In this document: piece by piece, positions 1-64,000 of the stretch | Layout: each line of letters starts with the position of its first letter | Numbering within the stretch: position 1 is the first letter of the stretch | Assembly: GCA_016183325.1 (NCBI GenBank) | Contig: JACPEV010000008.1 | Coordinates: 472 to 64,471 of the forward strand | Direction of reading: 5' to 3' | DNA: 64,000 bases | Source: Candidatus Curtissbacteria bacterium | GTDB taxonomy: Bacteria; Patescibacteriota; Microgenomatia; Curtissbacterales; GWA2-41-24 | Program-made: the position numbers and the translations under genes | The notes under the pieces: model-generated | What the model was told of the DNA's origin: nothing | The model's database searches: none | Seen by the model: the letters and a program-made list of their open reading frames with translations, nothing else

Positions 1-1
1 A

Positions 2-199
2 AAGACTATTTGGGGAAGATGGCAGGGCCTACAGATTCCCGACAAAATTACAATTTACAAAGGACCGATCGAGTTTTTGGCAAGAGGAGATAGGAAGAAA
101 ATTCGAAAACTGATTATTGACACAGTAGTGCATGAAATCGCCCATCACTTCGGAATTTCCGACAGAAGAATCGGAGAAATTGAAAGAAAGACTAAATAG
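2..199 (+). CDS. zincin-like metallopeptidase (small 'possible Zn-metallopeptidase'/DUF1025-type), C-terminal part; 5' end lies outside the window
   Basis: Frame 2 reads KTIWGRWQGLQIPDKITIYKGPIEFLARGDRKKIRKLIIDTVVHEIAHHFGISDRRIGEIERKTK*. The HExxH motif (HEIAHHFG) sits in the context typical of this family. Stop TAG at 197-199. Absent from the ORF track because no start codon lies inside the window. Confidence 0.55.
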   Translation, partial: KTIWGRWQGLQIPDKITIYKGPIEFLARGDRKKIRKLIIDTVVHEIAHHFGISDRRIGEIERKTK

Positions 200-205
200 C
201 AGTCT

Positions 206-311
206 ATAATTGTTCAAGAGTACCACGGGTTTTTACCCGTGGGTGAATTGAATAATTACGTACTCGCCGAAGGCGTAGCCTGAGGATACCACGACTGTAA
301 AGTCGTGGTAG
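206..311 (+). repeat. structured three-hairpin element, copy A; near-identical inverted copy at 13441-13549
   Basis: Three hairpins: ccacgggt-tttt-acccgtgg, cgcc-gaa-ggcg and ccacgact-gtaa-agtcgtgg (GNRA loop). An outer pairing joins taattgttc and gaataatta. The reverse complement matches 13441-13549 at about 95%. The element lies between the metallopeptidase gene and cutA. Confidence 0.5.
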
Positions 312-312
312 T

Positions 313-618
313 TCATTTTGTTTCAGAGATCAGCCAGTTAAGATAAGTCTCGCTGACTTTTGAGGATTTGATCGCAACAACTTCTGGAACTTCATAACCT
401 GAATGTTCTTGGATTATTTCTTTGATTTTTTCGAAATTAGAATCTTTCGTTTTCAAAATTATTAAAACTTCGTTGCTTTTTTCAATTTTCCCTTTCCACA
501 AGTAAGCTGATTTAACGGGGAACAAATTGTAACAGGCAATAAGACGTTCTTTTAACAACAGATCGCCGATTTTTCTAGCTGTTACCAATTTGTGGAAGGT
601 GGTAAAAATCAAAATCAT
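313..618 (-). CDS. cutA: divalent-cation tolerance protein CutA
   Basis: The 101-aa translation (…LIACYNLFPVKSAYLWKGKIEKSNEVLIILKTK…HSGYEVPEVVAIK…NWL) shows the CutA1 fold signature. Confidence 0.7.
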   Translation of the reverse strand: MILIFTTFHKLVTARKIGDLLLKERLIACYNLFPVKSAYLWKGKIEKSNEVLIILKTKDSNFEKIKEIIQEHSGYEVPEVVAIKSSKVSETYLNWLISETK

Positions 619-662
619 TTCATTTATTTCCTATTCTTTCAATTTTATGTACATTTTAAATC

Positions 663-696
663 ATCACATTTTACGACATGTCGAATTTTGTGATGG
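663..696. promoter_or_regulatory. 34-nt palindromic operator-like site, copy 2 (ATCACATTTTAYGACATGTCRAA-TTGTGATGG)
   Basis: Perfect inverted arms TCACAATT/AATTGTGA (TCACATTTT/AAAATGTGA in copy 1) around a GACATGTC core. It sits about 45 nt upstream of the cutA start, immediately after the regulator gene's stop. The twin copy is at 1307-1340. Confidence 0.45.
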
Positions 697-698
697 TA

Positions 699-1295
699 TT
701 AAATTCCAAAATATTTTCTGTAAGCAGTTTCGTTCTCTAAACTCCCAACTGTTAATATTTGAACTTCATTTCCAATAGCAAACAATTGTCTTAGATATTC
801 TATTTCATCTTCACATTTAAATGGTGTTAAATAAACGCTCTTTTGAAGCTTTAGCAAATTTAATTTTTTAATTGATATCCTAAATAATTCACTATTTGCC
901 TTTTTTGACTTTACAATATCGTATATTACAAGTCTCCATTTGCCGTCCCATTTTGATTCGTCCAGTTCCATTTCTTCGATCTTGTATCTGAGCAATTTCC
1001 TCTTGCCTTTTTCGGTGATTTTGATAAGCGGATTTCCATTTTCCTCTTTGATCTCAACTAGTTTTGCCTGTTGCATTCTCTTGATGACTTGCCGCAGCCT
1101 CCACAAGTTAAACTTTTCCCATTCCTTTTGTCTCTTTTGCAGCTCTGATTCTCTTTTGGCATCAATAAGGGGTTTGGCAGCCAAAGGCAAACCAGGAAAA
1201 ATAATGCTTCCAACAAGAAAGGTTCCGGCACCGAGAAGTATTAGAACTTCTTTAACCTTCGGATCAATTTTTGGTATTTCTACTATTTTAGGCAC
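699..1295 (-). CDS. membrane-anchored PaaX-like / Cas2-fold domain protein, putative transcriptional regulator
   Basis: N-terminal TM segment (ILLGAGTFLVGSIIFPGLPLA). The C-terminal block WRLVIYDIVKSKKANSELFRISIKKLNLLKLQKSVYLTPF resembles the Cas2/PaaX C-terminal fold (YDI…R…Q-SV). The gene is flanked on both sides by the 34-nt palindrome. Confidence 0.4.
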   Translation of the reverse strand: MPKIVEIPKIDPKVKEVLILLGAGTFLVGSIIFPGLPLAAKPLIDAKRESELQKRQKEWEKFNLWRLRQVIKRMQQAKLVEIKEENGNPLIKITEKGKRKLLRYKIEEMELDESKWDGKWRLVIYDIVKSKKANSELFRISIKKLNLLKLQKSVYLTPFKCEDEIEYLRQLFAIGNEVQILTVGSLENETAYRKYFGI

Positions 1296-1306
1296 GGTTT
1301 TATATT

Positions 1307-1340
1307 ATCACATTTTATGACATGTCAAAAAATGTGATGG
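1307..1340. promoter_or_regulatory. 34-nt palindromic operator-like site, copy 1
   Basis: atcacattttatgacatgtcaaaaaatgtgatgg lies 12 nt upstream of the start of the 699-1295 gene, which suggests autoregulation. It has the same architecture as 663-696. Confidence 0.45.
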
Positions 1341-1387
1341 TTATGCTATAGGGTGCCATTAAGAAACTGTTCTGTTTTAGCTGACAG

Positions 1388-2251
1388 TCATGAGCTGAAG
1401 ACGGAAAGAAGAACGATACCGATTAAAGTAACAATAATGCCTACGATTTGTTGTTTGGTGATCTTGTCTTTGAAAACAAAGAATGCTAATACAACAAATA
1501 AAGTAGGGTATGAGCCGGCAATAGGAGCAATTATCGAAACTAGGCCTTTTTCAATAGCTACATTATAGGTAAAATCCCCCACTCCAACAAGTATAGCAGC
1601 ACCTAATGTTGGAATAAGAGATTGTTTGAGTAGTTTCTTTGAGATTTGAAATTCTCTAAATTTCCAAAATAGCAAGATTAACGGGGTCAGCATTAGGGGA
1701 ATGTACGAAGGCCAAAACCAGCCGATTTCTCGGACGGGAATTTTTACAAATGTGATATATATTGCCCAACACAGCATAGCAATAATTGCAAAAGTAATTC
1801 CACGATCGATGGTTACTCTTCTATTTATGATTTCTTTAAGATTTAAAAGTGAAAAAGTTAAACCAGTAAAAATAATTAAAATTGCCAGAATTTGATTAGA
1901 AGTAATCTTTTCTTTTAGAAAAATTATTGAAAGGAGTACCACTAAAGCTGGAAAAGAGCCAGCAATACTACCAACTAAGGGTGCGTTACCGACTCTTAAC
2001 CCTTCAAAAAAGGCGAGAAAACCTATGATGAGAATAAAACCAATTACTATGTTTAAGATTAAAAGCCCTAAAGTGATATTTTGAAGTTCGTTCAACTGGG
2101 TGAATCCATAAAAGCTGAATAGTACTAAACGGATTATCCGTGTCCAAAAAGTAGTCTGGACACCACCTATTTTTCTAGTAGAAATCGCTCCGAATATATC
2201 ACCTATCCCCAATCCAAAATAAGAAATAAAAGCAAAAAAGATCGCTGGCAT
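1388..2251 (-). CDS. DMT/EamA-family permease
   Basis: 287 aa, about ten hydrophobic helices, EamA-like duplicated topology. Confidence 0.6.
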   Translation of the reverse strand: MPAIFFAFISYFGLGIGDIFGAISTRKIGGVQTTFWTRIIRLVLFSFYGFTQLNELQNITLGLLILNIVIGFILIIGFLAFFEGLRVGNAPLVGSIAGSFPALVVLLSIIFLKEKITSNQILAILIIFTGLTFSLLNLKEIINRRVTIDRGITFAIIAMLCWAIYITFVKIPVREIGWFWPSYIPLMLTPLILLFWKFREFQISKKLLKQSLIPTLGAAILVGVGDFTYNVAIEKGLVSIIAPIAGSYPTLFVVLAFFVFKDKITKQQIVGIIVTLIGIVLLSVFSS

Positions 2252-2276
2252 TTTTTGATTTTATCAGAATTTCAAT

Positions 2277-3572
2277 TTAAGTTTTGGAAAGGTTTGTAAA
2301 AATTCCTTTGAAGTAAAAGGTTGCTCCGACTAAAAGCGAAACTGCAGCACCAAGGCCAATAGAAAAAAGGGCAGAAGTGTAGTGCGCTACTGTTCCGGCG
2401 AGAGCATTGCCTAAAGGCATCATGCCGATGAACATCGTTAAGTAAACCGCCATGATTCTGGCGCGCATTTGATCAGGGGATGCAAGCTGGACGAGGGTAT
2501 TAACAGTTGAAACCTGGGTTAACATTCCAAACCCGGAAAAAAATAACAGGACGTGGGCAAGCGCAAAATTTCTGTTAACGGAAAAGAGGATAAGACTGAT
2601 TGTTGAAATCAGGATGCCTACCATAACAAACGATATTTTATTTTCCTTTCTTGAATTTGCGGAAACAAAGACTGCTCCCATAAGACTGCCGGCACCGGTT
2701 GCGGCCAATAATGATCCAAGACCCGAAGGTCCTGAAGAAAATACTTTCTCGGCGACAGGCGGCATTAATGTTTGGTAAGGCCAGACGAAAACAGCGGAAA
2801 CAAATCCTAGAATTATGAAATATAGAATTTTAGGGTGAGTAAATGCATATTTTATTCCTTCTTTTAAGGAATCCATTGGGCTGTTAGCGTGGTCGGGTGA
2901 AAAACTATAAATCGGCCTAATTTTTATGATAGCCCAGATGCCCGCAATGAAACTCAGGCCGTTTAGAATAAACGGCCAGCCGACACCAAAAGATACGATC
3001 AGTGCTCCGGCAATAGCAGGGCCAATGAAGCGAGCGGCATTAAAAAGACCGTTATTGATTGGAATTGCGGAGGCAAGATCGCGTTTGCCGACCATTTCGA
3101 CTATGAACGTTAATCTTGCCGGTAAGTCGATCGCGGCAATCGTGCCGCTTATGAAAAATAAGAGCAAAACAAGCTCAAGGTTTGCTTTTTCAAATAGGAC
3201 TAAGACGCCTAAGGTGATGGCCACTACAGCTTCCGCAACTTGTGTCCAAATCAATAGCTTTCGCTTGTCAACTTTGTCGACAAATACTCCAACGAAAGTC
3301 GTAAAAAACAAAAATGGAAGTCCGCCTACTGCCGCCGCGGCCCCGACCCAAAAGACGGAGTTGGTCAGCAAAAAAACAAGCCAGCCGATAGCAACTTGCT
3401 GGAGCCAAAAACCGATTAAGGAAATGGCTTGGCCAAATACATAGAGCTGAAAATTCCTGTGGGCAAGCGCAGGGAATATAGAGATAATTTTTCCAGGGAG
3501 CTGTACTGGCGCCGTACCTGAAGTAAGAGCTATTTCTATATCTTCTTCAATTAGTTGATTTTCTTTTTCCAT
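2277..3572 (-). CDS. MFS transporter
   Basis: 431 aa, 12 predicted TM helices, MFS-like loop motifs (GxxxDKxDKRK). Confidence 0.7.
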   Translation of the reverse strand: MEKENQLIEEDIEIALTSGTAPVQLPGKIISIFPALAHRNFQLYVFGQAISLIGFWLQQVAIGWLVFLLTNSVFWVGAAAAVGGLPFLFFTTFVGVFVDKVDKRKLLIWTQVAEAVVAITLGVLVLFEKANLELVLLLFFISGTIAAIDLPARLTFIVEMVGKRDLASAIPINNGLFNAARFIGPAIAGALIVSFGVGWPFILNGLSFIAGIWAIIKIRPIYSFSPDHANSPMDSLKEGIKYAFTHPKILYFIILGFVSAVFVWPYQTLMPPVAEKVFSSGPSGLGSLLAATGAGSLMGAVFVSANSRKENKISFVMVGILISTISLILFSVNRNFALAHVLLFFSGFGMLTQVSTVNTLVQLASPDQMRARIMAVYLTMFIGMMPLGNALAGTVAHYTSALFSIGLGAAVSLLVGATFYFKGIFTNLSKT

Positions 3573-3696
3573 TCTTTATTAGTCTTTCATTTTAACCTAT
3601 TTTATATCTGACTTTTGAATGGTATATTCTAAAATGGCACGAAAGTCCTCCTTCTCCGGCTTCGCCGGATTCGGAGGGTAAAGGAGGCGAATTTTA

Positions 3697-4116
3697 ATGC
3701 TACCATTTGAATCAAATTTTGTAGCCATTATAGTTGCTGCTGTTGCGAATATGGGTTTGGGCGCTTTTTGGTATTCGATGAGCGGACTGGGCAAAACTTG
3801 GATGAAACTTTCCGGCATTTCCAAAGAAGATATTGAAAAAGCTAAAAAAGCCGGTATGACCCAATCATATGTAATAGCCTCAGTAGGTTCACTGGTTATG
3901 GCTTATGTTTTGGGCGTCTTAACCTATTACCTTGGAGCCATGACTTTAATGGGCGGAATGAAAGTTGGAATTTTAGCCTGGCTTGGTTTTATTGCGCCGG
4001 CGATGCTGGGATCAGTTCTCTGGGAAAATAAGTCGTGGAATCTTTACGCAATTAACGCCGGGTATTATCTTGTGTCGCTATCAATTATGGGCGCGATTTT
4101 GGCTCTTTGGAAATAA
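3697..4116 (+). CDS. DUF1761-like small membrane protein
   Basis: 139 aa, four TM segments, conserved W/Y pattern. SD-like ggagg sits 12 nt upstream of the ATG. Confidence 0.45.
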   Translation: MLPFESNFVAIIVAAVANMGLGAFWYSMSGLGKTWMKLSGISKEDIEKAKKAGMTQSYVIASVGSLVMAYVLGVLTYYLGAMTLMGGMKVGILAWLGFIAPAMLGSVLWENKSWNLYAINAGYYLVSLSIMGAILALWK

Positions 4117-4128
4117 TTTTAATTTCTT

Positions 4129-4320
4129 TCACCAACCGAGAGCTTTTACGACCTCATCAGCAGAGTTGTAAGATCCTGCCGGCAAATTCTCTGAGAATTC
4201 TTTTTTATCTTCTTCTGAAAAATCAGAAAGGCCGTCGCACTCTTTAACTAAATCAGCTTTTGAAGCCGGATAGCTTTGATGATTTTTAAGATGGTCAATG
4301 GCACCTGATTTGTTTTGCAT
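4129..4320 (-). CDS. DUF2795-like small protein
   Basis: 63 aa (…YPASKADLVKECDGLSDFSEEDKKEFSENLPAGSYNSADEVVKALG). A strong SD (AAGGAGGTG) lies 8 nt upstream of the ATG. Confidence 0.5.
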   Translation of the reverse strand: MQNKSGAIDHLKNHQSYPASKADLVKECDGLSDFSEEDKKEFSENLPAGSYNSADEVVKALGW

Positions 4321-4430
4321 GTTTATTCACCTCCTTTACTTTAAGGGCAAACCTGACGGTTTTCCCTTAATATTCCCTTTCCCTACATGGAGTAAATTTT
4401 ACTGGCACAGCCAGATAAAATTTACATATT

Positions 4431-4826
4431 TTAGTTTGCGCGGACCTGGACTAGTTGGAAATAGTTGCCGTCTATATCCTCAAAGGTTGAAATCCAGCCA
4501 TAACCCTCTACGTGATAAGTATCCTGAATTTGTTTTACTTTTGCTTTCTTAAGTCTGGCCGCTTCCTTTTTAATATTATCCACTTCTAAATTGAAGATTA
4601 TTCTATCCGGGTTTTTATTTTTGCCTTTGACTTTTGAATGATCAATAACATAAATGCTGGGTCCTTTACCGAGTTTCAACTCGTAAAGTTCCTCGCCTTT
4701 TTCACCCATTACTCCCTCAAAATTAATTTCCAAACCGACTTTTTCCATATAAAAGGTTGCGAGTTTTTTGGCACTTTCGCTGAAGAGATTGATGCTTTCT
4801 AGGCTTGTGATCATAAAATTTATCAC
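4431..4826 (-). CDS. VOC-family (glyoxalase/bleomycin-resistance fold) protein
   Basis: 131 aa with a βαβββ-type pattern and conserved His/Glu positions. SD GAAGGAGGTG lies upstream. Confidence 0.5.
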   Translation of the reverse strand: MINFMITSLESINLFSESAKKLATFYMEKVGLEINFEGVMGEKGEELYELKLGKGPSIYVIDHSKVKGKNKNPDRIIFNLEVDNIKKEAARLKKAKVKQIQDTYHVEGYGWISTFEDIDGNYFQLVQVRAN

Positions 4827-4911
4827 CTCCTTCTATACTTACCGTGGATTCACAGTTTAACTCTAAGGTCGCCAAAATTCAATTGGGATTTTTTTAAGCA
4901 TTCCCTTAAAG

Positions 4912-4958
4912 GTCCGACCTTTTGCAGCTTCAGCTTTTTTTCAAGGTCGGACCTTTTA
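4912..4958. promoter_or_regulatory. 14-bp perfect inverted repeat (AAAGGTCCGACCTTT … AAGGTCGGACCTTT) in a divergent promoter region
   Basis: The two arms are exact reverse complements separated by 17 nt. The site lies between the divergently oriented 4431-4826 and 5054-5467 genes. TTGACA at 4974 and taataat follow it. Confidence 0.3.
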
Positions 4959-5010
4959 AAAATAAGACATTCATTGACAAATTAATAATATAGAGAATAA
5001 TGTATGTGAG

Positions 5011-5052
5011 AAGAAAAGTTTTATTTCATAAAAGAAAAGTTTTATTTCATAA
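5011..5052. repeat. perfect 21-nt tandem duplication (aagaaaagttttatttcataa x2)
   Basis: Read directly. It ends 1 nt before the ATG at 5054. Confidence 0.6.
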
Positions 5053-5053
5053 A

Positions 5054-5467
5054 ATGGAAAAAATTGTTCAGCTTTTGGCAGACCCGAAAATTAAGATTAT
5101 TTTGATAGCCGGCCTTATTATTATTTCCTCAATCATTTATTTTGGAGTCAAAAATCCCCAAATTGAAAATGCGACGGTTGTTAGTCAAACTTCTTCCCCG
5201 TCACCACAGACACCGGCCCCTGAAATTGATGCGGAAATTTTGAAAAACGCCCTGAATCTTTATATTGACAAAAGAGCGGAGAGTATAGACTTGAAAGATG
5301 GTCCATGTCTGGGCAAAATCGCAGAAGATTGGGTTTTGGACATTGCACACAGACCCCGAACTGCCGTTGATGATCTTCCGGAAAATCAGTGCGCGGACTT
5401 TCGCGAAGGCCGCGCTCATCACTTTATAGAACTTGACCCTGACGGACAATTAATCAGAAGCTTTTAA
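5054..5467 (+). CDS. hypothetical membrane-anchored protein
   Basis: Start MEKIVQ chosen after the tandem duplication. N-terminal TM segment, then a Pro/Ser linker and a C-terminal domain containing Cys residues. Confidence 0.35.
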   Translation: MEKIVQLLADPKIKIILIAGLIIISSIIYFGVKNPQIENATVVSQTSSPSPQTPAPEIDAEILKNALNLYIDKRAESIDLKDGPCLGKIAEDWVLDIAHRPRTAVDDLPENQCADFREGRAHHFIELDPDGQLIRSF

Positions 5468-5593
5468 TCCCACAATTTCTTTGTGGCCTTTATTTTGGCG
5501 GGGTTAGTGTTGCCAATGGCAATGATCATAAAAACTTCACCTTTAGTTTATCAACAAAGATAGTAATTGCTCAGTCTCTTTGACAAAGTTTTA

Positions 5594-5672
5594 TTGTTCG
5601 AGCGTAGCCAAGTCTGACTTGGCGTAGTCGAGAACTTCTCGGCTCCCGAGTCTGACTCGGTCGCTCGAAGAA
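5594..5672. repeat. compound palindromic intergenic element (outer stem ttcgagcg/cgctcgaa; inner hairpins gccaag…cttggc, cgagaa…ttctcg, ctcgg…ccgag)
   Basis: Read directly. A related element occurs at 33371-33420, and a ttattgttcgaac start at 62476. Confidence 0.4.
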
Positions 5673-5708
5673 TATTGTGTCAAGGACTCTGAGTAGTTAC
5701 AGATTTAG

Positions 5709-5745
5709 TGCGTCGCACAATCAATGCAGTGCGACATGATATAAT
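5709..5745 (+). promoter_or_regulatory. inverted repeat gtcgcac…gtgcgac overlapping a -10 box (gatataat) upstream of hicB
   Basis: GCGTCGCACAAT-N8-GTGCGAC-ATGATATAAT lies 10 nt before the hicB ATG. The same GCGTCGCACAAT 12-mer recurs at 10184. Confidence 0.4.
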
Positions 5746-5754
5746 ACTAGTAAC

Positions 5755-6042
5755 ATGAAATTACCATTGACCATAAAGGTTTTCTATGAAGGGACCTCTA
5801 AAGACGCACCGTGGGTTTCTTTTAATCCCGAATTTAAAGTTGCATCTTGTGGACCTACACCTAAAAAGGCCGAAGCAAATTTAAAAGAGGCCGTTAGAGG
5901 AGTTTTGAAAACTTGTGAAGACATTGGTACCTTGGAGGATGTTTTGAATGACGCGGGATTTTTAATGGAGGATAAGAAAGTTAAACTAACAAAGGCTACG
6001 GCAAAAATTGAAAACGTCGAAGTTGCCATTCCTGTTCTTTAA
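5755..6042 (+). CDS. hicB: HicB-family antitoxin (UPF0150 fold)
   Basis: 95 aa; …YEGTSKDAPWVSFNPEFKVASCGPTPKKAEANLKEAVRGVL… is typical of the HicB N-domain. It lies immediately upstream of hicA. Confidence 0.55.
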   Translation: MKLPLTIKVFYEGTSKDAPWVSFNPEFKVASCGPTPKKAEANLKEAVRGVLKTCEDIGTLEDVLNDAGFLMEDKKVKLTKATAKIENVEVAIPVL

Positions 6043-6057
6043 TTTTGGAATCTTCTT

Positions 6058-6288
6058 GTGTCTCGCATCATACCAATCCACTACCGCAAATTAGTTAAAG
6101 TTTTCGAGAAGGATGGCTGGAAATTCCATAACCAGACAGGTAGTCACATTCATTTCGTAAAGTCGGGGTTCGAAAGACCTGTGACGATCCCAACATACAA
6201 ATTAGTCCCTGTTTTTATAATTAAGAACAATATGGAAACTGCAAAAATGTCAAGACAGCGATACTTGGAACTTTTACAAAAAGTTTAG
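6058..6288 (+). CDS. hicA: HicA-family mRNA interferase toxin
   Basis: YRKLVKVFEKDGWKFHNQTGSHIHFVKSGFERPVTIPTYK matches the HicA/YcfA dsRBD-like motif (GW…GSH). GTG start. Confidence 0.6.
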   Translation: MSRIIPIHYRKLVKVFEKDGWKFHNQTGSHIHFVKSGFERPVTIPTYKLVPVFIIKNNMETAKMSRQRYLELLQKV

Positions 6289-6321
6289 ACTAGCGGATTT
6301 GACGAAAGAAAATGGGAATTA

Positions 6322-6963
6322 CTAAGTAGTCTTCGTCTTTTGTGTTTCAGGCTCTATTTTTTTAATAGTTATAAAGCTTTTAAGTACAGTGTCGTACATG
6401 TCATGAAAGTTCATAAGTGAAATTACTAGAGAATACAGAATGCAAAAAATGAATATCGTGTAATTTATTTTTATATCCGTTGCAGGTAATTCTATTTTAG
6501 TTTGGTTAAAAATTAAATCATTAATTATAAGCGAAATCGATAGAGCGAAGAATATGTTTGACCAGAAAGCAAATCTTGCAGAGAAATACTCAGGTAATCT
6601 TTCTCGACCTACGCTTGCTAAGTAATTGTGCATTAGGTAAAAATTATTTACAGTATCACCTGGTTTCTTTCGATTAATTTTTTTTAACTCTGAAACTGCT
6701 GCATCATATAAATCTAAATCGCTAAACTTTATCCATAAAAATATGATTTTATTGAGGAAAATTTGTCTGAGAAGTTTAGTAAGAGACTGAAATATAAAAC
6801 CCATAAATAATCCAAACGCTATTAATAGAAGAATCTTAAGAGCATTACCAGCGGTAGCGCTTTCTATATTAATTATTTTTAAGTTTCTATCGTTAATGTA
6901 GAAAAAAAGCAGACCGGGAATTATATTATAGAAAAAACCAATCACTGAGTTTAGATTATCCAT
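6322..6963 (-). CDS. hypothetical polytopic membrane protein (very AT-rich)
   Basis: 213 aa with five or more TM helices. Composition is lower-GC than its neighbours. Confidence 0.35.
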   Translation of the reverse strand: MDNLNSVIGFFYNIIPGLLFFYINDRNLKIINIESATAGNALKILLLIAFGLFMGFIFQSLTKLLRQIFLNKIIFLWIKFSDLDLYDAAVSELKKINRKKPGDTVNNFYLMHNYLASVGRERLPEYFSARFAFWSNIFFALSISLIINDLIFNQTKIELPATDIKINYTIFIFCILYSLVISLMNFHDMYDTVLKSFITIKKIEPETQKTKTT

Positions 6964-6983
6964 TTTTTTTCTATAACTATTAC

Positions 6984-7007
6984 GTCCACTCCCGATGTGA
7001 ATTAGGT
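6984..7007. promoter_or_regulatory. conserved 24-nt motif CCACTCCCGATGTGAATTAG, copy 1
   Basis: It lies 20 nt upstream of the 6322-6963 gene start. On the transcribed strand it reads TAATTCACATCGGGAGTGG and contains a -35-like TTCACA. Confidence 0.35.
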
Positions 7008-7070
7008 TGACACATTTCAGCTACTCGTCGGTAGATTAGGTCTTATCCCTCTTCAAGAAATTGCTTTTTC

Positions 7071-7631
7071 TCAAGATGCTATTTCGCACTGCCTTACTTC
7101 AATAACACCTATTGTTTGTGTACCAACGACTCCACGGACCGTAACTGTTTGGCCATTTTTGAGTGGTAAGAGTTGGGTTTTATCTTCAACACGGCAACTG
7201 ATTTGGGTTAGTGAAAAGTCTTTCGTGGCTACATTATGGAATGATATCCCCGATTCTGTGATATTTGAGATTGTGGCCGAAAACTCGACAAACTTATCTT
7301 TCCACTTTACTTCGGCTGCTACCTGATTAGCGTCGAAGTCATCAGCCAGATCCCTTACGGCAATTTTCATCGGTGTTGGTTTAGGTAACTCTTGCTGTAC
7401 TTCACTTTTGGGTTGTTGAGTAGTTGAGGAAGTGGCTGTATCTTTCTTCTGACTGCTACTACCGGTCACAAATAACCCTACTACCGGTGGTATTACTACA
7501 AAAGCTAAAATTAGAGCCAATATCGGGTGTCGTGCTGGCCAGCTTCTAAGATCAGTTTGGCAATGAGGGCATTTTTTGGCCTTCGCATCAATTTCCGACT
7601 GGCAATCCTTACATTTTTTTGTTGCTTCCAT
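7071..7631 (-). CDS. zinc-ribbon / TM / OB-fold (tRNA_anti-like) protein
   Basis: N-terminal CKDCQ…CPHCQ zinc ribbon, one TM segment, a Ser/Thr/Gln linker and a C-terminal β-rich OB-like domain. Confidence 0.4.
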   Translation of the reverse strand: MEATKKCKDCQSEIDAKAKKCPHCQTDLRSWPARHPILALILAFVVIPPVVGLFVTGSSSQKKDTATSSTTQQPKSEVQQELPKPTPMKIAVRDLADDFDANQVAAEVKWKDKFVEFSATISNITESGISFHNVATKDFSLTQISCRVEDKTQLLPLKNGQTVTVRGVVGTQTIGVIEVRQCEIAS

Positions 7632-7740
7632 GTTTCACCTCCTTCGGCAGATTACCTCTTGGACAATATAGTAACTAATTTAGGCCGACATATCAATCAT
7701 TTTAGTACTTTTTATTGTCTTTGCGCTAATAGAATTTTAC

Positions 7741-7766
7741 ATCCACTCCCCGATGTGAATTAGCTT
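7741..7766. promoter_or_regulatory. conserved motif CCACTCCCCGATGTGAATTAG, copy 2
   Basis: 23 of 24 positions match 6984-7007. It lies about 110 nt upstream of the 7071-7631 gene start. Confidence 0.35.
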
Positions 7767-7770
7767 GGAA

Positions 7771-8331
7771 TCAGATCTGAATTTGAATTTGTGTCTGTGA
7801 TTTTAGAAGGCCAGAAGTGGCATTTCTTACTCTTGTAACCAAATCAGGTTCTTCCCCTCGATACTTTATTTCTATTGAAATTTTAGTTATTTCAATTGTT
7901 CCTTGCCTATCTTCTAACACCCACTCAGCTTTTTGAAGTTGGGCAACAACTCCTTCGTTTCCTCGATCAGCTCCCTCTTGGTTTATCTGCTCACGTAACA
8001 AAGGATCTCTTTCTCGATTGTATCTGTCCCGCCAATCTTGAGCCTTTTGCTCTCTTTCCTGCGCGTCTCTTAGGAGCTTTAAAATATCGGCCTTCGTTCC
8101 TCCTTCAAGCTTGAAGCCGCCAAATTGAAGGGGGTCGAAAGTTGCCCTACCTTGAATCCCGATACTTTCAAATACTCTCTCAAACGAGTTTCTGAATAGA
8201 TCAGCTTTGGCTTCACCGAATAAATATATCGTGACTCTTGTTGGCTCAGGAAGTACAGCAAGTACACGTTCAATGTTCTCGTGAGGGATCTCTGGAACAC
8301 TTCTTATGCTTCTAATTGCCTCTCTATCCAT
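7771..8331 (-). CDS. hypothetical protein
   Basis: 186 aa, charged and Arg/Glu-rich, higher GC than its neighbours. Family not recognised. Confidence 0.3.
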   Translation of the reverse strand: MDREAIRSIRSVPEIPHENIERVLAVLPEPTRVTIYLFGEAKADLFRNSFERVFESIGIQGRATFDPLQFGGFKLEGGTKADILKLLRDAQEREQKAQDWRDRYNRERDPLLREQINQEGADRGNEGVVAQLQKAEWVLEDRQGTIEITKISIEIKYRGEEPDLVTRVRNATSGLLKSQTQIQIQI

Positions 8332-8382
8332 TGTGAGGGAAAAATATCATGAATCATGCTTTTTGTCAAAAGAAAAACTGAA

Positions 8383-8530
8383 AGCGCCGCGCAATAGATA
8401 AACGCGACGTAAAATATTTAGCTTCAATTAGCCTCAATAATACAAAGGGGCAAAAATTGTCAATTTTAGAATTTAGCCCTTCCACTTTGCTCAGGATCTA
8501 TGATCTCGACTCCCCTGTCGATACCATTCC
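8383..8530. repeat. ~150-nt intergenic repeat family, copy R1
   Basis: Aligns with 10183-10327 (…ttagcctc-a-aata…ttttagaatttagcccttc…actcccctg-t-g-tacc). It begins with gcgccgcgcaat. Confidence 0.5.
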
Positions 8531-8600
8531 AAAGTTTTATCTCATTCATTTGGACGTATATTGTTTGTGACAATTGAAGACTGGCTGGTATAATTAATCT

Positions 8601-8897
8601 ATGAAAACGAATGTTGAGCAAATTAAAGAGACTTTAGACCAAAACATGAAACTTCTTAGGGACAAATATGGTGTAAAACAACTCGGGGTGTTTGGCTCAG
8701 TCTCTCGCGGAGAAAATATTGAAACAAGTGATATTGATTTACTTGTTGAATTTTCAAAGCCAATCGGTCTTTTTAAATTTATCGAGCTAGAGGAATATCT
8801 TGGTGAACTTTTAGGTAATAAGGTCGATCTAGTCACAAAGGACGCCCTAAAACCAGCAATCAAAGAAGATGTTCTAAGGGAAGTGATTTATGTCTAA
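8601..8897 (+). CDS. mntA: MntA-type nucleotidyltransferase antitoxin
   Basis: GVFGSVSRGENIETSDIDLLVEF matches the GSxxRG…DxD minimal NTase motif. It overlaps hepT by 8 nt. Confidence 0.75.
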   Translation: MKTNVEQIKETLDQNMKLLRDKYGVKQLGVFGSVSRGENIETSDIDLLVEFSKPIGLFKFIELEEYLGELLGNKVDLVTKDALKPAIKEDVLREVIYV

Positions 8898-9228
8898 AAA
8901 GAGATATAGAGTTTATCTAGACGATATATTAACTTCGGTAGAAAGAATAAAAGATTACACAAAGAATTTATCCAAAGAAGATTTTCTCAAAGATCTGAAA
9001 ACTATAGATGCTGTTGTGAGAAACATCGAAATACTAGGCGAAGCGGCAAGAAATATTCCAGAAGATTTTAAAGAAAAATATCCCGAACTTCCATGGTCAA
9101 AAATGATAAGTATGAGAAACAAGGTGATTCACGAATATTCAGGGATTGATCTTGAAATACTTTGGCAAACGGTCCAAGAGGATATACCAAGCCTAGAAGA
9201 TCAGGTTAAAGAATTAGTAGAAAATTGA
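8890..9228 (+). CDS. hepT: HepT-type (DUF86) toxin
   Basis: RNKVIHEY matches the Rx4HxY motif near the C-terminus. 112 aa. Confidence 0.75.
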   Translation: MSKKRYRVYLDDILTSVERIKDYTKNLSKEDFLKDLKTIDAVVRNIEILGEAARNIPEDFKEKYPELPWSKMISMRNKVIHEYSGIDLEILWQTVQEDIPSLEDQVKELVEN

Positions 9229-9245
9229 GGCAACTTATCGAATCT

Positions 9246-9336
9246 GCCTGAGGAATGTGGGAATTCCTAAGTCGTCTACCATTTTTAGGTTCAAAACCAA
9301 TCAATAACTCCAAGAATGTATTAAGCCATTCTTCAG
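9246..9336 (+). repeat. decayed copy of the ftsZ 3' end (att-like direct repeat, copy 1) plus hairpin ccaagaatg…cattcttc
   Basis: ttatcgaatctgcctgaggaatgtgggaattcc matches ttatctaatttgtctgaggaatgtggggatgtc at 13614-13646 in 27 of 33 positions, same orientation. It is about 85% identical to 11042-11142 over roughly 85 nt. Confidence 0.55.
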
Positions 9337-9400
9337 TTCTCAAAAGGTAAGACTAGAATAACCAATAGTAGGGAAAATAGCAACAAGTTTAAAGGCTGCT

Positions 9401-9769
9401 CTAGGGAGTAGGCTGGCTTGCCTGTGGCTTGTTACTTGAAAATTGACCAAAAAGGTCAGAAAGATTTTTGATCTGATCAGAAGATAAGCTAGTTTTGATA
9501 TCATCAAACCATTCACTCAATAAGGCATCGTATTCATTTTGAAAGGCTTGCTCTAGCTGCTCTGCACTAGCCACTTGATCTATTGAGGGATTTGTATCGG
9601 TGGTGGCACTTTCTTCGAAAACTTGTAACTTTTCTTGAGGAATTTCCTGTAACATTTTTGTAGCGGTTCTTTGCTTGATTGTTGTAAAAAAATCCTCTAC
9701 GAATGCTTCTTTATCGTCTTGATACCCAATTATCTCAAGAATTTTTAAAATAAACTCTTTTCTTTGCAT
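9401..9769 (-). CDS. hypothetical acidic protein
   Basis: 122 aa, no recognisable family. Adjacent to 9772-10128. Confidence 0.3.
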   Translation of the reverse strand: MQRKEFILKILEIIGYQDDKEAFVEDFFTTIKQRTATKMLQEIPQEKLQVFEESATTDTNPSIDQVASAEQLEQAFQNEYDALLSEWFDDIKTSLSSDQIKNLSDLFGQFSSNKPQASQPTP

Positions 9770-9771
9770 TA

Positions 9772-10128
9772 TTAGCTTCTTTTTGTAAATCTTCCTTTTT
9801 CATCTCTAGGTTGTTCATATCTGTGAGGAAAAAACCTTCGACTACCTCCAAGAATGAAGTAATTAGCTCCTACCGCTGATGAAATAAGTCCAGCTGCCTT
9901 TACAATATCTCCTTCAGCAATAGCAATGGACCCGAACGTGGCGGCAGCAGAATCCAGCGCAGTCATAAAAACAAGACCAGCTTTTGTCAGTCCAGTTTTA
10001 TTCTCTATAACCTGCAAGGCATTTTTTGCTGATGTCGTTGCTTTTTCTAAAAAAGATTTTGACGAATCTGTAGGAGATTTTTCGGAAAGACCTTGATTTT
10101 CGCTAAATTCACTGTTACCTTCGCTCAT
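9772..10128 (-). CDS. hypothetical protein
   Basis: 118 aa, Ala/Gly-rich central region. No family recognised. Confidence 0.3.
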   Translation of the reverse strand: MSEGNSEFSENQGLSEKSPTDSSKSFLEKATTSAKNALQVIENKTGLTKAGLVFMTALDSAAATFGSIAIAEGDIVKAAGLISSAVGANYFILGGSRRFFPHRYEQPRDEKGRFTKRS

Positions 10129-10182
10129 TACATATATTATAACATTTTCTTACTTAATACGATTTTTAAAAAAGCGTCGCAC

Positions 10183-10327
10183 AATTATGTTTGTGCGCCT
10201 ATGAAAAATTAGTCTCGTTTAGCCTCGAAAATAAATAGTCGCAAAACGGGTGGTTTTTAAATTTTAGCCCTTCGATAAACTCTGGATTTTCAGCCTCAAC
10301 TCCCCTGCTCGGACTACCCTGTAGTTT
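10183..10327. repeat. ~150-nt intergenic repeat family, copy R2
   Basis: See 8383-8530. It begins gcgtcgcacaattatgtttgtgcgcc, a hairpin also found upstream of hicB. Confidence 0.5.
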
Positions 10328-10329
10328 TC

Positions 10330-10710
10330 CTATCGGAGCGGATTTAGGGTTTTTATGTCTTGCATGGGGAAATGCTTGGTATTCAGAGAGACCAGTTCAA
10401 GATCGTTTACATTGGCACAACCAGCAATTAAACAATCATCTAAGGTGAGATTTTTTAGTTGTTTTGAGTATTGCTGGCAGTAGAGACCGCCAATTTTTGC
10501 GGTTTTTTGGTCTAGATTGAAAATTATATGCTGGTTTAAAAAATCCTCCGTAGTTGACAATTCAGATGGAAAAACATTTCTGAAAATTTCTGCGATTGAA
10601 ATAACGGATATTGCCAGTGGTGATTTTTCTTTGAGTTTTGAGACTTTCTCTTTAACATCCTTTTTGCCTCGCAAAATCCAAATTAAGATATCTGTGTCTA
10701 GGAGAAACAT
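10330..10710 (-). CDS. vapC: VapC PIN-domain toxin
   Basis: MFLLDTDILIWILRG… carries the PIN acidic residues (D5, E, D). 126 aa. Confidence 0.75.
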   Translation of the reverse strand: MFLLDTDILIWILRGKKDVKEKVSKLKEKSPLAISVISIAEIFRNVFPSELSTTEDFLNQHIIFNLDQKTAKIGGLYCQQYSKQLKNLTLDDCLIAGCANVNDLELVSLNTKHFPMQDIKTLNPLR

Positions 10711-10713
10711 TAT

Positions 10714-10992
10714 TTAGAATGTTCGTTGGTTTTTGATGCGATTATTCTTGACCCAATCTATTACTTTCTTCTTTGTAGCCCATTCGGGATGATTTTTAGC
10801 AGTAAAAACACCGCTTGCTTTCCTAAGCGCTCTTTCATACGCGTCTTTGTCAAAAGTAAAGGTCTGAGTTATTTGGGCAATAGTCTTATTCTTTTTTTCG
10901 TCACGAATGAGCACACGGTTTCCTTTTATTACTTTATCCAAATAGCCAGATATATTTTTCCTGAGCTCGCTCACAGATACTGTTAGGGTCAT
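10714..10992 (-). CDS. Phd/YefM-like antitoxin partnered with VapC
   Basis: The N-terminus SVSELRKNISGYLDKVIKGNRVLI is Phd/YefM-like. A 4-nt spacer separates it from vapC. Confidence 0.6.
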   Translation of the reverse strand: MTLTVSVSELRKNISGYLDKVIKGNRVLIRDEKKNKTIAQITQTFTFDKDAYERALRKASGVFTAKNHPEWATKKKVIDWVKNNRIKNQRTF

Positions 10993-11041
10993 ATTTTCAT
11001 ATTAGTACAATATGTACAGATAGTCAATTATTGAGGAAGGA

Positions 11042-11142
11042 TTATCGAATTTGACGAAGGAATGTGGGGATTCCTAGGTCGTCTATCCTATTTAGGTTCA
11101 AAGTAGTTAAGACTGCCAAGAATAACGATTGTCATTCTTGGG
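11042..11142 (+). repeat. decayed copy of the ftsZ 3' end (att-like direct repeat, copy 2) plus hairpin ccaagaat…attcttgg
   Basis: gaaggattatcgaatttgacgaaggaatgtgggga matches gaaggtggttatctaatttgtctgaggaatgtgggga at 13605-13641. Confidence 0.55.
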
Positions 11143-11495
11143 TCATAAAAGATAGGTTAATACTAACCAATAGGTCAAGAAATATCAACAAGCTTCAGCA
11201 TTAGCCAGCTGAAGGTAAATATCGTATAATTTAACTGTGAAATACAAGTTTACAGCTTTAACCTTGTTTGTAGTTTTACTGTTGGGTATTGCCCTAGAAT
11301 TTAGCGAAAGTAAAGAGCACTTCAACACAGATAGAATTTCGATAATCCCTCTCAAGTTAGAAATTCCGAAACAACCACATGAACCAGTTCAGCAATATCC
11401 CATAACTCAAATTAGGTTGTCTGGCATGGCAAATATTGGAACTTCATCTATCAACCCAACGAGAATAAATTCTTCTGGAACAAATTTAACCTAAG

Positions 11496-11873
11496 ATGAA
11501 ATCAAAAGTAGAGACACAAAACGCACCAAGTGCCCCTGGTCTTTTGTCACAAGCAGTTGTAAATAATGGAATTATCTATGTAGCAGGCCAAATACATAGC
11601 TCTCCTAATGGAAAGTTAGTCGAAGGAACAACTGAAGCTAAAGTAAAACTGATAATGAAAAATTTACAAGCTATTCTTAAAGCTGCTGGTGCAGATTTTG
11701 ATGATGTACTTAAAGTAAATGTGTATGTCACGGATATTTCAGACTTACCTAAACTAAACGCAATTTATAAAACTTATTTCACGCAGGAACCTTTACCAGT
11801 TCGTGAAGCTGTTTGTGTTAAAGCCTTGCCACTTGGTGCAAGTATTGAAATGAGTTTAATGGCAGCAAAGTAA
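11496..11873 (+). CDS. ridA: RidA/YjgF-family reactive-intermediate deaminase
   Basis: 125 aa with the typical YjgF signature (…VYVTDISDLPKLNAIYKTYF…PVREAVCVKALPLGASIEM). Confidence 0.8.
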   Translation: MKSKVETQNAPSAPGLLSQAVVNNGIIYVAGQIHSSPNGKLVEGTTEAKVKLIMKNLQAILKAAGADFDDVLKVNVYVTDISDLPKLNAIYKTYFTQEPLPVREAVCVKALPLGASIEMSLMAAK

Positions 11874-11972
11874 TAAGTTAGGCTGTTAAGAATCAGTACG
11901 GTACACCCCTACCCACCCAGTTTTTCTGTATCCCAAAACCTATTAGACCTCGAATAAATCTGCGATGTGATT

Positions 11973-12755
11973 TTAGGTTTGACTGAAGAATCTAGCTATC
12001 ATATCCACCACTTCAGATTCATAGGGCTCATCGTGAAATCCGTGCTTTGACCCCTTGATAACGCGAAACTCCTTGCTGGCGTTAGATAACTCATCAAATC
12101 TATGTTGCACATGTCTAATGTCAACTTTTTCATCTCGGCTACCATGAACAGCAAGTAGCGGACCCATATAATTTTCCAACTCTTGGTACGGATAATAACT
12201 TCTCATTTCATCTATTAGGGGTTTACCCATTTTGAATCTCCTTGAGGCTACTTCAATAAAACCAAATCTTTTTAATCTATCGGTTAAATTGATAAATGTT
12301 CTCATTGCCCAAACCGTGGTTGGGTGTAAAAATGCTTTATCGTAATCGAGCACGGGATTTGCCAAGAACAGCATCTGAACTGCATCTGGATTGCGTCCGG
12401 CATATAGGGCAGCAATACTGCCGCCAAAGCTGGCACCTGCCAGACCTAACCAGTCAATTCCCTTTGCTCTCATAAAATCAACAACTGCTCCCAAATCTCT
12501 TACCTCACCAGAAATAGTGAAGTCCCTAATTGAATCTCCAGAACTTTTACCATGTGCCCTGAAATCAAACCTGATAGTAGAAAACCCGAGTCTATTTAGT
12601 TCTGGTTCTGCACGAACAAATATTCCTTCGTCATCTTTATTTACAGTCATTCCATGAGCAAAAATTATCCCTTTCGAGGAATCTTCGACTTGGATAAATA
12701 CTCCATCCAAACTAAACTTATCCGCAGTTTTTATTTTTATATCTTTACGCTCCAT
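11973..12755 (-). CDS. alpha/beta-hydrolase (dienelactone-hydrolase-like)
   Basis: GxSxG nucleophile elbow (LAGASFGGSIA) and a C-terminal His (GSKHGFHD). Confidence 0.65.
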   Translation of the reverse strand: MERKDIKIKTADKFSLDGVFIQVEDSSKGIIFAHGMTVNKDDEGIFVRAEPELNRLGFSTIRFDFRAHGKSSGDSIRDFTISGEVRDLGAVVDFMRAKGIDWLGLAGASFGGSIAALYAGRNPDAVQMLFLANPVLDYDKAFLHPTTVWAMRTFINLTDRLKRFGFIEVASRRFKMGKPLIDEMRSYYPYQELENYMGPLLAVHGSRDEKVDIRHVQHRFDELSNASKEFRVIKGSKHGFHDEPYESEVVDMIARFFSQT

Positions 12756-12816
12756 AATTTATTTAATCCCATTAAAAGGTACAGATTTGCTTTGTCCGAA
12801 ATTTAAAATCTTTGAT

Positions 12817-13245
12817 TTAGATTGAAATAATGATTTCTTCTTCTTTTCTGTTGAATAATACCTTATGGCACTTGTCGAAAAAGCCATTTTGACCCAAAAG
12901 CGGAATTTGCTGTTGGTAGCTAAAATAGGCGTTTGTTTCGATTTTGTGGCCTTCTATAAAAATTCCGATGCCTTCATGAAGGAAGCTGTCAATCTGGATA
13001 TCGCCAATTCCTGCGATTTTGTGTTTTTTGCCCTTTGGAATATTAATTCCTAACTTTTCTCCAAGTGATGCTGGGAATAAATTGACGCTCGCTCCTGAAT
13101 CGACAAGTGCCAGAACATTGAACATCTGTCCTCTTTTGTAATTAATAACAACGTCGATCAACGGAATGGGAACGTAAATTACTTTTTCATTTTGCTGTCG
13201 TGGAGCTTGAAAATATCTAAATTTGTGAGCGGACATCAAGGACAA
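12817..13245 (-). CDS. retropepsin-like (clan AA) aspartic protease, cassette 1
   Basis: LALVDSGASVNLFP matches the D-S/T-G-A catalytic motif. A likely true start is the Met at 13236, whose ATG overlaps the upstream stop (TGATG). Confidence 0.6.
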   Translation of the reverse strand: MSLMSAHKFRYFQAPRQQNEKVIYVPIPLIDVVINYKRGQMFNVLALVDSGASVNLFPASLGEKLGINIPKGKKHKIAGIGDIQIDSFLHEGIGIFIEGHKIETNAYFSYQQQIPLLGQNGFFDKCHKVLFNRKEEEIIISI

Positions 13246-13430
13246 TAGGGCACTAGAGGGGGAACTGCCATAAAAATTACTTTTTCCCTATCAACTTTTT
13301 TTGATACTTCCTCAAGGCTTTTTCCGTGGGCAACTATTTTTGTCTTATTTTTATCCAGAGCTACCCACTGCTTTGCATATTTTTCTAATCCTTTAATTGG
13401 TTTCTGTTTCATAAACCTATTATACTCCAA
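13236..13430 (-). CDS. small partner protein of the retropepsin cassette (KYxxxWVAL…V-A-G motif)
   Basis: 64 aa; KYAKQWVALDKNKTKIVAHGKSLEE aligns with the 61746-61943 product (KYKGKWVALKDDEKTVVASGSTAKE). Translationally coupled to the protease. Confidence 0.5.
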   Translation of the reverse strand: MEYNRFMKQKPIKGLEKYAKQWVALDKNKTKIVAHGKSLEEVSKKVDREKVIFMAVPPLVPYCP

Positions 13431-13440
13431 TTTTCAAATG

Positions 13441-13549
13441 AACTACCACGACTTAACAGTCGTGGTATCCTCAGGCTACGCCTTCGGCGAGTACGTAATT
13501 GTTCAATTCACCCACGGGTAAAAACCCGTGGTACTTGCGAACAATTATA
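13441..13549 (-). repeat. structured three-hairpin element, copy B (inverted relative to copy A at 206-311)
   Basis: About 95% identical to the reverse complement of 206-311. It lies between the ftsZ stop and the cassette 1 start. Confidence 0.5.
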
Positions 13550-13615
13550 AATCCTGAATCCTTAACAGGTCGGAGTCGTTAGACTCCAGACAAGTCCAGG
13601 ATGACAAGAAGGTGG

Positions 13616-14695
13616 TTATCTAATTTGTCTGAGGAATGTGGGGATGTCGAATTCATCCTCGTCGATTGAGGTTGGAGTTTCTTCAGAAGGTTGAGCTGTC
13701 TCCCCATCTTGCTGAGGAGTCACCTGAACGAACTTTCGTCTGGTTTCATCAAAACCTGTGGCAATAACTGTGACTTTAACCTGGTCGATGAGCTTTTCGT
13801 CGATAGTGGCACCAAAGATAATTTGGGCATCGGGATCGGCTTGACTGGTGATGACTTTGGCAGCTTCGTCAACTTCACTCATGGTCATATCGCTACCGCC
13901 AGTGATGTTGAAAAGAATGCCTCTTGCGCCGTCGATTGACGAATCTAAAAGCGGTGAGGCAATAGAAGATCTGGCTGCAGTTGATGCTCGATTTTCACCA
14001 GAGGCGGTACCTACACCCATCAATGTTGTACCGGCACTGGTCATGATAGTCTTAACATCGGCAAAATCAACGTTGATTAAGCCCGGCATGACGATGATAT
14101 CTGAAATTCCCTGAACACCTTGAGAAAGAACAGAGTCGGCAAGTTTAAACGCCTCAAGGAGAGAAACGTTCTTATCGACAACTTCAAGTAATTTTTGATT
14201 GGGAATAACAATCAACGTGTCGACTTTGTCTTTAAGACTTACAATGCCATCATCGGCGACAACCATGCGGCGAGTACCTTCAAATCCAAAAGGTTTGGTG
14301 ACTACGGCAACAGAAAGAATACCAAGTTTTCTCGCCAGCTCGGCAATAACTGGACCAGCACCTGTCCCGGTACCTCCTCCGGCACCGTAAGTTAGAAAAA
14401 CCATGTCGGCACCAGTTATTACTTCTTTGATGCGCTCTAAAGATTCTTCTGCAGCTTTTTTGCCAATCTCAGGGTCGGCACCTGCCCCAAGACCCTTGGT
14501 CAGGCCATCGCCGATTTGAACTTTAGTTTGAGCTTGATTTGCCAAGAGATGTTGTTGATCAGTGTTAACAGCCACAAAATCTACACCTTGGATTTGAGCA
14601 TTGGCGATCATGGAGTTTAAAGCATTGCAGCCACCTCCACCAATGCCAAGAACTTTTATTTTGGCGAATCTATTGACGTCGGGTTTAATTAACAT
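13616..14695 (-). CDS. ftsZ: cell-division GTPase FtsZ
   Basis: GGGTGTG tubulin signature, NTDQQ, acidic C-terminal tail …DEDEFDIPTFLRQIR. Confidence 0.95.
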   Translation of the reverse strand: MLIKPDVNRFAKIKVLGIGGGGCNALNSMIANAQIQGVDFVAVNTDQQHLLANQAQTKVQIGDGLTKGLGAGADPEIGKKAAEESLERIKEVITGADMVFLTYGAGGGTGTGAGPVIAELARKLGILSVAVVTKPFGFEGTRRMVVADDGIVSLKDKVDTLIVIPNQKLLEVVDKNVSLLEAFKLADSVLSQGVQGISDIIVMPGLINVDFADVKTIMTSAGTTLMGVGTASGENRASTAARSSIASPLLDSSIDGARGILFNITGGSDMTMSEVDEAAKVITSQADPDAQIIFGATIDEKLIDQVKVTVIATGFDETRRKFVQVTPQQDGETAQPSEETPTSIDEDEFDIPTFLRQIR

Positions 14696-14758
14696 TGAAG
14701 CGGTGACAATTTAACATAGAGGCAGGTGATTTGCAAGCGTTTTTTGCGTAAGAGAAAT

Positions 14759-16036
14759 TTACGGCAAGAGTGATTTAATCCAGTTAATACCTTTGTTAAC
14801 TACACCTTTTATTTCGATTCTTCCTACCAGAGGAAGTCTGACTTCTTCCTGTTGAAATTGAGTACCGTAGATAACTAGCCCAAGAGCAGCAGCAAAAGCC
14901 GGCGAGGCAATTTCATCAACAAGGCCTGTTGCGCCTTGCGGCAAGCCGAGCCTAACGGGCATCCCGAGTTCTTGCTTGGCGATATCAATCATACCAACTG
15001 TCGATGCTCCCCCGCCAGTTAAAACTACGCCAGAAGGAGTAAGACCAGTTGCGCCTGATTTTTGAAGCTCGAGTTTAACCATGTTGATAATTTCGCGAAT
15101 TCTAGGTTTAATGATTCCATCACTAAGAGTTTTTCTGGAAACTTGCCTTAAATCTTCCTCAATACCAAGGCCTGAAATATCTAAGTTATCTGGTTCTTTT
15201 TTATCTTGAGCCTTCCCGTTTGCACTGGATTCAACGGCGATTTTAGGAGGCTGAGACAGAGCAAGTTTAATTTTTTCAGCGGATTCAAGGGAGATGCGCA
15301 AGCCGATTGCCAAATCGTTGGTTACGTTTCTGGCGCCAATAGGTAGAACAGAGCAATAGGCGGGAGCTCCATCGGTGAAAACACAGATGTCAGTGGTACC
15401 ACCTCCGAAATCTACTAAGATTACTCCGAGTTCCTTTTCAGTATCAGTTAAAACTGAATAGGAGGAAGCAAGACCAGAAAAGACCATCCCTTCGACGTCA
15501 ACACCAACCTGACTAATGCATTTGGCGATATTTCTGAAAGCGGTGGCTGCACCGGTGACAATATGAGTTTCAACCTCCATCCTGACACCGTTCATGCCAA
15601 TTGGATCTTTAATACCGCTTTGGGAATCGACAACAAAATATCTCGGGATGACATGAAGAATTTCTCTAGACGAAGGTAAAGATATTGCCCTGGCAGCTTC
15701 AACTACTCTAGTAACATCTTCTGCTGAAATCTCTCCGTTTCTTTCAGAAACAGCAACGACTCCTTTGCTATTTTGTGAATCAATGTGAATACCGTCAACT
15801 GAAACGAAAGATGCACCAACTGAATACCCAGCCATTCTCTCAGATGATTCCAAAGATTGAGTTATGGAAGTAACGGCTTCATCAATATCGACAACCTGGC
15901 CTTTTCTTAAACCTCTTGAGGGAACCGAGGAAACTCCAATTATATTAACCTGGGACTCATTCTGGATGGTAGCAATAATGGTGGTAATCTTCGACGATCC
16001 AACATCAATACCAACAATAACTTTATCTTTAGACAT
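14759..16036 (-). CDS. ftsA: cell-division protein FtsA
   Basis: Actin-like ATPase motifs (VGIDVGSSKI, DFGGGTTD). 425 aa. Confidence 0.9.
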   Translation of the reverse strand: MSKDKVIVGIDVGSSKITTIIATIQNESQVNIIGVSSVPSRGLRKGQVVDIDEAVTSITQSLESSERMAGYSVGASFVSVDGIHIDSQNSKGVVAVSERNGEISAEDVTRVVEAARAISLPSSREILHVIPRYFVVDSQSGIKDPIGMNGVRMEVETHIVTGAATAFRNIAKCISQVGVDVEGMVFSGLASSYSVLTDTEKELGVILVDFGGGTTDICVFTDGAPAYCSVLPIGARNVTNDLAIGLRISLESAEKIKLALSQPPKIAVESSANGKAQDKKEPDNLDISGLGIEEDLRQVSRKTLSDGIIKPRIREIINMVKLELQKSGATGLTPSGVVLTGGGASTVGMIDIAKQELGMPVRLGLPQGATGLVDEIASPAFAAALGLVIYGTQFQQEEVRLPLVGRIEIKGVVNKGINWIKSLLP

Positions 16037-16158
16037 ATTTCCTTTTTCTAGAAATTTGTTAAGTGGAAATTAGAAATTGGTATTGAAATTCGAAATTTCC
16101 AATAACTAATTTCTTTAAATTTCGGCTTTCATGCTTCGAGTTTGGGATTTATTGTTAA

Positions 16159-16836
16159 TCATTGGAATTCCTTGTACTCCACAACTGGCTTGTCAAAGCG
16201 TAGATCAATTTTTGCGATTTTTGACGAATTTATTTTAGATACTATCAAGACCTGCTGTAAAGAGTCAACCTGCTCATCTGGTGATTTTTTAGAGGAAAAG
16301 ATGGCGATAGTTCCCTGTTGATTGTAAGCGGCCAGATCCTCGTTTGATATGATTCTAATATTCTGGACATTATAATCAGATTTCATAAGGGGCATTGCTA
16401 ATTTTAGCGCAAAGACTATAATTTCGTCAGTGATTTTTTGCCCAAGTTGAAGTTTTAAATTTTGAGGCAAATAAAGAGTAGGCAGATTTTGATTATCATT
16501 TTGGACTATTTGGCCGTCTTCTGTTAGGGAAAGATTACTTGCTTCAATTTTGACGACAGGTTTTTTGACTGTAATATCCAAGACAATTTTTGCCGGGAAT
16601 TCTCTTTTGAGGCTGACTTTGTCGACACAAGAATACTGGTTTTTGATTTGGGCCTCCAAGGTTTTCTGGTCAATTAAAAGAATGTTTTGATTGCCTAAGT
16701 TCAGATCGTTTAAAAGATTCTGATTTGGAATACATTGTTGACTCTGGTTTGTGACAACTTCTTTAATTTTAAGAAGCGGGGAGAAAAAGATAGATACTAA
16801 AATAATAATAACCAAAACGGGCAGCACTTTGGCCAT
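16159..16836 (-). CDS. ftsQ: FtsQ/DivIB-type cell-division protein (TM + POTRA)
   Basis: N-terminal TM segment, POTRA-like β-rich domain, position between ftsA and murG. Confidence 0.55.
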   Translation of the reverse strand: MAKVLPVLVIIILVSIFFSPLLKIKEVVTNQSQQCIPNQNLLNDLNLGNQNILLIDQKTLEAQIKNQYSCVDKVSLKREFPAKIVLDITVKKPVVKIEASNLSLTEDGQIVQNDNQNLPTLYLPQNLKLQLGQKITDEIIVFALKLAMPLMKSDYNVQNIRIISNEDLAAYNQQGTIAIFSSKKSPDEQVDSLQQVLIVSKINSSKIAKIDLRFDKPVVEYKEFQ

Positions 16837-16882
16837 ATATTAAGTATAACTCTACTGGTTAATAGTTAACAGTGAATAGTTA

Positions 16883-17045
16883 ATGGAGCTTGCTGAAAAC
16901 CTGTTAGCCTCGCAACAATGAGAAAAGACTACTTTGACAAACCATTAGTTTGTCATTCTGGCTTGTCCAGAATCCTTACTAGAATCAGATTCTGGAGTCG
17001 CTTCGCTCCCCAGAATGACAGTTTAACTTAGGTTTTCAGCAAGCT
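16883..17045. repeat. MITE/REP-like nested hairpin element in the ftsQ-murG spacer
   Basis: Outer 15-bp inverted repeat gcttgctgaaaacct/aggttttcagcaagc. Inner element 16952-17019 is bounded by GTCATTCTG/CAGAATGAC. A related element lies inside the glycosyltransferase gene at 60736. Confidence 0.45.
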
Positions 17046-17054
17046 CGTTAATGA

Positions 17055-18164
17055 TTAATAGTTAGTATATATAAAACGGGTGAGGATTTTTGCAGCGTCT
17101 TTGGGGAAGAATTTGGCGAGCTGATGAGCGCCTTTTTGATATTTTGAAAGATTTCGAGACATGTTTTGAACGGTTTTGATGAAAATTTCATGGGTTAGCA
17201 CTTCTTGTTTTAAGATAACCGCGCTTCCGGCTTTTTCCAAAATTTTGGCATTTGCCTGCTGTTCACCACTAGCTGACGCAGGCAAAGGGATTAGGATGGC
17301 AGGTTTTGCAACAGTTGCCAGTTCCCAGACAGTATTTGCACCGGAGCGGGAAATGACCAATAACGACTTTGAAAGTATGGACCCAATATCATCTGGATCA
17401 ATATCGGTAACTGGTAAGTAATTTTGTTTTTTTATTTGCTGGGCTTGTAGATGATCTTTTTTGAAGTTGGCAGTACCCAGTTGGTGAAGAACAGAGAACT
17501 GATCTAATTTATCAATTGTTTTGAAAATTAACTGATTGATAAAATGTGAGCCTTGATTGCCACCAGTAACAAAAACGAGACTTTGAGAATTTTGAAGAAA
17601 TTTTTTAATTTTAGTGTTAGAAGAAACAGTTTTGAAGATAGATGTTCTCAATAAATTACCTATAACTTCTGTCTTTGACGGGTCGAAAAATACTTTTGTT
17701 TGAGACCAGGTAAGAAACACTTTCTTAACGAAGAGTGCATTAAATTTATTGGCGAGACCTGGAACAACGGCTTGTTCATGAGTAATGGAGTCAATTCCCA
17801 AAAGCCATCCAGTAAAAACAATCGGTGATGAAACGTAGCTTCCGAAGGAAACAATTAGACTAGGTCTGATTCTAAGAAGAAAATAAAAACTTTGGAGAAA
17901 GCCAAGGGGAATTTTTAAGAGAGATAAAATTGTATATCTTGTGAATTTTCTTTGTAATCTACCTGTTACAATTTCAATAAACTCAATATTATTTTTAGTA
18001 ATTACTTGATATTCAGCAGAATAACTTTTTGAACCTTCTGTAGAATATTTACGTCCGAAAAAGTATATTTTTACTGATTCTTTTAGACGATCTTTTGATC
18101 TTAGCTCTTCTATGAGGGCGAGGGCTGGAGTGAGATGACCTCCGCAAATAACTATTTTTTTCAT
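17055..18164 (-). CDS. murG: MurG UDP-GlcNAc:lipid I GlcNAc transferase
   Basis: N-terminal G-loop ICGGHLTPALAL, GT28 fold. 369 aa. Confidence 0.8.
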   Translation of the reverse strand: MKKIVICGGHLTPALALIEELRSKDRLKESVKIYFFGRKYSTEGSKSYSAEYQVITKNNIEFIEIVTGRLQRKFTRYTILSLLKIPLGFLQSFYFLLRIRPSLIVSFGSYVSSPIVFTGWLLGIDSITHEQAVVPGLANKFNALFVKKVFLTWSQTKVFFDPSKTEVIGNLLRTSIFKTVSSNTKIKKFLQNSQSLVFVTGGNQGSHFINQLIFKTIDKLDQFSVLHQLGTANFKKDHLQAQQIKKQNYLPVTDIDPDDIGSILSKSLLVISRSGANTVWELATVAKPAILIPLPASASGEQQANAKILEKAGSAVILKQEVLTHEIFIKTVQNMSRNLSKYQKGAHQLAKFFPKDAAKILTRFIYTNY

Positions 18165-19270
18165 GACTGTCTTTTAATATTTAGCAAAATGCCGATTGAT
18201 GTCATGGTGACAAAAAGTGAAGAACCTCCGTAAGAAATGAATGGCAAGGGAACGCCAGTCAAAGGAACCAAGGCAACTACTGACGACAAATTAAAAAGGA
18301 TTTGGACGGAAAGTAAACCAATTATACCCATGGCCAAAATTTTACCTTGGTAATCAGGTGCTAATCGGGCAATATGGATGGATCTTTTTATTAAAAACAA
18401 AAAAAGACAAATCAGGAAAACTGCTCCTACAAAGCCCAGTTCTTCGACCACCACTGCGAAAATAGCATCGCTTTGTATTTCAGGAATGAAATCAAATTTA
18501 CTTCTGGAACCACCTAATCCAACCCCTAAAAGTCCTCCAGACGAAAGAGCAATTAAAATTTGATAAATCTGGTAAGAAGCACCTTGAGGATCGTGAGTTG
18601 GGTCAAAAAAAGATTTAACTCTTTCTATTCTGTAAGGGTGAGTAAAAACGGCCATAACAGCGGCCAGTATAATGGGGGGGATTATCAGAATAAAGTGAAC
18701 AATTGGGCCTCTGCCGACGAAATAAAGAATTAATGCGACAGCAATAAAAATTAGTGATGTGCCAAGATCGGGCTCTAATAATACTAAAGCACTGATAACA
18801 GCCGCTGGTAAAAAAATAACAACCAGAGCATCTGTAAATTTAATCTTGTACTTTTCAAATTTAGAAATTATGGCTGTTTCGTATAAAACGAGAGCAAGTT
18901 TGGCAACTTCTGAAGGCTGAAAAGTGAAACCTGCTGCGCTGATCCAACGTCTGGCCCCGTAAATTTTGGTGCCAACTCCTGGAATCAAAACTATCAATAA
19001 TAAAAGTATTGATATAGCCAAGAGAAAAGGCGCTACACGAATAAGTTTACGATAATCAAAAAAGCTAAAAAATCCCAAAGAAAAGAGACCAAGACTTGCC
19101 CAGATGAGCTGATTTTTAAAGTAATAAAGCTTATCGCCAAAATCCCTAAAGGCGGCAACCACTGAGGCTTCATAAATAATCACTAAGCCAAAGATAACAA
19201 GCAAGATTGTCACAACAATTAAAGGGATATCAAAGGCGCTTTTTTGAGAAAATAGATTCACCTGTCTCAT
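18161..19270 (-). CDS. ftsW: SEDS-family lipid II flippase/polymerase FtsW
   Basis: 369 aa, 10 TM helices, SEDS motifs. Positioned between murD and murG. Confidence 0.85.
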   Translation of the reverse strand: MRQVNLFSQKSAFDIPLIVVTILLVIFGLVIIYEASVVAAFRDFGDKLYYFKNQLIWASLGLFSLGFFSFFDYRKLIRVAPFLLAISILLLLIVLIPGVGTKIYGARRWISAAGFTFQPSEVAKLALVLYETAIISKFEKYKIKFTDALVVIFLPAAVISALVLLEPDLGTSLIFIAVALILYFVGRGPIVHFILIIPPIILAAVMAVFTHPYRIERVKSFFDPTHDPQGASYQIYQILIALSSGGLLGVGLGGSRSKFDFIPEIQSDAIFAVVVEELGFVGAVFLICLFLFLIKRSIHIARLAPDYQGKILAMGIIGLLSVQILFNLSSVVALVPLTGVPLPFISYGGSSLFVTMTSIGILLNIKRQS

Positions 19271-20622
19271 CTTTTTATTTTTTTGACTTCCGCCATAAAC
19301 TGCTCTCCTCTGTCTTGGTAATTTTTAAAAAGATTAAAGCTCGATGATGCCGGAGACAGGAGACAAATCTTTCCCTTTTGTGTAACTCTTCCAGCGGTTT
19401 TTACGGCTTCTTTCATATTTTTTACAAAGAAATGTTTTGGCTGATATCCCTTCTGAATTTTTATGCCGTCTAAAATTATTTTACCTGTTTGAGGGAAAAG
19501 TATTACATTTTGAATTTTTTCATCGATTATTTTTTTTGACAGCTGGGAATAATCTACCCCTCTATCATATCCTCCAACGATTAGAGTGACTACATTGGGG
19601 CTGAGAGTTTCAAGCGCAGCAATTGTAGCTTCTGGTATCGTTGCGATTGAATCATTGTAAAAATCGATTCCTTTGAAATTGCCAATATATTGAAGACGAT
19701 GTTTTACCGGTTCAAACTTCTTAACAGAATAAGCGATGGACTGGTTTGAAACTTTTAATATCTTCGCTACAGAAACGGCAGCTAAGATATTGTTTAGGTT
19801 AAATATCCCTTTTAGCTTTGTCTCATTTATTTTTAAAATTTTTTCTCCATTATAAAATACCCATTCTCCGCTTATATAAGCACCTGTTTTCAATTTTCTA
19901 CTAATGCTAAACGGGATTTTAACAGAATTCCCTTTTTCAACAAGTTCGGTTACGAGTTCTGAATCATTATTGTAAATTACAAAATCTTCTTTTTTCTGCC
20001 ATTTGATAACATTCGTTTTTGCTTTTTGGTAATTTTCAAATCCGCCGTGATAATCCAAGTGTTCTTTATAAAGATTCAGAAAAACGGAAATGTGAGGACT
20101 TGTTTTTAAATCTTGCAATTGAAAACTTGAAAGCTCGTAGACGAAGAGGCTCGTACTACTTATTTTATCTATAAAATCAAATGGCGGATTACCTATATTT
20201 CCAACAAGTTCAACGTTTACCTTCGCATCTTTTAAGATTTTATATATTAATGAGCAAGTAGTAGTTTTTCCTTTTGTGCCTGTTACACCAATAATTTTAT
20301 CTTTGTAGTTTTCAATAAATATTTTTGTCTGGGAAGTAACTTTCACTGTTGTAGACTTTGGCAAGCGCATTCCAGGTGACCTAAAAATCACCTCATAAAG
20401 ATTTAAAGATCCCATGTATTTTTTGCCCAAGTGAGGCTTTAATTTCTTATCTCTGGTTATTATTTTCTGTAAATTTGCCTCGAGTTGTTTTGGAGTTTTT
20501 TGATCAGCAATCCCTATTATTTTATAGGGAAATTTTTTTCTAATAAATTTAAGGGTTGAGACTCCTTCTTTTCCTAAACCTAAAATCAGTACTTTTTTAT
20601 CTTTCAACTCATTGAGATTCAT
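19267..20622 (-). CDS. murD: MurD-type UDP-MurNAc-L-Ala:glutamate ligase
   Basis: Mur-ligase P-loop (GVTGTKGKTTT). 451 aa. Start overlaps the upstream gene's stop by 4 nt. Confidence 0.8.
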   Translation of the reverse strand: MNLNELKDKKVLILGLGKEGVSTLKFIRKKFPYKIIGIADQKTPKQLEANLQKIITRDKKLKPHLGKKYMGSLNLYEVIFRSPGMRLPKSTTVKVTSQTKIFIENYKDKIIGVTGTKGKTTTCSLIYKILKDAKVNVELVGNIGNPPFDFIDKISSTSLFVYELSSFQLQDLKTSPHISVFLNLYKEHLDYHGGFENYQKAKTNVIKWQKKEDFVIYNNDSELVTELVEKGNSVKIPFSISRKLKTGAYISGEWVFYNGEKILKINETKLKGIFNLNNILAAVSVAKILKVSNQSIAYSVKKFEPVKHRLQYIGNFKGIDFYNDSIATIPEATIAALETLSPNVVTLIVGGYDRGVDYSQLSKKIIDEKIQNVILFPQTGKIILDGIKIQKGYQPKHFFVKNMKEAVKTAGRVTQKGKICLLSPASSSFNLFKNYQDRGEQFMAEVKKIKR

Positions 20623-22061
20623 TTTTTGATTTTTGTTTTTAAGTTTTCAGCTATCTCTCTAGGCAAAAAGTTGTCATCATCCCAAGCAGTCAATATTTCC
20701 GGTCGATGTGAATTTTTATTCGCAGAAAAGTTCTGCTTATTTAATATATTTTCTTTTGCGTATCCAAGAAGATAAGGGAGAGATTCATTTTCTTCATTTA
20801 ACTTTTTGATACTTAATCTTATACCTTCCAATATCTCTTCATATGTTCCAACACATTCAAATGGCTTTGGCTTTTCTATTCCAGTTATGTACAAGAGCAA
20901 ATTCGATAGGTCTTTTTTTGCATAGAGATCTTCATTGAAAATTCCGCTCAATTCTTTTTTATTAACAAATGGATATAAAGAGATGTAAGTGGAAAGGCAC
21001 TTGGGGCATTTCCCACACCAACTGTCAGTTACCTGGCCCCTGTTGCAGCTTTTGAATACTTTGAAATATTTATTGTATGTTGAAAATAATTTTGAAATCT
21101 GAATTTCATAAAGGGGTCTAAGCAAACTTATGTACTCGATATCATCTGCAAGATTTTCTTTAAGATAGACTCTAAACGATTTTTCAAATTCAAAACTTTT
21201 AGAATACTGATGGTTTATCTTCTCACCCAAAAATTCAATATTCTCTTCGTTTGAGCTCCTTTCGTTTGAAGATATAACGAATTTGTAATCGAAGAGTAAA
21301 GCACAGAGAACTGAAAGGAAAGCAAGGTATGCGGAAAAAGGGGTGTGTCCATTTAGGTATCCGTTTGCGTTAAGTTCTAAAAGCTTTTTATCGATTTCTC
21401 TTGTTACCACTATCTGATCCTTAGCTTGCGATTCATTTTTCACTGCAATCGACGCAACAGTAGGATTGAGCATAAGAACAGACACTTCCTTTTTTAGCTC
21501 TTTAAGTACTTCCAGAGAAACAGTCGAGTCACGGCCGCCGCTATTCAAGACAACATATCTATCTTTATGTGTATTCTTATCTTTTTGATAATTATTTTTT
21601 GCATCATTTATGATATTTACAAAATTACCTTCATTGAAGTTTATATTGTTCCGGTAAAAGAATTCGCCTAGTCCTTCAATCAGTAAATTCTTCCACCATA
21701 CAATTTGATTTCGGTCTAAGCTACCCGTTTTTATCTCGATAGTTGGAGAACATGTTGCCTTCCAATAACTTATCATCTCGATCAGTCCCAAATTAAAGAC
21801 AAAATTTTTAACTATTGCTTCGTCTAAAGTGGAAAAAACTGCCTGATTGATATTTTCTATTGTTACTTTCGGATTAAATTTTATGCTTGGAGGAATTTCG
21901 AACAAAAAAGAAATTACAAGAGAATCACCTTCTTTTTTATAGTCAAAGCTTTCATACAAAAATGTAGGATGTTTATCTCTTAAAGAAGCAACTTTATCCA
22001 TTTGCTTTAAAAAAATGACAGCCAGAGGCCAAAAGTTGCAAATATCATTTGTGCAAGCCAA
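20619..22061 (-). CDS. PP-loop ATP-pyrophosphatase-family protein (QueC-like Zn ribbon) embedded in the division/cell-wall (dcw) operon; candidate MurL-type epimerase
   Basis: VVLNSGGRDSTVSL matches the SGGxDS PP-loop. CNRGQVTDSWCGKCPKC is a QueC-like Cys cluster. 480 aa. It overlaps murD by 4 nt and mraY by 55 nt. Confidence 0.5.
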   Translation of the reverse strand: MACTNDICNFWPLAVIFLKQMDKVASLRDKHPTFLYESFDYKKEGDSLVISFLFEIPPSIKFNPKVTIENINQAVFSTLDEAIVKNFVFNLGLIEMISYWKATCSPTIEIKTGSLDRNQIVWWKNLLIEGLGEFFYRNNINFNEGNFVNIINDAKNNYQKDKNTHKDRYVVLNSGGRDSTVSLEVLKELKKEVSVLMLNPTVASIAVKNESQAKDQIVVTREIDKKLLELNANGYLNGHTPFSAYLAFLSVLCALLFDYKFVISSNERSSNEENIEFLGEKINHQYSKSFEFEKSFRVYLKENLADDIEYISLLRPLYEIQISKLFSTYNKYFKVFKSCNRGQVTDSWCGKCPKCLSTYISLYPFVNKKELSGIFNEDLYAKKDLSNLLLYITGIEKPKPFECVGTYEEILEGIRLSIKKLNEENESLPYLLGYAKENILNKQNFSANKNSHRPEILTAWDDDNFLPREIAENLKTKIKK

Positions 22062-23038
22062 AATCTAAAAACTATTTTAGGTTCTTCCCAGCCTTTATTT
22101 TGGAGCCAAAGATGGATGGGAGCGACTTCAAACAACTTTTTGCCCCTTAGTTTTTTGGAGAGAAGTTGAAGAAGTGATGAGGTGACTTCTATGACAAAAA
22201 CTCCACCAATTACGGCCAGGGCAATAGGCTTACCTAGAAGTAAACCGGACACGGCTAAGGTCGCCCCAAGAGAAAGAGCGCCTACGTCTCCGAGCCAAAT
22301 TCTGGCGGGCCAAATATTAAAATATAAAAAAGCAATGAGTGAACCAATTAATAATCCTATGAATGACGAGAGGGTTGTATCCAGTATTGAGCGAGACATA
22401 ATTAAAAAAGCAATTAAGGAGATGACTAATAAGCCTGCCGCCAGTCCATCCAGTCCATCTGATATGTTTACAGCGTTGGCAAATGAAACAATTACAAAAG
22501 CTGCAAAAGGCACATAGAAAATTCCTAGATCAAAAACATCAAAGAACCTGATATTAACCACATCAATTCCCAGATCTTTATAGAGTATCCAAGAAATTAC
22601 AAGTGCTAAAATCCATTGAATTAAAAATTTATATCTGAATCTTAAGCCCCAAAAATGTGCTCTTTTAAATCCAAAAGTTTTCCTTAGATCATCATATAGG
22701 CCTAAAATCCCGAATGAAAGAAAGGTGAAGAGAATTAATTGGATTTCACTTTTGTATGGATATATAGAAGTTCTTTCTATACCAAAAATTGGGGATAGGC
22801 TTGTTACAAAGAGAAATAAGATTGCAACGACAAAAATAATCAGGGTACCGCCGCCGACAGGAGTTCCAATTTTGTGGGCGTGGAGTTTGTCAAAAATTGG
22901 GGTTCTGGCTTCGAAGATATCTCTGGTTTTTTGCTTTTGGCGCTGAAATTTTATCTTGTAAAGTATATTAATGAATGGGACCAAAAGAACGCTGATGACA
23001 AAAAAAGACAAGAGGACTAATCCTAACAGTTGGACCAT
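22007..23038 (-). CDS. mraY: phospho-MurNAc-pentapeptide translocase MraY
   Basis: 343 aa, 10 TM helices, DDxxD-type motifs (NAVNISDGLDGLA). Confidence 0.85.
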   Translation of the reverse strand: MVQLLGLVLLSFFVISVLLVPFINILYKIKFQRQKQKTRDIFEARTPIFDKLHAHKIGTPVGGGTLIIFVVAILFLFVTSLSPIFGIERTSIYPYKSEIQLILFTFLSFGILGLYDDLRKTFGFKRAHFWGLRFRYKFLIQWILALVISWILYKDLGIDVVNIRFFDVFDLGIFYVPFAAFVIVSFANAVNISDGLDGLAAGLLVISLIAFLIMSRSILDTTLSSFIGLLIGSLIAFLYFNIWPARIWLGDVGALSLGATLAVSGLLLGKPIALAVIGGVFVIEVTSSLLQLLSKKLRGKKLFEVAPIHLWLQNKGWEEPKIVFRFWLAQMIFATFGLWLSFF

Positions 23039-23150
23039 AAATTAAAAATTCGAAATCAGAAGCTCGAAATACGAAACTTTTTGAAATTGGAAAATTTTAA
23101 TTTTGAATTTGTTTCGATATTCGATATTCGGATTTACCCTTCATTATATC

Positions 23151-24377
23151 TTATTCCAGTGTCCCACAGTGGTAGCAATTAATCCTGGTCGATTTGCCAA
23201 GTAAACCTGAGATAATTCTCTCAAGGTGGGCATGACGAGAGCCTTTGACTAAAATTATAGTATTTGCAAGAGGAATTTTTTTTAGCTCCTTGATAACTTC
23301 ATTTGTACTCTTAGTGGCTGATGTTTTGCCTTTAAAACCATTTCTCTTGGTACTTTTGTTAATTTCTTCGGCTACGCTACCAACAGTCATCAGATAGTTG
23401 ACACTGCTTCTGGCGACTTTTTGACCTAGTAATCGATGTTCTTCTTTCGATATCTTGCCTAAATCTTTCATTTCACCAAAGACCGCGATTTTCTTCTTTT
23501 TCTTTCCAAGATCAATTAAAGTGTTGAGTGCTTCTTCTGCCGCTTTCGGTGATGAATTATAAGTATCGTCTAAAATGCAAATTTCTCCTTTTTTAATCGG
23601 GTTGAGCCGGTGCTGTGGAGGTTTAACTTGGAACAAACCTCTGGCAATTTGCTTCAGAGTCAGACCACAGATAATTCCAACTGTGGCAGCAGCATACGCT
23701 GAAAGCAATTGGTGACGACCGATTATTTTCCAGGAAACAGAAGCTTTTTGGCTATTATAGTGCATACGGAATCTGGATCCTTTCAGATTTTGTGCGAAGT
23801 GAGAAATTTTTATTCCATCTTTTGCTTTTTGGCCAAACCACCAAACACGAGCATGAGTCATTGGAGCCACTTTGACTACTTCTGGATCATCTGCATTTAA
23901 AACTGCATAGCCACTTTTAGGAAGACTTTTAACGAGTTTTGCTTTTTCACTGGCAACACCTTCAAGGCCGCCAAAGTATTTTGTGTGGGTTGGGGCTATT
24001 ATTGTGACGACAGCTATTTTAGGAGTGACTATTGATAGATAGTGATCCATATCGCCAACTTGTTCAACACCAAATTCTAGAATCATCTTTTGGTCCCAAG
24101 GTTTGGCAGAAAGTATAGTTTTAGGAATACGAAATGTTGGGTCCAAATTTTCTTCTCCGACGACTGTTTTGAATTTCTGAGAAAGAACGCTCGCAATAGC
24201 GTTTTGAGTTAAGGTCTTACCAACACTGCCAGTTATGGCGATTATTTCAAGATTTGGCAGAAGCTTCAGGTAATGTTTGGCAGCAAGAGTCCTGGAAATA
24301 TGAATCGGTTTTTTCCAGGCTTTGACTTGGCGATAAACATCCAAGTTGAACATATATTGAAAAACTATTATATACAA
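23151..24377 (-). CDS. murF: MurF UDP-MurNAc-tripeptide:D-Ala-D-Ala ligase
   Basis: ITGSVGKTLT P-loop, Mur-ligase central and C-terminal domains. Short N-terminal domain. Confidence 0.75.
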   Translation of the reverse strand: MYIIVFQYMFNLDVYRQVKAWKKPIHISRTLAAKHYLKLLPNLEIIAITGSVGKTLTQNAIASVLSQKFKTVVGEENLDPTFRIPKTILSAKPWDQKMILEFGVEQVGDMDHYLSIVTPKIAVVTIIAPTHTKYFGGLEGVASEKAKLVKSLPKSGYAVLNADDPEVVKVAPMTHARVWWFGQKAKDGIKISHFAQNLKGSRFRMHYNSQKASVSWKIIGRHQLLSAYAAATVGIICGLTLKQIARGLFQVKPPQHRLNPIKKGEICILDDTYNSSPKAAEEALNTLIDLGKKKKKIAVFGEMKDLGKISKEEHRLLGQKVARSSVNYLMTVGSVAEEINKSTKRNGFKGKTSATKSTNEVIKELKKIPLANTIILVKGSRHAHLERIISGLLGKSTRINCYHCGTLE

Positions 24378-24406
24378 TAATCTCCATTAACGCAAACTAT
24401 GGGGCA

Positions 24407-25420
24407 TTACGAACTCTTGAATGCGAAACGAATGATTTTGTCTAAGAGCTGCGGGTAGGAAATACCATCAGCTTGCGCGGCCTTGGGCAGAAGAGACATG
24501 GGGGTTAATCCTGGAATAGTATTAACTTCTAAAACACAGACGTTATTCCCTTTTATAATCATGTCTACCCTACCGAAACCTCTACATCCAAGAGATCTAT
24601 ATGCATCAAGCGCTGCTTTTTGAGCTATCTTGGTTAATTTTTGGCTGAGCCTGGCTGGGACGATTTCTTTAGTTTGATTGTCGAAGTATTTGGCATTGTA
24701 ATCAAAAAATTGGCGAGTTGGCACAATTTCAACTAAGGGCAAAGCCGTTGGATTATCGTTACCAAGGATTGATCCGGTGAGTTCTATGCCTTTTATATAT
24801 TCCTCGACCAGAGCAAAACGACTAAAGCTTAAGGCTATCTCTAGAGCTTGTTTTAACTCTTTTCTTTTATTCACTTTGGAAGATCCAATTGATGATCCCT
24901 GGTTAGACGGTTTAATAAAAAGAGGGAAAGAAAATTGTCTCAAGACTTTTTTAAGACTGTTACCTTTTTCGAAAACGAGATATCGCGGGGTTTCCAAGCC
25001 TGCCTGAGTAAACAATTTCCTTGAGTAAATTTTGTCCATTCCGAGAGCTGAGGCTAAAACCCCGGATCCAGTGTAAGGAATGTCTATCAATTCTAAAAAT
25101 CCTTGAATAGTTCCATCTTCCCCAAAGTGTCCATGCATAGCTATAAAAAACAATTGACAATTGACAATTGACAATTGACCAAAATGATAATTTACTTTAC
25201 CAAGAATAAAAGATTTTCCATCTTTTGAAATTACAATGGGTAAAACTTCGTATTTTTGGAGATCCAAATTCTTGACCACTTCCCTACCCGAAATCAGAGA
25301 GATTTCATGTTCGGGAGATTTGCCGCCCATTAAAACGGCAACTTTGATTTTGCCAGTTTTGTTATTTTGTTTCTTTGATTTTGGCTCCAATGGTTGAGAG
25401 CCTTTCGACGATGTTTTCAT
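24407..25420 (-). CDS. ddl: D-alanine--D-alanine ligase
   Basis: ATP-grasp signature, EHEISLISGREV, C-terminal NTIPG. It contains an in-frame (caattgaca)x4 insertion, see 25151-25180. Confidence 0.85.
   Translation of the reverse strand: MKTSSKGSQPLEPKSKKQNNKTGKIKVAVLMGGKSPEHEISLISGREVVKNLDLQKYEVLPIVISKDGKSFILGKVNYHFGQLSIVNCQLFFIAMHGHFGEDGTIQGFLELIDIPYTGSGVLASALGMDKIYSRKLFTQAGLETPRYLVFEKGNSLKKVLRQFSFPLFIKPSNQGSSIGSSKVNKRKELKQALEIALSFSRFALVEEYIKGIELTGSILGNDNPTALPLVEIVPTRQFFDYNAKYFDNQTKEIVPARLSQKLTKIAQKAALDAYRSLGCRGFGRVDMIIKGNNVCVLEVNTIPGLTPMSLLPKAAQADGISYPQLLDKIIRFAFKSS
25151..25180 (+). repeat. tandem nonamer (CAATTGACA)x3.3 inside the ddl coding sequence
   Basis: Read directly. In frame, it encodes …QLSIVNCQLFF… just before the conserved HG.FGEDG of Ddl. 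Confidence 0.6.
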
Positions 25421-26615
25421 ATCCCCTCTCTATTAATTCCGCTCTTTCTATGCGGCTTTCCCCTTGTGCAGCCAAAGCTGCTATAACAAGTGCAATGCCT
25501 GCCCTGATGTCTGGTGTGTCAAGTCTCTGGCTGTGAAGCTTAGTGGGGCCGTAAACTAAAACACGATGAGGATCAGCAATTTCTACTTTTGCGCCCATAG
25601 ATAGAAGTTTATCAACGAAAAACATACGTGATTCGTACATCCAATCATGAAGTATAGTGACACCTTCCGCTTGAGTTGCCAAAACAATCATTGGTGCCAT
25701 TAAGTCCGTTGGGAATCCGGGCCAAACATCAGTGACAACTTTTTCGATCGCAGTTAATTTGCCATCTCTGACTGTAAGAGTGTCTTGCTCGGTTTTGAAG
25801 TTAACACCAAATCTTGAAAGGGTTAAAAGGATCATATCTAGATCTTCTTCGATTACTGGAGAAATGTTGACTGTACCCTTAGTCACGGCAGCAAGAATCG
25901 CAAAAGTTCCGACTTCGATGTGATCAGGGCGGATAGTATGACGAGTTCCAGAAAGTTCATCAATACCCGTGATGGTAAGGATATTAGAACCAACCCCAGA
26001 TATAAGAGCTCCCATTTTAATTAAAAAATTACATAGATCGACAACATGCGGCTCTGAGGCAGCACGTTTAATAACAGTCTGCCCCTCTGCAAGACAAGCG
26101 GCCATGATGGCATTTTCGGTTGCGGTAACTGACGATTCCTGCAAAAAAATGTTTGCTCCCTTAAGTTTTCGAGCTTCCGCAACATAATAATCATCTTCCT
26201 TTTTAACAACTGCTCCGAGAGCTTCAAGCGCTTGAACATGGGTTTCAAGAGGACGTCTGCCGATTATATCTCCGCCAGGGTATCCCATTTTAACTTCACC
26301 AATCCTTGCTAACATCGGGCCAAGAAGAAGAACGGAGGCTCTTAACTTTTCTGTTAATTGGGAAGGGAATTGAGTCGCCTTGATTTTTTGGCAATCGACA
26401 GTTAAAGTCGATTTATCTTGAGTAATTTTTGCGCCGCAAGCTTCGAGCAGCTGAATCATCACGGAAACGTCGGAAATATTGGGAACGTTTTCTACTATAC
26501 AGGTGTCTTTGGTTAAAAGACAGGCAGTCATAATGGGAAGTACTGAGTTTTTATTACCAGCGATTTTGATGTCTCCTGAAAGCCTGTTTGCACCGATTAC
26601 TTCAAAGGTAGCCAT
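25362..26615 (-). CDS. murA: UDP-GlcNAc 1-carboxyvinyltransferase MurA
   Basis: 417 aa, EPSP-synthase-like fold, catalytic Cys region (…RPLE…). Confidence 0.9.
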   Translation of the reverse strand: MATFEVIGANRLSGDIKIAGNKNSVLPIMTACLLTKDTCIVENVPNISDVSVMIQLLEACGAKITQDKSTLTVDCQKIKATQFPSQLTEKLRASVLLLGPMLARIGEVKMGYPGGDIIGRRPLETHVQALEALGAVVKKEDDYYVAEARKLKGANIFLQESSVTATENAIMAACLAEGQTVIKRAASEPHVVDLCNFLIKMGALISGVGSNILTITGIDELSGTRHTIRPDHIEVGTFAILAAVTKGTVNISPVIEEDLDMILLTLSRFGVNFKTEQDTLTVRDGKLTAIEKVVTDVWPGFPTDLMAPMIVLATQAEGVTILHDWMYESRMFFVDKLLSMGAKVEIADPHRVLVYGPTKLHSQRLDTPDIRAGIALVIAALAAQGESRIERAELIERGYENIVERLSTIGAKIKETK

Positions 26616-26620
26616 TATAA

Positions 26621-26656
26621 AAAATTGAAAATTGAAAATTGAAAATTGAAAATTTC
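26621..26656 (+). repeat. tandem octamer (AAATTGAA)x4 in the murA-murB spacer
   Basis: Read directly. Related to the CAATTGACA repeats. Confidence 0.5.
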
Positions 26657-26662
26657 ATTAAT

Positions 26663-27664
26663 TTAATCAAAGTCTCCGATGTAAAAGATTTCTTCCTTTA
26701 GATCAAGGCCATATGTTTGTTTAGCTTTAACCTTGATTAGATTAATTAATTTTATCACGTCGGCGGCCTTTGCTTCAGCTGTATTGATTATGAAATTGGC
26801 ATGGTGCTCTGAGACTTGGGCGCCTCCAATTTTTGTACCTTTAAGGCCAAGGCTCTCGATAATATAACCAGTAGACGTCGTTAAATTGGGTGTTGACAGC
26901 CTGATCGCATCTTTGTGGTTAATATTCCTAAAGGTACATCCAGAACAGGCAATTCCAATTGGTTGTTCTGCATTTCTTCGCTTGACTCCTTCCATGGCTT
27001 TTTGCCAAAGAACTGCCTTATCTTGAGCGGCGTCTAGCCTGAAGGTAGCATCCAAGACAATTTCGTCAGTATCTTGTATCGTTGAGTGGTCGTATGAAAA
27101 TTTGAAATAATCTTGAGCAACATTTTTTTTCTGGCCATTTTTAGGATCGAAAAGTGTTGCAGATACTAGGCGATTGCCAAGAAATTCTGCTCTTTCCACT
27201 TCAAAGTGTGCATTGATCTTTAAACCGCCGCCAACTGTTCCTGGAACAGAAAGTAAAAATTCCAGGCCTTCCAGGCCTTGGTCGATAGTAAATCTGGCAA
27301 GTTGATTCATGGGGGTACCGGAAGCTGTCCAAACCAGAGCGCTTTTAATACCTTGGCCATTTTTATTAATAGTACCTTTAATACCAACGAGTTTAACTTG
27401 AGCTGCCCTATTTTTGACAACAAGACCATCGAATCCTTTGTCACTGACTAAAACATTGGCTCCTCCGCCCAGAACAACAAATGGGACTTGGTACTCTAAA
27501 ACAGTTTTTAAGGCAAGTTTCAGGTCTTCGATGCTTTTGGCTTCGAATAATAACCTTGCTGGTCCACCAATTTTAAAGTAAGTATGCTTTGAAAGAGACT
27601 CGTTTTCGCGGACTCGCAGTATTCCGAGAATATTCTTTATTTCTTCTGTGATTTGCTGATCCAT
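26663..27664 (-). CDS. murB: UDP-N-acetylenolpyruvoylglucosamine reductase MurB
   Basis: FAD-binding PCMH motifs (KIGGPA…, GGGANVL). Start set at MDQQITEE; the ORF track extends the frame 20 codons further upstream. Confidence 0.8.
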   Translation of the reverse strand: MDQQITEEIKNILGILRVRENESLSKHTYFKIGGPARLLFEAKSIEDLKLALKTVLEYQVPFVVLGGGANVLVSDKGFDGLVVKNRAAQVKLVGIKGTINKNGQGIKSALVWTASGTPMNQLARFTIDQGLEGLEFLLSVPGTVGGGLKINAHFEVERAEFLGNRLVSATLFDPKNGQKKNVAQDYFKFSYDHSTIQDTDEIVLDATFRLDAAQDKAVLWQKAMEGVKRRNAEQPIGIACSGCTFRNINHKDAIRLSTPNLTTSTGYIIESLGLKGTKIGGAQVSEHHANFIINTAEAKAADVIKLINLIKVKAKQTYGLDLKEEIFYIGDFD

Positions 27665-27755
27665 CTCTTTATTATTATCCTTGACTATATGGTATCTTGC
27701 ATAACATCCCCTAGGTGCGTGCATATTTCACCCCGGGGGTGGGTTAGCTTCGCAC

Positions 27756-29843
27756 CTACGGAGTGTGGTTTTTGACTAGATCGAAAAGTTTGTAAACATC
27801 CCCGGCACCCATGGAAAGAATCACTCCAAAACCACTAAGGTGTTTAGATAGGTAACGAGCCGTTGCCTCCAATGATCCCGAGTATTGTGCCTTAGAACCG
27901 ACTGATCTGGCAAGTTTTTGGGCGAGTATGACTTTATCCCCTTTTTCCCTTGCCGGGTAGACATCGGTTATTAAGATTTGATCAACTTTGCTTTCTTTTA
28001 GGCTTTTGACGAAATCCGCAAAGAAAGTTTCGATTCTGGAAAAAGTATGGGGTTCAAAAACGAGAACCACTTTTTTATTTAGAGATTTTTCTTTTAGGGC
28101 ATTTGAGGTTTTGAGAATTGTGTATGGTTGTACAGCGTAATCATCGTAGACTCTAACTTGATTGATTGTCCCCTTATATTCCAATCGGCGACAGAGTCCA
28201 GAGAAAGATTCAACTGATTTTTTTGCAAGTTTTGGATCAATTTTAAGAATTTTAGCAACAGTCAGTGCGGCCTTTGCATTTTCTTTTCTAAAGTCGCCGA
28301 TTATGGAAAGTTTCAGTTCTGTGAAATCTTTGACCTTAACGACTCTTGTTTTTGCAGGGTCCGTCCCTTTTATTGGTGCTCTTGTCGACTCAATAAGCTC
28401 TTTTGTCGTAGGGACGGACCCTAAAATTATGGTCCCGCCTGGTTTAATATTTTCGATAAACTTTTTGTATGAGTTTATTACTGCCTCTCTTGTCTTGAAA
28501 AAATCTGGGTGATCCCAACCGATGTTGAGGATGACGGCGATGTCGGGATGATAATATAAAAAATTATCATTATATTCATCTGCTTCACAAATATAGTATT
28601 TTGACTTCCCTACTCTGAAGTTTGTCTCCCAACCGAGTACTTTGGCTCCTATTTCGCAAGTGGGATCAAGTCCTGCATCGATTAAAATTTGGGCAATCAT
28701 CGCCGTTGTGGTTGATTTACCATAGGCTCCGGCAACAGCGATGACAAATTTATTCTTTTGAAGATATTCGCCTTGGAATTTTTGCCAGCTAATAATAGGT
28801 ATTTTGCCCTTGCTGGCATAGACCAGCTCCAAATTTTGTGAATTAAATTTTTCCACTGCAGGAGAAATAACGAGAAGATCAATACCGATCAAGTGACTTC
28901 GGCTATGACCTTTGGCGATGTCGATTTTTAAATTTTGGGTATAAGGAGAAGCTGGATTTAAATCGCAACCGGTAACTTCATATCCATAACTCTTAGCAAT
29001 TGATAAAATTGCTGAAGCTCCGGCGCCAGCAGCGCCCATGATGTGGATCTTTAGCTTTTGAAGTTCAACCTCTTTGGCGCTTGAATCTCTGATCTGGCTT
29101 GTTGCGATAAGCTTATTGGCAATTTCGAGTTCTTCTGGGGTATTGATTCCATGCCATTCTGACGGATCTTCGAGTTTATAGGTTTGTACCTTATCGCCTT
29201 GATTTAGCGCAATGGAAATAAGGTCTGTTAGATATAATTCGCCAGTCACTGAAGAAGGCTTTATTTTTAGCAAATTATCACCAAGCCAGTTTTTATTAAA
29301 AAAATATAATCCGTCATTGACTTCCTTAATTTTTTTTTGAGTGGGAGAGGCGTCCTTTTCTTCAATGATTCCGAAAAGTCTGTCGTTTTTCCTAAGTATT
29401 CTGCCAAGTCCAAATGGGCTCTCTTTGTCTAAAGTGACAAATGTGATTTTCGACTTTGATCTCCGGTGGAATTCAAAAATTTTTTTAATCGTTTCAGGTT
29501 TGTAAAAGGCAGTATCGTCACCATACATAACGGCAACAATTTGAACATTTTTATCAGTTTTCCTGAGTCCAATCCTTGCGGCGTCGGCTGTTCCAGCAGG
29601 TGATTGTTGATTAGCAAAGGTGTACTGATTTCCGACCGTTTTTTTAATTTGAGATGAGTTATTTTGATTGATCACTATAATTATTTGACGGGGTCTCACT
29701 TTGTCTATAATTTCCAAAGTTCTTTTGAGTAGTGGTTTTTGGTCGACAGGGTGAAGAACCTTAGGCAAGGAAGACCTCATTCTTTTACCCTCTCCGGCTG
29801 CCAGAACTATGGCTGCAAAAGATTTCTGCGAATTATTGTTCAT
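27756..29843 (-). CDS. murC: bifunctional fusion: GlmU-type sugar-1-P uridylyltransferase N-domain + MurC UDP-MurNAc:L-Ala ligase
   Basis: Residues 1-240 read AIVLAAGEGKRMRSSLPKVLHPV…, the GlmU pyrophosphorylase domain without the LbH acetyltransferase. Residues ~260-695 carry the Mur-ligase motifs (GAAGAGASAI, AVAGAYGKSTTTAMI). Confidence 0.75.
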   Translation of the reverse strand: MNNNSQKSFAAIVLAAGEGKRMRSSLPKVLHPVDQKPLLKRTLEIIDKVRPRQIIIVINQNNSSQIKKTVGNQYTFANQQSPAGTADAARIGLRKTDKNVQIVAVMYGDDTAFYKPETIKKIFEFHRRSKSKITFVTLDKESPFGLGRILRKNDRLFGIIEEKDASPTQKKIKEVNDGLYFFNKNWLGDNLLKIKPSSVTGELYLTDLISIALNQGDKVQTYKLEDPSEWHGINTPEELEIANKLIATSQIRDSSAKEVELQKLKIHIMGAAGAGASAILSIAKSYGYEVTGCDLNPASPYTQNLKIDIAKGHSRSHLIGIDLLVISPAVEKFNSQNLELVYASKGKIPIISWQKFQGEYLQKNKFVIAVAGAYGKSTTTAMIAQILIDAGLDPTCEIGAKVLGWETNFRVGKSKYYICEADEYNDNFLYYHPDIAVILNIGWDHPDFFKTREAVINSYKKFIENIKPGGTIILGSVPTTKELIESTRAPIKGTDPAKTRVVKVKDFTELKLSIIGDFRKENAKAALTVAKILKIDPKLAKKSVESFSGLCRRLEYKGTINQVRVYDDYAVQPYTILKTSNALKEKSLNKKVVLVFEPHTFSRIETFFADFVKSLKESKVDQILITDVYPAREKGDKVILAQKLARSVGSKAQYSGSLEATARYLSKHLSGFGVILSMGAGDVYKLFDLVKNHTP

Positions 29844-31039
29844 TATTTTAATCGATTTTTAATGGCTTTTTTGACGACGGCAAATTCATTCCAGGGATAG
29901 TCTTTTTTGCCATAGGTCATTGATTTTTCATGAGATTTGCCAAAAGTTGCCACGACGTCATCTTTTTTGGCCAAGTTAATGGCAAACTGGATAGCATCTT
30001 TTCTGTCGACAATTACAAAATACCCTTGACCTTCCTTTTTACTGGTGATTCCTCTTGTTATTTGTTCACAAATCTCATCAACTTTTTCCGAACGGGGATC
30101 TTCGGCAGTAAGAACAATTATATCCGAAATCTGGTCTGCGACCTTTCCCATCAGTTGCCTCTTCGGCTTATCTCGCTCCCCTGCGGCTCCAAAAACTGCA
30201 ATAAGTTTGGATTTGTTAGATTCCAGTTGTGCTTTTAATGTTGTAAGGGCGTTTTTAAGACCGTTGGGGGTGTGGGCAAAATCAATAATAACCCTAAAAT
30301 CTTGCCCCAAGTCTACTTCATCAAGTCTCCCGATCACACCTTTGAAATTAGAAAGGGAATCTAATATTGTCTCTCTGTTAACTTTAAGCGCTTTACAAAC
30401 GGCCGTCGCCGCCAAGGCATTTGACAAATTAAACGAGCCGGGAATTTGAAGTTTGAGCGGGTATTTTTTTAAGCTGACATCAGCCTCATTGCTTTTTGCG
30501 TATGAAATAATTTGTCCGCCAACTTTATCTTTTAAAAAGAGAAAGGATTTTTTTTCATCCTTATTCAAAATTGAAATTTTGGATTTTGTGAAAAGTTTAC
30601 TCTTTGCAAGGGCATAATTTACCCAAGTTTTATGATAATCAAGATGCTCGTGAGTGATATTGGTAATAGCTCCTATTTTGAAATCCACAAAAGCTAACCT
30701 GTTTTGATCAAGTCCATGCGAAGTTGCCTCAAGAACAAAATATTGACTGTCAGATTCAACTGCCTGTTTTAGGTATTTTTGAATTTGCCATGGATCGGGA
30801 GTAGTAACATGGAAGCCTGTATCATAGATCTTATCTCCAATTTGGGCATTCACTGAGGAAATCATGGATACTTTTTTACCCGCTTGCTTCAAGATGTGGT
30901 AGATCATGTTGACAGTGGTAGTCTTGCCGTCGGTGCCGGTAACACCAATGACAGTCAATTTTTTCGAAGGGAAATTAAAATAGGCGGCAGCGACAAACGC
31001 GGTTAGTAAATGATAAATATTCTTTATCTTTTGCCACAT
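29843..31039 (-). CDS. murE: MurE-type UDP-MurNAc-dipeptide:diamino-acid ligase (short N-terminus)
   Basis: VIGVTGTDGKTTT P-loop, C-terminal GERDKPKR motif. 398 aa. Confidence 0.7.
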   Translation of the reverse strand: MWQKIKNIYHLLTAFVAAAYFNFPSKKLTVIGVTGTDGKTTTVNMIYHILKQAGKKVSMISSVNAQIGDKIYDTGFHVTTPDPWQIQKYLKQAVESDSQYFVLEATSHGLDQNRLAFVDFKIGAITNITHEHLDYHKTWVNYALAKSKLFTKSKISILNKDEKKSFLFLKDKVGGQIISYAKSNEADVSLKKYPLKLQIPGSFNLSNALAATAVCKALKVNRETILDSLSNFKGVIGRLDEVDLGQDFRVIIDFAHTPNGLKNALTTLKAQLESNKSKLIAVFGAAGERDKPKRQLMGKVADQISDIIVLTAEDPRSEKVDEICEQITRGITSKKEGQGYFVIVDRKDAIQFAINLAKKDDVVATFGKSHEKSMTYGKKDYPWNEFAVVKKAIKNRLK

Positions 31040-31101
31040 CTAATGTAATTGTACACAGTTAAGCAACATGCGTAGCTTATGATGATGTTTTTTCAGTAGG
31101 C

Positions 31102-31926
31102 TTATGGCCGTTTAACAGAAGATTGATAACTCAACCAGCTTGCCAAAAGATAAGGATCTTGGCCGCGATATTGATAGAAAGATCCGTAACTTAACCAAAC
31201 TTCGCTCCAAACAATATCTACCCCTTGAGATGTTTTCCATTGATTGGCTGACACATAGTCTTGCACTTCTAGAAAAGGATGGATTTTTTGATAATGACGA
31301 ATCCCATGGTAGAGATAAAGAATAAAGTCACGCTCGGATAAGTTTCCGTTAGCCAGATTATTTAAGTCTCCTTCTGAGATTAAAATGCGATCGTTTGATT
31401 CAGATTTACCCATCAAATTACCCACCATAACAGGTCGTTCAAGATATTGAGATGGAGCAATTTGCCAGATTTTAGCTGGTCCATGTTCTTGCTGATTGAA
31501 ATAATCCGCCGCTTCTCTGATTTGGGGTGCCGTCGACTTTTCCATATCTGAAAGAATACCTTGGAATACTTCTAGTTGCCTTTGAGAAGGAGCAAGATCC
31601 AGCTCGTTTGGCCCTATCCCTAGGTTGATTTGCGGACTAAAATCTCCAGGATTTGAAATCACTAGTTGGGAATTTGGCGAATCTTGCGTGAGTGAACTAA
31701 CGTGATTATCTGTCAACCGATTGTCGTTTTGTGGCTGGTTGAGGTTGACACGATCTCGATTCAAAGATGCCATTAGAAACATTACGGAACCAACAGCACC
31801 AGCAACTCCAACAACTACCCTCCTTTTAATTTCTCTCAAGGTCGAAAGAGCATGCTTACTAGGCCTTATGACTCGATAGGTGTCTGGGGCAATTTTTTGC
31901 AAAGGCAATGGTCTTTCTTCGCTCAC
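31102..31926 (-). CDS. hypothetical membrane-anchored protein inserted in the dcw cluster
   Basis: 274 aa, one N-terminal TM segment. No family recognised. Confidence 0.35.
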   Translation of the reverse strand: MSEERPLPLQKIAPDTYRVIRPSKHALSTLREIKRRVVVGVAGAVGSVMFLMASLNRDRVNLNQPQNDNRLTDNHVSSLTQDSPNSQLVISNPGDFSPQINLGIGPNELDLAPSQRQLEVFQGILSDMEKSTAPQIREAADYFNQQEHGPAKIWQIAPSQYLERPVMVGNLMGKSESNDRILISEGDLNNLANGNLSERDFILYLYHGIRHYQKIHPFLEVQDYVSANQWKTSQGVDIVWSEVWLSYGSFYQYRGQDPYLLASWLSYQSSVKRP

Positions 31927-32017
31927 AATAAAAACCGCCTTAAAGCTTGGACGGCCCTCCGTAATTTATGCGCCCATTTTAAACCAGGCCGAGTCTAAAA
32001 GTCAAGCGGACTATGGG

Positions 32018-33121
32018 CTAGACAATCTTCTCCCAGGGAAAGCCGGGGCGGCCGAAGTGGCCATAGGCCGCGGTTTGGCGATAGATAGGTCTTCTTAAGT
32101 TGAGACCATCTAAAATGCCTTTGACGGAAAGTTCAAGTAGACTCCAGGCGAATTTTTCAATCTCGCCAATTGCAACTCTATTGGTACCGAATGTTTCGAC
32201 TGATTTGGAAACTGGCCTTGGTTTACCGATGACATAAGAAAGCTGGACTTCACACCTTCTGGCCAATTTTTTAGCCACAATATTTTTGGCAATAAATCTG
32301 GCAGCGTACGCTCCCGAGCGGTCGACCTTCGTTGGGTCTTTTCCGGAAAAACAGCCTCCGCCGATTCTGGCCATGGCCCCATAAGTATCAACTATGATTT
32401 TGCGGCCCGTAACGCCCGTATCAGAGGCCGGTCCACCGATTTCCCACTTACCGGTGCCGTTGCAGACAAAGTCATCAAAAGCTACATTGAAACCATATTT
32501 TCTAAGAACGGGAGTTACTACAGCTTCATAAATATCCCTGGCGACTTTTGCGCTCTTAACTTTGGGATCGTGAGGAACGGCAGTTATAACCTTGACCACT
32601 TTTTTGGGATGACTATCTTTATATTCAACTGTTACTTGGGATTTACCATCGGGCCTGAGATATTTAAGGTTTGACTGGCGGGCTTCGTCTATTGCTTTTG
32701 CAATTTCGTGGGCAAGAGTTATTGGGAGAGGCATCAACTGGGGAGTTTCTTGGCAAGCGTAACCATACATCATACCTTGATCTCCAGCGCCAAAGTTTTC
32801 AACCCCAAGCGCAATGTCCAGCGACTGTTCGTGAATGTAGACTTCTACGCTAGAATTTTTGTAATCGAAGTTATAGATCTCTTCTGTATAACCCAAATCT
32901 TTGACTACGTCTCTGGCAACTTTTTCAAAGTCTACTTTGGCTTTGGTAGTAACCTCCCCAGCTAAAACAACTTTATTAGTCGTTACTAACGTTTCTACAG
33001 CTACTCGACTGAAAGGATCTTGATTGAGACAAGCGTCCAAGATAGTATCTGATATTTGATCACAGATTTTATCGGGATGGCCAGCGCAAACCGATTCAGA
33101 GGTAAAAAGTTTATAATTCAT
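32018..33121 (-). CDS. metK: S-adenosylmethionine synthetase
   Basis: Signatures GAGDQGMMYGYA and GGGCFSGKD. 367 aa. Confidence 0.9.
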   Translation of the reverse strand: MNYKLFTSESVCAGHPDKICDQISDTILDACLNQDPFSRVAVETLVTTNKVVLAGEVTTKAKVDFEKVARDVVKDLGYTEEIYNFDYKNSSVEVYIHEQSLDIALGVENFGAGDQGMMYGYACQETPQLMPLPITLAHEIAKAIDEARQSNLKYLRPDGKSQVTVEYKDSHPKKVVKVITAVPHDPKVKSAKVARDIYEAVVTPVLRKYGFNVAFDDFVCNGTGKWEIGGPASDTGVTGRKIIVDTYGAMARIGGGCFSGKDPTKVDRSGAYAARFIAKNIVAKKLARRCEVQLSYVIGKPRPVSKSVETFGTNRVAIGEIEKFAWSLLELSVKGILDGLNLRRPIYRQTAAYGHFGRPGFPWEKIV

Positions 33122-33130
33122 AAATTAAAA

Positions 33131-33152
33131 AAACTCTCCCGAAGGAGAGTTA
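33131..33152 (-). terminator. intrinsic terminator / attenuator hairpin of the metK leader
   Basis: On the minus strand: AACUCUCC-UUCG-GGAGAGUU followed by UUUUUUAAUUU. It sits 9 nt before the metK ATG. Confidence 0.65.
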
Positions 33153-33157
33153 AAGTT

Positions 33158-33268
33158 TGTATCTTCCCCTTACGGGCTTGGATGTGGCACCTTCTTTGAC
33201 TTTTTGAGACAAAGGGTTGCCAGACGGATCATTGGGCCAAGTCCCATACCGTCATTCTCGATACTTTG
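33158..33268 (-). ncRNA. SAM-I (S-box) riboswitch aptamer controlling metK
   Basis: The minus strand reads UAUCGAGAAUGACGG…GGGACUUGGCCCAAUGAUCCGUCUGGCAACC…AAGGUGCCACAUCCAAGC…GGGGAAGAUA. This matches the S-box core elements (GGGA-CUGGCCC-AUGA-CCC-GCAACC, AAGGUGC-AA-UCC, closing P1 UAUC/GAUA). The terminator follows. Confidence 0.7.
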
Positions 33269-34956
33269 CAAATATTAAAGTTCTAACTATTAATTATCCT
33301 ACAACAGTACCTCAATTTGTTGCAAGTATCTAAAAAAGGTAACTGTTCACCGTTACTGACACAACGCATATTGTTCGAGGCTGGAAGCCGAGAACTAAAC
33401 TTCTCGCTCACGCTCGAAGAGTAATAACGTGTCAGCGATTGTGAACTCTTACTAAAAAAAGAAAGACGTCTAATCAGCTGAGCGATGAATTTTTATGTTC
33501 AATCGGGATAGAAATTTAGCCGTGGAAATAATGAACATAATATTTATTCATAGATAAATATTATCTTTCTTGTTTCACGGCCTCTAAAAAGCTTGCCGGC
33601 AGTTAAATCTGAGAGATTTTTTGCAAGATTTTTTGCTAATAATGTCTAATGCCACGGCACTTCTTATTAGATCGCAAGGGGTAAGAATGCAAATCGAAAT
33701 AATAGGGGGGTTAATTTTAAAGAAGAGGTTAGAATTAGTAATTCTCTTTGACCTAGTGGCTTGTTTTTCTTAATATTTGCCGTAAAGGTTTACGCTAATG
33801 TGCATACTGGGACATGTTTGGCAGACACACTTGATGCTACTTGGATTTTGGACCCAGACAATTACACTTCAGAAGGAACACATGTAATACGCAATTTACG
33901 ACGGTTTTTATGGTAATGAACCTAACGTTCTTAATGCAGGTGATGCCAGTTTAGGAGCTGGTGAAGTAGCGCTAGGTTCTGGGGCAGGGCAAATAGAACC
34001 TGGGCAGTTCTCGGGACCCCATTTGCCCTTCGGGGATTGAGCAGTATAGGAAGTTTCACGAGAGGTGCAATACCAAATAACTGCGGCTTAGGGCAATAAA
34101 TAGCAAAGTCGACTAAAAAATTATTAATTTTTTGTAATTATCTTGAAGATCAAATAGGAGACGCCATATTTGGCGCTTTATGGTTTTGAGTGCTAAAGGC
34201 ATATTAAAATGAGTTGAGACCGTAATAACAGGCTTAATCATCTATAAATCTAATAAGGAACAAGTCTGGATGTAACAGAGAGTTGTTTTTATAGAAAACA
34301 GCAATTTAAATCTTTTAAAACAAACATCTACGCACAGGGCGGGGCTTAAATCCAATCTAATACTATTTTTTGATAATTTCAAGCCCCCAAAAAGCATCTC
34401 AAAAAGTGTCCAGACTTTGTTAAATTTGTTTAAAGATAAATTATTATAAAATTGGGCACAAGGATTATAAAAAGCAAATTTTTAAGTGCAAAAATCATAG
34501 AATATTTAAACATTAGTTATTGAAAATCTTGAAGATAGATGTTTTTTTGCAAGAAAAGATAACCTTTTGGTAGGAGGTCGTCTAAAGAACATACGGTTTA
34601 TCTTTTGGGATTGTGGGGGGGACAAAGTCGCAGGGAAATAGTCAACGTTCTTAAAGGCAAATTTGATCTGAGCTGTTAAGGGGCATGAGTCATTTGTGAC
34701 AACTAGTATTCTGCCTGTTTTTTTAATCTTGTTCTTATAGGTATGATTTCATCGTAGGTTTTGGTAAATTTTGCTCTTTTGTGAATTTTATCGAATTTAT
34801 GGAAGATTTTCTCGAATTCTAGCAATTATAGTTAAATATTTTTTATTAACAGTATTTAAGCAATTTTTGAACTTGATTCGCCATTTTCGTGAAAATTTAT
34901 GTATTTTCACTCGTTGCTTGTCAATAAGCACATCTTTGGTATGGAACAATTTTGAA

Positions 34957-35202
34957 TTAATGGCGTTTTAGCAGAGTTTTAAGGTTTAACCTTGGTGTAG
35001 CAAAAACAAATAGGTAGAGAATTTCTAGAATACCGAGAGAGTTGACTACAAGCAAGGCTACAAACCAATATTTTTGTCTGGCGGTTGCGGCATACCACAT
35101 GGCAATACCTTTTATTGAAAGCGCCCAAATAGTTAAAAGAATTATTAAAAGGGCATTAGCGGGATCTTTTGGAAGATTGAAATAGTTTGAGAAGAAGCTC
35201 AT
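34957..35202 (-). CDS. small two-TM membrane protein downstream of ftsI
   Basis: 81 aa with the conserved-looking motif WALSIKGIAMWYAA…KYWF. Family not recognised. Confidence 0.4.
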   Translation of the reverse strand: MSFFSNYFNLPKDPANALLIILLTIWALSIKGIAMWYAATARQKYWFVALLVVNSLGILEILYLFVFATPRLNLKTLLKRH

Positions 35203-35244
35203 TGATGACCATAATAGATCTTATAACTAGGATTTTGCAACAGA

Positions 35245-36990
35245 CTAATTCTTGGAGGGAAGAATGCCGAAATAATTAAAGAGTTCTTTGGCAACTTCAA
35301 AGAAAGTGGGAGCCGCAGTTTCTGAGCCGAAGGGAGATGAAGTTGGTTCTGTGAAACGAACTAACATAACAAATCTAGGGTCATCGGCAGGAACGAATCC
35401 AACGAAGCTAGTAATTGTTTTATTGGGGTCATAATGTCCAGCCACAGGGATTTGAGCAGTTCCTGTTTTACCGGCGATTCTGAAACCTTTCGGGGCAAAA
35501 GCTTTTGCTTCACCATTTTGGACCGCATTGACCATCATTTCAGTCATTAGAGTAGCGGCTTGTGGCGAAATTACTTGTCTTATTTGATTAGGTTTGACTT
35601 CTTCAGTTTTTTTGCCGTCTTCGATTCTTGCGACGACTTTAGGAGTGATAAGTTTGCCGTGATTAGCAATAGTGGCGACTGCCTGAACCATTTGGATTGG
35701 AGTAACTGCTATGCCCTGGCCAAAAGAAGCTGTAGCAAGATCAATCGGTTTCCAATCTTTTTTGGCACGGACAAAACCTGTTGATTCTCCCTGAAGATCG
35801 ATTCCTGTTTCCTTGCCAAAACCAAACTTGGAGATATAATCGTAAAATTTGTCTACTTGAAGTTTAGCCGCAACATAGGTCATACCAACATTATCTGAAT
35901 GCTGGATGATTTCTGTCATAGTAGAATTTGGGTAGTATTTTTTATTCCAAGTGGAAATTTCAAAACCTCCAATCTGTCTTGCACCTGAACAATCCTCACA
36001 TCTGGTTTGAGGATCTACCAGTCCAAGATCAAGTGCAGCGGACATGGCTATTAACTTAAATGTAGATCCAGGTTCATATGTTTCTGCAACCGCTGGGTTT
36101 TTATAAAGGTTTTCATTATATTCAGAGTACAAAGCTGGCTGATAGGTCGGGCTGTTTGCCATTGCCAAAATGTGCCCATTTTTGGGGTCTGAGATGATAA
36201 TTGTGCCGCCTTTGGCATCATATTTTTCAATCGCAAGTCTTAATTTTTCCTCAACCATAAACTGAATTGATCTGTCAATCGTAAGGTGAAGCGAAGTTCC
36301 TTTTTGAGGCTGGTGGGGCCGAAATTTTCCAATCAGGATCGGGAACCCGAAAGGGTCGATAATTTTACCTGATTTACCAGGTTTACCTCTGAGTCTGTGA
36401 TCATAGTAACCTTCAAGGCCAAAATAGCCAGTATCTTCTCCAAATTTGTCCGAGCCTACAAACCCTATGACGTGGGCGGCTAGTGACGCCTCTGGGTAGA
36501 ATCGTTTATCATCTCGTTCAAATCCCAAACCGTTAATTTTAGTATCTTCGATTTTATATCTTGTTTGACGAGGTACTTTTCTGGCGAGTTGGATCCAGAA
36601 AAAGTTTTTGTTTGCTAGTTTAGCCGTTAAAGATTCTTCTTTGGTTTTGATCTCTTCTTCTTTTTGTTGCTTTTCATCAGCTGAGAGCCGGGCTTCCCTC
36701 GTTGAATATTTTTCTGATATTAGAAAGGGAGCAAGTATTCTCGCAAGATCTTTTGGGTCTTTATCAATTTCCCGGGGGTGTGCATAAAGGAGTGATGCAT
36801 TTTGATTGGTAACAATTGGAAAATTGTCAGCCGTATAAATTTCCCCACGAGTGGCTGGAAGAGTATCTGATGAAACATCTGCTCCAAAATTCCCCTCTAT
36901 TTTGGCAACAAATTGCCAGTAAAATAGTCTTAGAATTATAATAGCCGCTAATAAAAAAACACAGAGTTGGAATATGCGAAATCGGTCCAT
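35245..36990 (-). CDS. ftsI: class B penicillin-binding protein / FtsI transpeptidase
   Basis: Motifs STFK (PGSTFKL), SDN (HSDN) and KTGT (GKTGTAQ). N-terminal TM segment. 581 aa. Confidence 0.9.
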   Translation of the reverse strand: MDRFRIFQLCVFLLAAIIILRLFYWQFVAKIEGNFGADVSSDTLPATRGEIYTADNFPIVTNQNASLLYAHPREIDKDPKDLARILAPFLISEKYSTREARLSADEKQQKEEEIKTKEESLTAKLANKNFFWIQLARKVPRQTRYKIEDTKINGLGFERDDKRFYPEASLAAHVIGFVGSDKFGEDTGYFGLEGYYDHRLRGKPGKSGKIIDPFGFPILIGKFRPHQPQKGTSLHLTIDRSIQFMVEEKLRLAIEKYDAKGGTIIISDPKNGHILAMANSPTYQPALYSEYNENLYKNPAVAETYEPGSTFKLIAMSAALDLGLVDPQTRCEDCSGARQIGGFEISTWNKKYYPNSTMTEIIQHSDNVGMTYVAAKLQVDKFYDYISKFGFGKETGIDLQGESTGFVRAKKDWKPIDLATASFGQGIAVTPIQMVQAVATIANHGKLITPKVVARIEDGKKTEEVKPNQIRQVISPQAATLMTEMMVNAVQNGEAKAFAPKGFRIAGKTGTAQIPVAGHYDPNKTITSFVGFVPADDPRFVMLVRFTEPTSSPFGSETAAPTFFEVAKELFNYFGILPSKN

Positions 36991-37062
36991 TAGAAATTTT
37001 CCCCAAACAGTTTAGATGCGACTATGTTTAGTTTACCAAATTACTAGGGGGTATTTATTTTT

Positions 37063-37374
37063 TCAGTTTTTTTCAAAACCTAGAGTTTTTGCCTTCTCTT
37101 TTAGAGTTTTGAACGATGATTGTTGGGTTATCTGCACTTTCAGATTAATGTTTTCTATTTCGAGTTTTTCAATTTCCTGATCAATTTGTGATATTTTTTG
37201 GCCATCTGTGGCAAGACTTGCGGCAAAAACCATTTGGGTAGCTAAAACTACCAAGATAATAATTGCAGTAACAACTAAAACTTTGACCTTAACTCTTCCG
37301 ATAAGGTTAATATTTTGATTATTATTCTTAATTTTAAAAGCAAAGTTTTTATCGAAAACTGATATGGGCAGCAT
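37063..37374 (-). CDS. ftsL: FtsL-type septum-formation initiator
   Basis: 103 aa with a TM segment and a coiled coil (EIEKLEIENINLKVQITQ). Positioned between rsmH and ftsI. Confidence 0.6.
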   Translation of the reverse strand: MLPISVFDKNFAFKIKNNNQNINLIGRVKVKVLVVTAIIILVVLATQMVFAASLATDGQKISQIDQEIEKLEIENINLKVQITQQSSFKTLKEKAKTLGFEKN

Positions 37375-37417
37375 ATTGTCAAATTTTCAACAGGCGAAGC
37401 CTGATTGAAATTTGTAT

Positions 37418-38365
37418 TTATAATTTTTCGGCGGCCCGGAGCTTTGCGCTTCGGGAACGCGGATTATTTTCTATTTCCCAAAAGGTGGGGCCGACTGGTT
37501 TTTTAGTCAATACCTTGAGCCTTCTTTCTTTTTTGAAGAACCGTTTGACTAAACCGTCTTCAAGTGAATGAAAACTGACAATTACCAATCGGCCTCCTTT
37601 TTTTAAAAGATCTACAGTCTGCGGTAATCCTTCTTCTAAATTTAAAAGTTCGCTGTTAACCACTATCCTCAGAGCTTGAAAAATTCTAGTTTTTATCCCG
37701 ATTCCATGGCTTGCAAATTTCAACCCCCATTGACTTGGCCTTATATATTTTCCTTTTGTATCTCCTGTCGCTTCGTCTATTATTTGGGCTAATTCTTTTG
37801 TTGTTGTTATTGGTTTCACTTCACGGGCGCGACAAATAGCTTCACTAATTGTCCGACTAAACTTTTCTTGACCATACGTTTTAAAAATTTCATATAACCT
37901 CCTTTTGTCAAAATTGTTGACAATATCGTATGCTTTTACGCTTAAGCCTGGATCCATGCGCATATCTAGTGGTCCTTCGCTTGCGTAGCTAAATCCCCTT
38001 TCGGCTTTTTCGATCTGATGACTCGAAATACCAAGGTCAAATAGGATCCCAGAAACGTCGTTGAATCTGTGATCGTTGGCAATTTGACCAACGTTGGCGA
38101 AATTTCCCTGGACAAGGAATAGATTTTGACCAATTTGACAATTGACAAGAGAAGTTTCGCTCTGCGAAATTGACAATTGACATTGATTTTTAAGGTATTC
38201 GATAGCTTCGGGATCACGGTCAATTGCTAAGACTTTCGCTCCTCGTTTTAACAGCTCAAACGTGTGTCCCCCACCGCCTGCAGTCGCATCTATAATGAAA
38301 TCGCCTGGTTTAGGATTCAGGAAGCTAACAATTTCTTGTAAAAGTACGGGTGTGTGATATTTCAC
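37418..38365 (-). CDS. rsmH: 16S rRNA m4C1402 methyltransferase RsmH
   Basis: SAM motif DATAGGGGH, DLGISS, C-terminal PSRRSAKLR. It contains an in-frame CAATTGACA-repeat insertion, see 38131-38185. Confidence 0.9.
   Translation of the reverse strand: MKYHTPVLLQEIVSFLNPKPGDFIIDATAGGGGHTFELLKRGAKVLAIDRDPEAIEYLKNQCQLSISQSETSLVNCQIGQNLFLVQGNFANVGQIANDHRFNDVSGILFDLGISSHQIEKAERGFSYASEGPLDMRMDPGLSVKAYDIVNNFDKRRLYEIFKTYGQEKFSRTISEAICRAREVKPITTTKELAQIIDEATGDTKGKYIRPSQWGLKFASHGIGIKTRIFQALRIVVNSELLNLEEGLPQTVDLLKKGGRLVIVSFHSLEDGLVKRFFKKERRLKVLTKKPVGPTFWEIENNPRSRSAKLRAAEKL
38131..38185 (+). repeat. CAATTGACA-family repeats (two doublets flanking a gaagtttcgctctgcgaaa hairpin) inside the rsmH coding sequence
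   Basis: Read directly. It encodes the extra segment …NQCQLSISQSETSLVNCQIGQN… in RsmH. Confidence 0.55.
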
Positions 38366-38763
38366 TTCGTTATTTTAGACAAATTGCTTTGATACTTTTG
38401 CCAACTAGCCTCTTGCCAAATTTCGAAGTGATCACCAGCACCGATAATTACCGGCTTTGAGATCTTTGCGTATGCCAGTAAATTGCCAGGTATAACAAAC
38501 CGGCCCTGATCATCAAGATTGGTACGCTCGGCTGAGGAGAAAAAGAAGCGGCGTATAGAACGGGAACGCCTCTCGGTGAGTGCGCCAGCCAATTGCTTCG
38601 CCGACTCATTCTCCCAAGTCTTTGTGTCGAAGCCGAAAATACATTTTTCAAAACCCAAAGACAGAATAATTTCGCTTGTTGTAAGCTCATCGCGGATTTT
38701 TTTTGGTAAAGCAATTCTTCGAGATTTTAAATCAAATGAAGGTCTGTAGCTGCCCAGAAACAC
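38362..38763 (-). CDS. mraZ: transcriptional regulator MraZ
   Basis: 133 aa with a duplicated MraZ fold. 4-nt overlap with rsmH. Confidence 0.85.
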   Translation of the reverse strand: MFLGSYRPSFDLKSRRIALPKKIRDELTTSEIILSLGFEKCIFGFDTKTWENESAKQLAGALTERRSRSIRRFFFSSAERTNLDDQGRFVIPGNLLAYAKISKPVIIGAGDHFEIWQEASWQKYQSNLSKITK

Positions 38764-38889
38764 TTTTTACCCTTACTCTCTACTCCCAGGCAGCTATGTG
38801 CAATTAGGAGTACCGATAATGATTCACCAAAAATCACCATCTATTTCCATTTTTCACCATGATTTGGTTGTTGTCAAGGGGGGAAAGTA

Positions 38890-38921
38890 AACAATTAACA
38901 ATTGACAGTTAACAATTGACT
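38890..38921. promoter_or_regulatory. three direct AACAATTRAC repeats at ~10-11-nt phasing upstream of mraZ (candidate MraZ operator)
   Basis: acaattaacaattgacagttaacaattgac lies about 130 nt upstream of the mraZ start. It is the same motif as the intragenic CAATTGACA repeats. Confidence 0.4.
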
Positions 38922-39025
38922 ATGAGCTAGCGGTTAGAGAGTAATTTGGAAGATCAAAAGTGAAATTAGGACAATAAGTGTTACTAGGATTCCAATTATT
39001 GTTAAAATTTGCTTAGTTAAATCAG

Positions 39026-40621
39026 TCATACTAATTGAGCCGTCAATTTAGGCTGTATAACTTCTGGTAAATTTACTTTTTGAAATTTGGCGTAGGGGGT
39101 TTTTGGGTATTCAGGGTCGTAAGGACGCATATCAAAAGGGTTGTTATAGTCAAGACAGCCTGTACAGTGTGATGAATGCATTTCTTCCTGGGTCATGTTA
39201 AGCGACCTGGCCATACCACCAAGAGTAAGATAGTGCAGTGAAGATACATTCAGTTTACGCTTGATTTGATCTTCTGACAGAGTTTTATAATTACCATGCT
39301 TATCCTTTGTAACTGCTCCAAGCTCATCTCTTGAACCAATATTGACACCCAAAAAACAAGGATTGACAAACCGCGGGGCTAAAAATCGACAATGGATAGT
39401 TTTTACTCCAATTTTCAGAAGATGGGCGACCAGAATACTGAAGGTAGTCAGACGAACTGCCGTATCGTCGATTAAGTATATGGATTTGCCGATGAGGCTG
39501 GGCGATATAAAAAACTTTTTTTCGACATCTTTTTTCCTAAGATACGGATCGTCTTCAATGAAAGAACGTTTGGCGTGATCATATCTCTCTTTAACCAGAC
39601 CTCTTTTGTATCTAAATTTGAGTTTGGGGGACAGTTTATTTGCCAGCGATTCGTAAAAAGCGTAAGCTCCGGGATTGGCGGTATCTGGTACGGCAACCAC
39701 ATAATCGATGGCTTCGATAGTCTCTCTTCTAATCTTTTGTGATTTGATCCTGGCGTATTCTTCATTTGCTAGTTGACTGCCCAAACTTTCCCGATTTTGG
39801 CCAATGACTCCATCCCAAATAGAAGTCTCATGGGAAAAATACAGTTTTTCAAAAACACAAAAACTTCTTTTTTGAGGCATCAAATACTGGGCGATTGTAA
39901 CGCCGGTGCTATCTGCAATTAACATCTGTCCGGCTTCGATTTTTTGGCTGTGAGGAATGTTAATCCTGTCAAGTGCACAAGTTTCAGAAGCAACGAAGGC
40001 ATGGCCGTTGTCTTGGCTCCAAACCAGCGGTCTGACTCCCCAAGGATCTCGAAGTGCAATTAACTTGTCGTCACCGGTGACCATAACAAGCGAGAAAGCT
40101 CCTTTGACGTCGCAGAGGCTCTGGGCGATTTTTTGCCGCCAGGTAAAGCCGGGAGCCGTGACAATTAGCCAGGCAAGAATTTCTGAATCGGAATCAGATT
40201 CGAGTCTTATTCCAAATTTAGCCAATTTTCTGCGATGTTTTTTCAAATCGACAACATTACCATTGTGACCAAGTGCCACCTCCCAACCTTGATGTGAAGC
40301 GTGAAATGGTTGAGCGTCACAATCGCGACGCCGGCTGCCTTCTGTAGGATACCTTAGGTGGGCAATAGTAATTTCGCCTTTTAGAGAATTCTGATCCACA
40401 ATTTCTGTAGAACTAAAGATTTCGTTGAAAGCTCTGGCTTCTTTGTAAACTCTTAAGATTTGCCCTTGGGGCTTGACAGCGATTCCTCCACCGTTTTGGC
40501 CACGATGTTGAAGGGCCTTGCCCATTTCGATTGCTACAGCCGAGGCGTTAACGCCCTGAGGCGCTAAGCAACCGGCTACTCCGCAGCGATCGTAGGGTTT
40601 GTCAGGAAGATCCAGATTCAT
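39026..40621 (-). CDS. amidophosphoribosyltransferase-like protein (class II GATase + PRTase domains)
   Basis: N-terminal propeptide then CGVAG nucleophile. PRTase motif IYLIDDTAVRLTT. C-terminal Cys cluster. 531 aa. Confidence 0.55.
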   Translation of the reverse strand: MNLDLPDKPYDRCGVAGCLAPQGVNASAVAIEMGKALQHRGQNGGGIAVKPQGQILRVYKEARAFNEIFSSTEIVDQNSLKGEITIAHLRYPTEGSRRRDCDAQPFHASHQGWEVALGHNGNVVDLKKHRRKLAKFGIRLESDSDSEILAWLIVTAPGFTWRQKIAQSLCDVKGAFSLVMVTGDDKLIALRDPWGVRPLVWSQDNGHAFVASETCALDRINIPHSQKIEAGQMLIADSTGVTIAQYLMPQKRSFCVFEKLYFSHETSIWDGVIGQNRESLGSQLANEEYARIKSQKIRRETIEAIDYVVAVPDTANPGAYAFYESLANKLSPKLKFRYKRGLVKERYDHAKRSFIEDDPYLRKKDVEKKFFISPSLIGKSIYLIDDTAVRLTTFSILVAHLLKIGVKTIHCRFLAPRFVNPCFLGVNIGSRDELGAVTKDKHGNYKTLSEDQIKRKLNVSSLHYLTLGGMARSLNMTQEEMHSSHCTGCLDYNNPFDMRPYDPEYPKTPYAKFQKVNLPEVIQPKLTAQLV

Positions 40622-40723
40622 ATTTGTGGCCTTTTCCAGTTCTTAGTATCTGCTGCAAAATACTTTTTGTCAATTTCCAACACCTAGTTTTGTTTCTAAT
40701 TTTTTCGCCAGTCCCCCTGTCTT

Positions 40724-40795
40724 GACTCTCTCCTGCCTTGCACTGTCACGCTCCCGTATCGTGGCAGTATCGTCCTCGAGGGTCTGGAAATCAAC
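40724..40795 (-). repeat. decayed copy of the glyS 3' end (left island boundary)
   Basis: gactctctcctgccttgcactgtcacgctcccgtatcgtggcagtatcgtcctcgagggtc is about 70% identical to glyS 3'-end sequence at 51913-51975 and 51024-51085. The cacg-tcccg-atcgtg palindromic core is retained. Confidence 0.45.
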
Positions 40796-40878
40796 TTATT
40801 AAGGAAACGTTCCGCGAGTCAAGAGAGGAAAATTAGGGCAGGAAAACTGAAAGAAAAATTGCTTGAACTTTATTAATC

Positions 40879-41487
40879 TTACAGCCTTTCCATTTCTCTA
40901 TTTGCTTGTTCCGGACTAATGCTAGCAATCTGTTGGCTTTCTTTTGTCACGTAAAGGGTATCAGAATCATCGAGAAATTTGAGTTGAGATCTTTCGTATT
41001 TTCCCAGGCCAAGGTATTTGGCAATATCTCCTTCTCGTTGTTTAAATTCTTGGTCTTCAATTCTCAATTCCGGAACGTATGAATTGTTTGTAGGATCAAA
41101 ATATTCTACTTTTAATAATCTGACACAAGCCCCAACGCCGGTTTCATCCTGGGATACGATTAGCGACTGGCAAATCTGCCGCATCGGAGGATTCCAAAAA
41201 TCGCCAGGCTTCATATCGTTCATTGCTCTATACCTGAAACCTACCCTATTTTTTTCAAAAGCTTCAGCTTCGGAAATCCTCACCCGCCTATTGATTCCAA
41301 TAAGAGAGATTACTATTCTGCCATCTTTTGAAAGCTCTTCAGTTAATTTTATGACATTATTTTGGAATAATTGTGACGTTCTTGATTCAGGTGATTTGTC
41401 TTCTGGTCTTTCAGCCATTTTTTCATCCTCTTCCATTCCCGCTGATAAGTTGTCGTCTTGCTTCTCTAATGATATAAGAAAATGCAT
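40879..41487 (-). CDS. hypothetical protein ending in the shared C-terminal tail (ISPEQANREMERL); island gene 6
   Basis: The annotated start overlaps the helicase by 64 nt. Likelier starts are MEEDEK at 41436 or MAERPE at 41418, the latter 5 nt after the helicase stop and preceded by GGAAGAGGA. Confidence 0.5.
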   Translation of the reverse strand: MHFLISLEKQDDNLSAGMEEDEKMAERPEDKSPESRTSQLFQNNVIKLTEELSKDGRIVISLIGINRRVRISEAEAFEKNRVGFRYRAMNDMKPGDFWNPPMRQICQSLIVSQDETGVGACVRLLKVEYFDPTNNSYVPELRIEDQEFKQREGDIAKYLGLGKYERSQLKFLDDSDTLYVTKESQQIASISPEQANREMERL

Positions 41488-44400
41488 TCAACCTATCTTT
41501 GGGCATTCTATCGGTAACTGATAAATCTTGCAAAATCCGAATGCAGAATTCTTCTGCTTGAGGCCAATCCCATCCTGTGATTCTCGAAATTGGTCGGATT
41601 AAGTTTGTCCTGTAATCTCTGAAGTCTTGTATGGAAACTCCTCGTAAGAAATCTAAAATTGAGTTTTCCCTTTTAATAAGGGGTTCACCAGTCAAGATAA
41701 GTTCAACATCTTTATCAGTATCCACACTACGAATCTCTATTTCCGGCTTCTGTGTAGTTGTGACGTTTGGATTATATATTTCAAAGTGATCAAGCTCTAA
41801 ACGGAGCTGTGGCGACGGATAATCTGTTCCAGGACTCTTCCTCACTCTGCGGTTTGCCTTGGGACCTATGCTTAACCAGGCGCGTGAATCAGTAAGTAAT
41901 TCCAAGTCAGACAGGGTTAGACCTTTTAAGTCTACTTCTCCAACTTTTTGCGCCAAAATCGACCATCCAAGGCTTTTCTTGGTGCCGAGCTTACTAATTC
42001 CAATTGCACGCCCGCTATATTCTTGGTCAACCTTAAAACCAAAATGTTCTTCAAGAGCTGCTGTAAATTTTCTGAACTTGTCATCGTCTAAAACTCTTTC
42101 CGGTAAAGTTAGGGAGAAATAACCACTATTTTTAAGGACTCGGTTGCTTTCCCTTAGTATCTTCGTTCTTTCGGAATCTTCTGCCTTCACAGAACCTTTA
42201 TTTGAAAGTGAGGAATAATGTAGAACAAAAGCATTATCCAAAAAGTCATACGTATCATCCCGAGACTCTAGCTCATCGGCTCTTCCGAATTTTGCAGTAC
42301 CACCAAATATTCTTGCTTTTTCCCATCCTACTTGCAAAATATATGGATTAATGTCGACGTTATCAATACCCCTTTTTAGCTTTCTTTGCAGAAGAAGGGT
42401 CCCTGCGCCAACGCTCAAAATTTGACTTTCCTCTTCTGATTTAGTTTTAATCAGATGGCTTACGAAGTCAGCATTATATCCTGTTATATGATACTCATCT
42501 CTTCCTTCATCATAAAATTTAACCGCGATTCTTTGCGGATCTATCTCGTTTGTATGAAACATTTCAAGCGTCCTCTCTGCCCCCGCACCTGTCATGTTAT
42601 GGAAAGCTGTTGAGAGATATAATGAATCTTTGCTTCTAATTTCAATCCTATTCCCAAGTCTTTTAGAATCAAAAAATTCTTGTTGATCTGGATGTAAAAC
42701 AATTCCGGAAAGTGCCATTCTTGAAAGTAGATATGAGTAAACAACTGCTTCACCTTTACCTTGATCAACCATATCTTTAACTTCCAAAACCAGATTTTCG
42801 ACAGGGACAAGTTGTCCTTGTCTTTGCGATCTTCCTACCATCTGTTTTAACTGTTGAAAATGCCAGGGGGGTCCTAAGAAAATTTTTCTTACACCTACAA
42901 TCTCCCTGTCTTGTTCGTCCTTCAGGGCGTTTAATGTGTAATCCCTACTTTGATAGGTGGCTTCAAGCGTGACCAACATAAGCGCAGAACTTGGATTATT
43001 GACCCATCGAGAAATGACAGCTTCCCGCGGCCTTCCCACCCCGATTGTTCCATCTATCATTAATATGTCTTCAGGTGAACATAGACCGCTTACCCAAGAT
43101 TTTAGGAGAGTCATCAACTTAAAATCATTTATCGTATCCAATTCGTAACTTGTATATAAATTTGTTACTGACCCATCCTCTTGATTTATTGCTCGCTGCA
43201 AGACATCACCAGTTCGCCCTTGTCTACGTGAAGGAGAAATAATAAATACTTTGTCTCTAACTATTCTTCCATCTTCTGACTGCCTCCATGTCAACGAATC
43301 CGTGACGAGTCGTTTTAACGTTTTATATTTGGTTGATAACTTCCGACTCATCCAAAATTTTCTTAATTCAGCCAGGTCGGCATCAGAAGAATCTTTGGTA
43401 AGTTCTTCTACTAATGTATCCACTCCATTTTCTAAAAGCTCACTAAAGAAACAGGATAGTACTAAATCTCCCATTCCAATTTCGACTAGTCGATCTGCGC
43501 TTAAAAAATCTTCAGATTTTTGTGGAGAATCTACTCCCTTGAACTCTTTCCATTTGGGAACTATGAGTTTTAATATATTCAAAGTTTCGTCAATATCCAT
43601 TTCCTGAATTTTATCTTTTGCCATTCTTCGAATCTCCACTTTAGTGAGAAGTGGGTTCAGCAATGCATCTTCCAATAACCTAATCTTATTAAGAGGATTT
43701 GTTTGTATGTTGTCTTCAATGAATTGATGCAAATATTCTTCAAAGGGAGATGCTTGAATACTAAAAGGTGTGTATCTGAATTCTTGTACTCCGGTGGCCT
43801 GTTCCCACCTAAACATTCTTTTTTCTCCAATTAATGACATGTATACCAGGTCAGGGCGATTTAAATGGGCATCGCTAAAGGTTTTTCTTCTTGCAGTCGA
43901 AAATTCATGAACAGGAACATATTCAGATGGATATAGAATTGACATAGGCACATTTAAGTTGGCAAGTTTACTTCTGATTGGAGTGGCAGTAAGTCCCAGG
44001 ATCGGCGCATCTTCGTTTCCGGTTCTTTCTTGATAATTTTGACGTATTTTGCCGATTAAATGGAGTAATGCCTTAGAAGAAATTGCATCGTAATTATTGA
44101 AGTTATCAATCTCGTCAATTATTGAAGCGTCTACTTTTGCTGATTTAATTAGGGTTTCCTCAAGCAAAGGAAGCAAATTTGAATCACTTTGCGTGTCTTC
44201 CAGTAATTCTTGGCTAATAACTATATATTTCTTGCCTGAGTTTGCCGCATTTTTCAGCTCACCAGATCCTTTGACAATGTAAACTTGATCCGGATTGGTA
44301 AACGCAACATTTGATTCAATTTCCCATGTTTCTTTCCCTGCTGCTGTTGCAAAAACCAACACTCTTGCAGCATCCGAGTTTTCCATAGCTAGGTAAGCAG

Positions 44401-45394
44401 CGCTAGTTTTTCCAAGTCCCGTATCAGCTGCCAAAAGCCTTGTATTATGCCTTACAAAGTCGTAACAAAATGTTCTCTGTTCAAATGAGGGGAATGGCCT
44501 GGTTTGGTCTTTGACTTGAATTTGGGATTTAAATTCTCCTTTCAGCGGGAAAGTGGCTATATCATAAAATCGTTCGTGAATTTTTTCCAAAAATTGTTTT
44601 TTATCGGGATCTGTGCATTGCTTGATCACCTCTTCAAATTGTTTCATTCCCTCTTGAAGCCCGGCGTCCGTAATACTTCTTGAAAGGCTTTGTTCCAAAT
44701 AATTTTGAACTAAGTTGTATTTAATTGCATATATATTTCTAAAAATTTTCTTGGGGACTCTGTCTATCATGTCAACGATATCCATGTCTCTTTGAGGCAT
44801 AGTTCCAGTAAGAAGTCCAATATAAGGTCTGATAAGAGCAGTGGTTACCCAGGCACGGAGTTCTTCAATTTTTTTGGCATCCGTGACATTCTCGAATAAT
44901 TCCAATGTCATGATTTGACCTACTACCTCTAGAGGCCAACCGGCATCGACAAGCTCTTTGACATTAATATTCTCTGCCAACTTTGTTTCTACGACCTTTT
45001 GCGCTTCTTCATCCTCATGAGTCCCTCGCTTTATATGTCCTTTTTCTACTAGTAAAAGCTGCAAGTCTTCATACAATTCTTTGCCATGTGCTTTAATTTC
45101 TGCTTCTGCTTGCAGGCGTTCCTCATCAGATTTGAGTTGAATTACCATATCATCTCGAGGGATAAAATTCCTGAGAAGGAAAAGGGGGTCTTTTTGTTGC
45201 GCGTATATTCCACCTTCAATAAGCTTTTTCGCATAGTAAAATTTATGTCTAAGACGTGTTGAAGATGCGTAATTAGCTTCAAAAGTGCTACTTCCTTGCC
45301 AGTTTAGAACCCGATCTTCAAAATCGGGTGGTAGGATTATTTCTCCTTGTGGAGCCTCGTTCAGTCTCTCAATCATTAGGACTGATTTTATCAA
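41423..45394 (-). CDS. large SF2 helicase fused to a class I SAM-dependent methyltransferase-like domain (N-terminal ~320-aa unknown domain, C-terminal ~250-aa unknown domain)
   Basis: Helicase motifs I ADTGLGKTS, III LTATP and VI QMVGRSQRQGQ. MTase motifs I ILSVGAGTLLL, II DDTYDFLDNAFVLH and the RVLKNSGYFSL block. The annotated start is TTG; the ATG at 45376 (MIERLNEAPQG) is likelier. Confidence 0.7.
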   Translation of the reverse strand: MIKSVLMIERLNEAPQGEIILPPDFEDRVLNWQGSSTFEANYASSTRLRHKFYYAKKLIEGGIYAQQKDPLFLLRNFIPRDDMVIQLKSDEERLQAEAEIKAHGKELYEDLQLLLVEKGHIKRGTHEDEEAQKVVETKLAENINVKELVDAGWPLEVVGQIMTLELFENVTDAKKIEELRAWVTTALIRPYIGLLTGTMPQRDMDIVDMIDRVPKKIFRNIYAIKYNLVQNYLEQSLSRSITDAGLQEGMKQFEEVIKQCTDPDKKQFLEKIHERFYDIATFPLKGEFKSQIQVKDQTRPFPSFEQRTFCYDFVRHNTRLLAADTGLGKTSAAYLAMENSDAARVLVFATAAGKETWEIESNVAFTNPDQVYIVKGSGELKNAANSGKKYIVISQELLEDTQSDSNLLPLLEETLIKSAKVDASIIDEIDNFNNYDAISSKALLHLIGKIRQNYQERTGNEDAPILGLTATPIRSKLANLNVPMSILYPSEYVPVHEFSTARRKTFSDAHLNRPDLVYMSLIGEKRMFRWEQATGVQEFRYTPFSIQASPFEEYLHQFIEDNIQTNPLNKIRLLEDALLNPLLTKVEIRRMAKDKIQEMDIDETLNILKLIVPKWKEFKGVDSPQKSEDFLSADRLVEIGMGDLVLSCFFSELLENGVDTLVEELTKDSSDADLAELRKFWMSRKLSTKYKTLKRLVTDSLTWRQSEDGRIVRDKVFIISPSRRQGRTGDVLQRAINQEDGSVTNLYTSYELDTINDFKLMTLLKSWVSGLCSPEDILMIDGTIGVGRPREAVISRWVNNPSSALMLVTLEATYQSRDYTLNALKDEQDREIVGVRKIFLGPPWHFQQLKQMVGRSQRQGQLVPVENLVLEVKDMVDQGKGEAVVYSYLLSRMALSGIVLHPDQQEFFDSKRLGNRIEIRSKDSLYLSTAFHNMTGAGAERTLEMFHTNEIDPQRIAVKFYDEGRDEYHITGYNADFVSHLIKTKSEEESQILSVGAGTLLLQRKLKRGIDNVDINPYILQVGWEKARIFGGTAKFGRADELESRDDTYDFLDNAFVLHYSSLSNKGSVKAEDSERTKILRESNRVLKNSGYFSLTLPERVLDDDKFRKFTAALEEHFGFKVDQEYSGRAIGISKLGTKKSLGWSILAQKVGEVDLKGLTLSDLELLTDSRAWLSIGPKANRRVRKSPGTDYPSPQLRLELDHFEIYNPNVTTTQKPEIEIRSVDTDKDVELILTGEPLIKRENSILDFLRGVSIQDFRDYRTNLIRPISRITGWDWPQAEEFCIRILQDLSVTDRMPKDRLNAFSYIIREARRQLISGNGRG

Positions 45395-45413
45395 ATTTAG
45401 CCTATAGTTTCAA
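45385..45413 (-). promoter_or_regulatory. promoter P2 for the helicase gene: TTGAAA-N17-TAAAAT, 8 nt before the ATG (near-leaderless)
   Basis: Minus strand reads TTGAAActataggctaaatttgaTAAAATcagtcctaATG. It is almost identical to P1 at 50852-50880. The shared upstream motif CTAACAAGTGCCTTA is at 45498-45512. Confidence 0.5.
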
Positions 45414-45529
45414 ATCTGAAAAGTGATGTCTGCTCTTCTGTTTGCAAAATCTCAAATTAATTTTACGGTCCATGCTGATCCTTTGCATGATATTTACCTA
45501 ACAAGTGCCTTAGAGAGCATTATTGATTT

Positions 45530-47524
45530 TCATGCCTCTAAAAGCTTTACTAGTTGTTCGTTTGCCTCATCAGGAGAAATTGGTTGTGCTTTATCTCGAT
45601 TATTTTGTTTTTCTATTATTTCAACTATTAGTTGAATCAGCTCAGGAGCGTAGTGCTCAATAGGATGTCCTCCCTGATCGAGGTAAATCTCAAACCATTC
45701 TTGATGATCTTTCCTAAATTCTTTCGCTATCTGATCAATTACTCTTGAATTTTTTTTACGTAAATGATCCATTATGCCTCCTCTTGTCATCCAACCTTCC
45801 GGTGCTCGGCCATATCGTGTGAGCTCTTTGATAATTAACTCTTTCAATTCTGGTGAGTAATGCTCACGAATTCTGCCGTTTGAATCTACATAAAACTGAT
45901 GCCACTCGGGATGATTTTCTTTAAATTTATCGGCTCTATTACCCACAATTAAAGTGCTTCTCTTAATTTCTTTTGCTAAAGCTTCTTTTGTTATCCAGCC
46001 ATCTGGTTGATTTTTAAAGTTTGCGACATGCTCGATAATTAATGCAACGAATTCTGGTGAGTAATAATTATTGGGATGACCAGTCCGACTCAGAAATGTT
46101 TTGAACCAATCCAGATGCTCTTTTTTATATTTTTCTGCTAACCTTTCAACAAATTTCGGCGATTTTTCAACCAGTTCTGCTAAGCGCGCATTTGGGACCC
46201 ATCCTTCAGGAACAATATCGTATTTTGTAAGTTCATTTGTTAAGAAGGATACGAATTCGGGTGAATAATGATCCCGAAGAAACCCATTTCTAGCAACATA
46301 ATTTTTGGCCGATTCCGGATGTTGATCTCCAATTTGTTTAATTAATCTTTCAATAGGCCTCCTGGTTTTTCCTAATCGTTTTGCCAATTCTGTAATCGTT
46401 ATCCACCCTTCAGGTGCTTCGGTACCACCCTTTAATTCTTCTTCGGAAAATTCTATACCCAAAGGACTAAATGCAGATTTGAGGATCTCAAGCCGTAAGT
46501 TTTCGAATGATGGGTGCTCGCGACGAGGATTTCCAAACATTCTGCTGAAGTTCTTTTTTGATCTAACTTTTTCCCTAACGAATTGCTTTGCTTCTTCAAT
46601 TCTTCCTGTAATGACTGTCCCGTCTTTATCTAAGAAGGTTTCTATAAAATCTGGAAATTCTTGCAAAAATATCTCTCTTACGGCTTCAAAAATTTCTTCT
46701 CTATCTCTAGTATGCCAAATCCTCGGGTGAGCAAAATCGCTGTTATTAAATTGTACTCCCCAGGGTTTAAATGCTTTTTTAATAGCAGTTATGTAGCTTC
46801 CCTGGAAATAAGGTACTGCACCTTTTTGAACGGGTGTTCCACCAATAATTTGCGCAAATTTAATCTGATTTCCAATTTTCTCTTTAATAAATTCTTTCGC
46901 CGTTTCTTGGAAATTACTTTTTATTTGTCCATCATCATCTCTTGGAAATAAATCATTAAATTCAGGAAAGTTTTCAAGAAATAATCCTTGAATGTTGCCA
47001 ATGCCTATTTGTTCATTCTCTTCGGTGGTTTTGTCTGGAAATTTCCAGCGAACTTGTCCTATTGCATCTTTTAAAATTATTGGCCTATTTTTATCGCCAT
47101 TTGGTGAAGTATCTTTTGCAATTTCATTTCCTGGTAGCTCAATTCCCCAAGGAGCGAAGGATTTTTTAAAAACAACTAGGTAAGAGCCTTCAAAATATGG
47201 GCAAGATCTCTTATCACAAGCAACTCCAAAAGACATATAAAATTGTCTATTTTTGAAGACGTGGCTAAGTATAAATTCTCTTGCTTGTTCTACCCTGTTA
47301 CCATCAACTTTACCATCCTGATCTCTAAGAAATTGTAAATTAAAATCTGGAAACTTTTCTAGAAAAAGCGCTTGCACATTTCTAATGCCCAGCCGCTCAT
47401 TTTCCTCCAAGGTGTTGCCAGGTAGATGCCAACGTATTCGGCCTCCTCTATCCCTAAGAACTGTTGGCTTAGATATAGGAGAATATTCTGATAGTGACTG
47501 AGGATTTTCTTCTTCTTTTATCAT
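45530..47524 (-). CDS. repeat-rich protein with shared C-terminal tail (…PISPDEANEQLVKLLEA); island gene 4
   Basis: 664 aa. Two N-terminal copies of a ~110-aa 'RDRGGRIRWxLPGN…FLExFPxFN' domain plus a degenerate third. Then four tandem ~68-aa 'PEGW-T…LA…R…HxEW…HYSPE' repeats that look HTH-like. Confidence 0.55.
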   Translation of the reverse strand: MIKEEENPQSLSEYSPISKPTVLRDRGGRIRWHLPGNTLEENERLGIRNVQALFLEKFPDFNLQFLRDQDGKVDGNRVEQAREFILSHVFKNRQFYMSFGVACDKRSCPYFEGSYLVVFKKSFAPWGIELPGNEIAKDTSPNGDKNRPIILKDAIGQVRWKFPDKTTEENEQIGIGNIQGLFLENFPEFNDLFPRDDDGQIKSNFQETAKEFIKEKIGNQIKFAQIIGGTPVQKGAVPYFQGSYITAIKKAFKPWGVQFNNSDFAHPRIWHTRDREEIFEAVREIFLQEFPDFIETFLDKDGTVITGRIEEAKQFVREKVRSKKNFSRMFGNPRREHPSFENLRLEILKSAFSPLGIEFSEEELKGGTEAPEGWITITELAKRLGKTRRPIERLIKQIGDQHPESAKNYVARNGFLRDHYSPEFVSFLTNELTKYDIVPEGWVPNARLAELVEKSPKFVERLAEKYKKEHLDWFKTFLSRTGHPNNYYSPEFVALIIEHVANFKNQPDGWITKEALAKEIKRSTLIVGNRADKFKENHPEWHQFYVDSNGRIREHYSPELKELIIKELTRYGRAPEGWMTRGGIMDHLRKKNSRVIDQIAKEFRKDHQEWFEIYLDQGGHPIEHYAPELIQLIVEIIEKQNNRDKAQPISPDEANEQLVKLLEA

Positions 47525-48871
47525 TCATTCCTCTAAAAACCTTCTTAATTGTTCGTTGGCTTCGTCGGGGGAGATTGAATCCTTTTCTATCTTTTCTTTT
47601 GGTGAATAGTTGCCCCCTTTGAGCGCGTCCATTATATCTTCTTGATTGTAAAGCTCAACAACTTTACCAGAAATGTCGCGACCGGTAATAACATTAATAT
47701 TTCTTCCACGAAGGTGGCGACGCATAGTTGCTGTTTGAAGCCCAAATGATTTTCGAAAATAAAATTGGGGCACCCATGTTTGATTGTTTTCATCGGTGTA
47801 GAGTCCCGTCACCTTATCCACTCGGGGTAAGTTTAAAAATTCGCTGATCTTTTCTGAAGCTTTCGATTCGTCGAAAAGGACTACTTCCGCACCAACCCTA
47901 CTTCTACCTTGTATCTGGGGGACATCAACAAGTAATGATGATAACGAAGTTCCACTAACCTGGAATCTGCTTCGAAGCACTCTTCTAGATACCCAACTGG
48001 AAGTACTGTTTTCTGTATACGAGCCTGTTTCGTTATTTACCCTAGGTAGCAGCAAAAAATTATTTATTTGACTTGTCACTTCGGGCACATTGTAGAGAAT
48101 GGTTTCGTGGCCAACCCCATCTCTGCCAGCTATAGATCGAACTCCTTGCATGAACTTTGATAGTTTTTCAGCACTAAGACCGTGATTAACTTTAAAGTAA
48201 TTAGCAGGGGCCCAACATTCTCCGTCTTCGTTTTGATATTGACCGATTGAACTATCAACTTGCGGGAGCGCAAAAAATTCGTTAATTCTTCTTGAAACTT
48301 CAGCTTCATTGTAGAGTCTAATTTCATGACCTTTAAGACCTACTCCTGCTCTTGATGGAACGCCGATCAAACGTTTAGACAAAGTTGGTCCGTTGATTTT
48401 AAAATTCTTTCTAAAAAAATAGGAGGAGGCCCAATTATTACCGTTTGCGTCCGTCCAGCGAGTTTCCTTATCAACCTTCGGTAAAGAAAGGTCGAGTCCC
48501 CAAGGATTGAAAGATTTTTCTAAAACGAAGTGATATGATCCTTGAAAATACGGGACTGTATTTTTCGAAAAAGGGGATTCTCCTGTTAGAGCAACAAACT
48601 CTTGTCTTTTACCTATTCTATCTAATATAAATTCTTCTGCTTGACCTCTTTTATCCTCTATAATTTTTTCATCTTCGCCCTTGGGGAAAAGTTCATTAAA
48701 CTCTGGATATCTTTCTAAGAAGATTGCTCGAATGTTTTTTATTCCAAGCATTAAGTTCTCTTCTTCAGAGTTGCCTGGAAGCGACCAGCGAATTCTGCCT
48801 CCTTTATCACGAAGAATTGACGGTACTTGGATTTCTTGATTTTGTGTTAGTAATGTTTCTTTTGCCATCAA
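47525..48871 (-). CDS. repeat-rich protein with shared C-terminal tail (…SISPDEANEQLRRFLEE); island gene 3
   Basis: 448 aa. One RDKGGRIRWSLPGN domain, then four ~70-aa 'W…YF-K-F…LS-L…GR-GVG-E…LYNE-EV…I-EFL-LPRV…TG-YT' repeats. The true start ATG overlaps the upstream stop (TGATG). Confidence 0.55.
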   Translation of the reverse strand: MMAKETLLTQNQEIQVPSILRDKGGRIRWSLPGNSEEENLMLGIKNIRAIFLERYPEFNELFPKGEDEKIIEDKRGQAEEFILDRIGKRQEFVALTGESPFSKNTVPYFQGSYHFVLEKSFNPWGLDLSLPKVDKETRWTDANGNNWASSYFFRKNFKINGPTLSKRLIGVPSRAGVGLKGHEIRLYNEAEVSRRINEFFALPQVDSSIGQYQNEDGECWAPANYFKVNHGLSAEKLSKFMQGVRSIAGRDGVGHETILYNVPEVTSQINNFLLLPRVNNETGSYTENSTSSWVSRRVLRSRFQVSGTSLSSLLVDVPQIQGRSRVGAEVVLFDESKASEKISEFLNLPRVDKVTGLYTDENNQTWVPQFYFRKSFGLQTATMRRHLRGRNINVITGRDISGKVVELYNQEDIMDALKGGNYSPKEKIEKDSISPDEANEQLRRFLEE

Positions 48872-49728
48872 TTCTCCAAAAGTCTTTTTAGCTGTTCGTT
48901 AGCTTCGTCGGGGGAAATAGTTGATTCTGCAGGTCTGTAAAGTCTTGTGTCTCCTTTGTGAAATATCCTGCGATCGATTAATTTTTGTTCTCCTTCTTGA
49001 TTAACTAAGAAAATTTCTAAAAATGTATTGCTTTTTTCATCGACTTTTGGTTGAAAAGCTAGCTCTTTTCCGTAAGACGTTCGTATTTCTTTATTATTTA
49101 ATACGACGGCTTTACCTCTAACCATTCCTATATGAAAGCTGTCTGTTCGAGTGAAATTCCACGTCCAAAATTCTTTCAGCATGTGTGGTTCTATCTCTTT
49201 TCTTCCACCGAGGTAATCTAAAAAAATCTGTCTTTCAAAACCATGCCAACTTTCTACTTTTAGGTTTTGAGCGTCAATCCTAAACGATTGAATTAGTTCA
49301 TTAAAATCTACTACATCCCTTAATCCTAATTCGTGGAAATCAATCCATTGATATAATTTATTTTCGTCTTCTCTAGGAAAAGCTAAGATTATTCCGCTGT
49401 TGCGGATAATTTTTTGCGATAATGGATTGAGGCTAAAGATTACTGTCCTTCCTTGAATTCTGCCACCTATGTAAAATCTTGTTCCGACTTTATTATCACC
49501 TCTGGCTTCTTCTATCAAAAACGGTGGAATTTCTTCAAAAGGAAATCTTCCTCTGAGAAAAGCGTGCAGAAAAGCTACGCCCTCCTCCTGGTCTACTGCG
49601 TATATGGGTGAAGGTTTCCATGGATCTGGCTCTACTTGCGAAGGATCAGACCTGTCTCCCAATTCCAAATCTATTATTTTAATGAATCGTTTACTATTGG
49701 GACTTTTTGGTTGCATCTCTGGATTCAT
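48868..49728 (-). CDS. hypothetical protein with shared C-terminal tail (…TISPDEANEQLKRLLEN); island gene 2
   Basis: 286 aa. The upstream gene's final GAGGAA (Glu-Glu) codons form the SD, and its TAA stop overlaps this ATG (TAATG). Confidence 0.5.
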   Translation of the reverse strand: MNPEMQPKSPNSKRFIKIIDLELGDRSDPSQVEPDPWKPSPIYAVDQEEGVAFLHAFLRGRFPFEEIPPFLIEEARGDNKVGTRFYIGGRIQGRTVIFSLNPLSQKIIRNSGIILAFPREDENKLYQWIDFHELGLRDVVDFNELIQSFRIDAQNLKVESWHGFERQIFLDYLGGRKEIEPHMLKEFWTWNFTRTDSFHIGMVRGKAVVLNNKEIRTSYGKELAFQPKVDEKSNTFLEIFLVNQEGEQKLIDRRIFHKGDTRLYRPAESTISPDEANEQLKRLLEN

Positions 49729-50843
49729 TATTCCTCCAAAAGTCTTCTTAACTGTTCATTGGCTTCGTCAGGGGAAATGATTACATCTACCGAATTTTTA
49801 TTTGTGTCACTAAGACCTAGCTTTGCTCTCAAAGCTCTAATACGACCTGGATAAGCTCGAATTGCACCCCATAGGTCATACCTGTTTTTTGCTTGCAATG
49901 CATTTCTTGTAAGTAATCCTTCCTGCTGGAAGAATTCCCAAGCCTCTTTTTCTATTACTTCTGAAGTCCAATATCCTTTCTTCCTTATTAGTCTAATATC
50001 AAGCCCTAGATCTCTTTTTAAGCCTGTCATTTTCCCAGGATAAAATTTACCAATAGCTGTTCTAAGATCGCCCCTTCCTTGCCTAGCTAATAAATTTGTT
50101 GTTAAATGTTCCTCTTCTCCTAAAAAAGCTAAAGCTGCTTTTCGGATTTCTTCTGGGGTCCAGTAATGATATGGCTTTGCAGATGGTCCTAAACCTAAAT
50201 CTTGTTTTAACTGCCTTATTCCACCTGGATAATGTCGTAGGATAGCATTAAGTAAGTCATTTCTATGGCCCTCGAAAAGCAATCGGGCGCTAATTTTTCC
50301 TTCTTGATCTAGAAACCCTTTGGACTCCTCGAAGATCATTTCCTTTGTCCAATAATTTCCAGGTTTTTTAATTATCTTAAGACCAAGATTTCTTCTGAGC
50401 CCCACCATTCCATCTGGATAATATTTAGCTACTGCAGCGACAAAGCTTGATAAGCCAGCTTTTACCAATGTTCGTTGTTTTAAGTCTGAGCCTTCTGTAT
50501 CCAATCTACGACCCTCGTGTTCTATATTGGTTAGCTCCCGCCAGAATCCGGATGGTCTTGATGATGAAGGTACGCCAAGATTCACTTTTAAACCTGAAAA
50601 ACCTCCAGGATAGTAATGAACAATACCATAAAGCAGATCAAACTTTCCTGCACGGCTCAAGTTAACTCTTGTAAGATCATTTCCTTGTTGAATAAATCCA
50701 GTTGCTTCTGCAAGAACAACCGCGCCTAATAATCCTTGATCTTCTAATAACCTCCAACGGATCCTACCTCTATCATCTCGCGGTATGTCAATAGATTGGA
50801 AATCTTCCTCGGTCTTAGTAGCAAAAACAGTTCTTTCAGCCAT
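49728..50843 (-). CDS. repeat-rich protein with shared C-terminal tail (…IISPDEANEQLRRLLEE); island gene 1
   Basis: 371 aa. N-terminal RDDRGRIRW motif, then about five ~68-aa 'L…AI…YPGG…L…LGL…YWT-EEI…F…EG-L' repeats. Confidence 0.55.
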   Translation of the reverse strand: MAERTVFATKTEEDFQSIDIPRDDRGRIRWRLLEDQGLLGAVVLAEATGFIQQGNDLTRVNLSRAGKFDLLYGIVHYYPGGFSGLKVNLGVPSSSRPSGFWRELTNIEHEGRRLDTEGSDLKQRTLVKAGLSSFVAAVAKYYPDGMVGLRRNLGLKIIKKPGNYWTKEMIFEESKGFLDQEGKISARLLFEGHRNDLLNAILRHYPGGIRQLKQDLGLGPSAKPYHYWTPEEIRKAALAFLGEEEHLTTNLLARQGRGDLRTAIGKFYPGKMTGLKRDLGLDIRLIRKKGYWTSEVIEKEAWEFFQQEGLLTRNALQAKNRYDLWGAIRAYPGRIRALRAKLGLSDTNKNSVDVIISPDEANEQLRRLLEE

Positions 50844-50851
50844 GATGAGGA

Positions 50852-50880
50852 ATTTTACAATATTTGGCCTATAGTTTCAA
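50852..50880 (-). promoter_or_regulatory. promoter P1 for the island operon: TTGAAA-N17-TAAAAT, 8 nt before the ATG
   Basis: Minus strand reads TTGAAActataggccaaatattgTAAAATtcctcatcATG. The shared upstream motif CTAACAAGTGGCTTA is at 50947-50961. Confidence 0.5.
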
Positions 50881-50973
50881 GTGGGCCCATGATATTATTA
50901 CTGCCTGTAGTTTATTAAACGAGTATATTACTCGCTTGATAGTTATCTAACAAGTGGCTTACTGAGTAGGCGG

Positions 50974-51140
50974 TTAATGATATATGGATAATTTTTGCGC
51001 AAGTTCTTTTTGGAGATTTTCGACCTTCACTCTTTCTTGTTTAGCCGTATCACGATCCCGAATCGTGACGGTGTCGTCTTCGAGTGTCGCAAAGTCTATG
51101 GTTATGCAGTAGGGTGTTCCGATTTCGTCCTGGGTGGAGC
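50974..51140 (-). pseudogene. displaced 3'-terminal fragment of glycine--tRNA ligase (att-like duplicate; right island boundary)
   Basis: The minus strand encodes …[52 protein letters not shown]. The intact glyS ends …[49 protein letters not shown]. Nucleotide identity is about 85% over ~110 nt. The fragment has no start codon. Confidence 0.65.
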
Positions 51141-51180
51141 CTTGAATAGGCTTAAGGAATGTTATATTATTATCTATATC

Positions 51181-51372
51181 ATGGGAATCATTGATCTAAG
51201 AAGAGTCTTGAAAAATCGTCGTTCCGGGTGGATCTCTATTTCGAAAGACTACAAAAGGGTTATTGCCAAAGACCAAACCTTAGGGGGTCTTGTCAAAAAA
51301 CTGCAAAGGCTTGGCAATCCCGAAGGATATCTTGTCAAGGCAGCGAACGATTATTCCAGATATGTGGGCTGA
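51181..51372 (+). CDS. small partner protein of the retropepsin cassette, copy 2 (divergent)
   Basis: 63 aa (…[19 protein letters not shown]…). It occupies the 3' part of the ORF-track frame 50995-51372. Its stop overlaps the next ATG (TGATG). Confidence 0.4.
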
Positions 51373-51899
51373 TGAAACCTGTTATTTTGCAGCCACCAAT
51401 AAAGATCTGGTATAAAACGCTTCCCGGATTTTCAAAAATCATTTGGCCAATACTTGATATCAAATTGTCTATAAATAGTTTCGTTCTTCCTCAACCTATC
51501 TTTTCGCTTGTAGATTCCGGTGCGAGTATTTCTATAATCCATCCACAGATAGCCGAGATATTAGGATTTGACCGAGAAAGATTAGGCAAATCGCGATCGT
51601 CAGGAAAATCAGCCAGCGGTGATTATAAATCTTGGATTTTACCGAATCTTGTTGAAGTAAATATTTATGGCCATTTGTTTAATTTTAGGTTCGAAGTATT
51701 AGATAATCCAAATCTTATGTGGCCATGTATTTTGGGAGAAGATTCAATCTTTCAAGTTGCCAAGGTTGATTTTTCAAAATTCAGAGGTTATTTTGAATTG
51801 AGGATTAGACTAAAAGAAGATAAATCTAGGAGTTTGGCCGAACTTGCTAAAAACACGTACGGTGCATGGAAAGAACCGGTTAGGAAAATTTCTTCATAA
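51372..51899 (+). CDS. retropepsin-like (clan AA) aspartic protease, cassette 2
   Basis: FSLVDSGASISIIHPQIAEILGFD. Start MKPVIL is coupled to the upstream stop. The ORF-track N-terminus (51228-) is probably not translated. Confidence 0.55.
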   Translation: MKPVILQPPIKIWYKTLPGFSKIIWPILDIKLSINSFVLPQPIFSLVDSGASISIIHPQIAEILGFDRERLGKSRSSGKSASGDYKSWILPNLVEVNIYGHLFNFRFEVLDNPNLMWPCILGEDSIFQVAKVDFSKFRGYFELRIRLKEDKSRSLAELAKNTYGAWKEPVRKISS

Positions 51900-53409
51900 G
51901 AATATTTGCAAGTGTGTCCACTTTTACTCTTTCCTGTTTGGCCGTGTCACGATCCCGGATCGTGACAGTGTCGTTTTCCAAAGTTTCGAAGTCGATGGTG
52001 ATGCAATAGGGTGTGCCGATTTCGTCTTGGGCGAAGTAGCGTTTGCCGATGTTGCCGCGATCGTCCCAAGCAACAGGTTGCAGTAAATGGTGAATGGATA
52101 ATTGTGAATAGAGCAAGCGGGCTTTTTTGACGAGATCGGGTTTATTGGCAAGAAGCGGGAAAACGGCGGCTTTAAAGGGGGCGAGTTTGGGGTGGAGTTT
52201 AAGAATTACTCTCTTTGCTATATCCCCCGAACCCGGTTTGGAGGATTTTTGCAAACCGGGTTCGTCTTTTGCTGGTTCCTCTGTATAAGCATCGATTAAG
52301 AAAAAAAGCGCGGCGCGATCGACTCCTCCCGAAGTTTCGATGATATATGGAAGGTATTTTTTATTTTTCGCAGGCTCAAAATAGGTCATATCGACGCCGG
52401 AATGTTTTTGATGCTGAGACAGATCCCAGTCTCCCCTATTGTGAATTCCTTCAAATTCTTTCCAGCCTCCGCCAGAGGCGGATAGATCGTATTCAATATC
52501 CCAGGCGTCTTTGGCGTAGTGAGCACGCTCGCCTTCTTCGTGCTGACGAAACCTAAGTTTGTCTTTTTTCATTCCGAGCTCCAAGTACCATTTCATGCGC
52601 TCGTTTTTCCAGTATTCGTACCATTTTTCGGATTCTTCCTTTTCTGGTTTGACATAATATTGAAGTTCCATTTGTTCAAATTCACGGGAGCGAAATGTAA
52701 AGTTACCGGGAGTAATTTCGTTTCGGAAGGCCTTGCCGATTTGGGCAATTCCGAAAGGAATTTGGACTCGAGTGGAATCGAGGATGTTTTTGAAATTGAC
52801 ATGGACACCTTGAGTGATTTCACCGCGAAGATAAACTTTTTGTTTGGCGTCTTCAACAACGCCGAGTTTGGCTTCAACAAGGAGATTGAATTTTTTAGGT
52901 TCTGTAAAATTGTGCTCTTTATCTTTGGTGGGATTTTCTACGATTTCTTTAAAATCATGCTTATTTTTACCATCCATGCAGTAAATGAACGGTAAAATTT
53001 CGCTTTGCTCTTGAGATAATGACCAAGAAGTTACATTTGTTGAGATCGAACTTGTCTTTGTAAAAACCATGTGCTTCAATTTCTCTTTTGCTTCTGTAAC
53101 ATTATCAGCCCTGAACCTCTTATGACAAATTTTGCATTCTACAAGTGGATCAGTAAACGCTTTGACATGACCGGAGGCTTCCCAGACTTTGGGATTCATG
53201 AGAATTGCAGTGTCGATGCCCACTACATCGTCCCTACCGTAAACCATCGACTGCCAAAAAGCCTTTTTGATGTTGTTTTTGAGCTCGACTCCGAGAGGAC
53301 CATAATCCCAAGTTCCCCCAAGTCCGCCGTAGATTTCAGAACCGGGATAAATAAAGCCACGACGCTTTGCGAGAGAAACAATTTTTTCTAAATTCGTAAT
53401 TTTATCCAC
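51880..53409 (-). CDS. glyQS: glycine--tRNA ligase (dimeric class II GlyQS type)
   Basis: 509 aa with class II motifs and an anticodon-binding C-terminus. Confidence 0.9.
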   Translation of the reverse strand: MDKITNLEKIVSLAKRRGFIYPGSEIYGGLGGTWDYGPLGVELKNNIKKAFWQSMVYGRDDVVGIDTAILMNPKVWEASGHVKAFTDPLVECKICHKRFRADNVTEAKEKLKHMVFTKTSSISTNVTSWSLSQEQSEILPFIYCMDGKNKHDFKEIVENPTKDKEHNFTEPKKFNLLVEAKLGVVEDAKQKVYLRGEITQGVHVNFKNILDSTRVQIPFGIAQIGKAFRNEITPGNFTFRSREFEQMELQYYVKPEKEESEKWYEYWKNERMKWYLELGMKKDKLRFRQHEEGERAHYAKDAWDIEYDLSASGGGWKEFEGIHNRGDWDLSQHQKHSGVDMTYFEPAKNKKYLPYIIETSGGVDRAALFFLIDAYTEEPAKDEPGLQKSSKPGSGDIAKRVILKLHPKLAPFKAAVFPLLANKPDLVKKARLLYSQLSIHHLLQPVAWDDRGNIGKRYFAQDEIGTPYCITIDFETLENDTVTIRDRDTAKQERVKVDTLANILMKKFS

Positions 53410-53507
53410 GATAATTTGTCAGCTTGCTGAATTATGAAGATAGAATTATGAATCAAGGGTAAAACTTTCAAGGAACATAATTCATACTTCTTAATTCACT
53501 ATTCAAT

Positions 53508-54341
53508 TTATTGTGACGATACTACTACAAATGTGGCGAAGTTGGAAATGACGGCGCTTATGGTCTTGTTTTTCTCGTTGAAGGTTGACTCTAACTCTTC
53601 TATCTGCCCGTCATTATGATTATATGCATATATCTTTGCGTCCTCGTCTGATTTTATTTCGAGCTTGGCATTTTGTAAGAACTTAGGAGGAATTGAAAAG
53701 ATTCCGTAAACCGGAAGCTTGGCTGATTTAAATTTATCGTCTTTGGGAATTCCTACTGTGTCTGCTGTAATAACCCAATAATCTTTATCGAGACTTAAGC
53801 TAGAAACCGTGATATTTCCGAGTGAATCATGGATTGAGTTTGTTTGACCTGTGACACGCATTATGTCCCACTTTGTTTCAGAAAGATATTCGGTTTCACC
53901 CTTGAACATGTGCATCGTAAGTTTGCCGTCTGTAATGCCTTGATCAGGGCTTCTGACTTTCTTAGAAGCAGTGCCTAAAAGAATCGATTTTTTGAATTTC
54001 GCGTCTTTAGTATTAACATCTGTACCTGTTGCGCCCCTTTCTAATTTTTGTCCAGGAACCTGAGGGTTATCTGCAAGATAAATCAGTTCATATTCGATTT
54101 TGTCAAAACTGGCCATATTTTCAACAGAAATGACAATTTCTACACCGTCTGATGTCGGGGTTAAAGTTACATATGGTCTTTCTTCTGTTTTAAGGTTTGC
54201 GACTTCTTTTACCTCGTTTGAGGCAACATCTGTTTCGATTTCTTTTGGTTTTTTTTGGAAGATAAAGAGAAAATAAATGGCAGTTATTATGACCAGTAAA
54301 CTTATAGCGGCAATAATATAGGTGCTGCGCTTAGATTCCAT
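53508..54341 (-). CDS. hypothetical membrane-anchored extracytoplasmic protein
   Basis: 277 aa, N-terminal TM segment, β-rich. Confidence 0.35.
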   Translation of the reverse strand: MESKRSTYIIAAISLLVIITAIYFLFIFQKKPKEIETDVASNEVKEVANLKTEERPYVTLTPTSDGVEIVISVENMASFDKIEYELIYLADNPQVPGQKLERGATGTDVNTKDAKFKKSILLGTASKKVRSPDQGITDGKLTMHMFKGETEYLSETKWDIMRVTGQTNSIHDSLGNITVSSLSLDKDYWVITADTVGIPKDDKFKSAKLPVYGIFSIPPKFLQNAKLEIKSDEDAKIYAYNHNDGQIEELESTFNEKNKTISAVISNFATFVVVSSQ

Positions 54342-54963
54342 TTAAAAATCGTGAGGTGGTTAGCTTTGATTGTGTCAGGCCCTCAATTAATCTATCAAGA
54401 AATAATAAAATGTTGGAGTAAGAATTTTGAGTCAATTTAATTTTTCCCTTGATGGTTTCAAAATTGTCTTTCTCAAATGTGGCAAGGATGTACTTTACTT
54501 TTGGATTTTTAAGATAATGACTAGTAAAAAAGCCAAGGCTTGAAAGAAGTTTAATTTTGAATACACACGAAAGCAGAGAAAATTGTTCGTCTTTTTCTAT
54601 TCTTTTTAAGAACTGCACAAGAAGAATGAAAACTTCTAGATTCTTTTGATGGGATGCTGTCAAATTTTCAACGATTTCCAAAAGATGATAGATGCGATTG
54701 GCGCGCTCTTCGGTGAAATTGGCGATGCCAAAAGCGCGTTTGGTTTCGGCTTCTGTCACGAGATCAATGTTTTTACCGCGGGCAACAAAAAGTTTGCACC
54801 AATTGCCAAGTTCAATGTGGCCGGCCTTTTTAGATCGTGGACGACGGGCACCTTTGGCGATTGCCGTGATTTTGCCGTGGTCGCGGGTGAAGATTGTCAA
54901 AAGCCTGTCCGCTTCCCCAAAGTTGCGCTTTTTGAGAATTACTCCCTCGGTCGCAAAGTACAT
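54331..54963 (-). CDS. recO: DNA repair protein RecO
   Basis: The N-terminal OB fold (GVILKKRNFGEADRLLTIFTRDHGKITAIAKGARR) is typical of RecO. Confidence 0.8.
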   Translation of the reverse strand: MYFATEGVILKKRNFGEADRLLTIFTRDHGKITAIAKGARRPRSKKAGHIELGNWCKLFVARGKNIDLVTEAETKRAFGIANFTEERANRIYHLLEIVENLTASHQKNLEVFILLVQFLKRIEKDEQFSLLSCVFKIKLLSSLGFFTSHYLKNPKVKYILATFEKDNFETIKGKIKLTQNSYSNILLFLDRLIEGLTQSKLTTSRFLNGI

Positions 54964-55092
54964 ACCACTATTGTATCAAGTATCATGGATCAAGTTTCAA
55001 GTTTTGATAAAATCAGCATTACCTACTTATCAAGGTATTCTAAATCCGGTTTGGAATAGCTTTACAAATCAGGATTTCGACGGTATCTAATT

Positions 55093-55146
55093 CCCTACTC
55101 GCCAAGCTAATCCGAACCCGGTTTGGTCTACGTTGGCGAGCAAGGG
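55093..55146. repeat. REP-like hairpin flanking the RAYT gene (left)
   Basis: ccctactcgccaagctaatccgaacccggtttggtctacgttggcgagcaaggg is the near reverse complement of 55844-55896. ctcgccaa/ttggcgag forms an internal stem. Confidence 0.55.
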
Positions 55147-55821
55147 TTATTCTAGGGTGAGATGTTTGATTATGTTAAGTTTTTGCTGATAGCCGGCTTG
55201 ATCATAAACGAATTTTCTGTAATCTTGAATGGATTTAAAGTAATTTAAAATTACCTGCGTGTTTACAAAGCTTTGAACATTTCCTTCATTTAAATAACTT
55301 CTAAATGACGACCACGGATAGTTATCTAAATCCCCTATTCTGATAATAAAAGCAGACACGGGATTCAAGTGAATATATCTTGAGACATGTAATAATTGTT
55401 CATCATTTTCAATTCTCACTGCTTTGAACATAGATTGAAATAGTGAGCCAGTTCTTTCATTTTTAGTATTAAAGTATTTCGAGCAACTATGCTGAAAGTT
55501 TGTCATAAAATTGGAAATTGATTTTTCCTCTAAAGCTTTTAACAAGAAATGTACATGGTTTGGCATAATACAAAAAGCAATAATTTCTAAGAAAGGTTTA
55601 TAACTTCGTGCTAAATTTTCTAAAAAAACAGCCCTTTGAGCTGCTGGTAATTGTTTATACTTGGAAAACTTTAATGGCGGTTTTGGGTATCGATAAAAAC
55701 TGATAACCTCAAGAGCTCGCTGATAATCCTTTTGGCTTAGAAAAATTGGCTGTTTGGCAATACTTCTGTTAAAAACATGATAAACTTCTCCAGGAACTAA
55801 AGGTATTTTGCGATAAGGCAT
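55147..55821 (-). CDS. IS200/IS605-like Y1 (HUH) transposase of the REP-associated tyrosine transposase (RAYT) type
   Basis: YHVFNRS N-terminus, HUH motif MPNHVHFLL, C-terminal SRYIHLNPV with a candidate catalytic Tyr. 224 aa. Flanked by REP-like inverted repeats. Confidence 0.7.
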   Translation of the reverse strand: MPYRKIPLVPGEVYHVFNRSIAKQPIFLSQKDYQRALEVISFYRYPKPPLKFSKYKQLPAAQRAVFLENLARSYKPFLEIIAFCIMPNHVHFLLKALEEKSISNFMTNFQHSCSKYFNTKNERTGSLFQSMFKAVRIENDEQLLHVSRYIHLNPVSAFIIRIGDLDNYPWSSFRSYLNEGNVQSFVNTQVILNYFKSIQDYRKFVYDQAGYQQKLNIIKHLTLE

Positions 55822-55843
55822 ATCTTGATCTTAATCGAGTATT

Positions 55844-55896
55844 CCTTACTTGTCAACGTATTCCGAACCGGGTTCGGACTAGCTTGGCGAGTAAGG
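55844..55896. repeat. REP-like hairpin flanking the RAYT gene (right)
   Basis: ccttacttgtcaacgtattccgaaccgggttcggactagcttggcgagtaagg contains the perfect palindrome ccgaaccgggttcgg. Confidence 0.55.
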
Positions 55897-55972
55897 ATAA
55901 GGCAGTTTGCAAGTTTTGCGGGCTTTGATTTGTTCAAGACCTCTGTATCAAGTATCATATATCAAACGGCAT

Positions 55973-56512
55973 ATGAAAACTGGGGAAATATATGATGTAG
56001 TGGACAAACGAGGCAGGAAAATCGGGTCTGCTACTTGGGTTGAATGTCATACAAAGGGCTTATTGCATCAAGCTGTTCATGGAATTTTATTTAAAGATAA
56101 GTCAAGAAAAGAGGTTTTAATCAAGAGAAGAAGTCTCGGAATGGTTCAGGGACCAGGTCAATGGGAAATTGCCGTGGCAGGACATATGATTTCCGGTGAT
56201 ACACCAAAACAAGCAATATTAAAAGAAATTGAAGAAGAACTCTTCTGTGAGAATAAAGTACCAAGTGACATAATCGTAAAAAGGATTTGTTCTTATTTTA
56301 ATAACGATATTTTGGATAATCATGAAATTGCTTACCTATTTGAAATAATATACCCTGGGCCATTTTATATTGATCAAGAAGAGTCAAGCGGAGAGCCGAA
56401 GTGGGTAAACTTGATGGATTTAGTAAATGATACGAAATTTAATCCAAAAAAATATGCTCAGTTTTCAATTAATGCAATTAATACTTATCTTTCAAGGAGT
56501 CCACAAACTTAG
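55973..56512 (+). CDS. NUDIX hydrolase
   Basis: GHMISGDTPKQAILKEIEEELF matches the Nudix box. Start set at MKTGEIYDV; the ORF track starts 22 codons earlier. Confidence 0.7.
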   Translation: MKTGEIYDVVDKRGRKIGSATWVECHTKGLLHQAVHGILFKDKSRKEVLIKRRSLGMVQGPGQWEIAVAGHMISGDTPKQAILKEIEEELFCENKVPSDIIVKRICSYFNNDILDNHEIAYLFEIIYPGPFYIDQEESSGEPKWVNLMDLVNDTKFNPKKYAQFSINAINTYLSRSPQT

Positions 56513-58323
56513 AGTTTGACAATCAATTCTTTGTCGGTTGTTAGCGGGAAGGGTTTTTGTTTTTTGCCGAAGGCGTCGATTTCGTAAGTTGGACCCGCTG
56601 TTCCGGGCTGTTTTTGCATTAGGAGTTTATAAACTTTGTCCGCTTTAATGGGAACTGTGTATTCAATCTCAATTTTGCCGGTGCCTTCCGGACGCAGGGT
56701 GAAAAAACCTTCAAAAACGATTTTACCAAGATCTTCAGTTGCCGTAATTGGTACTTCAGTCCCTGATGCTTTTATAAGGCTCGAACCTTTCGGCACGTAG
56801 ATTCTGATCCAATCCCTATAAATTCCTGCTAAACAAAGACCACCTTTTCTCTCGAGTGAACAATTGTCCATGCGTCTGGGGTATTTATATTCGATGGTTA
56901 GAGTTTTGTGGATATTGCCGTCTTTATCTTTTTTGGCCACCTGCCTAACCTTTTGTTGTATATAAAGATTGCTTTTGGCACCGCCAAGATTAGCCTCGTT
57001 GATGTTTAAATAATCGCCATCATATTCGTAAAGCCGACCGGCAAAATTGATGCGCTCGACAGCTTCTTGAGACTGGGAATCGTGGAAGTATAAAAGCAGA
57101 TGTTTTTGTCTGAGAGAATCAATGGCAGTCCCCAAGAGATTTGGCCAGGTCGATTTGGGAGCATTAAAAGCTTGATCCATCATTTGTTGCATCAAAACCC
57201 CAATGATGCCTTTTCTGGAACCTTTTTCGTAGGCCACCGGCTCGTCGGCAAACTTTTCCAGCTCGTAAATGATTTGCGGACAATCACAAACGTCGACTTT
57301 ATCGGTGGTAAATTTGGTGCCATAGGCTTCGATAGGACCTAAGACTTCCATCATACTTAAAACAAACTGCGTATCGAGTGCGATGATACCGTCAATAACT
57401 TTTTTATCGCCAGCGGCCTCATAGAGCTTTTCAAATTGTTTCATGGAAGCAAAAAAGTCGGGAGACCAATTGGAATCGCGTAAATTAAGATTGGAAACGT
57501 TAAGATATGTGGCAATTGGCCCGGGGGGAGGAACTCTTTTTAATAAAGTGTTGTCTAAATTGTAAATGTCATTTGATCCCTCTGAAGCAATAGTGCCCTT
57601 GTTGATTCTGAAAACGGCATAAGCGGTGATAAAACCACCGGTGGGGCGCAGTTCTTTGTCGTTCTGAAAAAGGATGAGGTATTTCTTTTCTTTTTGCTGA
57701 CCCATAATTTCCGGTAGAACTAAAAGGAGAGGCTTGGTATCAACCACCAGAGACTCAAGTTGATCGACAGTTTGTTTTGCCTGCGCAAGCAAAGTACCAG
57801 GTTTACCTGGCAAGAAATTGGGGTAACGCCAAGATTCAATTCTATCGATTTGATCTCTGGCTTTTTGAAGACTTTTGCCTACTTCGTCAATTTGGGGAGT
57901 AACAAGAGAGAGCGTCTCGATAGCTTTTGCCAGTCTTTCGGCAGCAGTCCCTCCCAAAAATGTGCCTTGGCCCACCAGTCCAAGAACATCGGCATAGGGA
58001 GTGATAGCATCGGCAAAAGTAATAGCCGCACCAAGTCCATCAATGGCAGCACCAATACCTCTTTGGACGTCCGCAACGTACCAACCCAAAAGCGGGACGA
58101 TTCTGAGGGGGGTAAAAACTGAAACCCACTTTTTGGTGGTATTAAACTCTTTTTTTGCATCTTTTAAATAAGCCTTAGTGGCATCCAGGTCCTGAAGTTT
58201 GGCGGCTCCGACGGCTTTTTGGGTGGTTGAGATGGCGCGCTTGGCAGAGAAAACGGTGAGGATGGCAAAAATACCGTAGAATACTACTAATATTAAGATA
58301 ATTAAGGTTATTCTTTTTCTCAT
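56509..58323 (-). CDS. DUF4012-like membrane-anchored protein of the glycan-synthesis cluster
   Basis: 604 aa, N-terminal TM segment, large extracytoplasmic domain. It neighbours the sugar-transferase genes. Confidence 0.45.
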   Translation of the reverse strand: MRKRITLIILILVVFYGIFAILTVFSAKRAISTTQKAVGAAKLQDLDATKAYLKDAKKEFNTTKKWVSVFTPLRIVPLLGWYVADVQRGIGAAIDGLGAAITFADAITPYADVLGLVGQGTFLGGTAAERLAKAIETLSLVTPQIDEVGKSLQKARDQIDRIESWRYPNFLPGKPGTLLAQAKQTVDQLESLVVDTKPLLLVLPEIMGQQKEKKYLILFQNDKELRPTGGFITAYAVFRINKGTIASEGSNDIYNLDNTLLKRVPPPGPIATYLNVSNLNLRDSNWSPDFFASMKQFEKLYEAAGDKKVIDGIIALDTQFVLSMMEVLGPIEAYGTKFTTDKVDVCDCPQIIYELEKFADEPVAYEKGSRKGIIGVLMQQMMDQAFNAPKSTWPNLLGTAIDSLRQKHLLLYFHDSQSQEAVERINFAGRLYEYDGDYLNINEANLGGAKSNLYIQQKVRQVAKKDKDGNIHKTLTIEYKYPRRMDNCSLERKGGLCLAGIYRDWIRIYVPKGSSLIKASGTEVPITATEDLGKIVFEGFFTLRPEGTGKIEIEYTVPIKADKVYKLLMQKQPGTAGPTYEIDAFGKKQKPFPLTTDKELIVKL

Positions 58324-58486
58324 AACAATTCTTGGTATTTAGAAAATAGTTACCAGAAATTGGAATTTAGTTATATGAGAGCATATTTTCTTTAAGAAAA
58401 GAGAAATTTGGAACTGGAAATTTGTTTAGGTCCATTTTCTATTATCTAATTTCCAATACTATTTTCTATTTTCCATTTACTATTTT

Positions 58487-59137
58487 CTATATTGCTCCCC
58501 TAGCGGTAATCATGGCAATTGGTGTTTTTAAAATAATCCATAAATCATAAAGGATCGATCGTTTCTTGATATAGGCGGCATCCATGACAACACGTTTGTC
58601 AAAATTGATAAAAGATCTTCCAGAAACTTGCCAAGGACCGGAAGCACCGGGCCGAGCCTGAAGAATTATTCTAACGTATTTTGCTGTTTTAGGGTAAACT
58701 TTCTGCTGATGCGCAAGCTCATCCGCTTGATATGCCCGGGGGCCAACAAGAGACATATGACCCATTAGGACATTGATTAGTTGAGGCAGTTCGTCAAAAG
58801 AAAACTTTCTTAAAAATTTGCCGACAGGGGTAATTCTGGGATCATTTTGCAGCTTGTAACTGTTGAGCTGATATTCTTTCATCAACTTTGGATTACTTTC
58901 TAGATATTTTTCGGCATGAACCAGTTCGCCTTTGATTTCATACATGTACATACTTCTAAACTTAAGCATTTTAAAAAGCTTGCCACCTTTGCCTACTCTT
59001 TGAGGACCATAAAGAACTGGGCCTTTTGAGGTGAGTTTAATAAGAATCGAGACGATGATAAAGATTGGCGAAAAGACGAACAGGGCAACGGTGCTGCCGA
59101 TAATATCGATAGTACGTTTCAGGGAATCGTAAAGCAT
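58487..59137 (-). CDS. PglC/WbaP-type polyprenyl-phosphate sugar-phosphotransferase (small form)
   Basis: Motifs KFRSM…DELPQLINVLMGHMSLVGPRA. 216 aa, N-terminal TM segment. Confidence 0.85.
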   Translation of the reverse strand: MLYDSLKRTIDIIGSTVALFVFSPIFIIVSILIKLTSKGPVLYGPQRVGKGGKLFKMLKFRSMYMYEIKGELVHAEKYLESNPKLMKEYQLNSYKLQNDPRITPVGKFLRKFSFDELPQLINVLMGHMSLVGPRAYQADELAHQQKVYPKTAKYVRIILQARPGASGPWQVSGRSFINFDKRVVMDAAYIKKRSILYDLWIILKTPIAMITARGAI

Positions 59138-59245
59138 ATCTTTGGAATTTCTAATTTCTAATTTATCTAATTAACCTAAATTTGTTTGACTCTTGACTCA
59201 TTGGGAATTGTTTAGAAATTAGAATAATTAGACAAATTAGGTTAA

Positions 59246-60349
59246 TTACAAATACTGCTCTTTTTTCTCTTCTTTTAACTTTTCAATTATTTTTTTGACA
59301 TCATGAGTTCTGTCTTTTGTGCAAACAAGTAGAGCATCCTCTGTATCAACTACAATAAGACCTTCGAGGCCGATAGCTGCTATTATTTTTTTGTCCGTTG
59401 ATGAATAGATTAAACAATCTTTCAGATCAAGATCAACAACATTCCCCTGCAGAATATTTTCCCGGGGCTGTGAGGACATTTCTTCTTTTAATTCGTCCCA
59501 AGTCCCGACGTCTCTCCATCCAAGATCAGCTGAGATTACAACTTGATCTGTTCCTGTAAGATGAGAGTTGATGGCATAATCAATCGAATTTTTGGGAATT
59601 TTTTCGTATTCTTTTTGAATAACCGCCTGCTGCTGATGTGTCCCCCAAGCCTTCTGGATTTTCATCAAAGCCTCCCAACCCTCTTTGAAATGTTTTTCGT
59701 AAAGGTTCAGCATTTTTTGGGCACTCCAGACAGAATATCCAATATGCCAAAGGTATTCCCATGACTGGACAAATTTTTTGGCCGTCTTGTAATCGGGTTT
59801 TTCAATCTGGCTGACGAATTCAAAAATGGCTAGACCATCGTCGCTTTTAAGCATTTTCCCAACCTTCAAATAACCTAAGGCGATGCTGGGGAGAGTTGGG
59901 CGGACTCCGATTTCCACAAATTTGTCCATCTCCTTGACAGCTTTATCGGCAAGCCGTATAGCCTTTAAAAATTCCTGTTCGTTTCTAACTACATGATCGC
60001 TCCAAAGCCCCAGTACATTAGGATTATCAAATTTTTTATCTAGAACTGCGGCTGATAAGCCAACGGCGGCGGCTGTATCGCGCATTTGGGGCTCAATGAT
60101 GATATTCTCAAGGGGAATAGCTGGAGCTAGCTTAACAATCCATTGTACGTTATCACGCGTTGTAACCGGAAAGATATCATGCATTTGAAATTCAGGTTTA
60201 AGACGGTTGATCATCATTTCAAATGTAGATTCGCCTTCTATTAACGGCTGAAACTGCTTGGGTAAATTTCTGCGGCTCATTGGCCACATGCGAGTTCCGC
60301 TGCCGCCACAGAAAAGAGCAATTTTTAAATCTTTATGAGAATTTTGCAT
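59246..60349 (-). CDS. mannose-1-phosphate guanylyltransferase-like NDP-sugar pyrophosphorylase
   Basis: LFCGGSGTRMWPMSRRNLPKQF is the ManC-type signature. 367 aa. Confidence 0.7.
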   Translation of the reverse strand: MQNSHKDLKIALFCGGSGTRMWPMSRRNLPKQFQPLIEGESTFEMMINRLKPEFQMHDIFPVTTRDNVQWIVKLAPAIPLENIIIEPQMRDTAAAVGLSAAVLDKKFDNPNVLGLWSDHVVRNEQEFLKAIRLADKAVKEMDKFVEIGVRPTLPSIALGYLKVGKMLKSDDGLAIFEFVSQIEKPDYKTAKKFVQSWEYLWHIGYSVWSAQKMLNLYEKHFKEGWEALMKIQKAWGTHQQQAVIQKEYEKIPKNSIDYAINSHLTGTDQVVISADLGWRDVGTWDELKEEMSSQPRENILQGNVVDLDLKDCLIYSSTDKKIIAAIGLEGLIVVDTEDALLVCTKDRTHDVKKIIEKLKEEKKEQYL

Positions 60350-61637
60350 ACTTTGTGACTTGAAGTTTAAGTTTGCTGACGAACTCAGCTTGCGAAAATC
60401 TTAGAGTGTTATTTCTACAGGCTGTGCTATTCCATTTTACCTTACTTGCCCTAATAATTGCATCTTGAAGAGATATTGCGCTTTGGTCGCTGAAAAAAAG
60501 ACCTGTTTGCCCTTCAATTATGATTTCTCTAACTCCGCCTTTACTGTAAGCGATAACCGGCAGACCACAAGCTTGGGCCTCAACTGCGGCAATGCCAAAA
60601 TCTTCTTCCTGCGTTACGATTAACGCCTTGGCATTTTGATAAAGGTTGCGAAGTTGTTCCTTAGAAACAGCACCAAGAAACTCGATATCGTTTGTTATTG
60701 TTCGAGCTTGTCGAGAACTTACCTTATTCCCTTCTGTCATTCCGAACTTGTCTGATTTTATCGACCCGAATGGGTTTCGGAATCTTAGCGTAGATCCTGA
60801 AACGAGTTCAGGATGACGTGGCGTGGTATGGTAACTTCTCGACTCCCCTGCACCATACGGTGCAGGGTCGCTCAAAGAATAATTAAGTGAAGATGTATTC
60901 TTGGCTATATTTTGCAGCCTCCTCTCGTCCGGTCCGGTTCCCACAATTTTGAGGTTAACTTTAAGAACTTGGGCCGCTTTTATGGCAATTTCTACTTTTT
61001 TCCACTTCACCAGTCTCGTGACGATTAGAAAAAAATCATTTGACCGTTTACCTTTGGTCGCTTGGAAAAAATCTGTATCGACTGCGGGGTAAACCACTTC
61101 ACTATCTATACCGTAATGTTCTTTGACTAGTTGGGCGACATTTTTGGAATTGGCAATATAGCGATCTACTCTGGTTGAGGCAATTTTATCCCATTTCTCA
61201 AGCCATTTAAGAAGCGGAGAAAAAAGTATTCTTAAAATTTGGGGCAAATATTCCATTTTGGCTTTTTCACTCCAGAGGAATCTGGGAACGCTATTGATAT
61301 AGCAGATATGGAGAGTTTTAGGTTTGGTAATAATACCTTTGGCAAATCTGGTTGTTGATGAGATAACCAGATCAAAATCGTTGAAATTGAAACTCTCAAA
61401 GGCAATTGGGTAAAGCGGCAGGAGAAATTTATACCACTTTCGCGCAATAGCGTATTTTTGGAATATTTGCAGGAATGAGGGTCGGACCCTATTTCGGCTT
61501 ATTGTGGCGGGCAGTTTATTCCAATCAACAAGCGAGGTATAGATAGGAGCCTCGGACCAAATTTGAGCAATTGCGGCAAACAAATTCTCCGCTCCCCCAC
61601 TTTGGATGAAGTCATCGTGGACGAGGGCAATTTTCAT
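60333..61637 (-). CDS. GT4-family glycosyltransferase with an in-frame ~50-aa element-derived insertion
   Basis: N-terminal KIALVHDDF…GGAE and C-terminal EFLGAVSKEQL…EDFGIAAVEAQACGLPVIA are the GT4 cores. The insertion SDPAPYGAGESRSYHTTPRHPELVSGSTLRFRNPFGSIKSDKFGM lies between them. Confidence 0.75.
   Translation of the reverse strand: MKIALVHDDFIQSGGAENLFAAIAQIWSEAPIYTSLVDWNKLPATISRNRVRPSFLQIFQKYAIARKWYKFLLPLYPIAFESFNFNDFDLVISSTTRFAKGIITKPKTLHICYINSVPRFLWSEKAKMEYLPQILRILFSPLLKWLEKWDKIASTRVDRYIANSKNVAQLVKEHYGIDSEVVYPAVDTDFFQATKGKRSNDFFLIVTRLVKWKKVEIAIKAAQVLKVNLKIVGTGPDERRLQNIAKNTSSLNYSLSDPAPYGAGESRSYHTTPRHPELVSGSTLRFRNPFGSIKSDKFGMTEGNKVSSRQARTITNDIEFLGAVSKEQLRNLYQNAKALIVTQEEDFGIAAVEAQACGLPVIAYSKGGVREIIIEGQTGLFFSDQSAISLQDAIIRASKVKWNSTACRNNTLRFSQAEFVSKLKLQVTKYAKFS
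60736..60870. repeat. GC-rich hairpin element inserted in frame in the glycosyltransferase gene
   Basis: gtcattccgaa…ttcggaatc, cctgaaacgagttcagg and ctgcaccatacggtgcag. It is bounded by GTCATTCCG/AGGATGAC, as the 16952-17019 element is bounded by GTCATTCTG/CAGAATGAC. Confidence 0.5.
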
Positions 61638-61745
61638 TTGTAAAGATTATATATCAGCCTTGAACTTCGCTCAATCTGATATATGTCGCTCTGCGAAGCA
61701 GAGGAAGACATATCAGCGATGCTAAATTGGTGTATAATTGTTTTT

Positions 61746-61943
61746 ATGGCAATCGACTGGACCAAAATATTTCAAAAGTATAAAGGTAAGTGGGTGGCAC
61801 TAAAAGACGATGAAAAGACTGTTGTAGCTAGTGGCAGCACTGCAAAAGAAGCTTGGGACAGGGCACAAAGCAAAGGTTTTAAGAAACCAATTCTAAGTCG
61901 TATGCCCACCAAACTCATTCCCTATGTTGGCTTCGGGGTATGA
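61746..61943 (+). CDS. small partner protein of the retropepsin cassette, copy 3
   Basis: MAIDWTKIFQKYKGKWVALKDDEKTVVASGSTAKEAW…; 4-nt overlap (ATGA) with the protease gene. Alternative starts lie upstream at 61683 and 61719. Confidence 0.5.
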   Translation: MAIDWTKIFQKYKGKWVALKDDEKTVVASGSTAKEAWDRAQSKGFKKPILSRMPTKLIPYVGFGV

Positions 61944-62335
61944 AATTTCGCTATAAGAAATACGGCCCTCAAGTTCTGCGTCCAGTTATTCCAATCGAAG
62001 TTATCTATGAAAGTATAGCTGTACCATATGAAGTTCTAGTTGATTCGGGCGCAGATTCTAACATTTTTGATGCTCAAATTGCTCAGATTTTAGGCTTAGA
62101 TTTACTTCTAGGGAAGCATGCTGAAGTTTCTGGAATCACTGGAGTCGAAGAATCTATGTATATTCACAATCTCGATCTATTGGTTGGTGGTCATTTATTT
62201 AAGAATGTGGAGGTTGGTTTTCTTAAACATATGGGGCATCTTGGTTACGGTGTCGTTGGGCAAAAAGGCTTCTTTGATTTATTCGTGGTGAAATTTGACT
62301 TAAAGAAAGAAATTATTGAATTAAAGCCTCGGTAA
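61940..62335 (+). CDS. retropepsin-like (clan AA) aspartic protease, cassette 3
   Basis: EVLVDSGADSNIFDAQIAQILGLD. 131 aa. Confidence 0.6.
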   Translation: MKFRYKKYGPQVLRPVIPIEVIYESIAVPYEVLVDSGADSNIFDAQIAQILGLDLLLGKHAEVSGITGVEESMYIHNLDLLVGGHLFKNVEVGFLKHMGHLGYGVVGQKGFFDLFVVKFDLKKEIIELKPR

Positions 62336-62775
62336 GTGCTTTTCGGATTTCTCTTCTTAATTCTTGCTTCGCTTTTGTATCAGTTTGCTTCCATTTCTTG
62401 TCGGGTTTACAAAGGCCACAAGTAGATTTTCTTTTGACCATAAGAAAATATATTAACACACATTATGATTATTGTTTTATGATTATTGTTCGAACTTAAT
62501 GAGAACTTTCCTGACTTCACTTTAATGATTTAAATCATTAAAGTATTCAGCTTTAAAAACCATCACTGCTTGTGACATATCATAAACAATGATGGTAAGC
62601 CGACGTTGGAATTTTGAGGTCTTCGACTCTGAGGAATGAGCCCTCAGGCTCAGACTCGAGCGAGCTAATTTGAGGCTAAAATTCAAACTTGTCGAAAATT
62701 GTCAATTTGTAATTTTAGGCACGGGGGAATTTTGAAACTATCCTGTAGTTCTCTTTTTACAGGTTACTAAAACGG

Positions 62776-64000
62776 TTATTTTAATATAGAGATTTTTAAA
62801 CTTTCTGTATCAATGCTAACTTTTGGTCTTGCATTTTCATCATTTAATGTTAAGACATTTTGTTGTTTGCGAAGAGTCCACTTGTCTAGTGAGAAGAAAC
62901 TATTGTTTGCTGAATCTGATTTAAATACAGAGTTGAAATCTTTCAAAATTTTTGCATTTTTTAAATCGAGTAACCAGATTTTAGATTCGCCACAGAAGCT
63001 AGAAGGACCACATCCAGAGTCGATAACTACTCCTAATAGGCTCTCGGGGTCTATAAGCAAATTAATTGTTCCTTGGTTAATTGAATGTGGACTTCCTCCT
63101 TCAATATTTTTACCAAGTTTTATATAAAGTTCGGGAATATTTAAAGAGCTGTCTAATAAGTCTACAGTGGCATTGGTTAAAATGTATCTTTTGCCATTTA
63201 TTATGGGGGATAGAACCAGGTTGGCGCGCCCATCTAGTTGGTAGTTGCTTACTTCCCCAGATGGATTTGGCAGCGCTAATTGATTTAAGCCGTCTTGGTC
63301 AGTTTTGGTATAGTAAAAATATTGAGGAAATTGAGGTTTTAATAAATCCTCGCAATTAGTAACATATTTCACTTGCTGAGAAAATACTGTGCTCCATTGT
63401 TTAGCGGTGTAGTCATATTTCCTAATCAAACAATTATCTGTGGCTTGATCTCCTGCGTAAATACCTGCTTCGAACCCACCTTGTACTAGTTTAATACCTC
63501 CACGAAAGTCTAACCTTGTCTCTCCTTGCCCACCGATGGTTTCTTCAGACGTAAACTTTCTCCAAGTCTTGGCAGCTTTATCAAAAAGTGCCAAGCCTGT
63601 ATCCAATGAGTGGCCCCAAACATAGTCCTTATCAGGCAGTATTGAACCGAGCCCGAAACTAACCCCTATTTGAGATTCAGGATAAAATGATACCTCGTTT
63701 GTTTTACTATCAATTCTACCAATTCCTTTGAAAGTTTCTATCCAAACAGTGTCGCCATCTGCAACAAGTTCGTAATTATAACCATTCTGCAATCCATCTT
63801 CTTTTGAAAAAACATGTTCTACTTTATGCGTTAGAGGGTTGATTTTGAAAACTGCGTAATGCCCAGCGTATATTTTACCTTCTAGTTGTTCGGTGTGCCC
63901 AAAAGCATCTTCTATATTGTCTATGTGGCAGGGAACAAAAATGAAATTATTCACTAAGACTAGGTTACGATCACAATTTGCTTTAATAGGGTCACTATAG
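62776..64000 (-). CDS. hypothetical β-rich protein; 5' end runs off the window
   Basis: The open frame continues upstream of the annotated start (a GTG at 63954) to the window edge with no stop. Family not recognised. Confidence 0.4.
   Translation of the reverse strand, partial: YSDPIKANCDRNLVLVNNFIFVPCHIDNIEDAFGHTEQLEGKIYAGHYAVFKINPLTHKVEHVFSKEDGLQNGYNYELVADGDTVWIETFKGIGRIDSKTNEVSFYPESQIGVSFGLGSILPDKDYVWGHSLDTGLALFDKAAKTWRKFTSEETIGGQGETRLDFRGGIKLVQGGFEAGIYAGDQATDNCLIRKYDYTAKQWSTVFSQQVKYVTNCEDLLKPQFPQYFYYTKTDQDGLNQLALPNPSGEVSNYQLDGRANLVLSPIINGKRYILTNATVDLLDSSLNIPELYIKLGKNIEGGSPHSINQGTINLLIDPESLLGVVIDSGCGPSSFCGESKIWLLDLKNAKILKDFNSVFKSDSANNSFFSLDKWTLRKQQNVLTLNDENARPKVSIDTESLKISILK

Follow-up and report, generated by a model that had tools for sequence, protein, structure and literature searches.

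The composite block at the 3' end of glyS

In this Candidatus Curtissbacteria genome, positions 40622-51879 of the window (the whole 64,000-nt stretch of DNA analysed here) form an 11.3-kb composite block located at the 3' end of glyS. The syntenic orthologues of this gene in Curtissbacteria relatives show 67-72% identity. The block contains an island of six minus-strand genes with tight junctions, a small two-gene module, and two displaced copies of the glyS 3' end (Table 1). The six genes had previously been read as a single minus-strand operon. Their number and tight junctions stand, but they probably form two transcription units, because the helicase gene is preceded by a 135-nt gap containing a second promoter-like site. 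The protease of the small module is assigned from two Pfam matches that fall short of the curated cut-off, gag-asp_proteas (E 2.2e-5) and Asp_protease_2 (E 2.5e-4).

Table 1. Positions of the genes and features discussed in the text.
Feature	Position	Strand	Remarks
purF-like gene	39026-40621		Flanks copy C
Copy C, most decayed glyS 3' end	40685..40795	-	Distal insertion edge, beside the start of the purF-like gene
Y protein	40879..41487	-	202-aa ORF; likely start 41418, giving 179 aa; predicted AAG/MPG-like fold; tail ISPEQANREMERL
HelMT	41423..45394	-	1323-aa ORF; likely ATG 45376, giving 1317 aa; no tail motif
Promoter-like site P2 and upstream box	45385..45517	-	P2 45413-45385, box 45485-45517; paralogous to P1
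Accessory protein, 664 aa	45530..47524	-	Three N-modules, 'PEGW..HYSPEL' repeats and tail
Accessory protein, 448 aa	47525..48871	-	N-module ('RDxGGRIRW..PYFxGSY..PWG'), ~70-aa repeats and tail
Accessory protein, 286 aa	48868..49728	-	Tail present
Accessory protein, 371 aa	49728..50843	-	~65-aa 'YWT..YPGG..LGL' repeats and C-terminal tail ISPDEANEQLRRLLEE
Promoter-like site P1 and upstream box	50852..50966	-	P1 TTGAAA-17-TAAAAT (50880-50852), ATG 8-9 nt past the -10 box; box 50934-50966; both repeated before the helicase gene
Copy B, displaced glyS 3' end	50986..51139	-	No start codon; own stop and own tail
Two-gene module between copies A and B	51181..51899	+	Absent from relatives
63-aa ORF of the module	51181-51372	+	
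Retropepsin-like aspartyl protease of the module	ORF 51228-51899, likely ATG 51372	+	3' end converges on the glyS stop, with a 20-nt overlap
glyS, class II glycyl-tRNA synthetase, 509 aa (target gene)	51880..53409	-	Pfam tRNA-synt_2b and HGTP_anticodon
Copy A, live glyS 3' end	51883..52036	-	Contains the near-perfect palindrome GTCACGATCCGGGATCGTGAC (51946-51966)
IS200-like Y1 transposase (Y1_Tnp)	55147-55821		3.3 kb from the island

An initial reading of the sequence alone had proposed that the glyS 3' end occurs three times in the same orientation, and all three copies align above chance. Copy B matches the live end at 76% nucleotide identity over 154 ungapped nt (tblastn E 1.8e-22). Its frame is intact and closes with its own stop codon after a different 15-residue end. 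It shares 35 of 37 residues with the GlyRS C-terminus (the changes being E to A and N to D), so that the 38 identical residues reported earlier were a slight overstatement of a real near-identity. Copy C, which reads VDFQTLEDDTATIRERDSARQERV... and is preceded by in-frame stop codons, shows 59% identity over 37 aa (E 1.3e-10, the next-best match in the window having E 0.036) and a nucleotide local score of 49, compared with at most 30 for unrelated windows. It is real, though somewhat longer than the segment 40724-40795 first assigned to it.

The 21-nt palindrome, which codes for VTIRDRD, is present at the three copies and nowhere else in the window, where none is expected by chance; its retention in copy C had been noted from the start. 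It is self-complementary at 20 of 21 positions, versus 6-16 in the glyS genes of 71 relatives. The longest exact runs shared by the window copies are only 11 nt. Over 111 nt, copies A and B show 20 differences, of which 17 fall on third codon positions, with a dN/dS of 0.018 and dS near saturation. As these differences are almost all synonymous, the two copies must have served as functional gene ends while evolving in different lineages, and one of them was therefore imported.

Empty and occupied sites in relatives, and the history of the block

Nine Curtissbacteria relatives have 74-622 nt between glyS and the purF-like gene, beyond which lies mraZ-rsmH-ftsL-PBP, and none of the nine contains island genes or a second glyS end. 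This is the empty site foreseen by the sequence-only reading, with glyS directly beside the purF-like/mraZ region, and positions 40622-51879 are therefore an insertion. A tenth genome (L104) carries the same cassette at the same site together with its own displaced glyS end, in the order glyS, a different small module (DUF433), displaced glyS end, cassette and purF. The displaced end begins at an exact 17-nt core, GTCACCATCCGCGACCG, and the L104 glyS copies are not markedly palindromic. Each small module overlaps the live glyS stop, convergently in the window and as ATGA in L104. Identities between the two cassettes are 31% for HelMT, 39% for Y and 60% for the 286-aa protein, and the promoter motif of the window is found twice in L104. 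Small unrelated ORFs occupy the same glyS-purF gap in L010 and L015.

An insertion with a tandem history at the glyS 3' end is, in our view, very probable, and the two tandem events suspected earlier are supported by the L104 arrangement of small module, displaced end and cassette. The block would have been assembled in at least two steps, a history partly documented and partly reconstructed. Initially, the ~10-kb cassette would have entered with a replacement glyS end (present copy B), and the original end (copy C) would have been shoved to the purF side. Later, the 0.7-kb two-gene module would have arrived with a further replacement end, now the live end A, and displaced copy B. The crossover site was probably the VTIRDRD-coding sequence, and the recombinase may have been lost or may work in trans from outside the island.

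Islands that insert in and regenerate the 3' ends of tRNA, tmRNA or protein genes include P4-type islands, SCCmec in rlmH, ICEs in guaA or prfC, and tandem tycheposon arrays. The glyS block resembles them in its same-orientation partial copies of the target 3' end on the flanks, in the supply of the live gene end by incoming DNA, in tandem accretion at one site and in the existence of relatives with empty sites. It differs from them in that the island has no recombinase gene and no compositional shift (no jump in base composition was found at the island), while its copies are 24% diverged, with exact runs of only 11 nt (17 nt in L104). Rfam and tRNA scans detected no RNA genes at the island borders, and glyS was not found as an integration target in the literature searched.

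Pfam searches revealed no recombinase domain in the six island proteins, the two module proteins or 22 further window ORFs; L104 has no recombinase either, and tblastn with the L001 integrase returned no match. That no integrase is visible in the window had already been stated, and the sole transposase-type match is the unrelated IS200-like Y1 gene. The footprint of site-specific integration recognised by the sequence-only reading is thus backed by the end copies and the empty sites, but since no recombinase was found the recombination step itself is one that we infer. It could be argued that the nearby Y1 transposase, whose family acts on hairpins, moved the island via the palindromic hairpins of the glyS copies. 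However, the Y1 gene has its own flanking hairpins, with 26-27-nt arms unrelated in sequence to the glyS palindrome, which occur nowhere else in the window and not at the island ends; the L104 copies lack a marked palindrome, and the repeats consist of coding sequence (110-150 nt) rather than bare hairpins. We rejected this already disfavoured mobiliser as extremely improbable.

A more serious alternative is that the glyS-purF junction is a variable hot spot, into which DNA from relatives is patched by homologous or illegitimate recombination instead of a site-specific recombinase, with the conserved glyS end as anchor and the pseudo-copies as scars of imprecise patching. The lack of a recombinase in both the window island and L104 would fit, as would the ORFs in the gap of L010 and L015 and the absence of flanking repeats around the cassette in L088 and L089. 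The uneven L104 identities, together with the conserved promoter, also point to mosaic replacement within the cassette. However, an ordinary double crossover in the flanking genes leaves no duplicated gene ends, whereas every inserted unit carries a complete, in-frame replacement end; the exact 17-nt core bordering the displaced L104 copy and the unusual palindromicity of the window copies are likewise hard to reconcile with this account, which we regard as rather unlikely. An ancestral block lost in the relatives, with glyS copies produced by local duplication and decay, was already disfavoured and appears highly improbable. Although the site and general architecture are common to two genomes, the nine empty sites are clean, the cassette lies at unrelated sites in other lineages, and a duplicate decaying in place could not show a dN/dS of 0.018 and a nearly saturated dS.

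Predicted proteins of the cassette and their shared tail

HelMT is predicted to join two parts, a Snf2-like SF2 translocase and a class I SAM methyltransferase that resembles Rrp8/nucleomethylin. SF2 motifs I, II, III and VI (GxGKT, DExD, TATP, QxxGRxxRxG) are invariant in 28 sequences, the top five structural neighbours of the helicase are all Snf2-family dsDNA translocases, and its viral structure matches are Snf2 helicases. In Pfam, the window protein matches only DEAD (the best helicase match) and ResIII, both below the cut-off, and does not reach the SNF2-rel_dom threshold; one homologue (P0010) is recorded with PF00176. The methyltransferase domain has SAM-binding motif I and a Rossmann-like fold, its best structural neighbours are methylators of rRNA and not of DNA, and no DPPY-type DNA amino-methyltransferase motif was seen in it. 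HelMT also shows a profile match to the phage helicase family phrog_62 (E 2e-21, residues 164-480). By tblastn, it has no match in 50,697 phage and 72,556 plasmid records, and a scan of IMG/VR gave none either.

The Y gene always directly follows the HelMT gene, and its product is predicted to adopt an AAG/MPG-like methylpurine-glycosylase fold. Its closest neighbour is the DNA glycosylase AAG (21-24% identity), with which Y shares the GxACV motif and an aromatic base-stacking position. Matches to PF02245 remain below the Pfam cut-off (best E 0.055 and 1.9e-4; hhalign probability 54%). The equivalents of AAG Glu125 and Tyr127 are E and F in the window protein; across the family of 112 sequences, 37 have E at the catalytic glutamate position and 109 an aromatic residue at the stacking position.

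Searches of all island proteins against Pfam, NCBIfam, PADLOC and PHROGs returned only weak helicase, methyltransferase and HTH matches, the last to the 'PEGW..HYSPEL' repeats of the 664-aa protein (Pfam HTH_29, below cut-off at E 1.7e-5). Nothing informative came from sequence and profile searches of the PDB with HelMT, Y, the N-module profile and the 371-aa protein, the latter having no Pfam match either. It had been stated that no family could be recognised beyond the helicase and methyltransferase motifs. This holds for the accessory repeat proteins, for which we have no supported fold assignment, but not for the helicase (Snf2), the methyltransferase (Rrp8/nucleomethylin) and the 202-aa protein (AAG), whose folds are now predicted. 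The domain of the 286-aa protein is common to accessory proteins of 550-625 aa at distant loci.

Five island proteins were correctly described as tail-tagged: four end in ISPDEANEQLxxLLEx, and Y has its own variant (Table 1). A general motif, A-[ND]-x-[YQEF]-[LMI]-x-x-[LFI]-[LVI], occurs in 53 of 57 accessory proteins from 14 loci and in none of 30 HelMT homologues. Within the window, the stop-to-stop ORFs of 100 aa or more in all six frames (21,751 residues) contain it five times, four of these occurrences being tails. The tail is C-terminal, acidic and amphipathic, follows a low-confidence linker in the Y model, and is of the same subtype inside a locus, even among unrelated proteins.

On balance, we take the tail for a docking peptide that recognises a common partner, a view held with modest conviction; this partner would be HelMT. 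Known cases of one terminal peptide or interface serving many partners are the clients of the SSB C-terminal tail, sliding-clamp-binding motifs, and Type I restriction enzymes with several HsdS subunits. By analogy, one motor or enzyme in the cassette may be accompanied by many proteins, unrelated or quick to diversify, that all carry one short peptide or interface, although the sequence of the tail is neither that of QL[SD]LF nor that of the SSB tail. A role as a sliding-clamp-binding motif was rejected, the hydrophobic spacing of the tail (i, i+3, i+4) being a misfit to the familiar consensus motifs QL[SD]LF and QLxLxL. We also dismissed the tail as a by-product of the ribosome-binding site of the following gene: GGAG is indeed present in part of the 'LLEE' codons, but unit-final genes are tailed too, and the motif is kept across loci of different sequence. 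Another kind of signal, for secretion or transfer into a host cell, for degradation, or for self-association in a helix bundling the accessory proteins, seems improbable. Its acidic, amphipathic, C-terminal nature and its absence from HelMT would suit such a role, CPR bacteria live attached to other cells, and type IV and type I secretion systems use C-terminal signals. However, none of the 14 contexts contains secretion genes, the covariation of subtype with locus fits a locus-encoded partner, and HelMT is the sole invariant component that is untagged. If docking is indeed what the tail does, the cassette offers a clear-cut example from nature of one motor with many swappable adaptors.

Distribution and proposed function of the cassette

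HelMT, the AAG-like Y and one to eight fast-evolving modular repeat proteins make up the cassette, an architecture conserved in 14 loci with different contexts (ftsI|murE, glnA, ychF, and tRNA-Lys with an integrase nearby). Several loci have toxin-antitoxin-type neighbours (AbiEii, PhdYeFM, DUF433). The cassette is rare, with about 100 protein clusters, so far mainly in CPR/Microgenomates metagenomes. A word-based search with the 286-aa protein recovered only itself and one homologue, which led to L104. No paper in the literature searched describes this gene combination, and we consider the cassette, with its apparent hub-with-adaptors organisation, to be undescribed.

In the mechanism we propose, HelMT would be the hub, and the tail, an amphipathic peptide on a flexible linker, would dock Y and the repeat proteins onto it, the latter serving as interchangeable nucleic-acid recognition adaptors. 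The complex would methylate purines on target DNA, the AAG-like subunit would then recognise or excise the methylpurines, and the outcome would be a defence-like conflict system. DNA-targeting defence is a plausible but tentative assignment, and the write-then-excise chemistry is a good deal less certain and rather improbable. Taken as a whole, stepwise insertion with a hub-and-adaptor cargo and this mechanism is the explanation towards which we lean slightly. The boldest version is decidedly speculative and distinctly improbable: an unrecognised prokaryotic immune system, so far mainly of CPR, in which the Snf2-methyltransferase writes cationic methylpurines on foreign DNA, the tail-tethered AAG-like subunit converts them to abasic sites, one to eight rapidly shuffled adaptors set the targets via one C-terminal peptide, and spread without a recombinase of its own is achieved by replacing the end of an essential gene.

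The cassette might instead act on RNA, in rRNA or tRNA modification or surveillance, as DEAD is the best Pfam helicase match and the AAG fold also occurs in the tRNA-binding C-terminal domain of formyltransferase. This appears unlikely, given the Snf2-family dsDNA translocases that are the top structural neighbours of the helicase, its viral structure matches to Snf2 helicases and the proximity of Y to a DNA glycosylase in motif and stacking position; a patchy distribution, island-like placement and toxin-antitoxin neighbours are also unlike housekeeping RNA modification.

With DISARM (DrmD and DrmMI), BREX and Zorya ZorD, the cassette shares a large SF2/Snf2-like ATPase and methyltransferase activity in one locus, as well as a patchy, island-like distribution. 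It departs from them in its Rrp8-like class I methyltransferase, its AAG-like partner and its arrays of tail-tagged adaptors, and the PADLOC system models (DISARM, BREX, Zorya, MADS and others) give no match beyond a weak one to mad2 on the methyltransferase domain (E 0.0022). Helicase-methyltransferase fusions are known among phage P1 DarB-type and other 'polyvalent' proteins (PMC5512222). HelMT likewise combines both domains on one large polypeptide and matches phrog_62, but it lacks phage, plasmid and IMG/VR matches, has a methyltransferase of another class, and occurs only in chromosomal contexts devoid of virion or conjugation genes. As for AAG/MPG (PF02245), Y aligns with it at RIVETEAY and GDGACV and has the stacking aromatic, but it stays below the Pfam threshold, lacks a family-wide catalytic glutamate, bears a putative docking tail and is encoded right after HelMT.

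If our proposal is correct, a methyltransferase and a methylpurine-glycosylase-like reader would work as a pair, and to our knowledge no such chemistry has been described for defence systems. The insertions at glyS show that the ends of essential protein genes in CPR are reusable landing sites to which incoming DNA brings a new end, and they give searches for mobile DNA in these uncultured bacteria a concrete site. The genomes of CPR bacteria are tiny and encode few recognised defence systems, and the cassette takes up about 1% of a genome of roughly 1 Mb.

Displaced glyS ends and the empty site in relatives

The window originates from Candidatus Curtissbacteria, as an NCBI protein of that taxon is identical to its helicase, and its closest glyS relatives are Curtissbacteria MAGs. 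The last 154 nt of its glyS gene (copy A) are repeated, ungapped and at 76% identity, in a displaced copy B, the translation of which stays in frame over 37 residues before running into its own 15-residue end and stop codon (tblastn E 1.8e-22). A third and more diverged 3' end, copy C, has 59% identity across 37 residues (E 1.3e-10, the following match in the window reaching only E 0.036) and is preceded by in-frame stop codons. Its nucleotide score is 49, compared with at most 30 for unrelated windows, two intermediate scores in the same scan being palindrome self-matches on the reverse strand. A 21-nt palindrome occurs in the window in copies A, B and C only, with 0 expected by chance. The sequence-only reading had recognized these three ends, and all of them hold. 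Copy B, given there as identical to the GlyRS C-terminus over 38 residues, is nevertheless near-identical only (35 of 37 residues), and copy C is longer than had been stated.

Of the 111 nt of their shared codons, 20 differ between copies A and B, 17 of them at third positions (dN 0.036, dS about 1.9, dN/dS 0.018), which indicates that both were long selected as working GlyRS ends, in different lineages. Judging from these codons, they cannot be decayed local duplicates, and one of the two must be an import. Of the 21 positions of the VTIRDRD codons, 20 are self-complementary in A, 16 in B and 14 in C, the range among 71 relatives being 6-16 (median 10); such palindromic codons would fit a recombination site selected at the DNA level.

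A scan covering a single genome per species yielded 80 glyS loci, all of them free of island genes and of any further glyS end. A purF-like gene follows glyS after 74-622 nt in all nine Curtissbacteria-type loci having downstream sequence (L007, L009, L010, L011, L013, L014, L015, L040, and L053). It is itself followed by mraZ, rsmH, ftsL, and a PBP gene, the same genes that flank the window block, and upstream synteny is also that of the window. Given this adjacency and these shared flanks, the 11.3 kb at 40622-51879 is, on the evidence of gene order, an insertion. Integration at the 3' end of glyS had been proposed from the sequence alone, with the alignment of the copies and an empty site in relatives as its checks: the copies do align above chance and the empty site is present. 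The purF-mraZ gap is variable too, with inserts of 4.4 kb (L053, 2716-7097), 1.2 kb (L010, 4186-5422), and 1.1 kb (L011, 12987-14070), and small unrelated ORFs are found in the glyS-purF gap of L010 and L015.

Features of the window and chromosomal contexts of the cassette
Feature	Position	Strand	Details
glyS	51880-53409	minus	class II GlyRS, 509 aa
Copy A	51883-52036		live glyS 3' end
Copy B	50986-51139		displaced glyS 3' end
Copy C	40685-40795		third glyS 3' end; reads VDFQTLEDDTATIRERDSARQERV...
Y1 transposase gene	55147-55821	minus	IS200-like; Pfam Y1_Tnp 45.5 bits
Hairpins flanking Y1 transposase	55093-55145 and 55843-55897		arms 26-27 nt
NUDIX gene	55907-56512		beside Y1 transposase
Window and L104 cassettes			at glyS
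L088 cassette	4199-14742		between ftsI and murE, directly before murE
L103 cassette	656-14436		directly before murE
L089 cassette			adjoins glnA
L095 cassette			directly adjoins ychF
L004 cassette			about 2.5 kb from ychF
L001 cassette			adjoins tRNA-Lys; integrase 3 kb away

Repeated use of the site and the means of insertion

A homologue of the window's 286-aa protein led to L104, a Curtissbacteria-like locus (GlyRS 67% and purF-like protein 78% identical to those of the window) in which the same cassette lies at the same glyS-purF junction. The layout parallels that of the window: glyS, a DUF433 gene, a displaced glyS end, the promoter motif, two tail-tagged genes, the helicase-methyltransferase fusion gene (HelMT), the gene for Y (a 202-aa AAG-like protein), and purF. 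The displaced glyS copy starts exactly at 17 nt identical to the live gene (GTCACCATCCGCGACCG, the VTIRDRD codons), beyond which the two copies diverge, a pattern that would be expected of a crossover core. By eye, no marked palindrome is seen in the L104 glyS copies.

In both genomes, the displaced copy B directly adjoins the promoter of the cassette, and a small module runs into the stop codon of live glyS. In the window, the aspartyl-protease gene of this module and the glyS stop overlap convergently by 20 nt, while in L104 the ATG of the DUF433 gene overlaps the glyS stop (ATGA overlap). The insertion site has, as far as sequence can tell, been used more than once, and the simplest order suggested is cassette first, small module second. 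The cassette would have arrived with end B and displaced the native end C; later, the small module would have arrived with end A and displaced B. Copy C, the most decayed of the copies, would be the oldest orphan glyS end.

No integrase, resolvase, or DDE transposase was detected in the six island and two module proteins (Pfam, NCBIfam, PHROGs, and PADLOC), in 22 further window ORFs (Pfam), or among the precomputed Pfam hits of L104, in agreement with the sequence-only reading, which saw no integrase in the window. The sole transposase-type gene found in these scans encodes the IS200-like Y1 transposase. Together with its NUDIX neighbor (54964-56508), it sits between recO and a DUF4012 gene, and as these two are adjacent in relatives, the pair is a second, small insertion. 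The Y1 transposase was rejected as the mobilizer of the island, because its own hairpins are unrelated in sequence to the glyS palindrome and occur nowhere else in the window. Either a recombinase has been lost or acts in trans, or the insertions occurred through recombination needing no dedicated enzyme, which is the main rival explanation. Islands regenerating the 3' end of their target gene offer the same theme; what sets the present case apart is the absence of a recombinase and the use of an essential aminoacyl-tRNA synthetase gene as target.

The cassette, its proteins and their shared tail

The cargo, more interesting than the integration footprint itself, is a rare and undescribed cassette with a hub-and-tail organization, so far found mainly in CPR. 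A word search with HelMT retrieved only 31 relatives, all of about 1300 aa, the named ones being from CPR/Microgenomates, and a profile search with Y yielded 112 clusters among 1.84 billion representatives. In all 14 loci examined, the accessory genes (one to eight or more) precede HelMT, which is followed by Y, and chromosomal contexts differ among these loci. The L094 cassette is flanked by non-coding direct repeats of about 100 nt (79% identical, at 8002-8104 and 15614-15710), with no Rfam match, which also enclose an opposite-strand gene for a 365-aa protein of unknown function; they may be a second kind of insertion footprint. No flanking repeats surround the cassette in L088 or L089. Toxin-antitoxin-type genes (AbiEii, PhdYeFM, and DUF433) are frequent neighbors. 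Nothing in phage and plasmid collections or in IMG/VR matches the cassette, and, a weak match to the methyltransferase domain aside, neither does any PADLOC model of a known defense system. The L088 and L103 cassettes lie inside the cell-division/cell-wall (dcw) cluster and that of the window is one gene from mraZ, the head of the same cluster, which may be coincidence or a preferred neighborhood. In L103, a separate TehB-like class I methyltransferase gene (6543-7451) lies on the opposite strand amid the accessory genes.

Twenty-eight HelMT homologues share invariant SF2 motifs (GxGKT, DExD, TATP, and QxxGRxxRxG) and the methyltransferase motif I SxGAGTLL. The AF2 model of residues 124-1323 has a pLDDT of 80.5; its matches among viral structures are SNF2 helicases, residues 164-480 match the phage helicase family phrog_62 (E 2e-21), and the structures nearest to the methyltransferase act on rRNA. 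For Y (AF2 pLDDT 87, pTM 0.80), hhalign against a human AAG sequence entered by hand gives E 1.3e-4, pairing RISEAEAF with RIVETEAY and GVGACVRLL with GDGACVLLR. Two Y-family members and one distant member show sub-threshold matches to PF02245. The residue equivalent to Tyr127 is aromatic in 109 of the 112 Y-family members and the equivalent of the catalytic Glu125 is E in only 37 (Q in 28, K in 14), so Y may be a base-flipping reader rather than an enzyme. Another possibility, on the model of 3-methyladenine glycosylases, is that its substrates are labile cationic methylpurines, for which little catalysis would be required. The accessory proteins are mosaics built from a few modules (the N-module, about 115 aa long, repeats of 60-70 aa in three kinds, and the 286-aa-type domain), with copy number and module order varying between loci. 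They have no PDB match, and HTH-type matches are weak at best.

The motif A-[ND]-x-[YQEF]-[LMI]-x-x-[LFI]-[LVI] ends 53 of the 57 accessory proteins of the 14 loci, 0-9 residues from the C-terminus. This count includes the structurally unrelated Y, in the model of which the tail forms a short helix that follows a linker of low confidence. None of 30 HelMT homologues carries it. Within the 21,751 residues of the window's stop-to-stop ORFs (all six frames, 100 aa or longer), it occurs five times, four of these being the tails. The tail subtype is uniform within a locus, Y included, and varies from one locus to another: ANEQLxxLLE in the window, L087, and L102, ANEELMxFLE in L099 and L103, A[ND]xYLRxLVFGE in L088, L089, and L095, and ADxFMExIAFG in L097. 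As it is tethered, present on all components but one, and covaries within loci, the tail suggests a docking motif for a locus-encoded partner, for which HelMT would be the obvious candidate. The first accessory proteins of L001 (8214-9998) and L088 (4199-6076) have a second tail-like motif near the N-terminus (ADLYLHNLVYGD and EADTYLHNLVYGD). In the window, a ribosome-binding sequence of the GGAG type, belonging to the overlapping gene that follows, lies within the last tail codons (LLEE/LLEN; 48866-48918, 49726-49778, and 47523-47575), so part of the DNA-level conservation may serve translational coupling.

Taking as established the insertion, the reuse of the glyS end, a conserved cassette with its tail, and the folds, structure prediction and gene context point to a possible mechanism. 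The tail would dock Y and the repeat proteins, acting as interchangeable recognition adaptors, onto HelMT; this complex would move on DNA and methylate purines, which Y would recognize or remove. A system of this kind could act in conflict with foreign DNA. Weighing against this model are the lack of a matching defense system, the rRNA substrates of the structures nearest to the methyltransferase, the poorly conserved Glu125 equivalent of Y, and adaptors to which no fold could be assigned. The pairing of a methyltransferase with a methylpurine-glycosylase-like protein is an unusual combination.

Expression signals

Ahead of the 371-aa gene (50880-50852) and of HelMT (45413-45385) lie sigma-70-like sites that are almost the same, each reading TTGAAACTATAGGCnAAATnT..TAAAAT and each with a shared upstream box. 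The block had been proposed to be a single six-gene operon; given these paired promoter-like sites and boxes, it probably comprises two co-regulated units. The promoter motif TTGAAACTATAGGnnnAATnTnGTAAAAT is found in four copies (50843-50880 and 45376-45413 in the window, 3060-3110 and 5760-5818 in L104), and at all four only 8-9 nt separate the -10 hexamer from the ATG, a spacing suggestive of leaderless transcripts for both cassette units of the two genomes.

Elsewhere in the window, sequence motifs judged by eye suggest two toxin-antitoxin-like pairs at 8600-11000: a nucleotidyltransferase-like ORF (8601-8897) with a HEPN/DUF86-like ORF (8890-9228), and a PIN-like ORF (10330-10710) with a small upstream ORF (10714-10992). 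The S-adenosylmethionine synthetase gene (32018-33121) is immediately preceded by a SAM riboswitch (33156-33267; Rfam RF00162), which at 44.7 bits narrowly exceeds the gathering score.

What the first reader, a model, noticed from the sequence alone, without database searches (positions are those of the whole stretch)
41423..45394. Unusual 1,300-aa architecture: unknown N-domain + SF2 helicase + class I SAM-MTase-like domain + unknown C-domain
The helicase motifs are ADTGLGKTS, LTATP and QMVGRSQRQGQ. They are followed by a Rossmann MTase-like block with ILSVGAGTLLL, DDTYDFLDNAFVLH and RVLKNSGYFSL. That block lacks the (D/N)PP(Y/F/W) motif of DNA amino-MTases, so its substrate class is open: small molecule, RNA, protein, or an inactive binding module. 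Helicase-MTase fusions are hallmarks of Type ISP/IIG restriction and some defence systems. This protein has no recognisable nuclease or TRD by eye. It sits in an integrated island with DNA-binding-looking repeat proteins, so a defence or island-maintenance role is plausible but unproven.
Basis: partly seen in the sequence, partly recalled or inferred. Interest (0 to 1): 0.7.

Follow-up and report, generated by a model that had tools for sequence, protein, structure and literature searches.

The report
Translocase-methylase hub with docked partners
The large gene is real. It encodes the central enzyme of an undescribed multi-protein system of tiny "candidate phyla radiation" (CPR) bacteria: a DNA-tracking motor fused to a methyl-transferring enzyme, which seems to collect DNA-binding helper proteins and a DNA-repair-like protein through a shared tail peptide.

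Summary
Window 41423-45394 on the minus strand is one intact gene. Its real start is the ATG at 45376, giving 1317 aa, and all six quoted motifs are present.

- **Helicase part:** it is an SNF2-family double-strand DNA translocase.
- **Methyltransferase part:** it is a class I SAM enzyme closest in fold to Rrp8/nucleomethylin. It has no DPPY or PCQ motif.
- **No nuclease** was found.

- In about 18 distinct related loci, every operon partner I could read ends in the same C-terminal amphipathic helix. Here it reads "ISPDEANEQLRRLLEE". One truncated contig shows no partner.
- The upstream partners number 1-6 (four here). They are mosaic proteins built from HTH-like repeats.
- The downstream partner is about 180 aa and is probably a methylpurine-DNA-glycosylase (MPG/AAG) homologue (HHalign 85.5%).
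- Tails vary between loci but match within a locus.
- In several relatives the adaptor modules are fused to the hub's N-terminus, and the tail is then absent.

**Best model, inferred:** adaptors recruit a translocating methylase to DNA, and a tethered MPG-like subunit reads or excises the methylated purine.

"Integrated island" is not supported. The operon is co-directional with the cell-division (dcw)/peptidoglycan cluster, an association seen in 8 of 13 scored loci. No described system matches.

The parts
50937..50961 (-). Conserved upstream element, copy 1: TAAGCCACTTGTTAGATAACTATCA. Possible operator.
   Evidence: There are only two copies in the 64-kb window, where chance expects 0. Both lie about 60-75 nt upstream of the two system promoters.
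50852..50880 (-). Promoter-like site P1: TTGAAA, 17 nt, TAAAAT. It ends 8 nt before the ATG of the first adaptor gene, so the mRNA appears leaderless.
   Evidence: The sequence is near-identical to P2.
49728..50843 (-). Adaptor 1 (371 aa). It has the N-module 'PRDDRGRIRW', then about five 65-aa 'YWT..E.I..EA...YPGG...L...LGL' repeats (HNH_repeat-like), then the tail ISPDEANEQLRRLLEE (49731-49775).
   Evidence: PF18780 matched one adaptor of the set at E 3e-4. Homologous adaptors occur in L011 and L024.
48868..49728 (-). Adaptor 2 (286 aa). It is a short relative of the roughly 600-aa 'module X' adaptors and carries the tail ISPDEANEQLKRLLEN.
   Evidence: Module-X proteins occur only on contigs that carry a hub.
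47525..48871 (-). Adaptor 3 (448 aa). It has the N-module 'LRDKGGRIRWSLPG', four repeats of about 65 aa, and the tail ISPDEANEQLRRFLEE.
   Evidence: Its repeats are fused to a hub in P0115 (E 3e-21).
45530..47524 (-). Adaptor 4 (664 aa). It has two N-modules, five winged-HTH-like repeats ('PEGW.T...LA..L......HPEW') and the tail ISPDEANEQLVKLLEA.
   Evidence: Weak HTH_29 match (E 1.7e-5). Its repeats are fused to a hub in P0115 (E 5e-42).
45488..45512 (-). Conserved upstream element, copy 2: TAAGGCACTTGTTAGGTAAATATCA.
45385..45413 (-). Promoter-like site P2, in front of the hub gene. The listed TTG start at 45394 lies inside it.
41423..45376 (-). Hub gene (1317 aa from the ATG at 45376): SNF2 translocase fused to a class I SAM methyltransferase.
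44495..45376 (-). Hub residues 7-300. Residues 7-140 are a variable N-terminal stretch. Residues 141-300 are a conserved all-helical domain.
   Evidence: Conservation profile. AF2 secondary structure. phrog_62 covers residues 164-480 (E 2e-21).
43955..44494 (-). SNF2 lobe 1 (residues 301-480). Motifs: Q motif PSFEQ, Walker A GLGKT, DEID, LTATPIRSKLANL.
43259..43954 (-). Helical insertion between the two ATPase lobes (residues 481-712).
42695..43258 (-). SNF2 lobe 2 (residues 713-900), with PPWHFQQLKQMVGRSQRQGQ.
41915..42694 (-). Helical linker (residues 901-985) and the Rrp8/nucleomethylin-like class I MTase domain (986-1160). Motif I is SVGAGT; the post-I motif is NVDIN.
41426..41914 (-). Hub C-terminal region (residues 1161-1323): disordered linkers and a confident four-helix bundle. 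It is a candidate receptor for the tails.
   Evidence: Its function is inferred only.
40879..41418 (-). Small subunit (179 aa from the ATG at 41418; starts 4 nt after the hub stop codon). It is MPG/AAG-like, with I-S-E50-A-E52-A-F54 aligned to the glycosylase motif IVETEAY. Its tail is ISPEQANREMERL.

Best explanation
The ORF encodes the catalytic hub of a multi-subunit system restricted to CPR bacteria.

**Shown:**
- The hub is an SNF2-type ATPase with an intact active site, fused to a class I methyltransferase competent to bind SAM. That methyltransferase is not of the DNA N6A/N4C/C5 types.
- It is always encoded with 1-6 mosaic proteins made of HTH-like repeats and with a roughly 180-aa protein.
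- All of these partners, and only they, end in a short amphipathic helix that co-varies within each locus.
- In relatives the adaptor modules are fused to the hub's N-terminus, and the helix is then absent.

**Probable:** the small protein is a methylpurine-DNA-glycosylase (MPG/AAG) homologue. It keeps the catalytic Glu and the base-stacking aromatic residue.

**Inferred:**
- The tail is a docking peptide that tethers interchangeable DNA-recognition adaptors and the MPG-like subunit to the hub.
- The adaptors place the hub on particular DNA, and the SNF2 motor tracks along the duplex.
- The methylase writes a methylpurine, plausibly on a ring nitrogen as its nearest structural relative Rrp8 does.
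- The tethered MPG-like subunit then flips out and recognises or excises that base, which gives abasic sites or erases the mark.

The biological role is either restriction-like attack on foreign DNA or marking of the cell's own chromosome. I lean slightly towards a conflict or defence role.
For: - **Tails:** the motif is found at the extreme C-terminus of the five operon partners and of no other ORF of at least 80 aa that my script listed in the window. It is found in the partners at the related loci.
- **Co-variation:** adaptor tails are 0.70 identical within a locus and 0.40 between loci. The small subunit's tail matches its own locus better than permuted loci (8 of 20000 permutations).
- **Fusions:** P0115 residues 7-766 match window adaptors 4 and 3 (E 5e-42 and 3e-21). 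P0077, P0078 and P0056 are similar cases. Five of the six fused proteins checked contain no tail motif, and the one match lies near a C-terminus rather than at the junction.
- **MPG-like subunit:** HHalign probability rose from 28% to 49% to 85.5% (P 5.7e-6, 164 collinear columns) as both profiles were enriched. One hundred reversed or shuffled controls scored at most 21.7, against 42.4. The catalytic-Glu column is E or D in 20 of 32 sequences, and the Tyr127-equivalent column is aromatic in 32 of 32.
- **Module exclusivity:** the adaptors and the small protein occur only on hub contigs.
Against: - No direct evidence shows that the tail binds the hub. The tails could instead bundle with each other, or bind a partner that is not in the operon.
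- The MTase substrate is unknown. Apart from Rrp8, its closest structures are small-molecule, RNA or protein enzymes.
- DNA binding by the adaptors rests on weak HTH and HNH_repeat hits.
- The MPG homology is profile-profile only. Pfam gave E 0.055 in 2 of 26 members, and HMM searches against PDB sequences found nothing. The catalytic Glu is Gln in 5 of 32 members and another residue in 7.
- No PADLOC system matches.
- Many loci sit inside cell-division or peptidoglycan clusters rather than defence islands.
Confidence: 0.5

Rival explanations
1. Self-directed, cell-cycle-coupled chromosome module. The complex marks or remodels the bacterium's own chromosome in step with cell division: a writer (MTase), a reader or eraser (MPG-like) and a remodeller (SNF2). 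The adaptors would bind chromosomal sites.
For: - Peptidoglycan or division genes lie within three genes in 8 of 13 scored loci, always in the same orientation as the operon.
- The window operon sits at the head of mraZ-rsmH-ftsL-ftsI-(SAM riboswitch)-metK-mur genes.
- In L009 it lies between ftsI and a Mur ligase. In L024 it lies between ftsA and ftsZ.
- Other neighbours are uppS, ykuD, Peptidase_S11, murT and gatD.
- The three-part organisation persists across deep divergence of the hub.
Against: - The family is rare. The scan, which used only two short peptide patterns, found it in 4 of 185,579 reference species, and the profile search found a few hundred clusters among 1.8 billion.
- Adaptor number and module content vary strongly between close relatives. 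That pattern is typical of conflict systems.
- Some loci lie next to integrase, KilA-N or AbiEii genes.
- The loci are not phylogenetically independent, so the enrichment statistic is soft.
Confidence: 0.2
2. Counter-defence or mobile-element cargo of the DarB kind. A translocating methylase would protect an element's DNA from host restriction, and the tails would be packaging or delivery signals.
For: - The N-terminal helical domain plus lobe 1 match phrog_62 'DNA helicase' at E 2e-21.
- SWI2/SNF2-methylase dyads are described as a pervasive theme of phage and conjugative-element polyvalent proteins, with DarB as the archetype (PMC5512222).
- L001 lies near an integrase and a KilA-N gene.
Against: - tblastn found no hit in 50,697 phage records or 72,556 plasmid records.
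- No structural, conjugation or integration genes flank most loci, and the window locus lies among housekeeping genes.
- The MTase is not the adenine-N6 type of the DarB dyad.
- A glycosylase-like partner does not fit a protective methylase.
Confidence: 0.1
3. Protein methyltransferase working on a CheR-like logic. The C-terminal peptide would dock the partner proteins as substrates, and the hub would methylate them to regulate their DNA binding.
For: - The CheR methyltransferase is tethered to chemoreceptors through a C-terminal pentapeptide (established knowledge, not tested here).
- The MTase belongs to the broad Methyltransf_11-like group, which includes protein methylases.
- The tails are conserved and rich in acidic and amide residues.
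Against: - It does not explain the SNF2 motor or the MPG-like fold of one 'substrate'.
- Adaptor modules fused in cis to the hub lack the tail. That fits a tether better than a methyl-acceptor site.
- The near-invariant tail position alternates between Asn and Asp.
Confidence: 0.08
4. RNA or ribosome-directed enzyme. An Rrp8-like rRNA m1A methylase would be fused to an RNA helicase and act as a CPR-specific ribosome-biogenesis factor.
For: - The nearest structure is the rRNA m1A methylase Rrp8/nucleomethylin, and Bud23 (rRNA m7G) is also among the top hits.
- rsmH is a neighbour in two loci.
Against: - The ATPase is SNF2-type, and SNF2 enzymes track on double-strand DNA. DEAD-box helicases appear only at lower Z (13.5 or below).
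- No housekeeping family matches in Pfam or NCBIfam.
- The distribution is rare and patchy.
- The partners look like DNA-binding repeats and a DNA glycosylase.
Confidence: 0.07

Closest known systems
SWI2/SNF2 ATPase-DNA methylase dyad of phage and conjugative-element polyvalent proteins (DarB of phage P1; PMC5512222)
   Same: An SNF2-type translocase and a methyltransferase sit in one polypeptide. The N-terminal helical domain and lobe 1 match the phage family phrog_62 (E 2e-21). The translocating-methylase logic is the same.
   Different: - The domain order appears reversed: as I recall, the DarB methylase is N-terminal, and here the MTase is C-terminal.
- The MTase is Rrp8/Methyltransf_11-like, not the adenine-N6 type with a DPPY motif.
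- I did not see or test for the LPD36 domain.
- It is chromosomal in CPR bacteria, with no phage or plasmid homologues.
- It has docking-tail partners and an MPG-like subunit.
Type I and Type ISP restriction-modification enzymes (HsdR/M/S; LlaGI-like)
   Same: An SF2 translocase, an MTase and separate or fused target-recognition parts act together. Specificity subunits are exchangeable. The domain order ATPase-MTase-C-terminal domain resembles Type ISP.
   Different: - There is no PD-(D/E)xK, Mrr or HNH nuclease.
- The MTase lacks the NPPY motif.
- The adaptors are HTH-repeat proteins tethered by a C-terminal helix, not HsdS-type TRDs.
- The putative effector is glycosylase-like.
- PADLOC and Pfam give no R-M family hit.
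Methylpurine DNA glycosylase family (human AAG/MPG, bacterial 'DNA-3-methyladenine glycosylase', PF02245): comparison for the small subunit
   Same: Motifs match in the same order over 164 columns. These include FF..D...LA..L.G, the IVETEAY-like catalytic segment, GACV(R)L aligned to AVLIRA, and GDIAKYLGL aligned to GPGRLCQALGI.
   Different: - Identity is about 14-18%, below Pfam's threshold.
- It carries a docking tail.
- The catalytic Glu is not universal (E or D in 20 of 32).
- It is always encoded next to an SNF2-MTase rather than as a stand-alone repair gene.
Rrp8/nucleomethylin (25S/28S rRNA m1A methyltransferase): comparison for the MTase domain
   Different: Identity is 16%, and there is no Pfam Methyltransf_8 hit. 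Here the domain is fused to a DNA translocase. The substrate was not tested.
DNMT5 (fungal SNF2-coupled cytosine-5 maintenance methylase) and the plant trio DDM1 / MET1 / ROS1
   Different: DNMT5 has a C5-MTase with PCQ and ENV motifs, which are absent here. It is eukaryotic and works in chromatin. The components are unrelated in sequence apart from the SNF2 core.

Membership tests
SWI2/SNF2 ATPases | Two RecA-like lobes with SNF2-specific helical insertions; overall fold closest to SNF2 enzymes | tested here: met
SWI2/SNF2 ATPases | Conserved helicase motifs with SNF2 signatures (GxGKT, DExx, TGTP-x-x-N/S-x-L-x-EL block, WNP...Q..R..R.GQ block) | tested here: met
   GLGKT, DEID, LTATPIRSxLxDL and PPWxxQQLKQMxGRSxRQGQ are invariant or nearly so in 29 homologues.
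SWI2/SNF2 ATPases | Pfam SNF2-rel_dom (PF00176) at or above the gathering score | tested here: inconclusive
   The window protein gets only DEAD at 21.9 bits (cut-off 26) and ResIII at 18.1 (cut-off 22.5). Family members P0086, P0109, P0110 and P0115 score 30-73 bits against a cut-off of 24.9.
Class I SAM-dependent methyltransferases (Methyltransf_11-like) | Seven-strand Rossmann fold, glycine-rich motif I, acidic residue after strand 2 | tested here: met
Rrp8/nucleomethylin family (PF05148) | Sequence membership in the family profile | tested here: not met
   No PF05148 hit at E <= 0.1. It is only the nearest structural neighbour. I therefore describe the domain as Rrp8-like and do not file it as a member.
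DNA amino-methyltransferases (N6A/N4C) | Motif IV (D/N/S)PP(Y/F/W) after strand 4 of the MTase domain | tested here: not met
   The regular expression matches only 'SPPW' in SNF2 lobe 2. No match falls in the MTase domain in any of 29 sequences.
DNA cytosine-5 methyltransferases | Catalytic PCQ motif and ENV motif | tested here: not met
   PCQ occurs in 0 of 29 sequences. ENV occurs only at scattered, non-homologous positions.
Type ISP / IIG restriction enzymes | An N-terminal nuclease (Mrr/PD-(D/E)xK) in the same polypeptide | tested here: not met
   No nuclease family appears in Pfam, NCBIfam or PADLOC. The modelled part of the N-terminal region (residues 140-300) is all-helical. The conserved charged residues form no D...(D/E)xK pattern.
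Known anti-phage defence systems (PADLOC-DB v2) | A match of the hub or its partners to a system's models | tested here: not met
   The only hits are weak partial ones: mad2 at E 0.0022 on the MTase, and mad1 and Csa3 at E >= 0.01 on one adaptor.
DarB-like SNF2-adenine methylase-LPD36 module | SNF2 module of the phage/polyvalent clade | tested here: inconclusive
   phrog_62 matches at E 2e-21 over residues 164-480. I could not verify which phage proteins make up phrog_62. tblastn against phages gives only weak lobe-1 hits.
DarB-like SNF2-adenine methylase-LPD36 module | N6-adenine DNA methylase partner domain; carried on a phage or conjugative element | tested here: not met
   The MTase is of a different class. 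There are no phage or plasmid homologues.
MPG/AAG methylpurine DNA glycosylases (PF02245): small subunit 40879-41418 | Sequence-profile homology over the whole domain | tested here: inconclusive
   HHalign gives 85.5%, P 5.7e-6, 164 columns, with shuffled controls at 21.7 or below against 42.4. Pfam gives only E 0.055 in 2 of 26 members, and HMM searches against PDB sequences found nothing.
MPG/AAG methylpurine DNA glycosylases (PF02245): small subunit 40879-41418 | Catalytic Glu and base-stacking Tyr of the IVETEAY motif | tested here: met
   In the window protein, I-S-E50-A-E52-A-F54 aligns to I-V-E-T-E-A-Y. Across the family the Glu column is E18/D2/Q5/other 7, and the aromatic column is W12/F11/Y9, out of 32.
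MPG/AAG methylpurine DNA glycosylases (PF02245): small subunit 40879-41418 | MPG fold; glycosylase activity on alkylpurines | not testable with these tools
Activity needs biochemistry.

The most novel reading that the evidence does not exclude
An enzymatic 'alkylate-and-excise' DNA-targeting machine. Plug-in adaptor proteins dock through a shared C-terminal helix onto an SNF2 translocase. Its non-canonical methylase deliberately writes N-methylpurines into selected DNA. A co-tethered MPG-like glycosylase converts these into abasic sites. This would be a restriction or genome-editing principle that needs no nuclease. In the members with Gln at the catalytic position, it would instead be a bacterial writer / reader / remodeller epigenetic module wired into the cell-division gene cluster.
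Probability: 0.25. Interest if true: 0.9.

Novelty: new variant of a known kind. Interest (0 to 1): 0.75.

Why it matters
- **Uncharacterised partners.** SNF2-methylase pairings are known from restriction-modification, DarB-type counter-defence and eukaryotic DNMT5. This one combines a non-DNA-type methylase with a probable methylpurine glycosylase and a variable set of repeat-built adaptors. None of these components carries a functional name in the databases I searched.
- **A plug-and-play assembly principle.** The shared docking helix varies between loci, matches within a locus, and is lost when adaptors are fused to the hub. It can be tested directly with peptides.
- **Enzymatically written alkylpurines.** If the methylase writes ring-N methylpurines into DNA for a tethered glycosylase, these bases would be a deliberate signal or weapon rather than damage.
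- **CPR biology.** The system is confined to CPR bacteria, whose biology is largely unknown, and it is repeatedly embedded in the cell-division/peptidoglycan cluster. It gives a concrete handle on chromosome or conflict biology in these organisms.

Tried and rejected
- **Single-sequence searches of the hub.** phmmer against PDB found nothing. A family-profile search of PDB found only weak generic MTases. NCBIfam found nothing. PADLOC gave no system. tblastn against phages and plasmids found nothing at 1e-3, and only weak lobe-1 hits to ordinary phage helicases at E <= 1.
- **Nuclease hunt in the terminal domains.** No Pfam hit, no conserved D/E/K triad, no GIY-YIG motif. Rejected.
- **'SPPW' as a DNA-MTase motif IV.** It lies in SNF2 lobe 2, not in the MTase. 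Rejected.
- **Integrated island.** No tRNA gene, no compositional jump, and I saw no integrase among the ORFs I examined. Rejected for this locus.
- **Tail as a beta-clamp-binding motif (QLxLxL/F).** The spacing does not fit, and the Tyr- and Phe-type tails lack the Gln. Considered by eye and dropped.
- **Recombination repeats.** The DNA copies of the tails are only 70-85% identical. I read this as conservation at the protein level, not as recent gene conversion or a recombination substrate.
- **MPG hint.** I first discounted it as chance (E 0.055 in 2 of 26 members; nothing against PDB; nothing in single-sequence Pfam scans). I re-opened it after aligning the motifs by eye, then tested it with real MPG sequences fetched from plasmids.
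- **AFDB50 fold search.** The library was not available.


Full report
**1.

Window 41423..45394 on the minus strand is a single ORF of 1323 codons. The listed TTG start lies inside a promoter-like element: TTGAAA, 17 nt, TAAAAT, at 45413-45385. The public protein P0001, annotated 'methyltransferase domain-containing protein [Candidatus Curtissbacteria]', is 100% identical and 1317 aa long. The true start is therefore the ATG at 45376.

A word-indexed search found 31 relatives, most of them full length, at 36-62% identity. Where they are named, they come from CPR bacteria (Curtissbacteria, Roizmanbacteria). In an alignment of 29 of them, conservation is even from residue 150 to 1200. The catalytic residues of both enzymatic parts are invariant: Q306, G326/G328/K329/T330, D427/E428, Q851/G854/R855/R858/G860, and G996/G998/D1014.

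**2. What the hub is**

Single-sequence profile hits are all below Pfam's cut-offs: DEAD 21.9 bits, Methyltransf_11 20.7 bits, ResIII 18.1 bits. I therefore modelled two pieces with AlphaFold2 on family alignments.

- The sequence carries the SNF2 signatures LTATPIRSxLxDL and PPWxxQQLKQMxGRSxRQGQ.
- More distant family members pass the Pfam SNF2-rel_dom cut-off.
- A helical insertion of about 230 residues separates the two lobes. Ino80 and Swr1 have a comparable insertion.
- There is no (D/N/S)PP(Y/F/W) motif in the MTase domain and no PCQ motif.
- The N-terminal 300 residues have no nuclease signature, and the modelled part (140-300) is helical. The C-terminus ends in a confident four-helix bundle.

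The hub is thus a double-strand DNA translocase fused to a SAM-binding methylase that is not of the classical DNA-MTase classes.

**3.

Four upstream genes run with no gap or with overlapping stop and start codons: 49728-50843, 48868-49728, 47525-48871 and 45530-47524. A downstream gene, 40879-41418, starts 4 nt after the hub stop codon. All five end in the same peptide: ISPDEANEQL(R/K/V)(R/K)(L/F)LE, or ISPEQANREMERL in the small protein. Among the 100 ORFs of at least 80 aa that my script listed in the window, the motif occurs only there, and always at the extreme C-terminus.

I collected about 18 distinct related loci. The pattern repeats in them.
- One to six or more upstream proteins, and the roughly 180-aa downstream protein, carry a tail of the form [AT][ND]x[YFQEW][LMI]xx[LFI][LVA].
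- The exceptions are one truncated contig (L007) and the fusion proteins described below.
- The flavour of the tail is specific to each locus: ANEQLxxLLE, ANxYLRxLVxGE, ADxFMExIAFG, ANEQMMKLLEE, and SEDEIQRLTREAL in the most distant subfamily.
- Adaptor tails are 0.70 identical within loci and 0.40 between loci.
- The small protein's tail matches its own locus's adaptors better than permuted ones: 0.456 against 0.328 ± 0.032, reached by 8 of 20000 permutations.
- The hub is the only operon member without the tail.

**4. The adaptors**

The adaptors are mosaics of a few modules shared across loci in different combinations and copy numbers:
- an N-module, 'RDxxGRIxW.LPG..EEN..LGIxN';
- 65-aa 'YWT..E.I..EA...YPGG...L...LGL' repeats, which are HNH_repeat-like (PF18780 at E 3e-4 in one member);
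- winged-HTH-like repeats, with weak HTH_29 and HTH_36 hits;
- a module of about 480 aa that I call X.

Module-X proteins are found only on contigs that carry a hub.

**5. Fusion evidence**

A full profile search of 1.84 billion cluster representatives found 531 relatives at E <= 1e-3, 246 at E <= 1e-10 and 63 at E <= 1e-30. So the architecture is much more widespread and divergent than the first search suggested. Distant members keep SNF2-rel_dom plus Methyltransf_11.

Several members are 1650-2260 aa long because adaptor modules are fused to the N-terminus of the hub.
- P0115 residues 7-435 match the wHTH repeats of window adaptor 45530-47524 (E 5e-42).
- P0115 residues 439-766 match the repeats of adaptor 47525-48871 (E 3e-21).
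- P0077 and P0078 carry the N-module.
- P0056 (the L008 protein, 2256 aa) matches the L003 adaptor.
- Five of the six fused proteins checked have no tail motif. The single match, in P0078, lies near its C-terminus and not at the fusion junction.

A tether that becomes dispensable once the link is covalent is what a docking peptide predicts. This is the strongest argument that the adaptors work physically with the hub. The receptor site is not identified.

**6. The small subunit**

The family of about 30 members has no Pfam or PDB hit by HMM-to-sequence methods. The only hint was Pur_DNA_glyco at E 0.055 in 2 of 26 members.

By eye, its conserved blocks line up with those of methylpurine DNA glycosylases. 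To test this I fetched nine real 'DNA-3-methyladenine glycosylase' genes from plasmids. The tblastn query for that step was a human AAG segment that I recalled from memory. It served only as bait; the sequences used in the test come from the database.

- HHalign probability rose as both profiles were enriched: 28%, 49%, then 85.5% (P 5.7e-6, score 42.4, 164 collinear columns).
- A reversed template scored 11.4. Fifty-nine column-shuffled templates scored at most 21.7, and forty block-shuffled templates at most 21.3.
- I-S-E50-A-E52-A-F54 of the window protein aligns with I-V-E-T-E-A-Y. From established knowledge of human AAG, this segment holds the catalytic Glu125 and the base-stacking Tyr127.
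- Across 32 family members the Glu column is E or D in 20, Q in 5 and another residue in 7. The aromatic column is always W, F or Y.

I rate MPG-fold homology as probable, at about 0.7-0.75, not as shown.

**7. Genomic setting**

- There is no tRNA gene, and I saw no integrase or compositional break. 'Integrated island' is not supported.
- On the minus strand the order is: adaptors, hub, small subunit, a PurF-like gene (named by eye only), mraZ, rsmH, ftsL, ftsI, a SAM riboswitch (33156-33267), metK, Mur ligases, murB, murA, ddl and mraY.
- Elsewhere the operon lies between ftsI and a Mur ligase (L009) and between ftsA and ftsZ (L024).
- It also lies next to Mur ligases (L005), murT/gatD (L010), uppS and ykuD (L026), and Peptidase_S11 and ykuD (L027 and the P0086 locus).
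- That makes 8 of the 13 loci I scored for neighbours, always co-directional with the cluster. Other loci sit near an integrase and KilA-N (L001) or AbiEii and an antitoxin (L003).
- The enrichment is suggestive, but the loci are not phylogenetically independent.

Two near-identical promoter-like sites, each preceded by a 25-nt conserved element found nowhere else in the window, stand in front of the adaptor array and in front of the hub.

**8. Mechanism**

*Shown:* the domain identities, the conserved catalytic residues, the invariant three-part operon, the shared co-varying tail, and the fusions.

*Inferred:*
- The tail docks the adaptors and the MPG-like subunit on the hub.
- The adaptors select DNA. 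The HNH_repeat and HTH modules are weak evidence for this.
- The SNF2 motor tracks on duplex DNA.
- The methylase writes a methylpurine, possibly on a ring nitrogen, because its nearest relative Rrp8 makes m1A and Bud23 (m7G) is also among the top hits.
- The MPG-like subunit reads or removes that base.

*Role:* restriction-like damage of foreign DNA is favoured by the mosaic, rapidly varying adaptors and the patchy distribution. A self-directed mark coupled to the cell cycle is favoured by the dcw linkage and the deep conservation. I cannot decide between them and give the conflict reading a slight edge.

**9. Comparison and novelty**

The nearest described things are these:
- the SWI2/SNF2-adenine-methylase dyad of phage and plasmid polyvalent proteins such as DarB (PMC5512222; phrog_62 hit);
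- Type I and Type ISP restriction-modification enzymes;
- fungal DNMT5, conceptually.

The hub fails the defining tests for each: the MTase class, the nuclease, and phage or plasmid carriage. No PADLOC system matches. Full-text searches found no description of an SNF2-methylase-glycosylase operon or of this tail. A 2026 preprint on CPR methyltransferases notes only in general terms that they are often linked to helicases.

I file the hub as a new variant of the translocase-methylase kind. The system-level organisation (docking tails, MPG-like partner, modular adaptors) has no counterpart that I could find.

Noticed in passing
window 45385-45413 and 50852-50880; 45488-45512 and 50937-50961 (minus strand): Two near-identical promoter-like sites (TTGAAACTATAGGCYAAAT...TAAAAT) each end 8 nt before an ATG, so the mRNAs appear leaderless. 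Each is preceded by the same 25-nt element. Both elements occur only at these two places in the window. This suggests common regulation of the adaptor array and of the hub plus small subunit.
   Followed up: partly
window 33156-33267 (minus) and 32018-33121 (minus): A SAM riboswitch (RF00162, 44.7 bits, just above the gathering score) lies directly upstream of metK (SAM synthetase). Both are embedded in the dcw/mur cluster, about 8 kb downstream of the SAM-using hub.
   Followed up: partly
window 27756-29843 (minus): A 695-aa protein combines an N-terminal nucleotidyl-transferase domain (NTP_transferase) with a complete Mur ligase (Mur_ligase, _M and _C domains). This is an unusual fusion within the peptidoglycan cluster.
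   Followed up: no
L024 13410-13832: A second, tail-less 140-aa paralogue of the small subunit follows the tailed one. Its motif 'EIVGTEWY' is even closer to the glycosylase motif IVETEAY. This locus lies between ftsA and ftsZ.
   Followed up: partly
L005, L007, L008 (record titles): These contigs are labelled 'uncultured Gammaproteobacteria' or 'Lysobacterales' in their records. Their GC content is 35-38%, and they carry this otherwise CPR-only operon. They are probably mis-binned or mislabelled metagenome-assembled genome (MAG) contigs.
   Followed up: no
window 51228-51899 (plus) and 55147-55821 (minus): By eye only. The 223-aa ORF divergent from the operon contains 'LVDSGAS', a retropepsin-type aspartic protease motif. 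The 224-aa ORF near recO looks like an IS200/RAYT-type HUH transposase ('HVHFLL'). Neither was checked with profiles.
   Followed up: no
window 33270-35240: About 2 kb between ftsI and the SAM riboswitch holds no ORF of 100 aa or more. GC skew there is strongly positive (+0.13). Nothing in Rfam matches at gathering score.
   Followed up: no
L027 2613-6109 (minus) and 10729-12873 (plus); P0086 locus: In the most distant subfamily the tailed partner of about 715 aa lies downstream of the small subunit. A divergent gene pair, a 905-aa protein plus a TehB-like methyltransferase, lies upstream. The tail flavour there is 'SE(D/A)E(I/L)xRLxxxAL'.
   Followed up: partly

What the first reader, a model, noticed from the sequence alone, without database searches (positions are those of the whole stretch)
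45530..50843. Five otherwise different proteins share one C-terminal peptide, ISPDEANEQL(R/K)RLLEE
The four consecutive island genes end …ISPDEANEQLVKLLEA, …ISPDEANEQLRRFLEE, …ISPDEANEQLKRLLEN and …ISPDEANEQLRRLLEE. The gene after the helicase (40879-41487) ends …ISPEQANREMERL. Their upstream bodies differ in length and repeat content, at 664, 448, 286, 371 and 202 aa. The tail is conserved at nucleotide level, including synonymous positions (ttggcttcgtcgggggagat versus ttagcttcgtcgggggaaat). Its last Glu-Glu codons (GAGGAA) double as the Shine-Dalgarno for the next gene, and the stop overlaps the next ATG (TAATG or TGATG). A short acidic amphipathic C-terminal peptide appended to different proteins resembles docking tails that recruit partners to one hub. 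Known examples are the SSB C-terminal tip and EEVD-TPR pairs. The untagged helicase-MTase in the same operon is the obvious hub candidate. A C-terminal degron or secretion tag are alternatives.
Basis: seen in the sequence. Interest (0 to 1): 0.85.

Follow-up and report, generated by a model that had tools for sequence, protein, structure and literature searches.

The report
Shared docking helix on helicase-partner proteins
In an uncultured Candidate Phyla Radiation bacterium, every protein encoded beside a large SNF2-type motor/methyltransferase ends in the same short helix, which most likely plugs these interchangeable partners into the motor; no such system has been described.

Summary
Four consecutive minus-strand genes (A-D, 45530-50843) end in ISPDEANEQL[RKV][RK][LF]LE[EAN]. 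The small gene after the helicase (E) ends in ISPEQANREMERL. Chance expectation is zero.

The peptide is a self-capped amphipathic helix on a disordered linker. It is under strong protein-level selection: 9 of its 10 invariant codons differ synonymously among the four copies, so it is not recent gene conversion.

In 13 related loci from Candidate Phyla Radiation (CPR) Microgenomates metagenomes, 12 carry the tail on cassette proteins. None of 237 ORFs shows it outside a cassette, and the helicase never carries it. All 22 homologues of gene A keep it.

Each lineage has its own tail "dialect": ANEQLRRLLEE, ANEELMRFLEV, ANxYLRxLVxGE, AQEDLWKLLEV or INQKMSAILQFLE. All proteins of one locus share it, including the unrelated small protein.

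The "helicase" has an SNF2-family translocase fold fused to a generic class I methyltransferase. Its N-terminal ~120 residues follow the tail dialect rather than the phylogeny of its core.

Best reading (about 0.5): the tail docks interchangeable helical-repeat adaptors onto the motor. Binding itself is untested and the system's function is unknown. Corrections: the bodies are not all unrelated, and E starts at 41418.

The parts
49728..50843 (-). Gene A, 371 aa. It has an N-terminal box PRDDRGRIRW, five ~62-aa four-helix repeats (PxGYWTxExIxxEA...YPGGxxxLxxxLG), a disordered linker and the tail.
   Evidence: AF2 model: pLDDT 84.5, linker 348-355 below 50, tail 358-370 helical with pLDDT ~84. 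All 22 homologues carry a tail.
49731..49778 (-). Tail of A: ISPDEANEQLRRLLEE. The last codons GAG GAA form the Shine-Dalgarno for gene B, and the stop overlaps B's ATG (TAATG).
48868..49728 (-). Gene B, 286 aa. Its body has no detectable similarity to A, C, D or E. It carries the tail but no N-box.
48871..48918 (-). Tail of B: ISPDEANEQLKRLLEN
47525..48868 (-). Gene C, 447 aa from the ATG at 48868. It has the N-box and a ~130-aa N-module shared with D, four ~75-aa repeats of a second type, and the tail.
   Evidence: P0034 is 447 aa. P0041 is a homologue with the same repeats and tail.
47528..47575 (-). Tail of C: ISPDEANEQLRRFLEE. The stop is followed directly, in frame, by D's ATG.
45530..47524 (-). 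Gene D, 664 aa. It has two to three copies of the N-module, five ~68-aa repeats of a third type (PEGWxT...HYSPE, weak HTH hits) and the tail.
   Evidence: P0039 is a homologue with the same repeats and tail.
45533..45580 (-). Tail of D: ISPDEANEQLVKLLEA. D is the last gene of the upstream transcription unit and no gene follows it.
50852..50966 (-). Promoter-like region of the A-D unit: TTGAAA-17-TAAAAT at 50880-50852, plus a conserved upstream box at 50934-50966.
45385..45517 (-). Paralogous promoter-like region of the helicase-E unit: the same -35/-10 at 45413-45385, plus the same upstream box at 45485-45517.
41423..45376 (-). SNF2-family ATPase fused to a class I methyltransferase, 1317 aa, with no tail. 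This is the proposed hub.
   Evidence: Pfam DEAD, ResIII and Methyltransf_11. phrog_62, E 2e-21. AF2 pLDDT 80.5. Foldseek top hits are all Snf2-family remodelers (BAF, SMARCAD1, ISWI, Chd1, CSB, Rad54, Mot1, RapA), E 5e-13 to 4e-10, probability 1.0. The tail motif is absent from 30 of 31 homologues; the one match is a chance hit.
45017..45376 (-). Helicase residues 1-120, the candidate tail receptor. This is the only region whose similarity follows tail dialect instead of the phylogeny of the core.
   Evidence: This is an inference from co-variation. The region was not included in the AF2 model.
41927..42559 (-). Methyltransferase domain, residues ~940-1150. It has the SxGAGT SAM-binding motif and is Methyltransf_11-like. 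Its substrate is unknown.
   Evidence: Best PDB sequence relatives are YcgJ, 3sm3, a cap-N7 MTase and a Trm1-like tRNA MTase, all at E >= 0.02.
41426..41662 (-). C-terminal helical bundle, residues ~1239-1313, tethered by two disordered linkers. This is the second candidate docking domain.
   Evidence: helices at model residues 1122-1196 preceded by segments with pLDDT below 50; only 6-13% identity in the partner-less homologue P0030.
40879..41418 (-). Gene E, 179 aa. A small protein (invariant GAC and REGD motifs) encoded immediately after the helicase in 11 of the 12 partner-bearing loci read to their 3' end (L017 is cut off; L018 has a 700-aa tail protein in that position). It carries its own tail.
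40882..40920 (-). Tail of E: ISPEQANREMERL

Best explanation
The peptide is a short linear docking helix. It consists of a Ser-Pro-Asp/Glu-Glu N-cap followed by an amphipathic helix whose invariant Ala, Asn, Leu, Leu/Phe and Leu/Val/Ile lie on one face. It hangs on a flexible linker at the end of a set of otherwise variable helical-repeat proteins and of one small conserved protein.

All of these proteins are encoded in one cassette with a tail-less SNF2-type DNA translocase fused to a class I methyltransferase. The tail most likely plugs each protein into one common site on that motor. The best candidate site is its N-terminal ~120 residues, so the repeat proteins would act as interchangeable adaptors or targeting subunits.

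Shown here:
- the tail exists and is selected at the protein level;
- it is exclusive to the cassette;
- each lineage has its own tail version, shared by all its cassette proteins;
- the motor has an SNF2 fold.

Inferred:
- physical binding to the motor;
- the location of the binding site;
- the adaptor role.

Unknown:
- what the motor-methyltransferase does. A role in mobile-element conflict is possible.
For: 1. Exclusivity. In 12 loci with 237 ORFs of at least 100 aa, 40 carry the C-terminal motif. All 40 lie in the cassette, on the helicase strand. A tail profile searched against 1.84 billion representative proteins gave 14 C-terminal hits: the window's four plus 10 others. All belong to this mosaic family. 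Degenerate DNA scans of 185,579 species genomes, of the JGI metagenomes and of IMG/VR found the tail only in one other CPR lineage's cassette.

2. All 22 homologues of A end in a tail variant. Both tested long contigs place the homologue directly upstream of a ~1285-aa helicase-MTase and a ~175-aa small protein. The same holds for the P0054 contig and L017.

3. Protein-level selection. In the window, 9 of 10 invariant codons differ synonymously and none non-synonymously. In L001, L009 and L017 the figure is 6 of 7.

4. Lineage dialects are shared by non-homologous proteins of one locus, including the small protein. Partial Mantel for upstream tails versus the small-protein tail, controlling for helicase core distance: r = 0.58, p = 0.003.

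5. The helicase never carries the motif.

6. Helicase residues ~26-120 are as similar or more similar between Q-type lineages of two helicase clades (31% core identity) than between Q- and Y-type lineages of one clade (55% core identity). Everywhere else the reverse holds by 0.2-0.4. Partial Mantel for tails versus the N-terminal domain: r = 0.54-0.66, p <= 0.002. For the core r is ~0 and for the MTase it is negative. A third N-terminal type (P0027) was predicted to go with a new dialect, and it does: TPEEINQKMSAILQFLE.

7. AF2 places the tail as a confident helix after a linker with pLDDT below 50. The helix is amphipathic, with hydrophobic moment 0.45-0.65.
Against: - No binding test was possible.
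- The co-variation rests on about 11 loci and probably only 2-4 independent dialect switches. The N-terminal alignment is gappy.
- The tail is 16/16 identical between lineages whose helicases are ~31% identical in the core. A very conserved external partner could explain this equally well.
- A helicase homologue without adjacent partners (L012, P0030) keeps a Y-like N-terminus but has lost the C-terminal bundle. That points to a different site.
- Two loci lie in or beside type IV secretion genes, which leaves a translocation-signal reading open.
Confidence: 0.5

Rival explanations
1. The tail is recognised by a partner encoded outside the cassette. One option is a type IV secretion coupling protein, which would make the tail a translocation signal that sends the proteins into a recipient or host cell. 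Another is a conserved housekeeping hub.
For: In L013 the cassette sits inside a conjugative element, between a VirB4/TraC/pilin operon and the relaxase, coupling protein and serine recombinase. The P0054 contig starts with a TrbC pilin gene divergent from the cassette. T4SS signals are typically C-terminal (my own knowledge). The tail is 100% conserved across lineages with 31%-identical helicases. SNF2-methylase dyads are linked to DNA transfer (PMC5512222).
Against: Most loci, including the window, L001, L004, L007/8, L009, L010, L011 and L014, show no T4SS genes within 10 kb. The tail is a structured acidic helix rather than a disordered basic or Glu-block signal. Dialects differ between lineages and track the helicase N-terminus. 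By MurE identity, the Y-type host is no more distant from the window's host than an E-type host is.
Confidence: 0.15
2. The tails bind one another, or bind the basic N-terminal box RDxRGRIRW of the next protein. They would form a helical bundle or a head-to-tail chain that assembles all cassette proteins into one complex without a dedicated site on the helicase.
For: A second conserved short motif sits at the N-terminus of most tail proteins. It is basic and the tail is acidic. In Y-type loci some proteins carry a tail-like motif at the N-terminus as well: ADLYLHNLVYGD in L002 and EADTYLHNLVYGD in L010. Uniform within-locus dialects are also expected for self-association.
Against: B and E have no N-box but keep the tail. 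Loci with a single upstream protein still keep tails on it and on E. A 13-residue helix is short for a stable bundle. This model does not explain why the helicase N-terminus follows the dialect.
Confidence: 0.15
3. The tail is a C-terminal degron, or an encapsulation peptide for a protein shell.
For: It resembles in form the bacterial microcompartment encapsulation peptides: a ~18-aa amphipathic helix on a linker, borne by several proteins of one operon (PMC4594438).
Against: In relatives the tail is followed by 0-6 variable residues (EVQR, GAK, KDE, RDNES, GEDVNE). Recognition therefore does not depend on the free C-terminus, as ssrA-type degrons do. The precomputed Pfam calls for all loci list no BMC shell or encapsulin genes.
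Confidence: 0.05
4. The repeat is a nucleotide-level feature, such as translational-coupling or ribosome-binding sequence or recent gene conversion between paralogues, with no peptide function.
For: The last two tail codons do provide GGAGGA or GAGGAA 4-5 nt before the next start codon in A/B, B/C and C/D.
Against: Synonymous sites vary freely while amino acids stay fixed. D and E keep the tail with no downstream gene. The peptide is conserved in loci where the next start lies further downstream. It is also shared by non-homologous genes.
Confidence: 0.03

Closest known systems
Bacterial microcompartment encapsulation peptides (and encapsulin cargo-loading peptides)
   Same: A short (~15-18 aa) amphipathic helix at a protein terminus, separated from the body by a poorly conserved linker. 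It is carried by several functionally different proteins of one operon and directs them to one common protein assembly (PMC4594438, PMC11157265).
   Different: No shell or capsid-like gene is present in any of the loci examined. The candidate receptor here is an ATPase motor. The sequence motif A-N-x-x-L-x-x-L-hydrophobic with an SPDE cap is unrelated.
Substrate-receptor logic of cullin-RING ligases (F-box/SOCS-box), cellulosomal dockerin-cohesin pairs, and PKS/NRPS docking domains
   Same: Many proteins with variable repeat or binding domains share one small constant module that plugs them into a hub. In dockerins and PKS docking domains the pairs are lineage-specific (my own knowledge).
   Different: Those modules are 40-70-aa domains, or are paired N-/C-terminal helices between consecutive enzymes. 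Here the module is a single ~13-residue helix. The resemblance is functional only, with no homology.
SWI2/SNF2 ATPase-DNA methylase dyad of phages, plasmids and conjugative elements (archetype P1 DarB; "polyvalent proteins", Iyer et al. 2017, PMC5512222)
   Same: An SNF2-family translocase is fused to a methyltransferase. The window protein hits phrog_62 at E 2e-21. Two loci lie in or beside conjugative elements.
   Different: The methyltransferase is a generic Methyltransf_11-type class I domain, not the adenine methylase of the dyad. It lies C-terminal to the ATPase. There are no tblastn relatives in 50,697 phage or 72,556 plasmid records, nor in IMG/VR. The array of tail-bearing partners is not described for the dyad.
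SSB C-terminal tip, Hsp70/Hsp90 EEVD-TPR pairs, beta-clamp-binding motif
   Same: Short acidic or hydrophobic C-terminal peptides that mediate docking.
   Different: SSB and EEVD have the opposite topology: one tail and many partners. They depend on the free carboxylate, whereas this tail tolerates 0-6 extra residues. The clamp motif QL[SD]LF needs a Gln that is replaced by Y, W, E or D in other dialects.

Membership tests
SNF2 (SWI2/SNF2) family ATPase (the "helicase") | Two RecA-like lobes with SF2 motifs (GxGKT, DExx, TAT/SAT, QxxGRxxRxGQ) | tested here: met
   Invariant TGLGKT, DEID, LTATP and QMxGRSxRQGQ in 28 homologues. Weak Pfam DEAD and ResIII hits. SNF2-rel_dom and Helicase_C are recorded for the L017 homologue.
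SNF2 (SWI2/SNF2) family ATPase (the "helicase") | SNF2-specific fold with helical insertions in both lobes, closest to remodeler ATPases | tested here: met
   The top 50 Foldseek PDB hits are all Snf2-family proteins (BAF/Brg1, SMARCAD1, ISWI, Chd1, CSB, Rad5, Rad54, Mot1, Ino80, RapA), E 5e-13 to 4e-10, probability 1.0, on a model with pLDDT 80.5.
DNA methyltransferase (N6-adenine, N4-cytosine or C5-cytosine) | A match to DNA-MTase families (N6_Mtase, N6_N4_Mtase, MethyltransfD12, DNA_methylase) or a (D/N/S)PP(Y/F/W) catalytic motif after strand 4 | tested here: not met
   Only generic class I families hit: Methyltransf_11, _25 and _12 and Ubie. PDB relatives are non-DNA MTases at E >= 0.02. 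The invariant D-x-N-P lies only 17 residues after motif I, which is not the motif IV position.
SNF2-adenine methylase dyad / polyvalent proteins of mobile elements | SNF2 fused or adjacent to the dyad-type adenine methylase (+LPD36), carried on a phage, plasmid or conjugative element | tested here: inconclusive
   phrog_62 hit at E 2e-21 over residues 164-480. Two loci lie in or beside conjugative elements. However, the methylase type does not match, no relatives were found in the phage, plasmid or IMG/VR collections, and most loci are chromosomal, often within the division/cell-wall (dcw) cluster.
Bacterial microcompartment encapsulation peptide | A terminal amphipathic helix on a linker, shared by several proteins of one locus | tested here: met
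Bacterial microcompartment encapsulation peptide | Shell proteins (BMC-H PF00936, BMC-P PF03319) encoded with the cargo | tested here: not met
   The Pfam lists for the genes of the 13 related loci contain none. None was found among the window ORFs scanned.
Free-carboxylate C-terminal motifs (SSB tip, EEVD-TPR, ssrA-like degron, PDZ ligands) | The motif must be the extreme C-terminus | tested here: not met
   In L001, L007/8, L009, L010, L011 and L017 the helix is followed by 2-6 variable residues.
Beta-clamp-binding motif | QL[SD]LF or QLxLxL with a conserved Gln and a hydrophobic end | tested here: not met
   Gln is replaced by Y, W, E, D or K in other dialects. The invariant residues are Ala, Asn and Leu at other spacings.
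Known anti-phage defence systems (PADLOC-DB 2.0) | A significant match of any cassette protein to a defence-system model | tested here: not met
   Only marginal hits: mad2 at E 0.002 on the MTase and mad1 at E 0.01 on an HTH.
Type IV secretion substrate signal | A C-terminal signal recognised by a coupling protein, with translocation shown experimentally | not testable with these tools
   Context only: T4SS genes lie beside 2 of the 14 loci examined.

The most novel reading that the evidence does not exclude
CPR Microgenomates carry an undescribed modular machine. An SNF2 DNA translocase-methyltransferase reads a lineage-specific "zip-code" helix through its N-terminal domain and so accepts 1-9 interchangeable helical-repeat adaptor proteins plus one constant small subunit. 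This would be a prokaryotic counterpart of remodeler or cullin-type hub-and-adaptor logic. It may serve a new defence, anti-defence or chromosome-handling function on a cassette that moves between the division/cell-wall (dcw) cluster and conjugative elements.
Probability: 0.35. Interest if true: 0.8.

Novelty: new variant of a known kind. Interest (0 to 1): 0.66.

Why it matters
If the tail does dock onto the SNF2-methyltransferase, three things follow.

- It would be a compact, natural, orthogonal set of peptide-receptor pairs. At least five dialects exist, which could be useful as protein-assembly tags.
- It would be the first clue to how a widespread but unannotated Microgenomates cassette is organised. 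None of the tail proteins has any Pfam, NCBIfam, PHROG or PADLOC assignment.
- It would extend the hub-and-interchangeable-adaptor principle to a bacterial SNF2 motor. That principle is known from eukaryotic remodelers, cullin ligases, cellulosomes and microcompartments.

It also gives a concrete, cheap experiment for proteins from organisms that cannot be cultured: test a tail peptide against helicase residues 1-300.

Tried and rejected
- **Tail-only profile, 5.8-billion word-indexed database.** It found no candidates, even though the genome is in that database. This is an index limitation, not absence. The HMMER scan of representatives worked.
- **Phage or plasmid origin.** No tail and no helicase relative in IMG/VR, INPHARED phages or PLSDB.
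- **Family assignment of A, B, C and E.** Nothing in Pfam, PHROGs, PADLOC or NCBIfam. D gives only sub-threshold HTH hits.
- **Fold of the A-type repeat.**
  - The PDB profile search and Pfam scan of 47 repeat units found nothing.
  - Foldseek against the PDB gave no hit below E 0.05.
  - afdb50 was unavailable.
- **Small protein E.** No PDB relative.
- **C-terminal helical bundle of the helicase as the receptor.** It is attractive because it is tethered by disordered linkers and is lost in the partner-less P0030. However, its distances follow phylogeny and do not track tail dialect significantly (partial r 0.26, p 0.08). I keep it as a second candidate.
- **Tail dialect tracking host relatedness.** The MurE comparison does not support this, but the data are thin.
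- **Read-through polyprotein idea.** C and D are in frame across one TGA, but the other junctions are out of frame, so I rejected it.
- **Clamp-binding, EEVD, SSB-tip and degron analogies.** Rejected; see the membership tests.
- **Chimeric helicase-linker-tail AF2 run.** Not attempted.

Full report
**What is in the window**

Between purF (39026-40621) and a glycyl-tRNA synthetase gene (51880-53409) lie six co-oriented minus-strand genes.

Genes A (49728-50843), B (48868-49728), C (47525-48868) and D (45530-47524) form one tightly coupled unit. After a 135-nt gap come a 1317-aa helicase-methyltransferase (41423-45376) and a small gene E (40879-41418).

A-D end in ISPDEANEQL followed by [RKV][RK][LF]LE[EAN]. 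E ends in ISPEQANREMERL. The back-translated pattern occurs four times in the window and never in 100 shuffles. No other copy exists in any frame of the 64 kb.

The helicase equals an NCBI protein from a Candidatus Curtissbacteria genome, a Microgenomates member of the Candidate Phyla Radiation (CPR). The two transcription units have paralogous promoter regions, with the same TTGAAA-17-TAAAAT and the same upstream box.

- E starts at 41418, not 41487.
- The helicase starts at its seventh codon.
- With the tails removed, C and D share a ~130-aa N-terminal module (45% identity, duplicated in D). A, C and D share an N-terminal RDxxGRIRW box. B and E match nothing.
- The tail therefore sits on at least four unrelated bodies, but the set is a mosaic family rather than five unrelated proteins.
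- The tail is not conserved at synonymous sites. Nine of the ten invariant codons occur in two or three synonymous forms among the four copies, with no amino-acid change.
This may explain the terminal acidic residues but not the helix core.

**The tail is a selected peptide, conserved elsewhere and confined to this cassette**

I retrieved 13 related loci through helicase homologues or gene A homologues, and three extra fragments through DNA pattern scans. In 12 of them, one to nine tail-bearing genes accompany a 1283-1350-aa helicase-MTase. A 170-227-aa small protein that also carries a tail follows the helicase in every such locus read to its 3' end, except L018.

- Of 237 ORFs of at least 100 aa in 12 loci, 40 carry the C-terminal motif. 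All 40 are cassette genes.
- The helicase itself never carries it.
- All 22 detectable homologues of A end in a tail variant.
- An HMMER scan of 1.84 billion representative proteins with a tail profile found only members of this family with the motif at the C-terminus, plus two unrelated proteins with internal repeats.
- Pattern scans of 185,579 species genomes, the JGI metagenomes and IMG/VR found the exact peptide in only one other CPR lineage, again inside a cassette.

**Anatomy of the peptide**

The core shared by all lineages is A-[N/Q]-x-x-[L/I/M]-x-x-[L/F/I]-[L/V/I]. It is usually preceded by an S/T-P-D/E-E/Q helix N-capping box.

On a helical wheel the invariant residues fall on one face, and the hydrophobic moment is 0.45-0.65. 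In the AF2 model of A (pLDDT 84.5) the tail is a helix (residues 358-370, pLDDT ~84) after a linker with pLDDT below 50.

In relatives the helix is followed by 0-6 variable residues. Recognition therefore cannot depend on the free C-terminus.

**Lineage dialects**

Each lineage has its own version, shared by all its cassette proteins:

| Dialect | Loci |
|---|---|
| SPDEANEQLRRLLEE | window, L001, L007/8, L014 |
| ANEELMRFLEV | L009 |
| ANFELAKLIEE | L013 |
| EANxYLRxLVxGE | L002, L010, L011 |
| ANEWLQNLL | L004 |
| AQEDLWKLLEV | L017 |
| DEA[NT]L[DE]LDKLL | P0050, P0054 |
| TPEEINQKMSAILQFLE | L018 |

The small protein has an unrelated body, yet it follows the local dialect. The partial Mantel test against helicase core distance gives r = 0.58, p = 0.003.

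Within L001, L009 and L017, six of seven invariant tail positions carry synonymous differences among paralogues. The uniformity is therefore maintained by selection, not by recent conversion. Uniform within a genome and divergent between genomes is the pattern expected for ligands of one co-evolving receptor.

**What the hub candidate is**

The "helicase" has invariant SF2 motifs. Its AF2 model (residues 118-1317, pLDDT 80.5) matches only Snf2-family remodeler ATPases at the top of a PDB fold search: BAF, SMARCAD1, ISWI, Chd1, CSB, Rad54, Mot1, Ino80 and RapA, with E 5e-13 to 4e-10. It is thus an SNF2-type double-strand DNA translocase rather than a strand-separating helicase.

The methyltransferase is a generic class I domain (Methyltransf_11/25). 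It has no DNA-methylase signature, and its nearest solved relatives are weak and are not DNA enzymes. Its substrate is open.

After the MTase come two disordered stretches and a small helical bundle.

**Where the tail might dock**

Two leads emerged.

1. *The C-terminal bundle.* The one homologue without adjacent partner genes (L012, P0030) keeps 30-60% identity along the protein but only 6-13% in the last ~120 residues.

2. *The N-terminal ~120 residues.* The helicases fall into two deep clades with ~31% core identity, and the Q-type tail occurs in both. Within clade I there are both Q-type and Y-type lineages, at ~55% core identity.
   - Along nearly the whole protein, Q-type clade I is 0.2-0.4 more similar to Y-type clade I than to clade II. 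In residues ~26-120 this reverses or vanishes.
   - There is a visible dialect-specific signature: LQLLLVEKGxIKxGSxEDxDAQ versus LHFLLIxKGxLPPxSxxxExSER.
   - Partial Mantel tests give r = 0.54-0.66 (p <= 0.002) for the N-terminal regions, 0.26 (p = 0.08) for the C-terminal bundle, and about zero or negative for the core and MTase.
   - As a prediction test I picked a helicase with a third kind of N-terminus (P0027). Its partner carries a new dialect.

This evidence is suggestive, not proof. It rests on few independent switches and a gappy alignment. The N-terminal 117 residues were outside the structure model.

**Bodies and context**

The cassette is found in different places:
- in or beside the division/cell-wall (dcw) cluster: the window, L007/8 between ftsA and ftsZ, L009, and L010 between ftsI and murE;
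- beside an integrase (L002);
- inside a conjugative element, between the T4SS operon and the relaxase/coupling protein (L013);
- beside a TrbC pilin gene (P0054 contig).

The cassette thus behaves as a movable module. This fits the known association of SNF2-methylase dyads with DNA transfer and conflict (PMC5512222). However, no relatives exist in the phage, plasmid or viral collections searched, and no defence-system model matches.

**Verdict**

The interpretation as a docking tail for the untagged helicase-methyltransferase is the best-supported model (about 0.5) but is not demonstrated.

Rivals that remain:
- an external receptor such as a T4SS coupling protein (0.15);
- tail-tail or tail-N-box self-assembly (0.15);
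- a degron or encapsulation signal (0.05);
- a purely nucleotide-level explanation (0.03, essentially excluded).

In kind, this is a terminal docking helix like microcompartment encapsulation peptides or dockerin-type modules. The peptide, its partners and an SNF2 motor as the likely hub are undescribed, so I rate it a new variant of a known kind.

Noticed in passing
window 45385-45517 and 50852-50966 (minus strand): The regions upstream of the helicase and of gene A are paralogous. They have an identical -35/-10 (TTGAAA-17-TAAAAT) with the flanking CTATAGGC[CT]AAAT, plus a second conserved box (CACTTGTTAG[GA]TAA.TATCA) ~70 nt further upstream. The box could be a shared regulator site.
   Followed up: partly
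window 47522-47530: Genes C and D are in the same reading frame and are separated only by one TGA stop directly followed by ATG. The other junctions overlap out of frame.
   Followed up: partly
window 51228-51899 (+) and 55147-55821 (-): A retropepsin-like aspartyl protease ORF lies next to the cassette promoter (gag-asp_proteas, E 2e-5, below the Pfam cut-off). An IS200-like Y1 transposase lies 4 kb further on. No link to the cassette was established.
   Followed up: no
L007/L008, L009, L010; window 35245-38763: The cassette is repeatedly inserted in or beside the division/cell-wall (dcw) cluster at different junctions: ftsA|ftsZ, ftsI|murE, before murE, and near mraZ. Whether this reflects function or an insertion preference is unknown.
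   Followed up: partly
L013 1-21305; contig of P0054: In L013 the cassette lies inside a conjugative element with VirB4-like, TraC-like, pilins, relaxase, coupling protein and serine recombinase genes. In the P0054 contig it is divergent from a TrbC pilin gene.
   Followed up: partly
L007, L013, L014 versus window (helicase genes): The helicase family has two deep clades with only ~31% identity in the ATPase core but the same length and architecture. The word-indexed protein search returned only clade I, so the family is larger than the 31 hits.
   Followed up: partly
L002 8214-9998; L010 4199-6076: In Y-type loci the first partner protein also carries a tail-like motif near its N-terminus (ADLYLHNLVYGD and EADTYLHNLVYGD), in addition to the C-terminal copy.
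   Followed up: no
L018 5705-7807: In this lineage the tail-bearing repeat protein (700 aa) is encoded downstream of the helicase and overlaps its stop. No upstream partner is on the contig.
   Followed up: no
L013 9897-10004; L009 6543-7451: L013 has a 35-aa ORF that consists only of the N-terminal box (PRDSRGRIRW), probably a gene remnant. L009 has a separate class I methyltransferase gene inserted antisense within the partner array.
   Followed up: no
protein P0038 (612 aa): An unrelated protein carries about a dozen internal repeats of [IV]SPEEANKYDKRF followed by a kinase-like C-terminal region. The same SPEEAN capping motif appears here in a different setting.
   Followed up: no
L007/L008 (CAYIRD010000001.1): The contig is labelled "uncultured Gammaproteobacteria", but it encodes FtsZ 64% and FtsA 54% identical to the Curtissbacteria window, together with the CPR cassette. 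It is probably mis-binned.
   Followed up: partly
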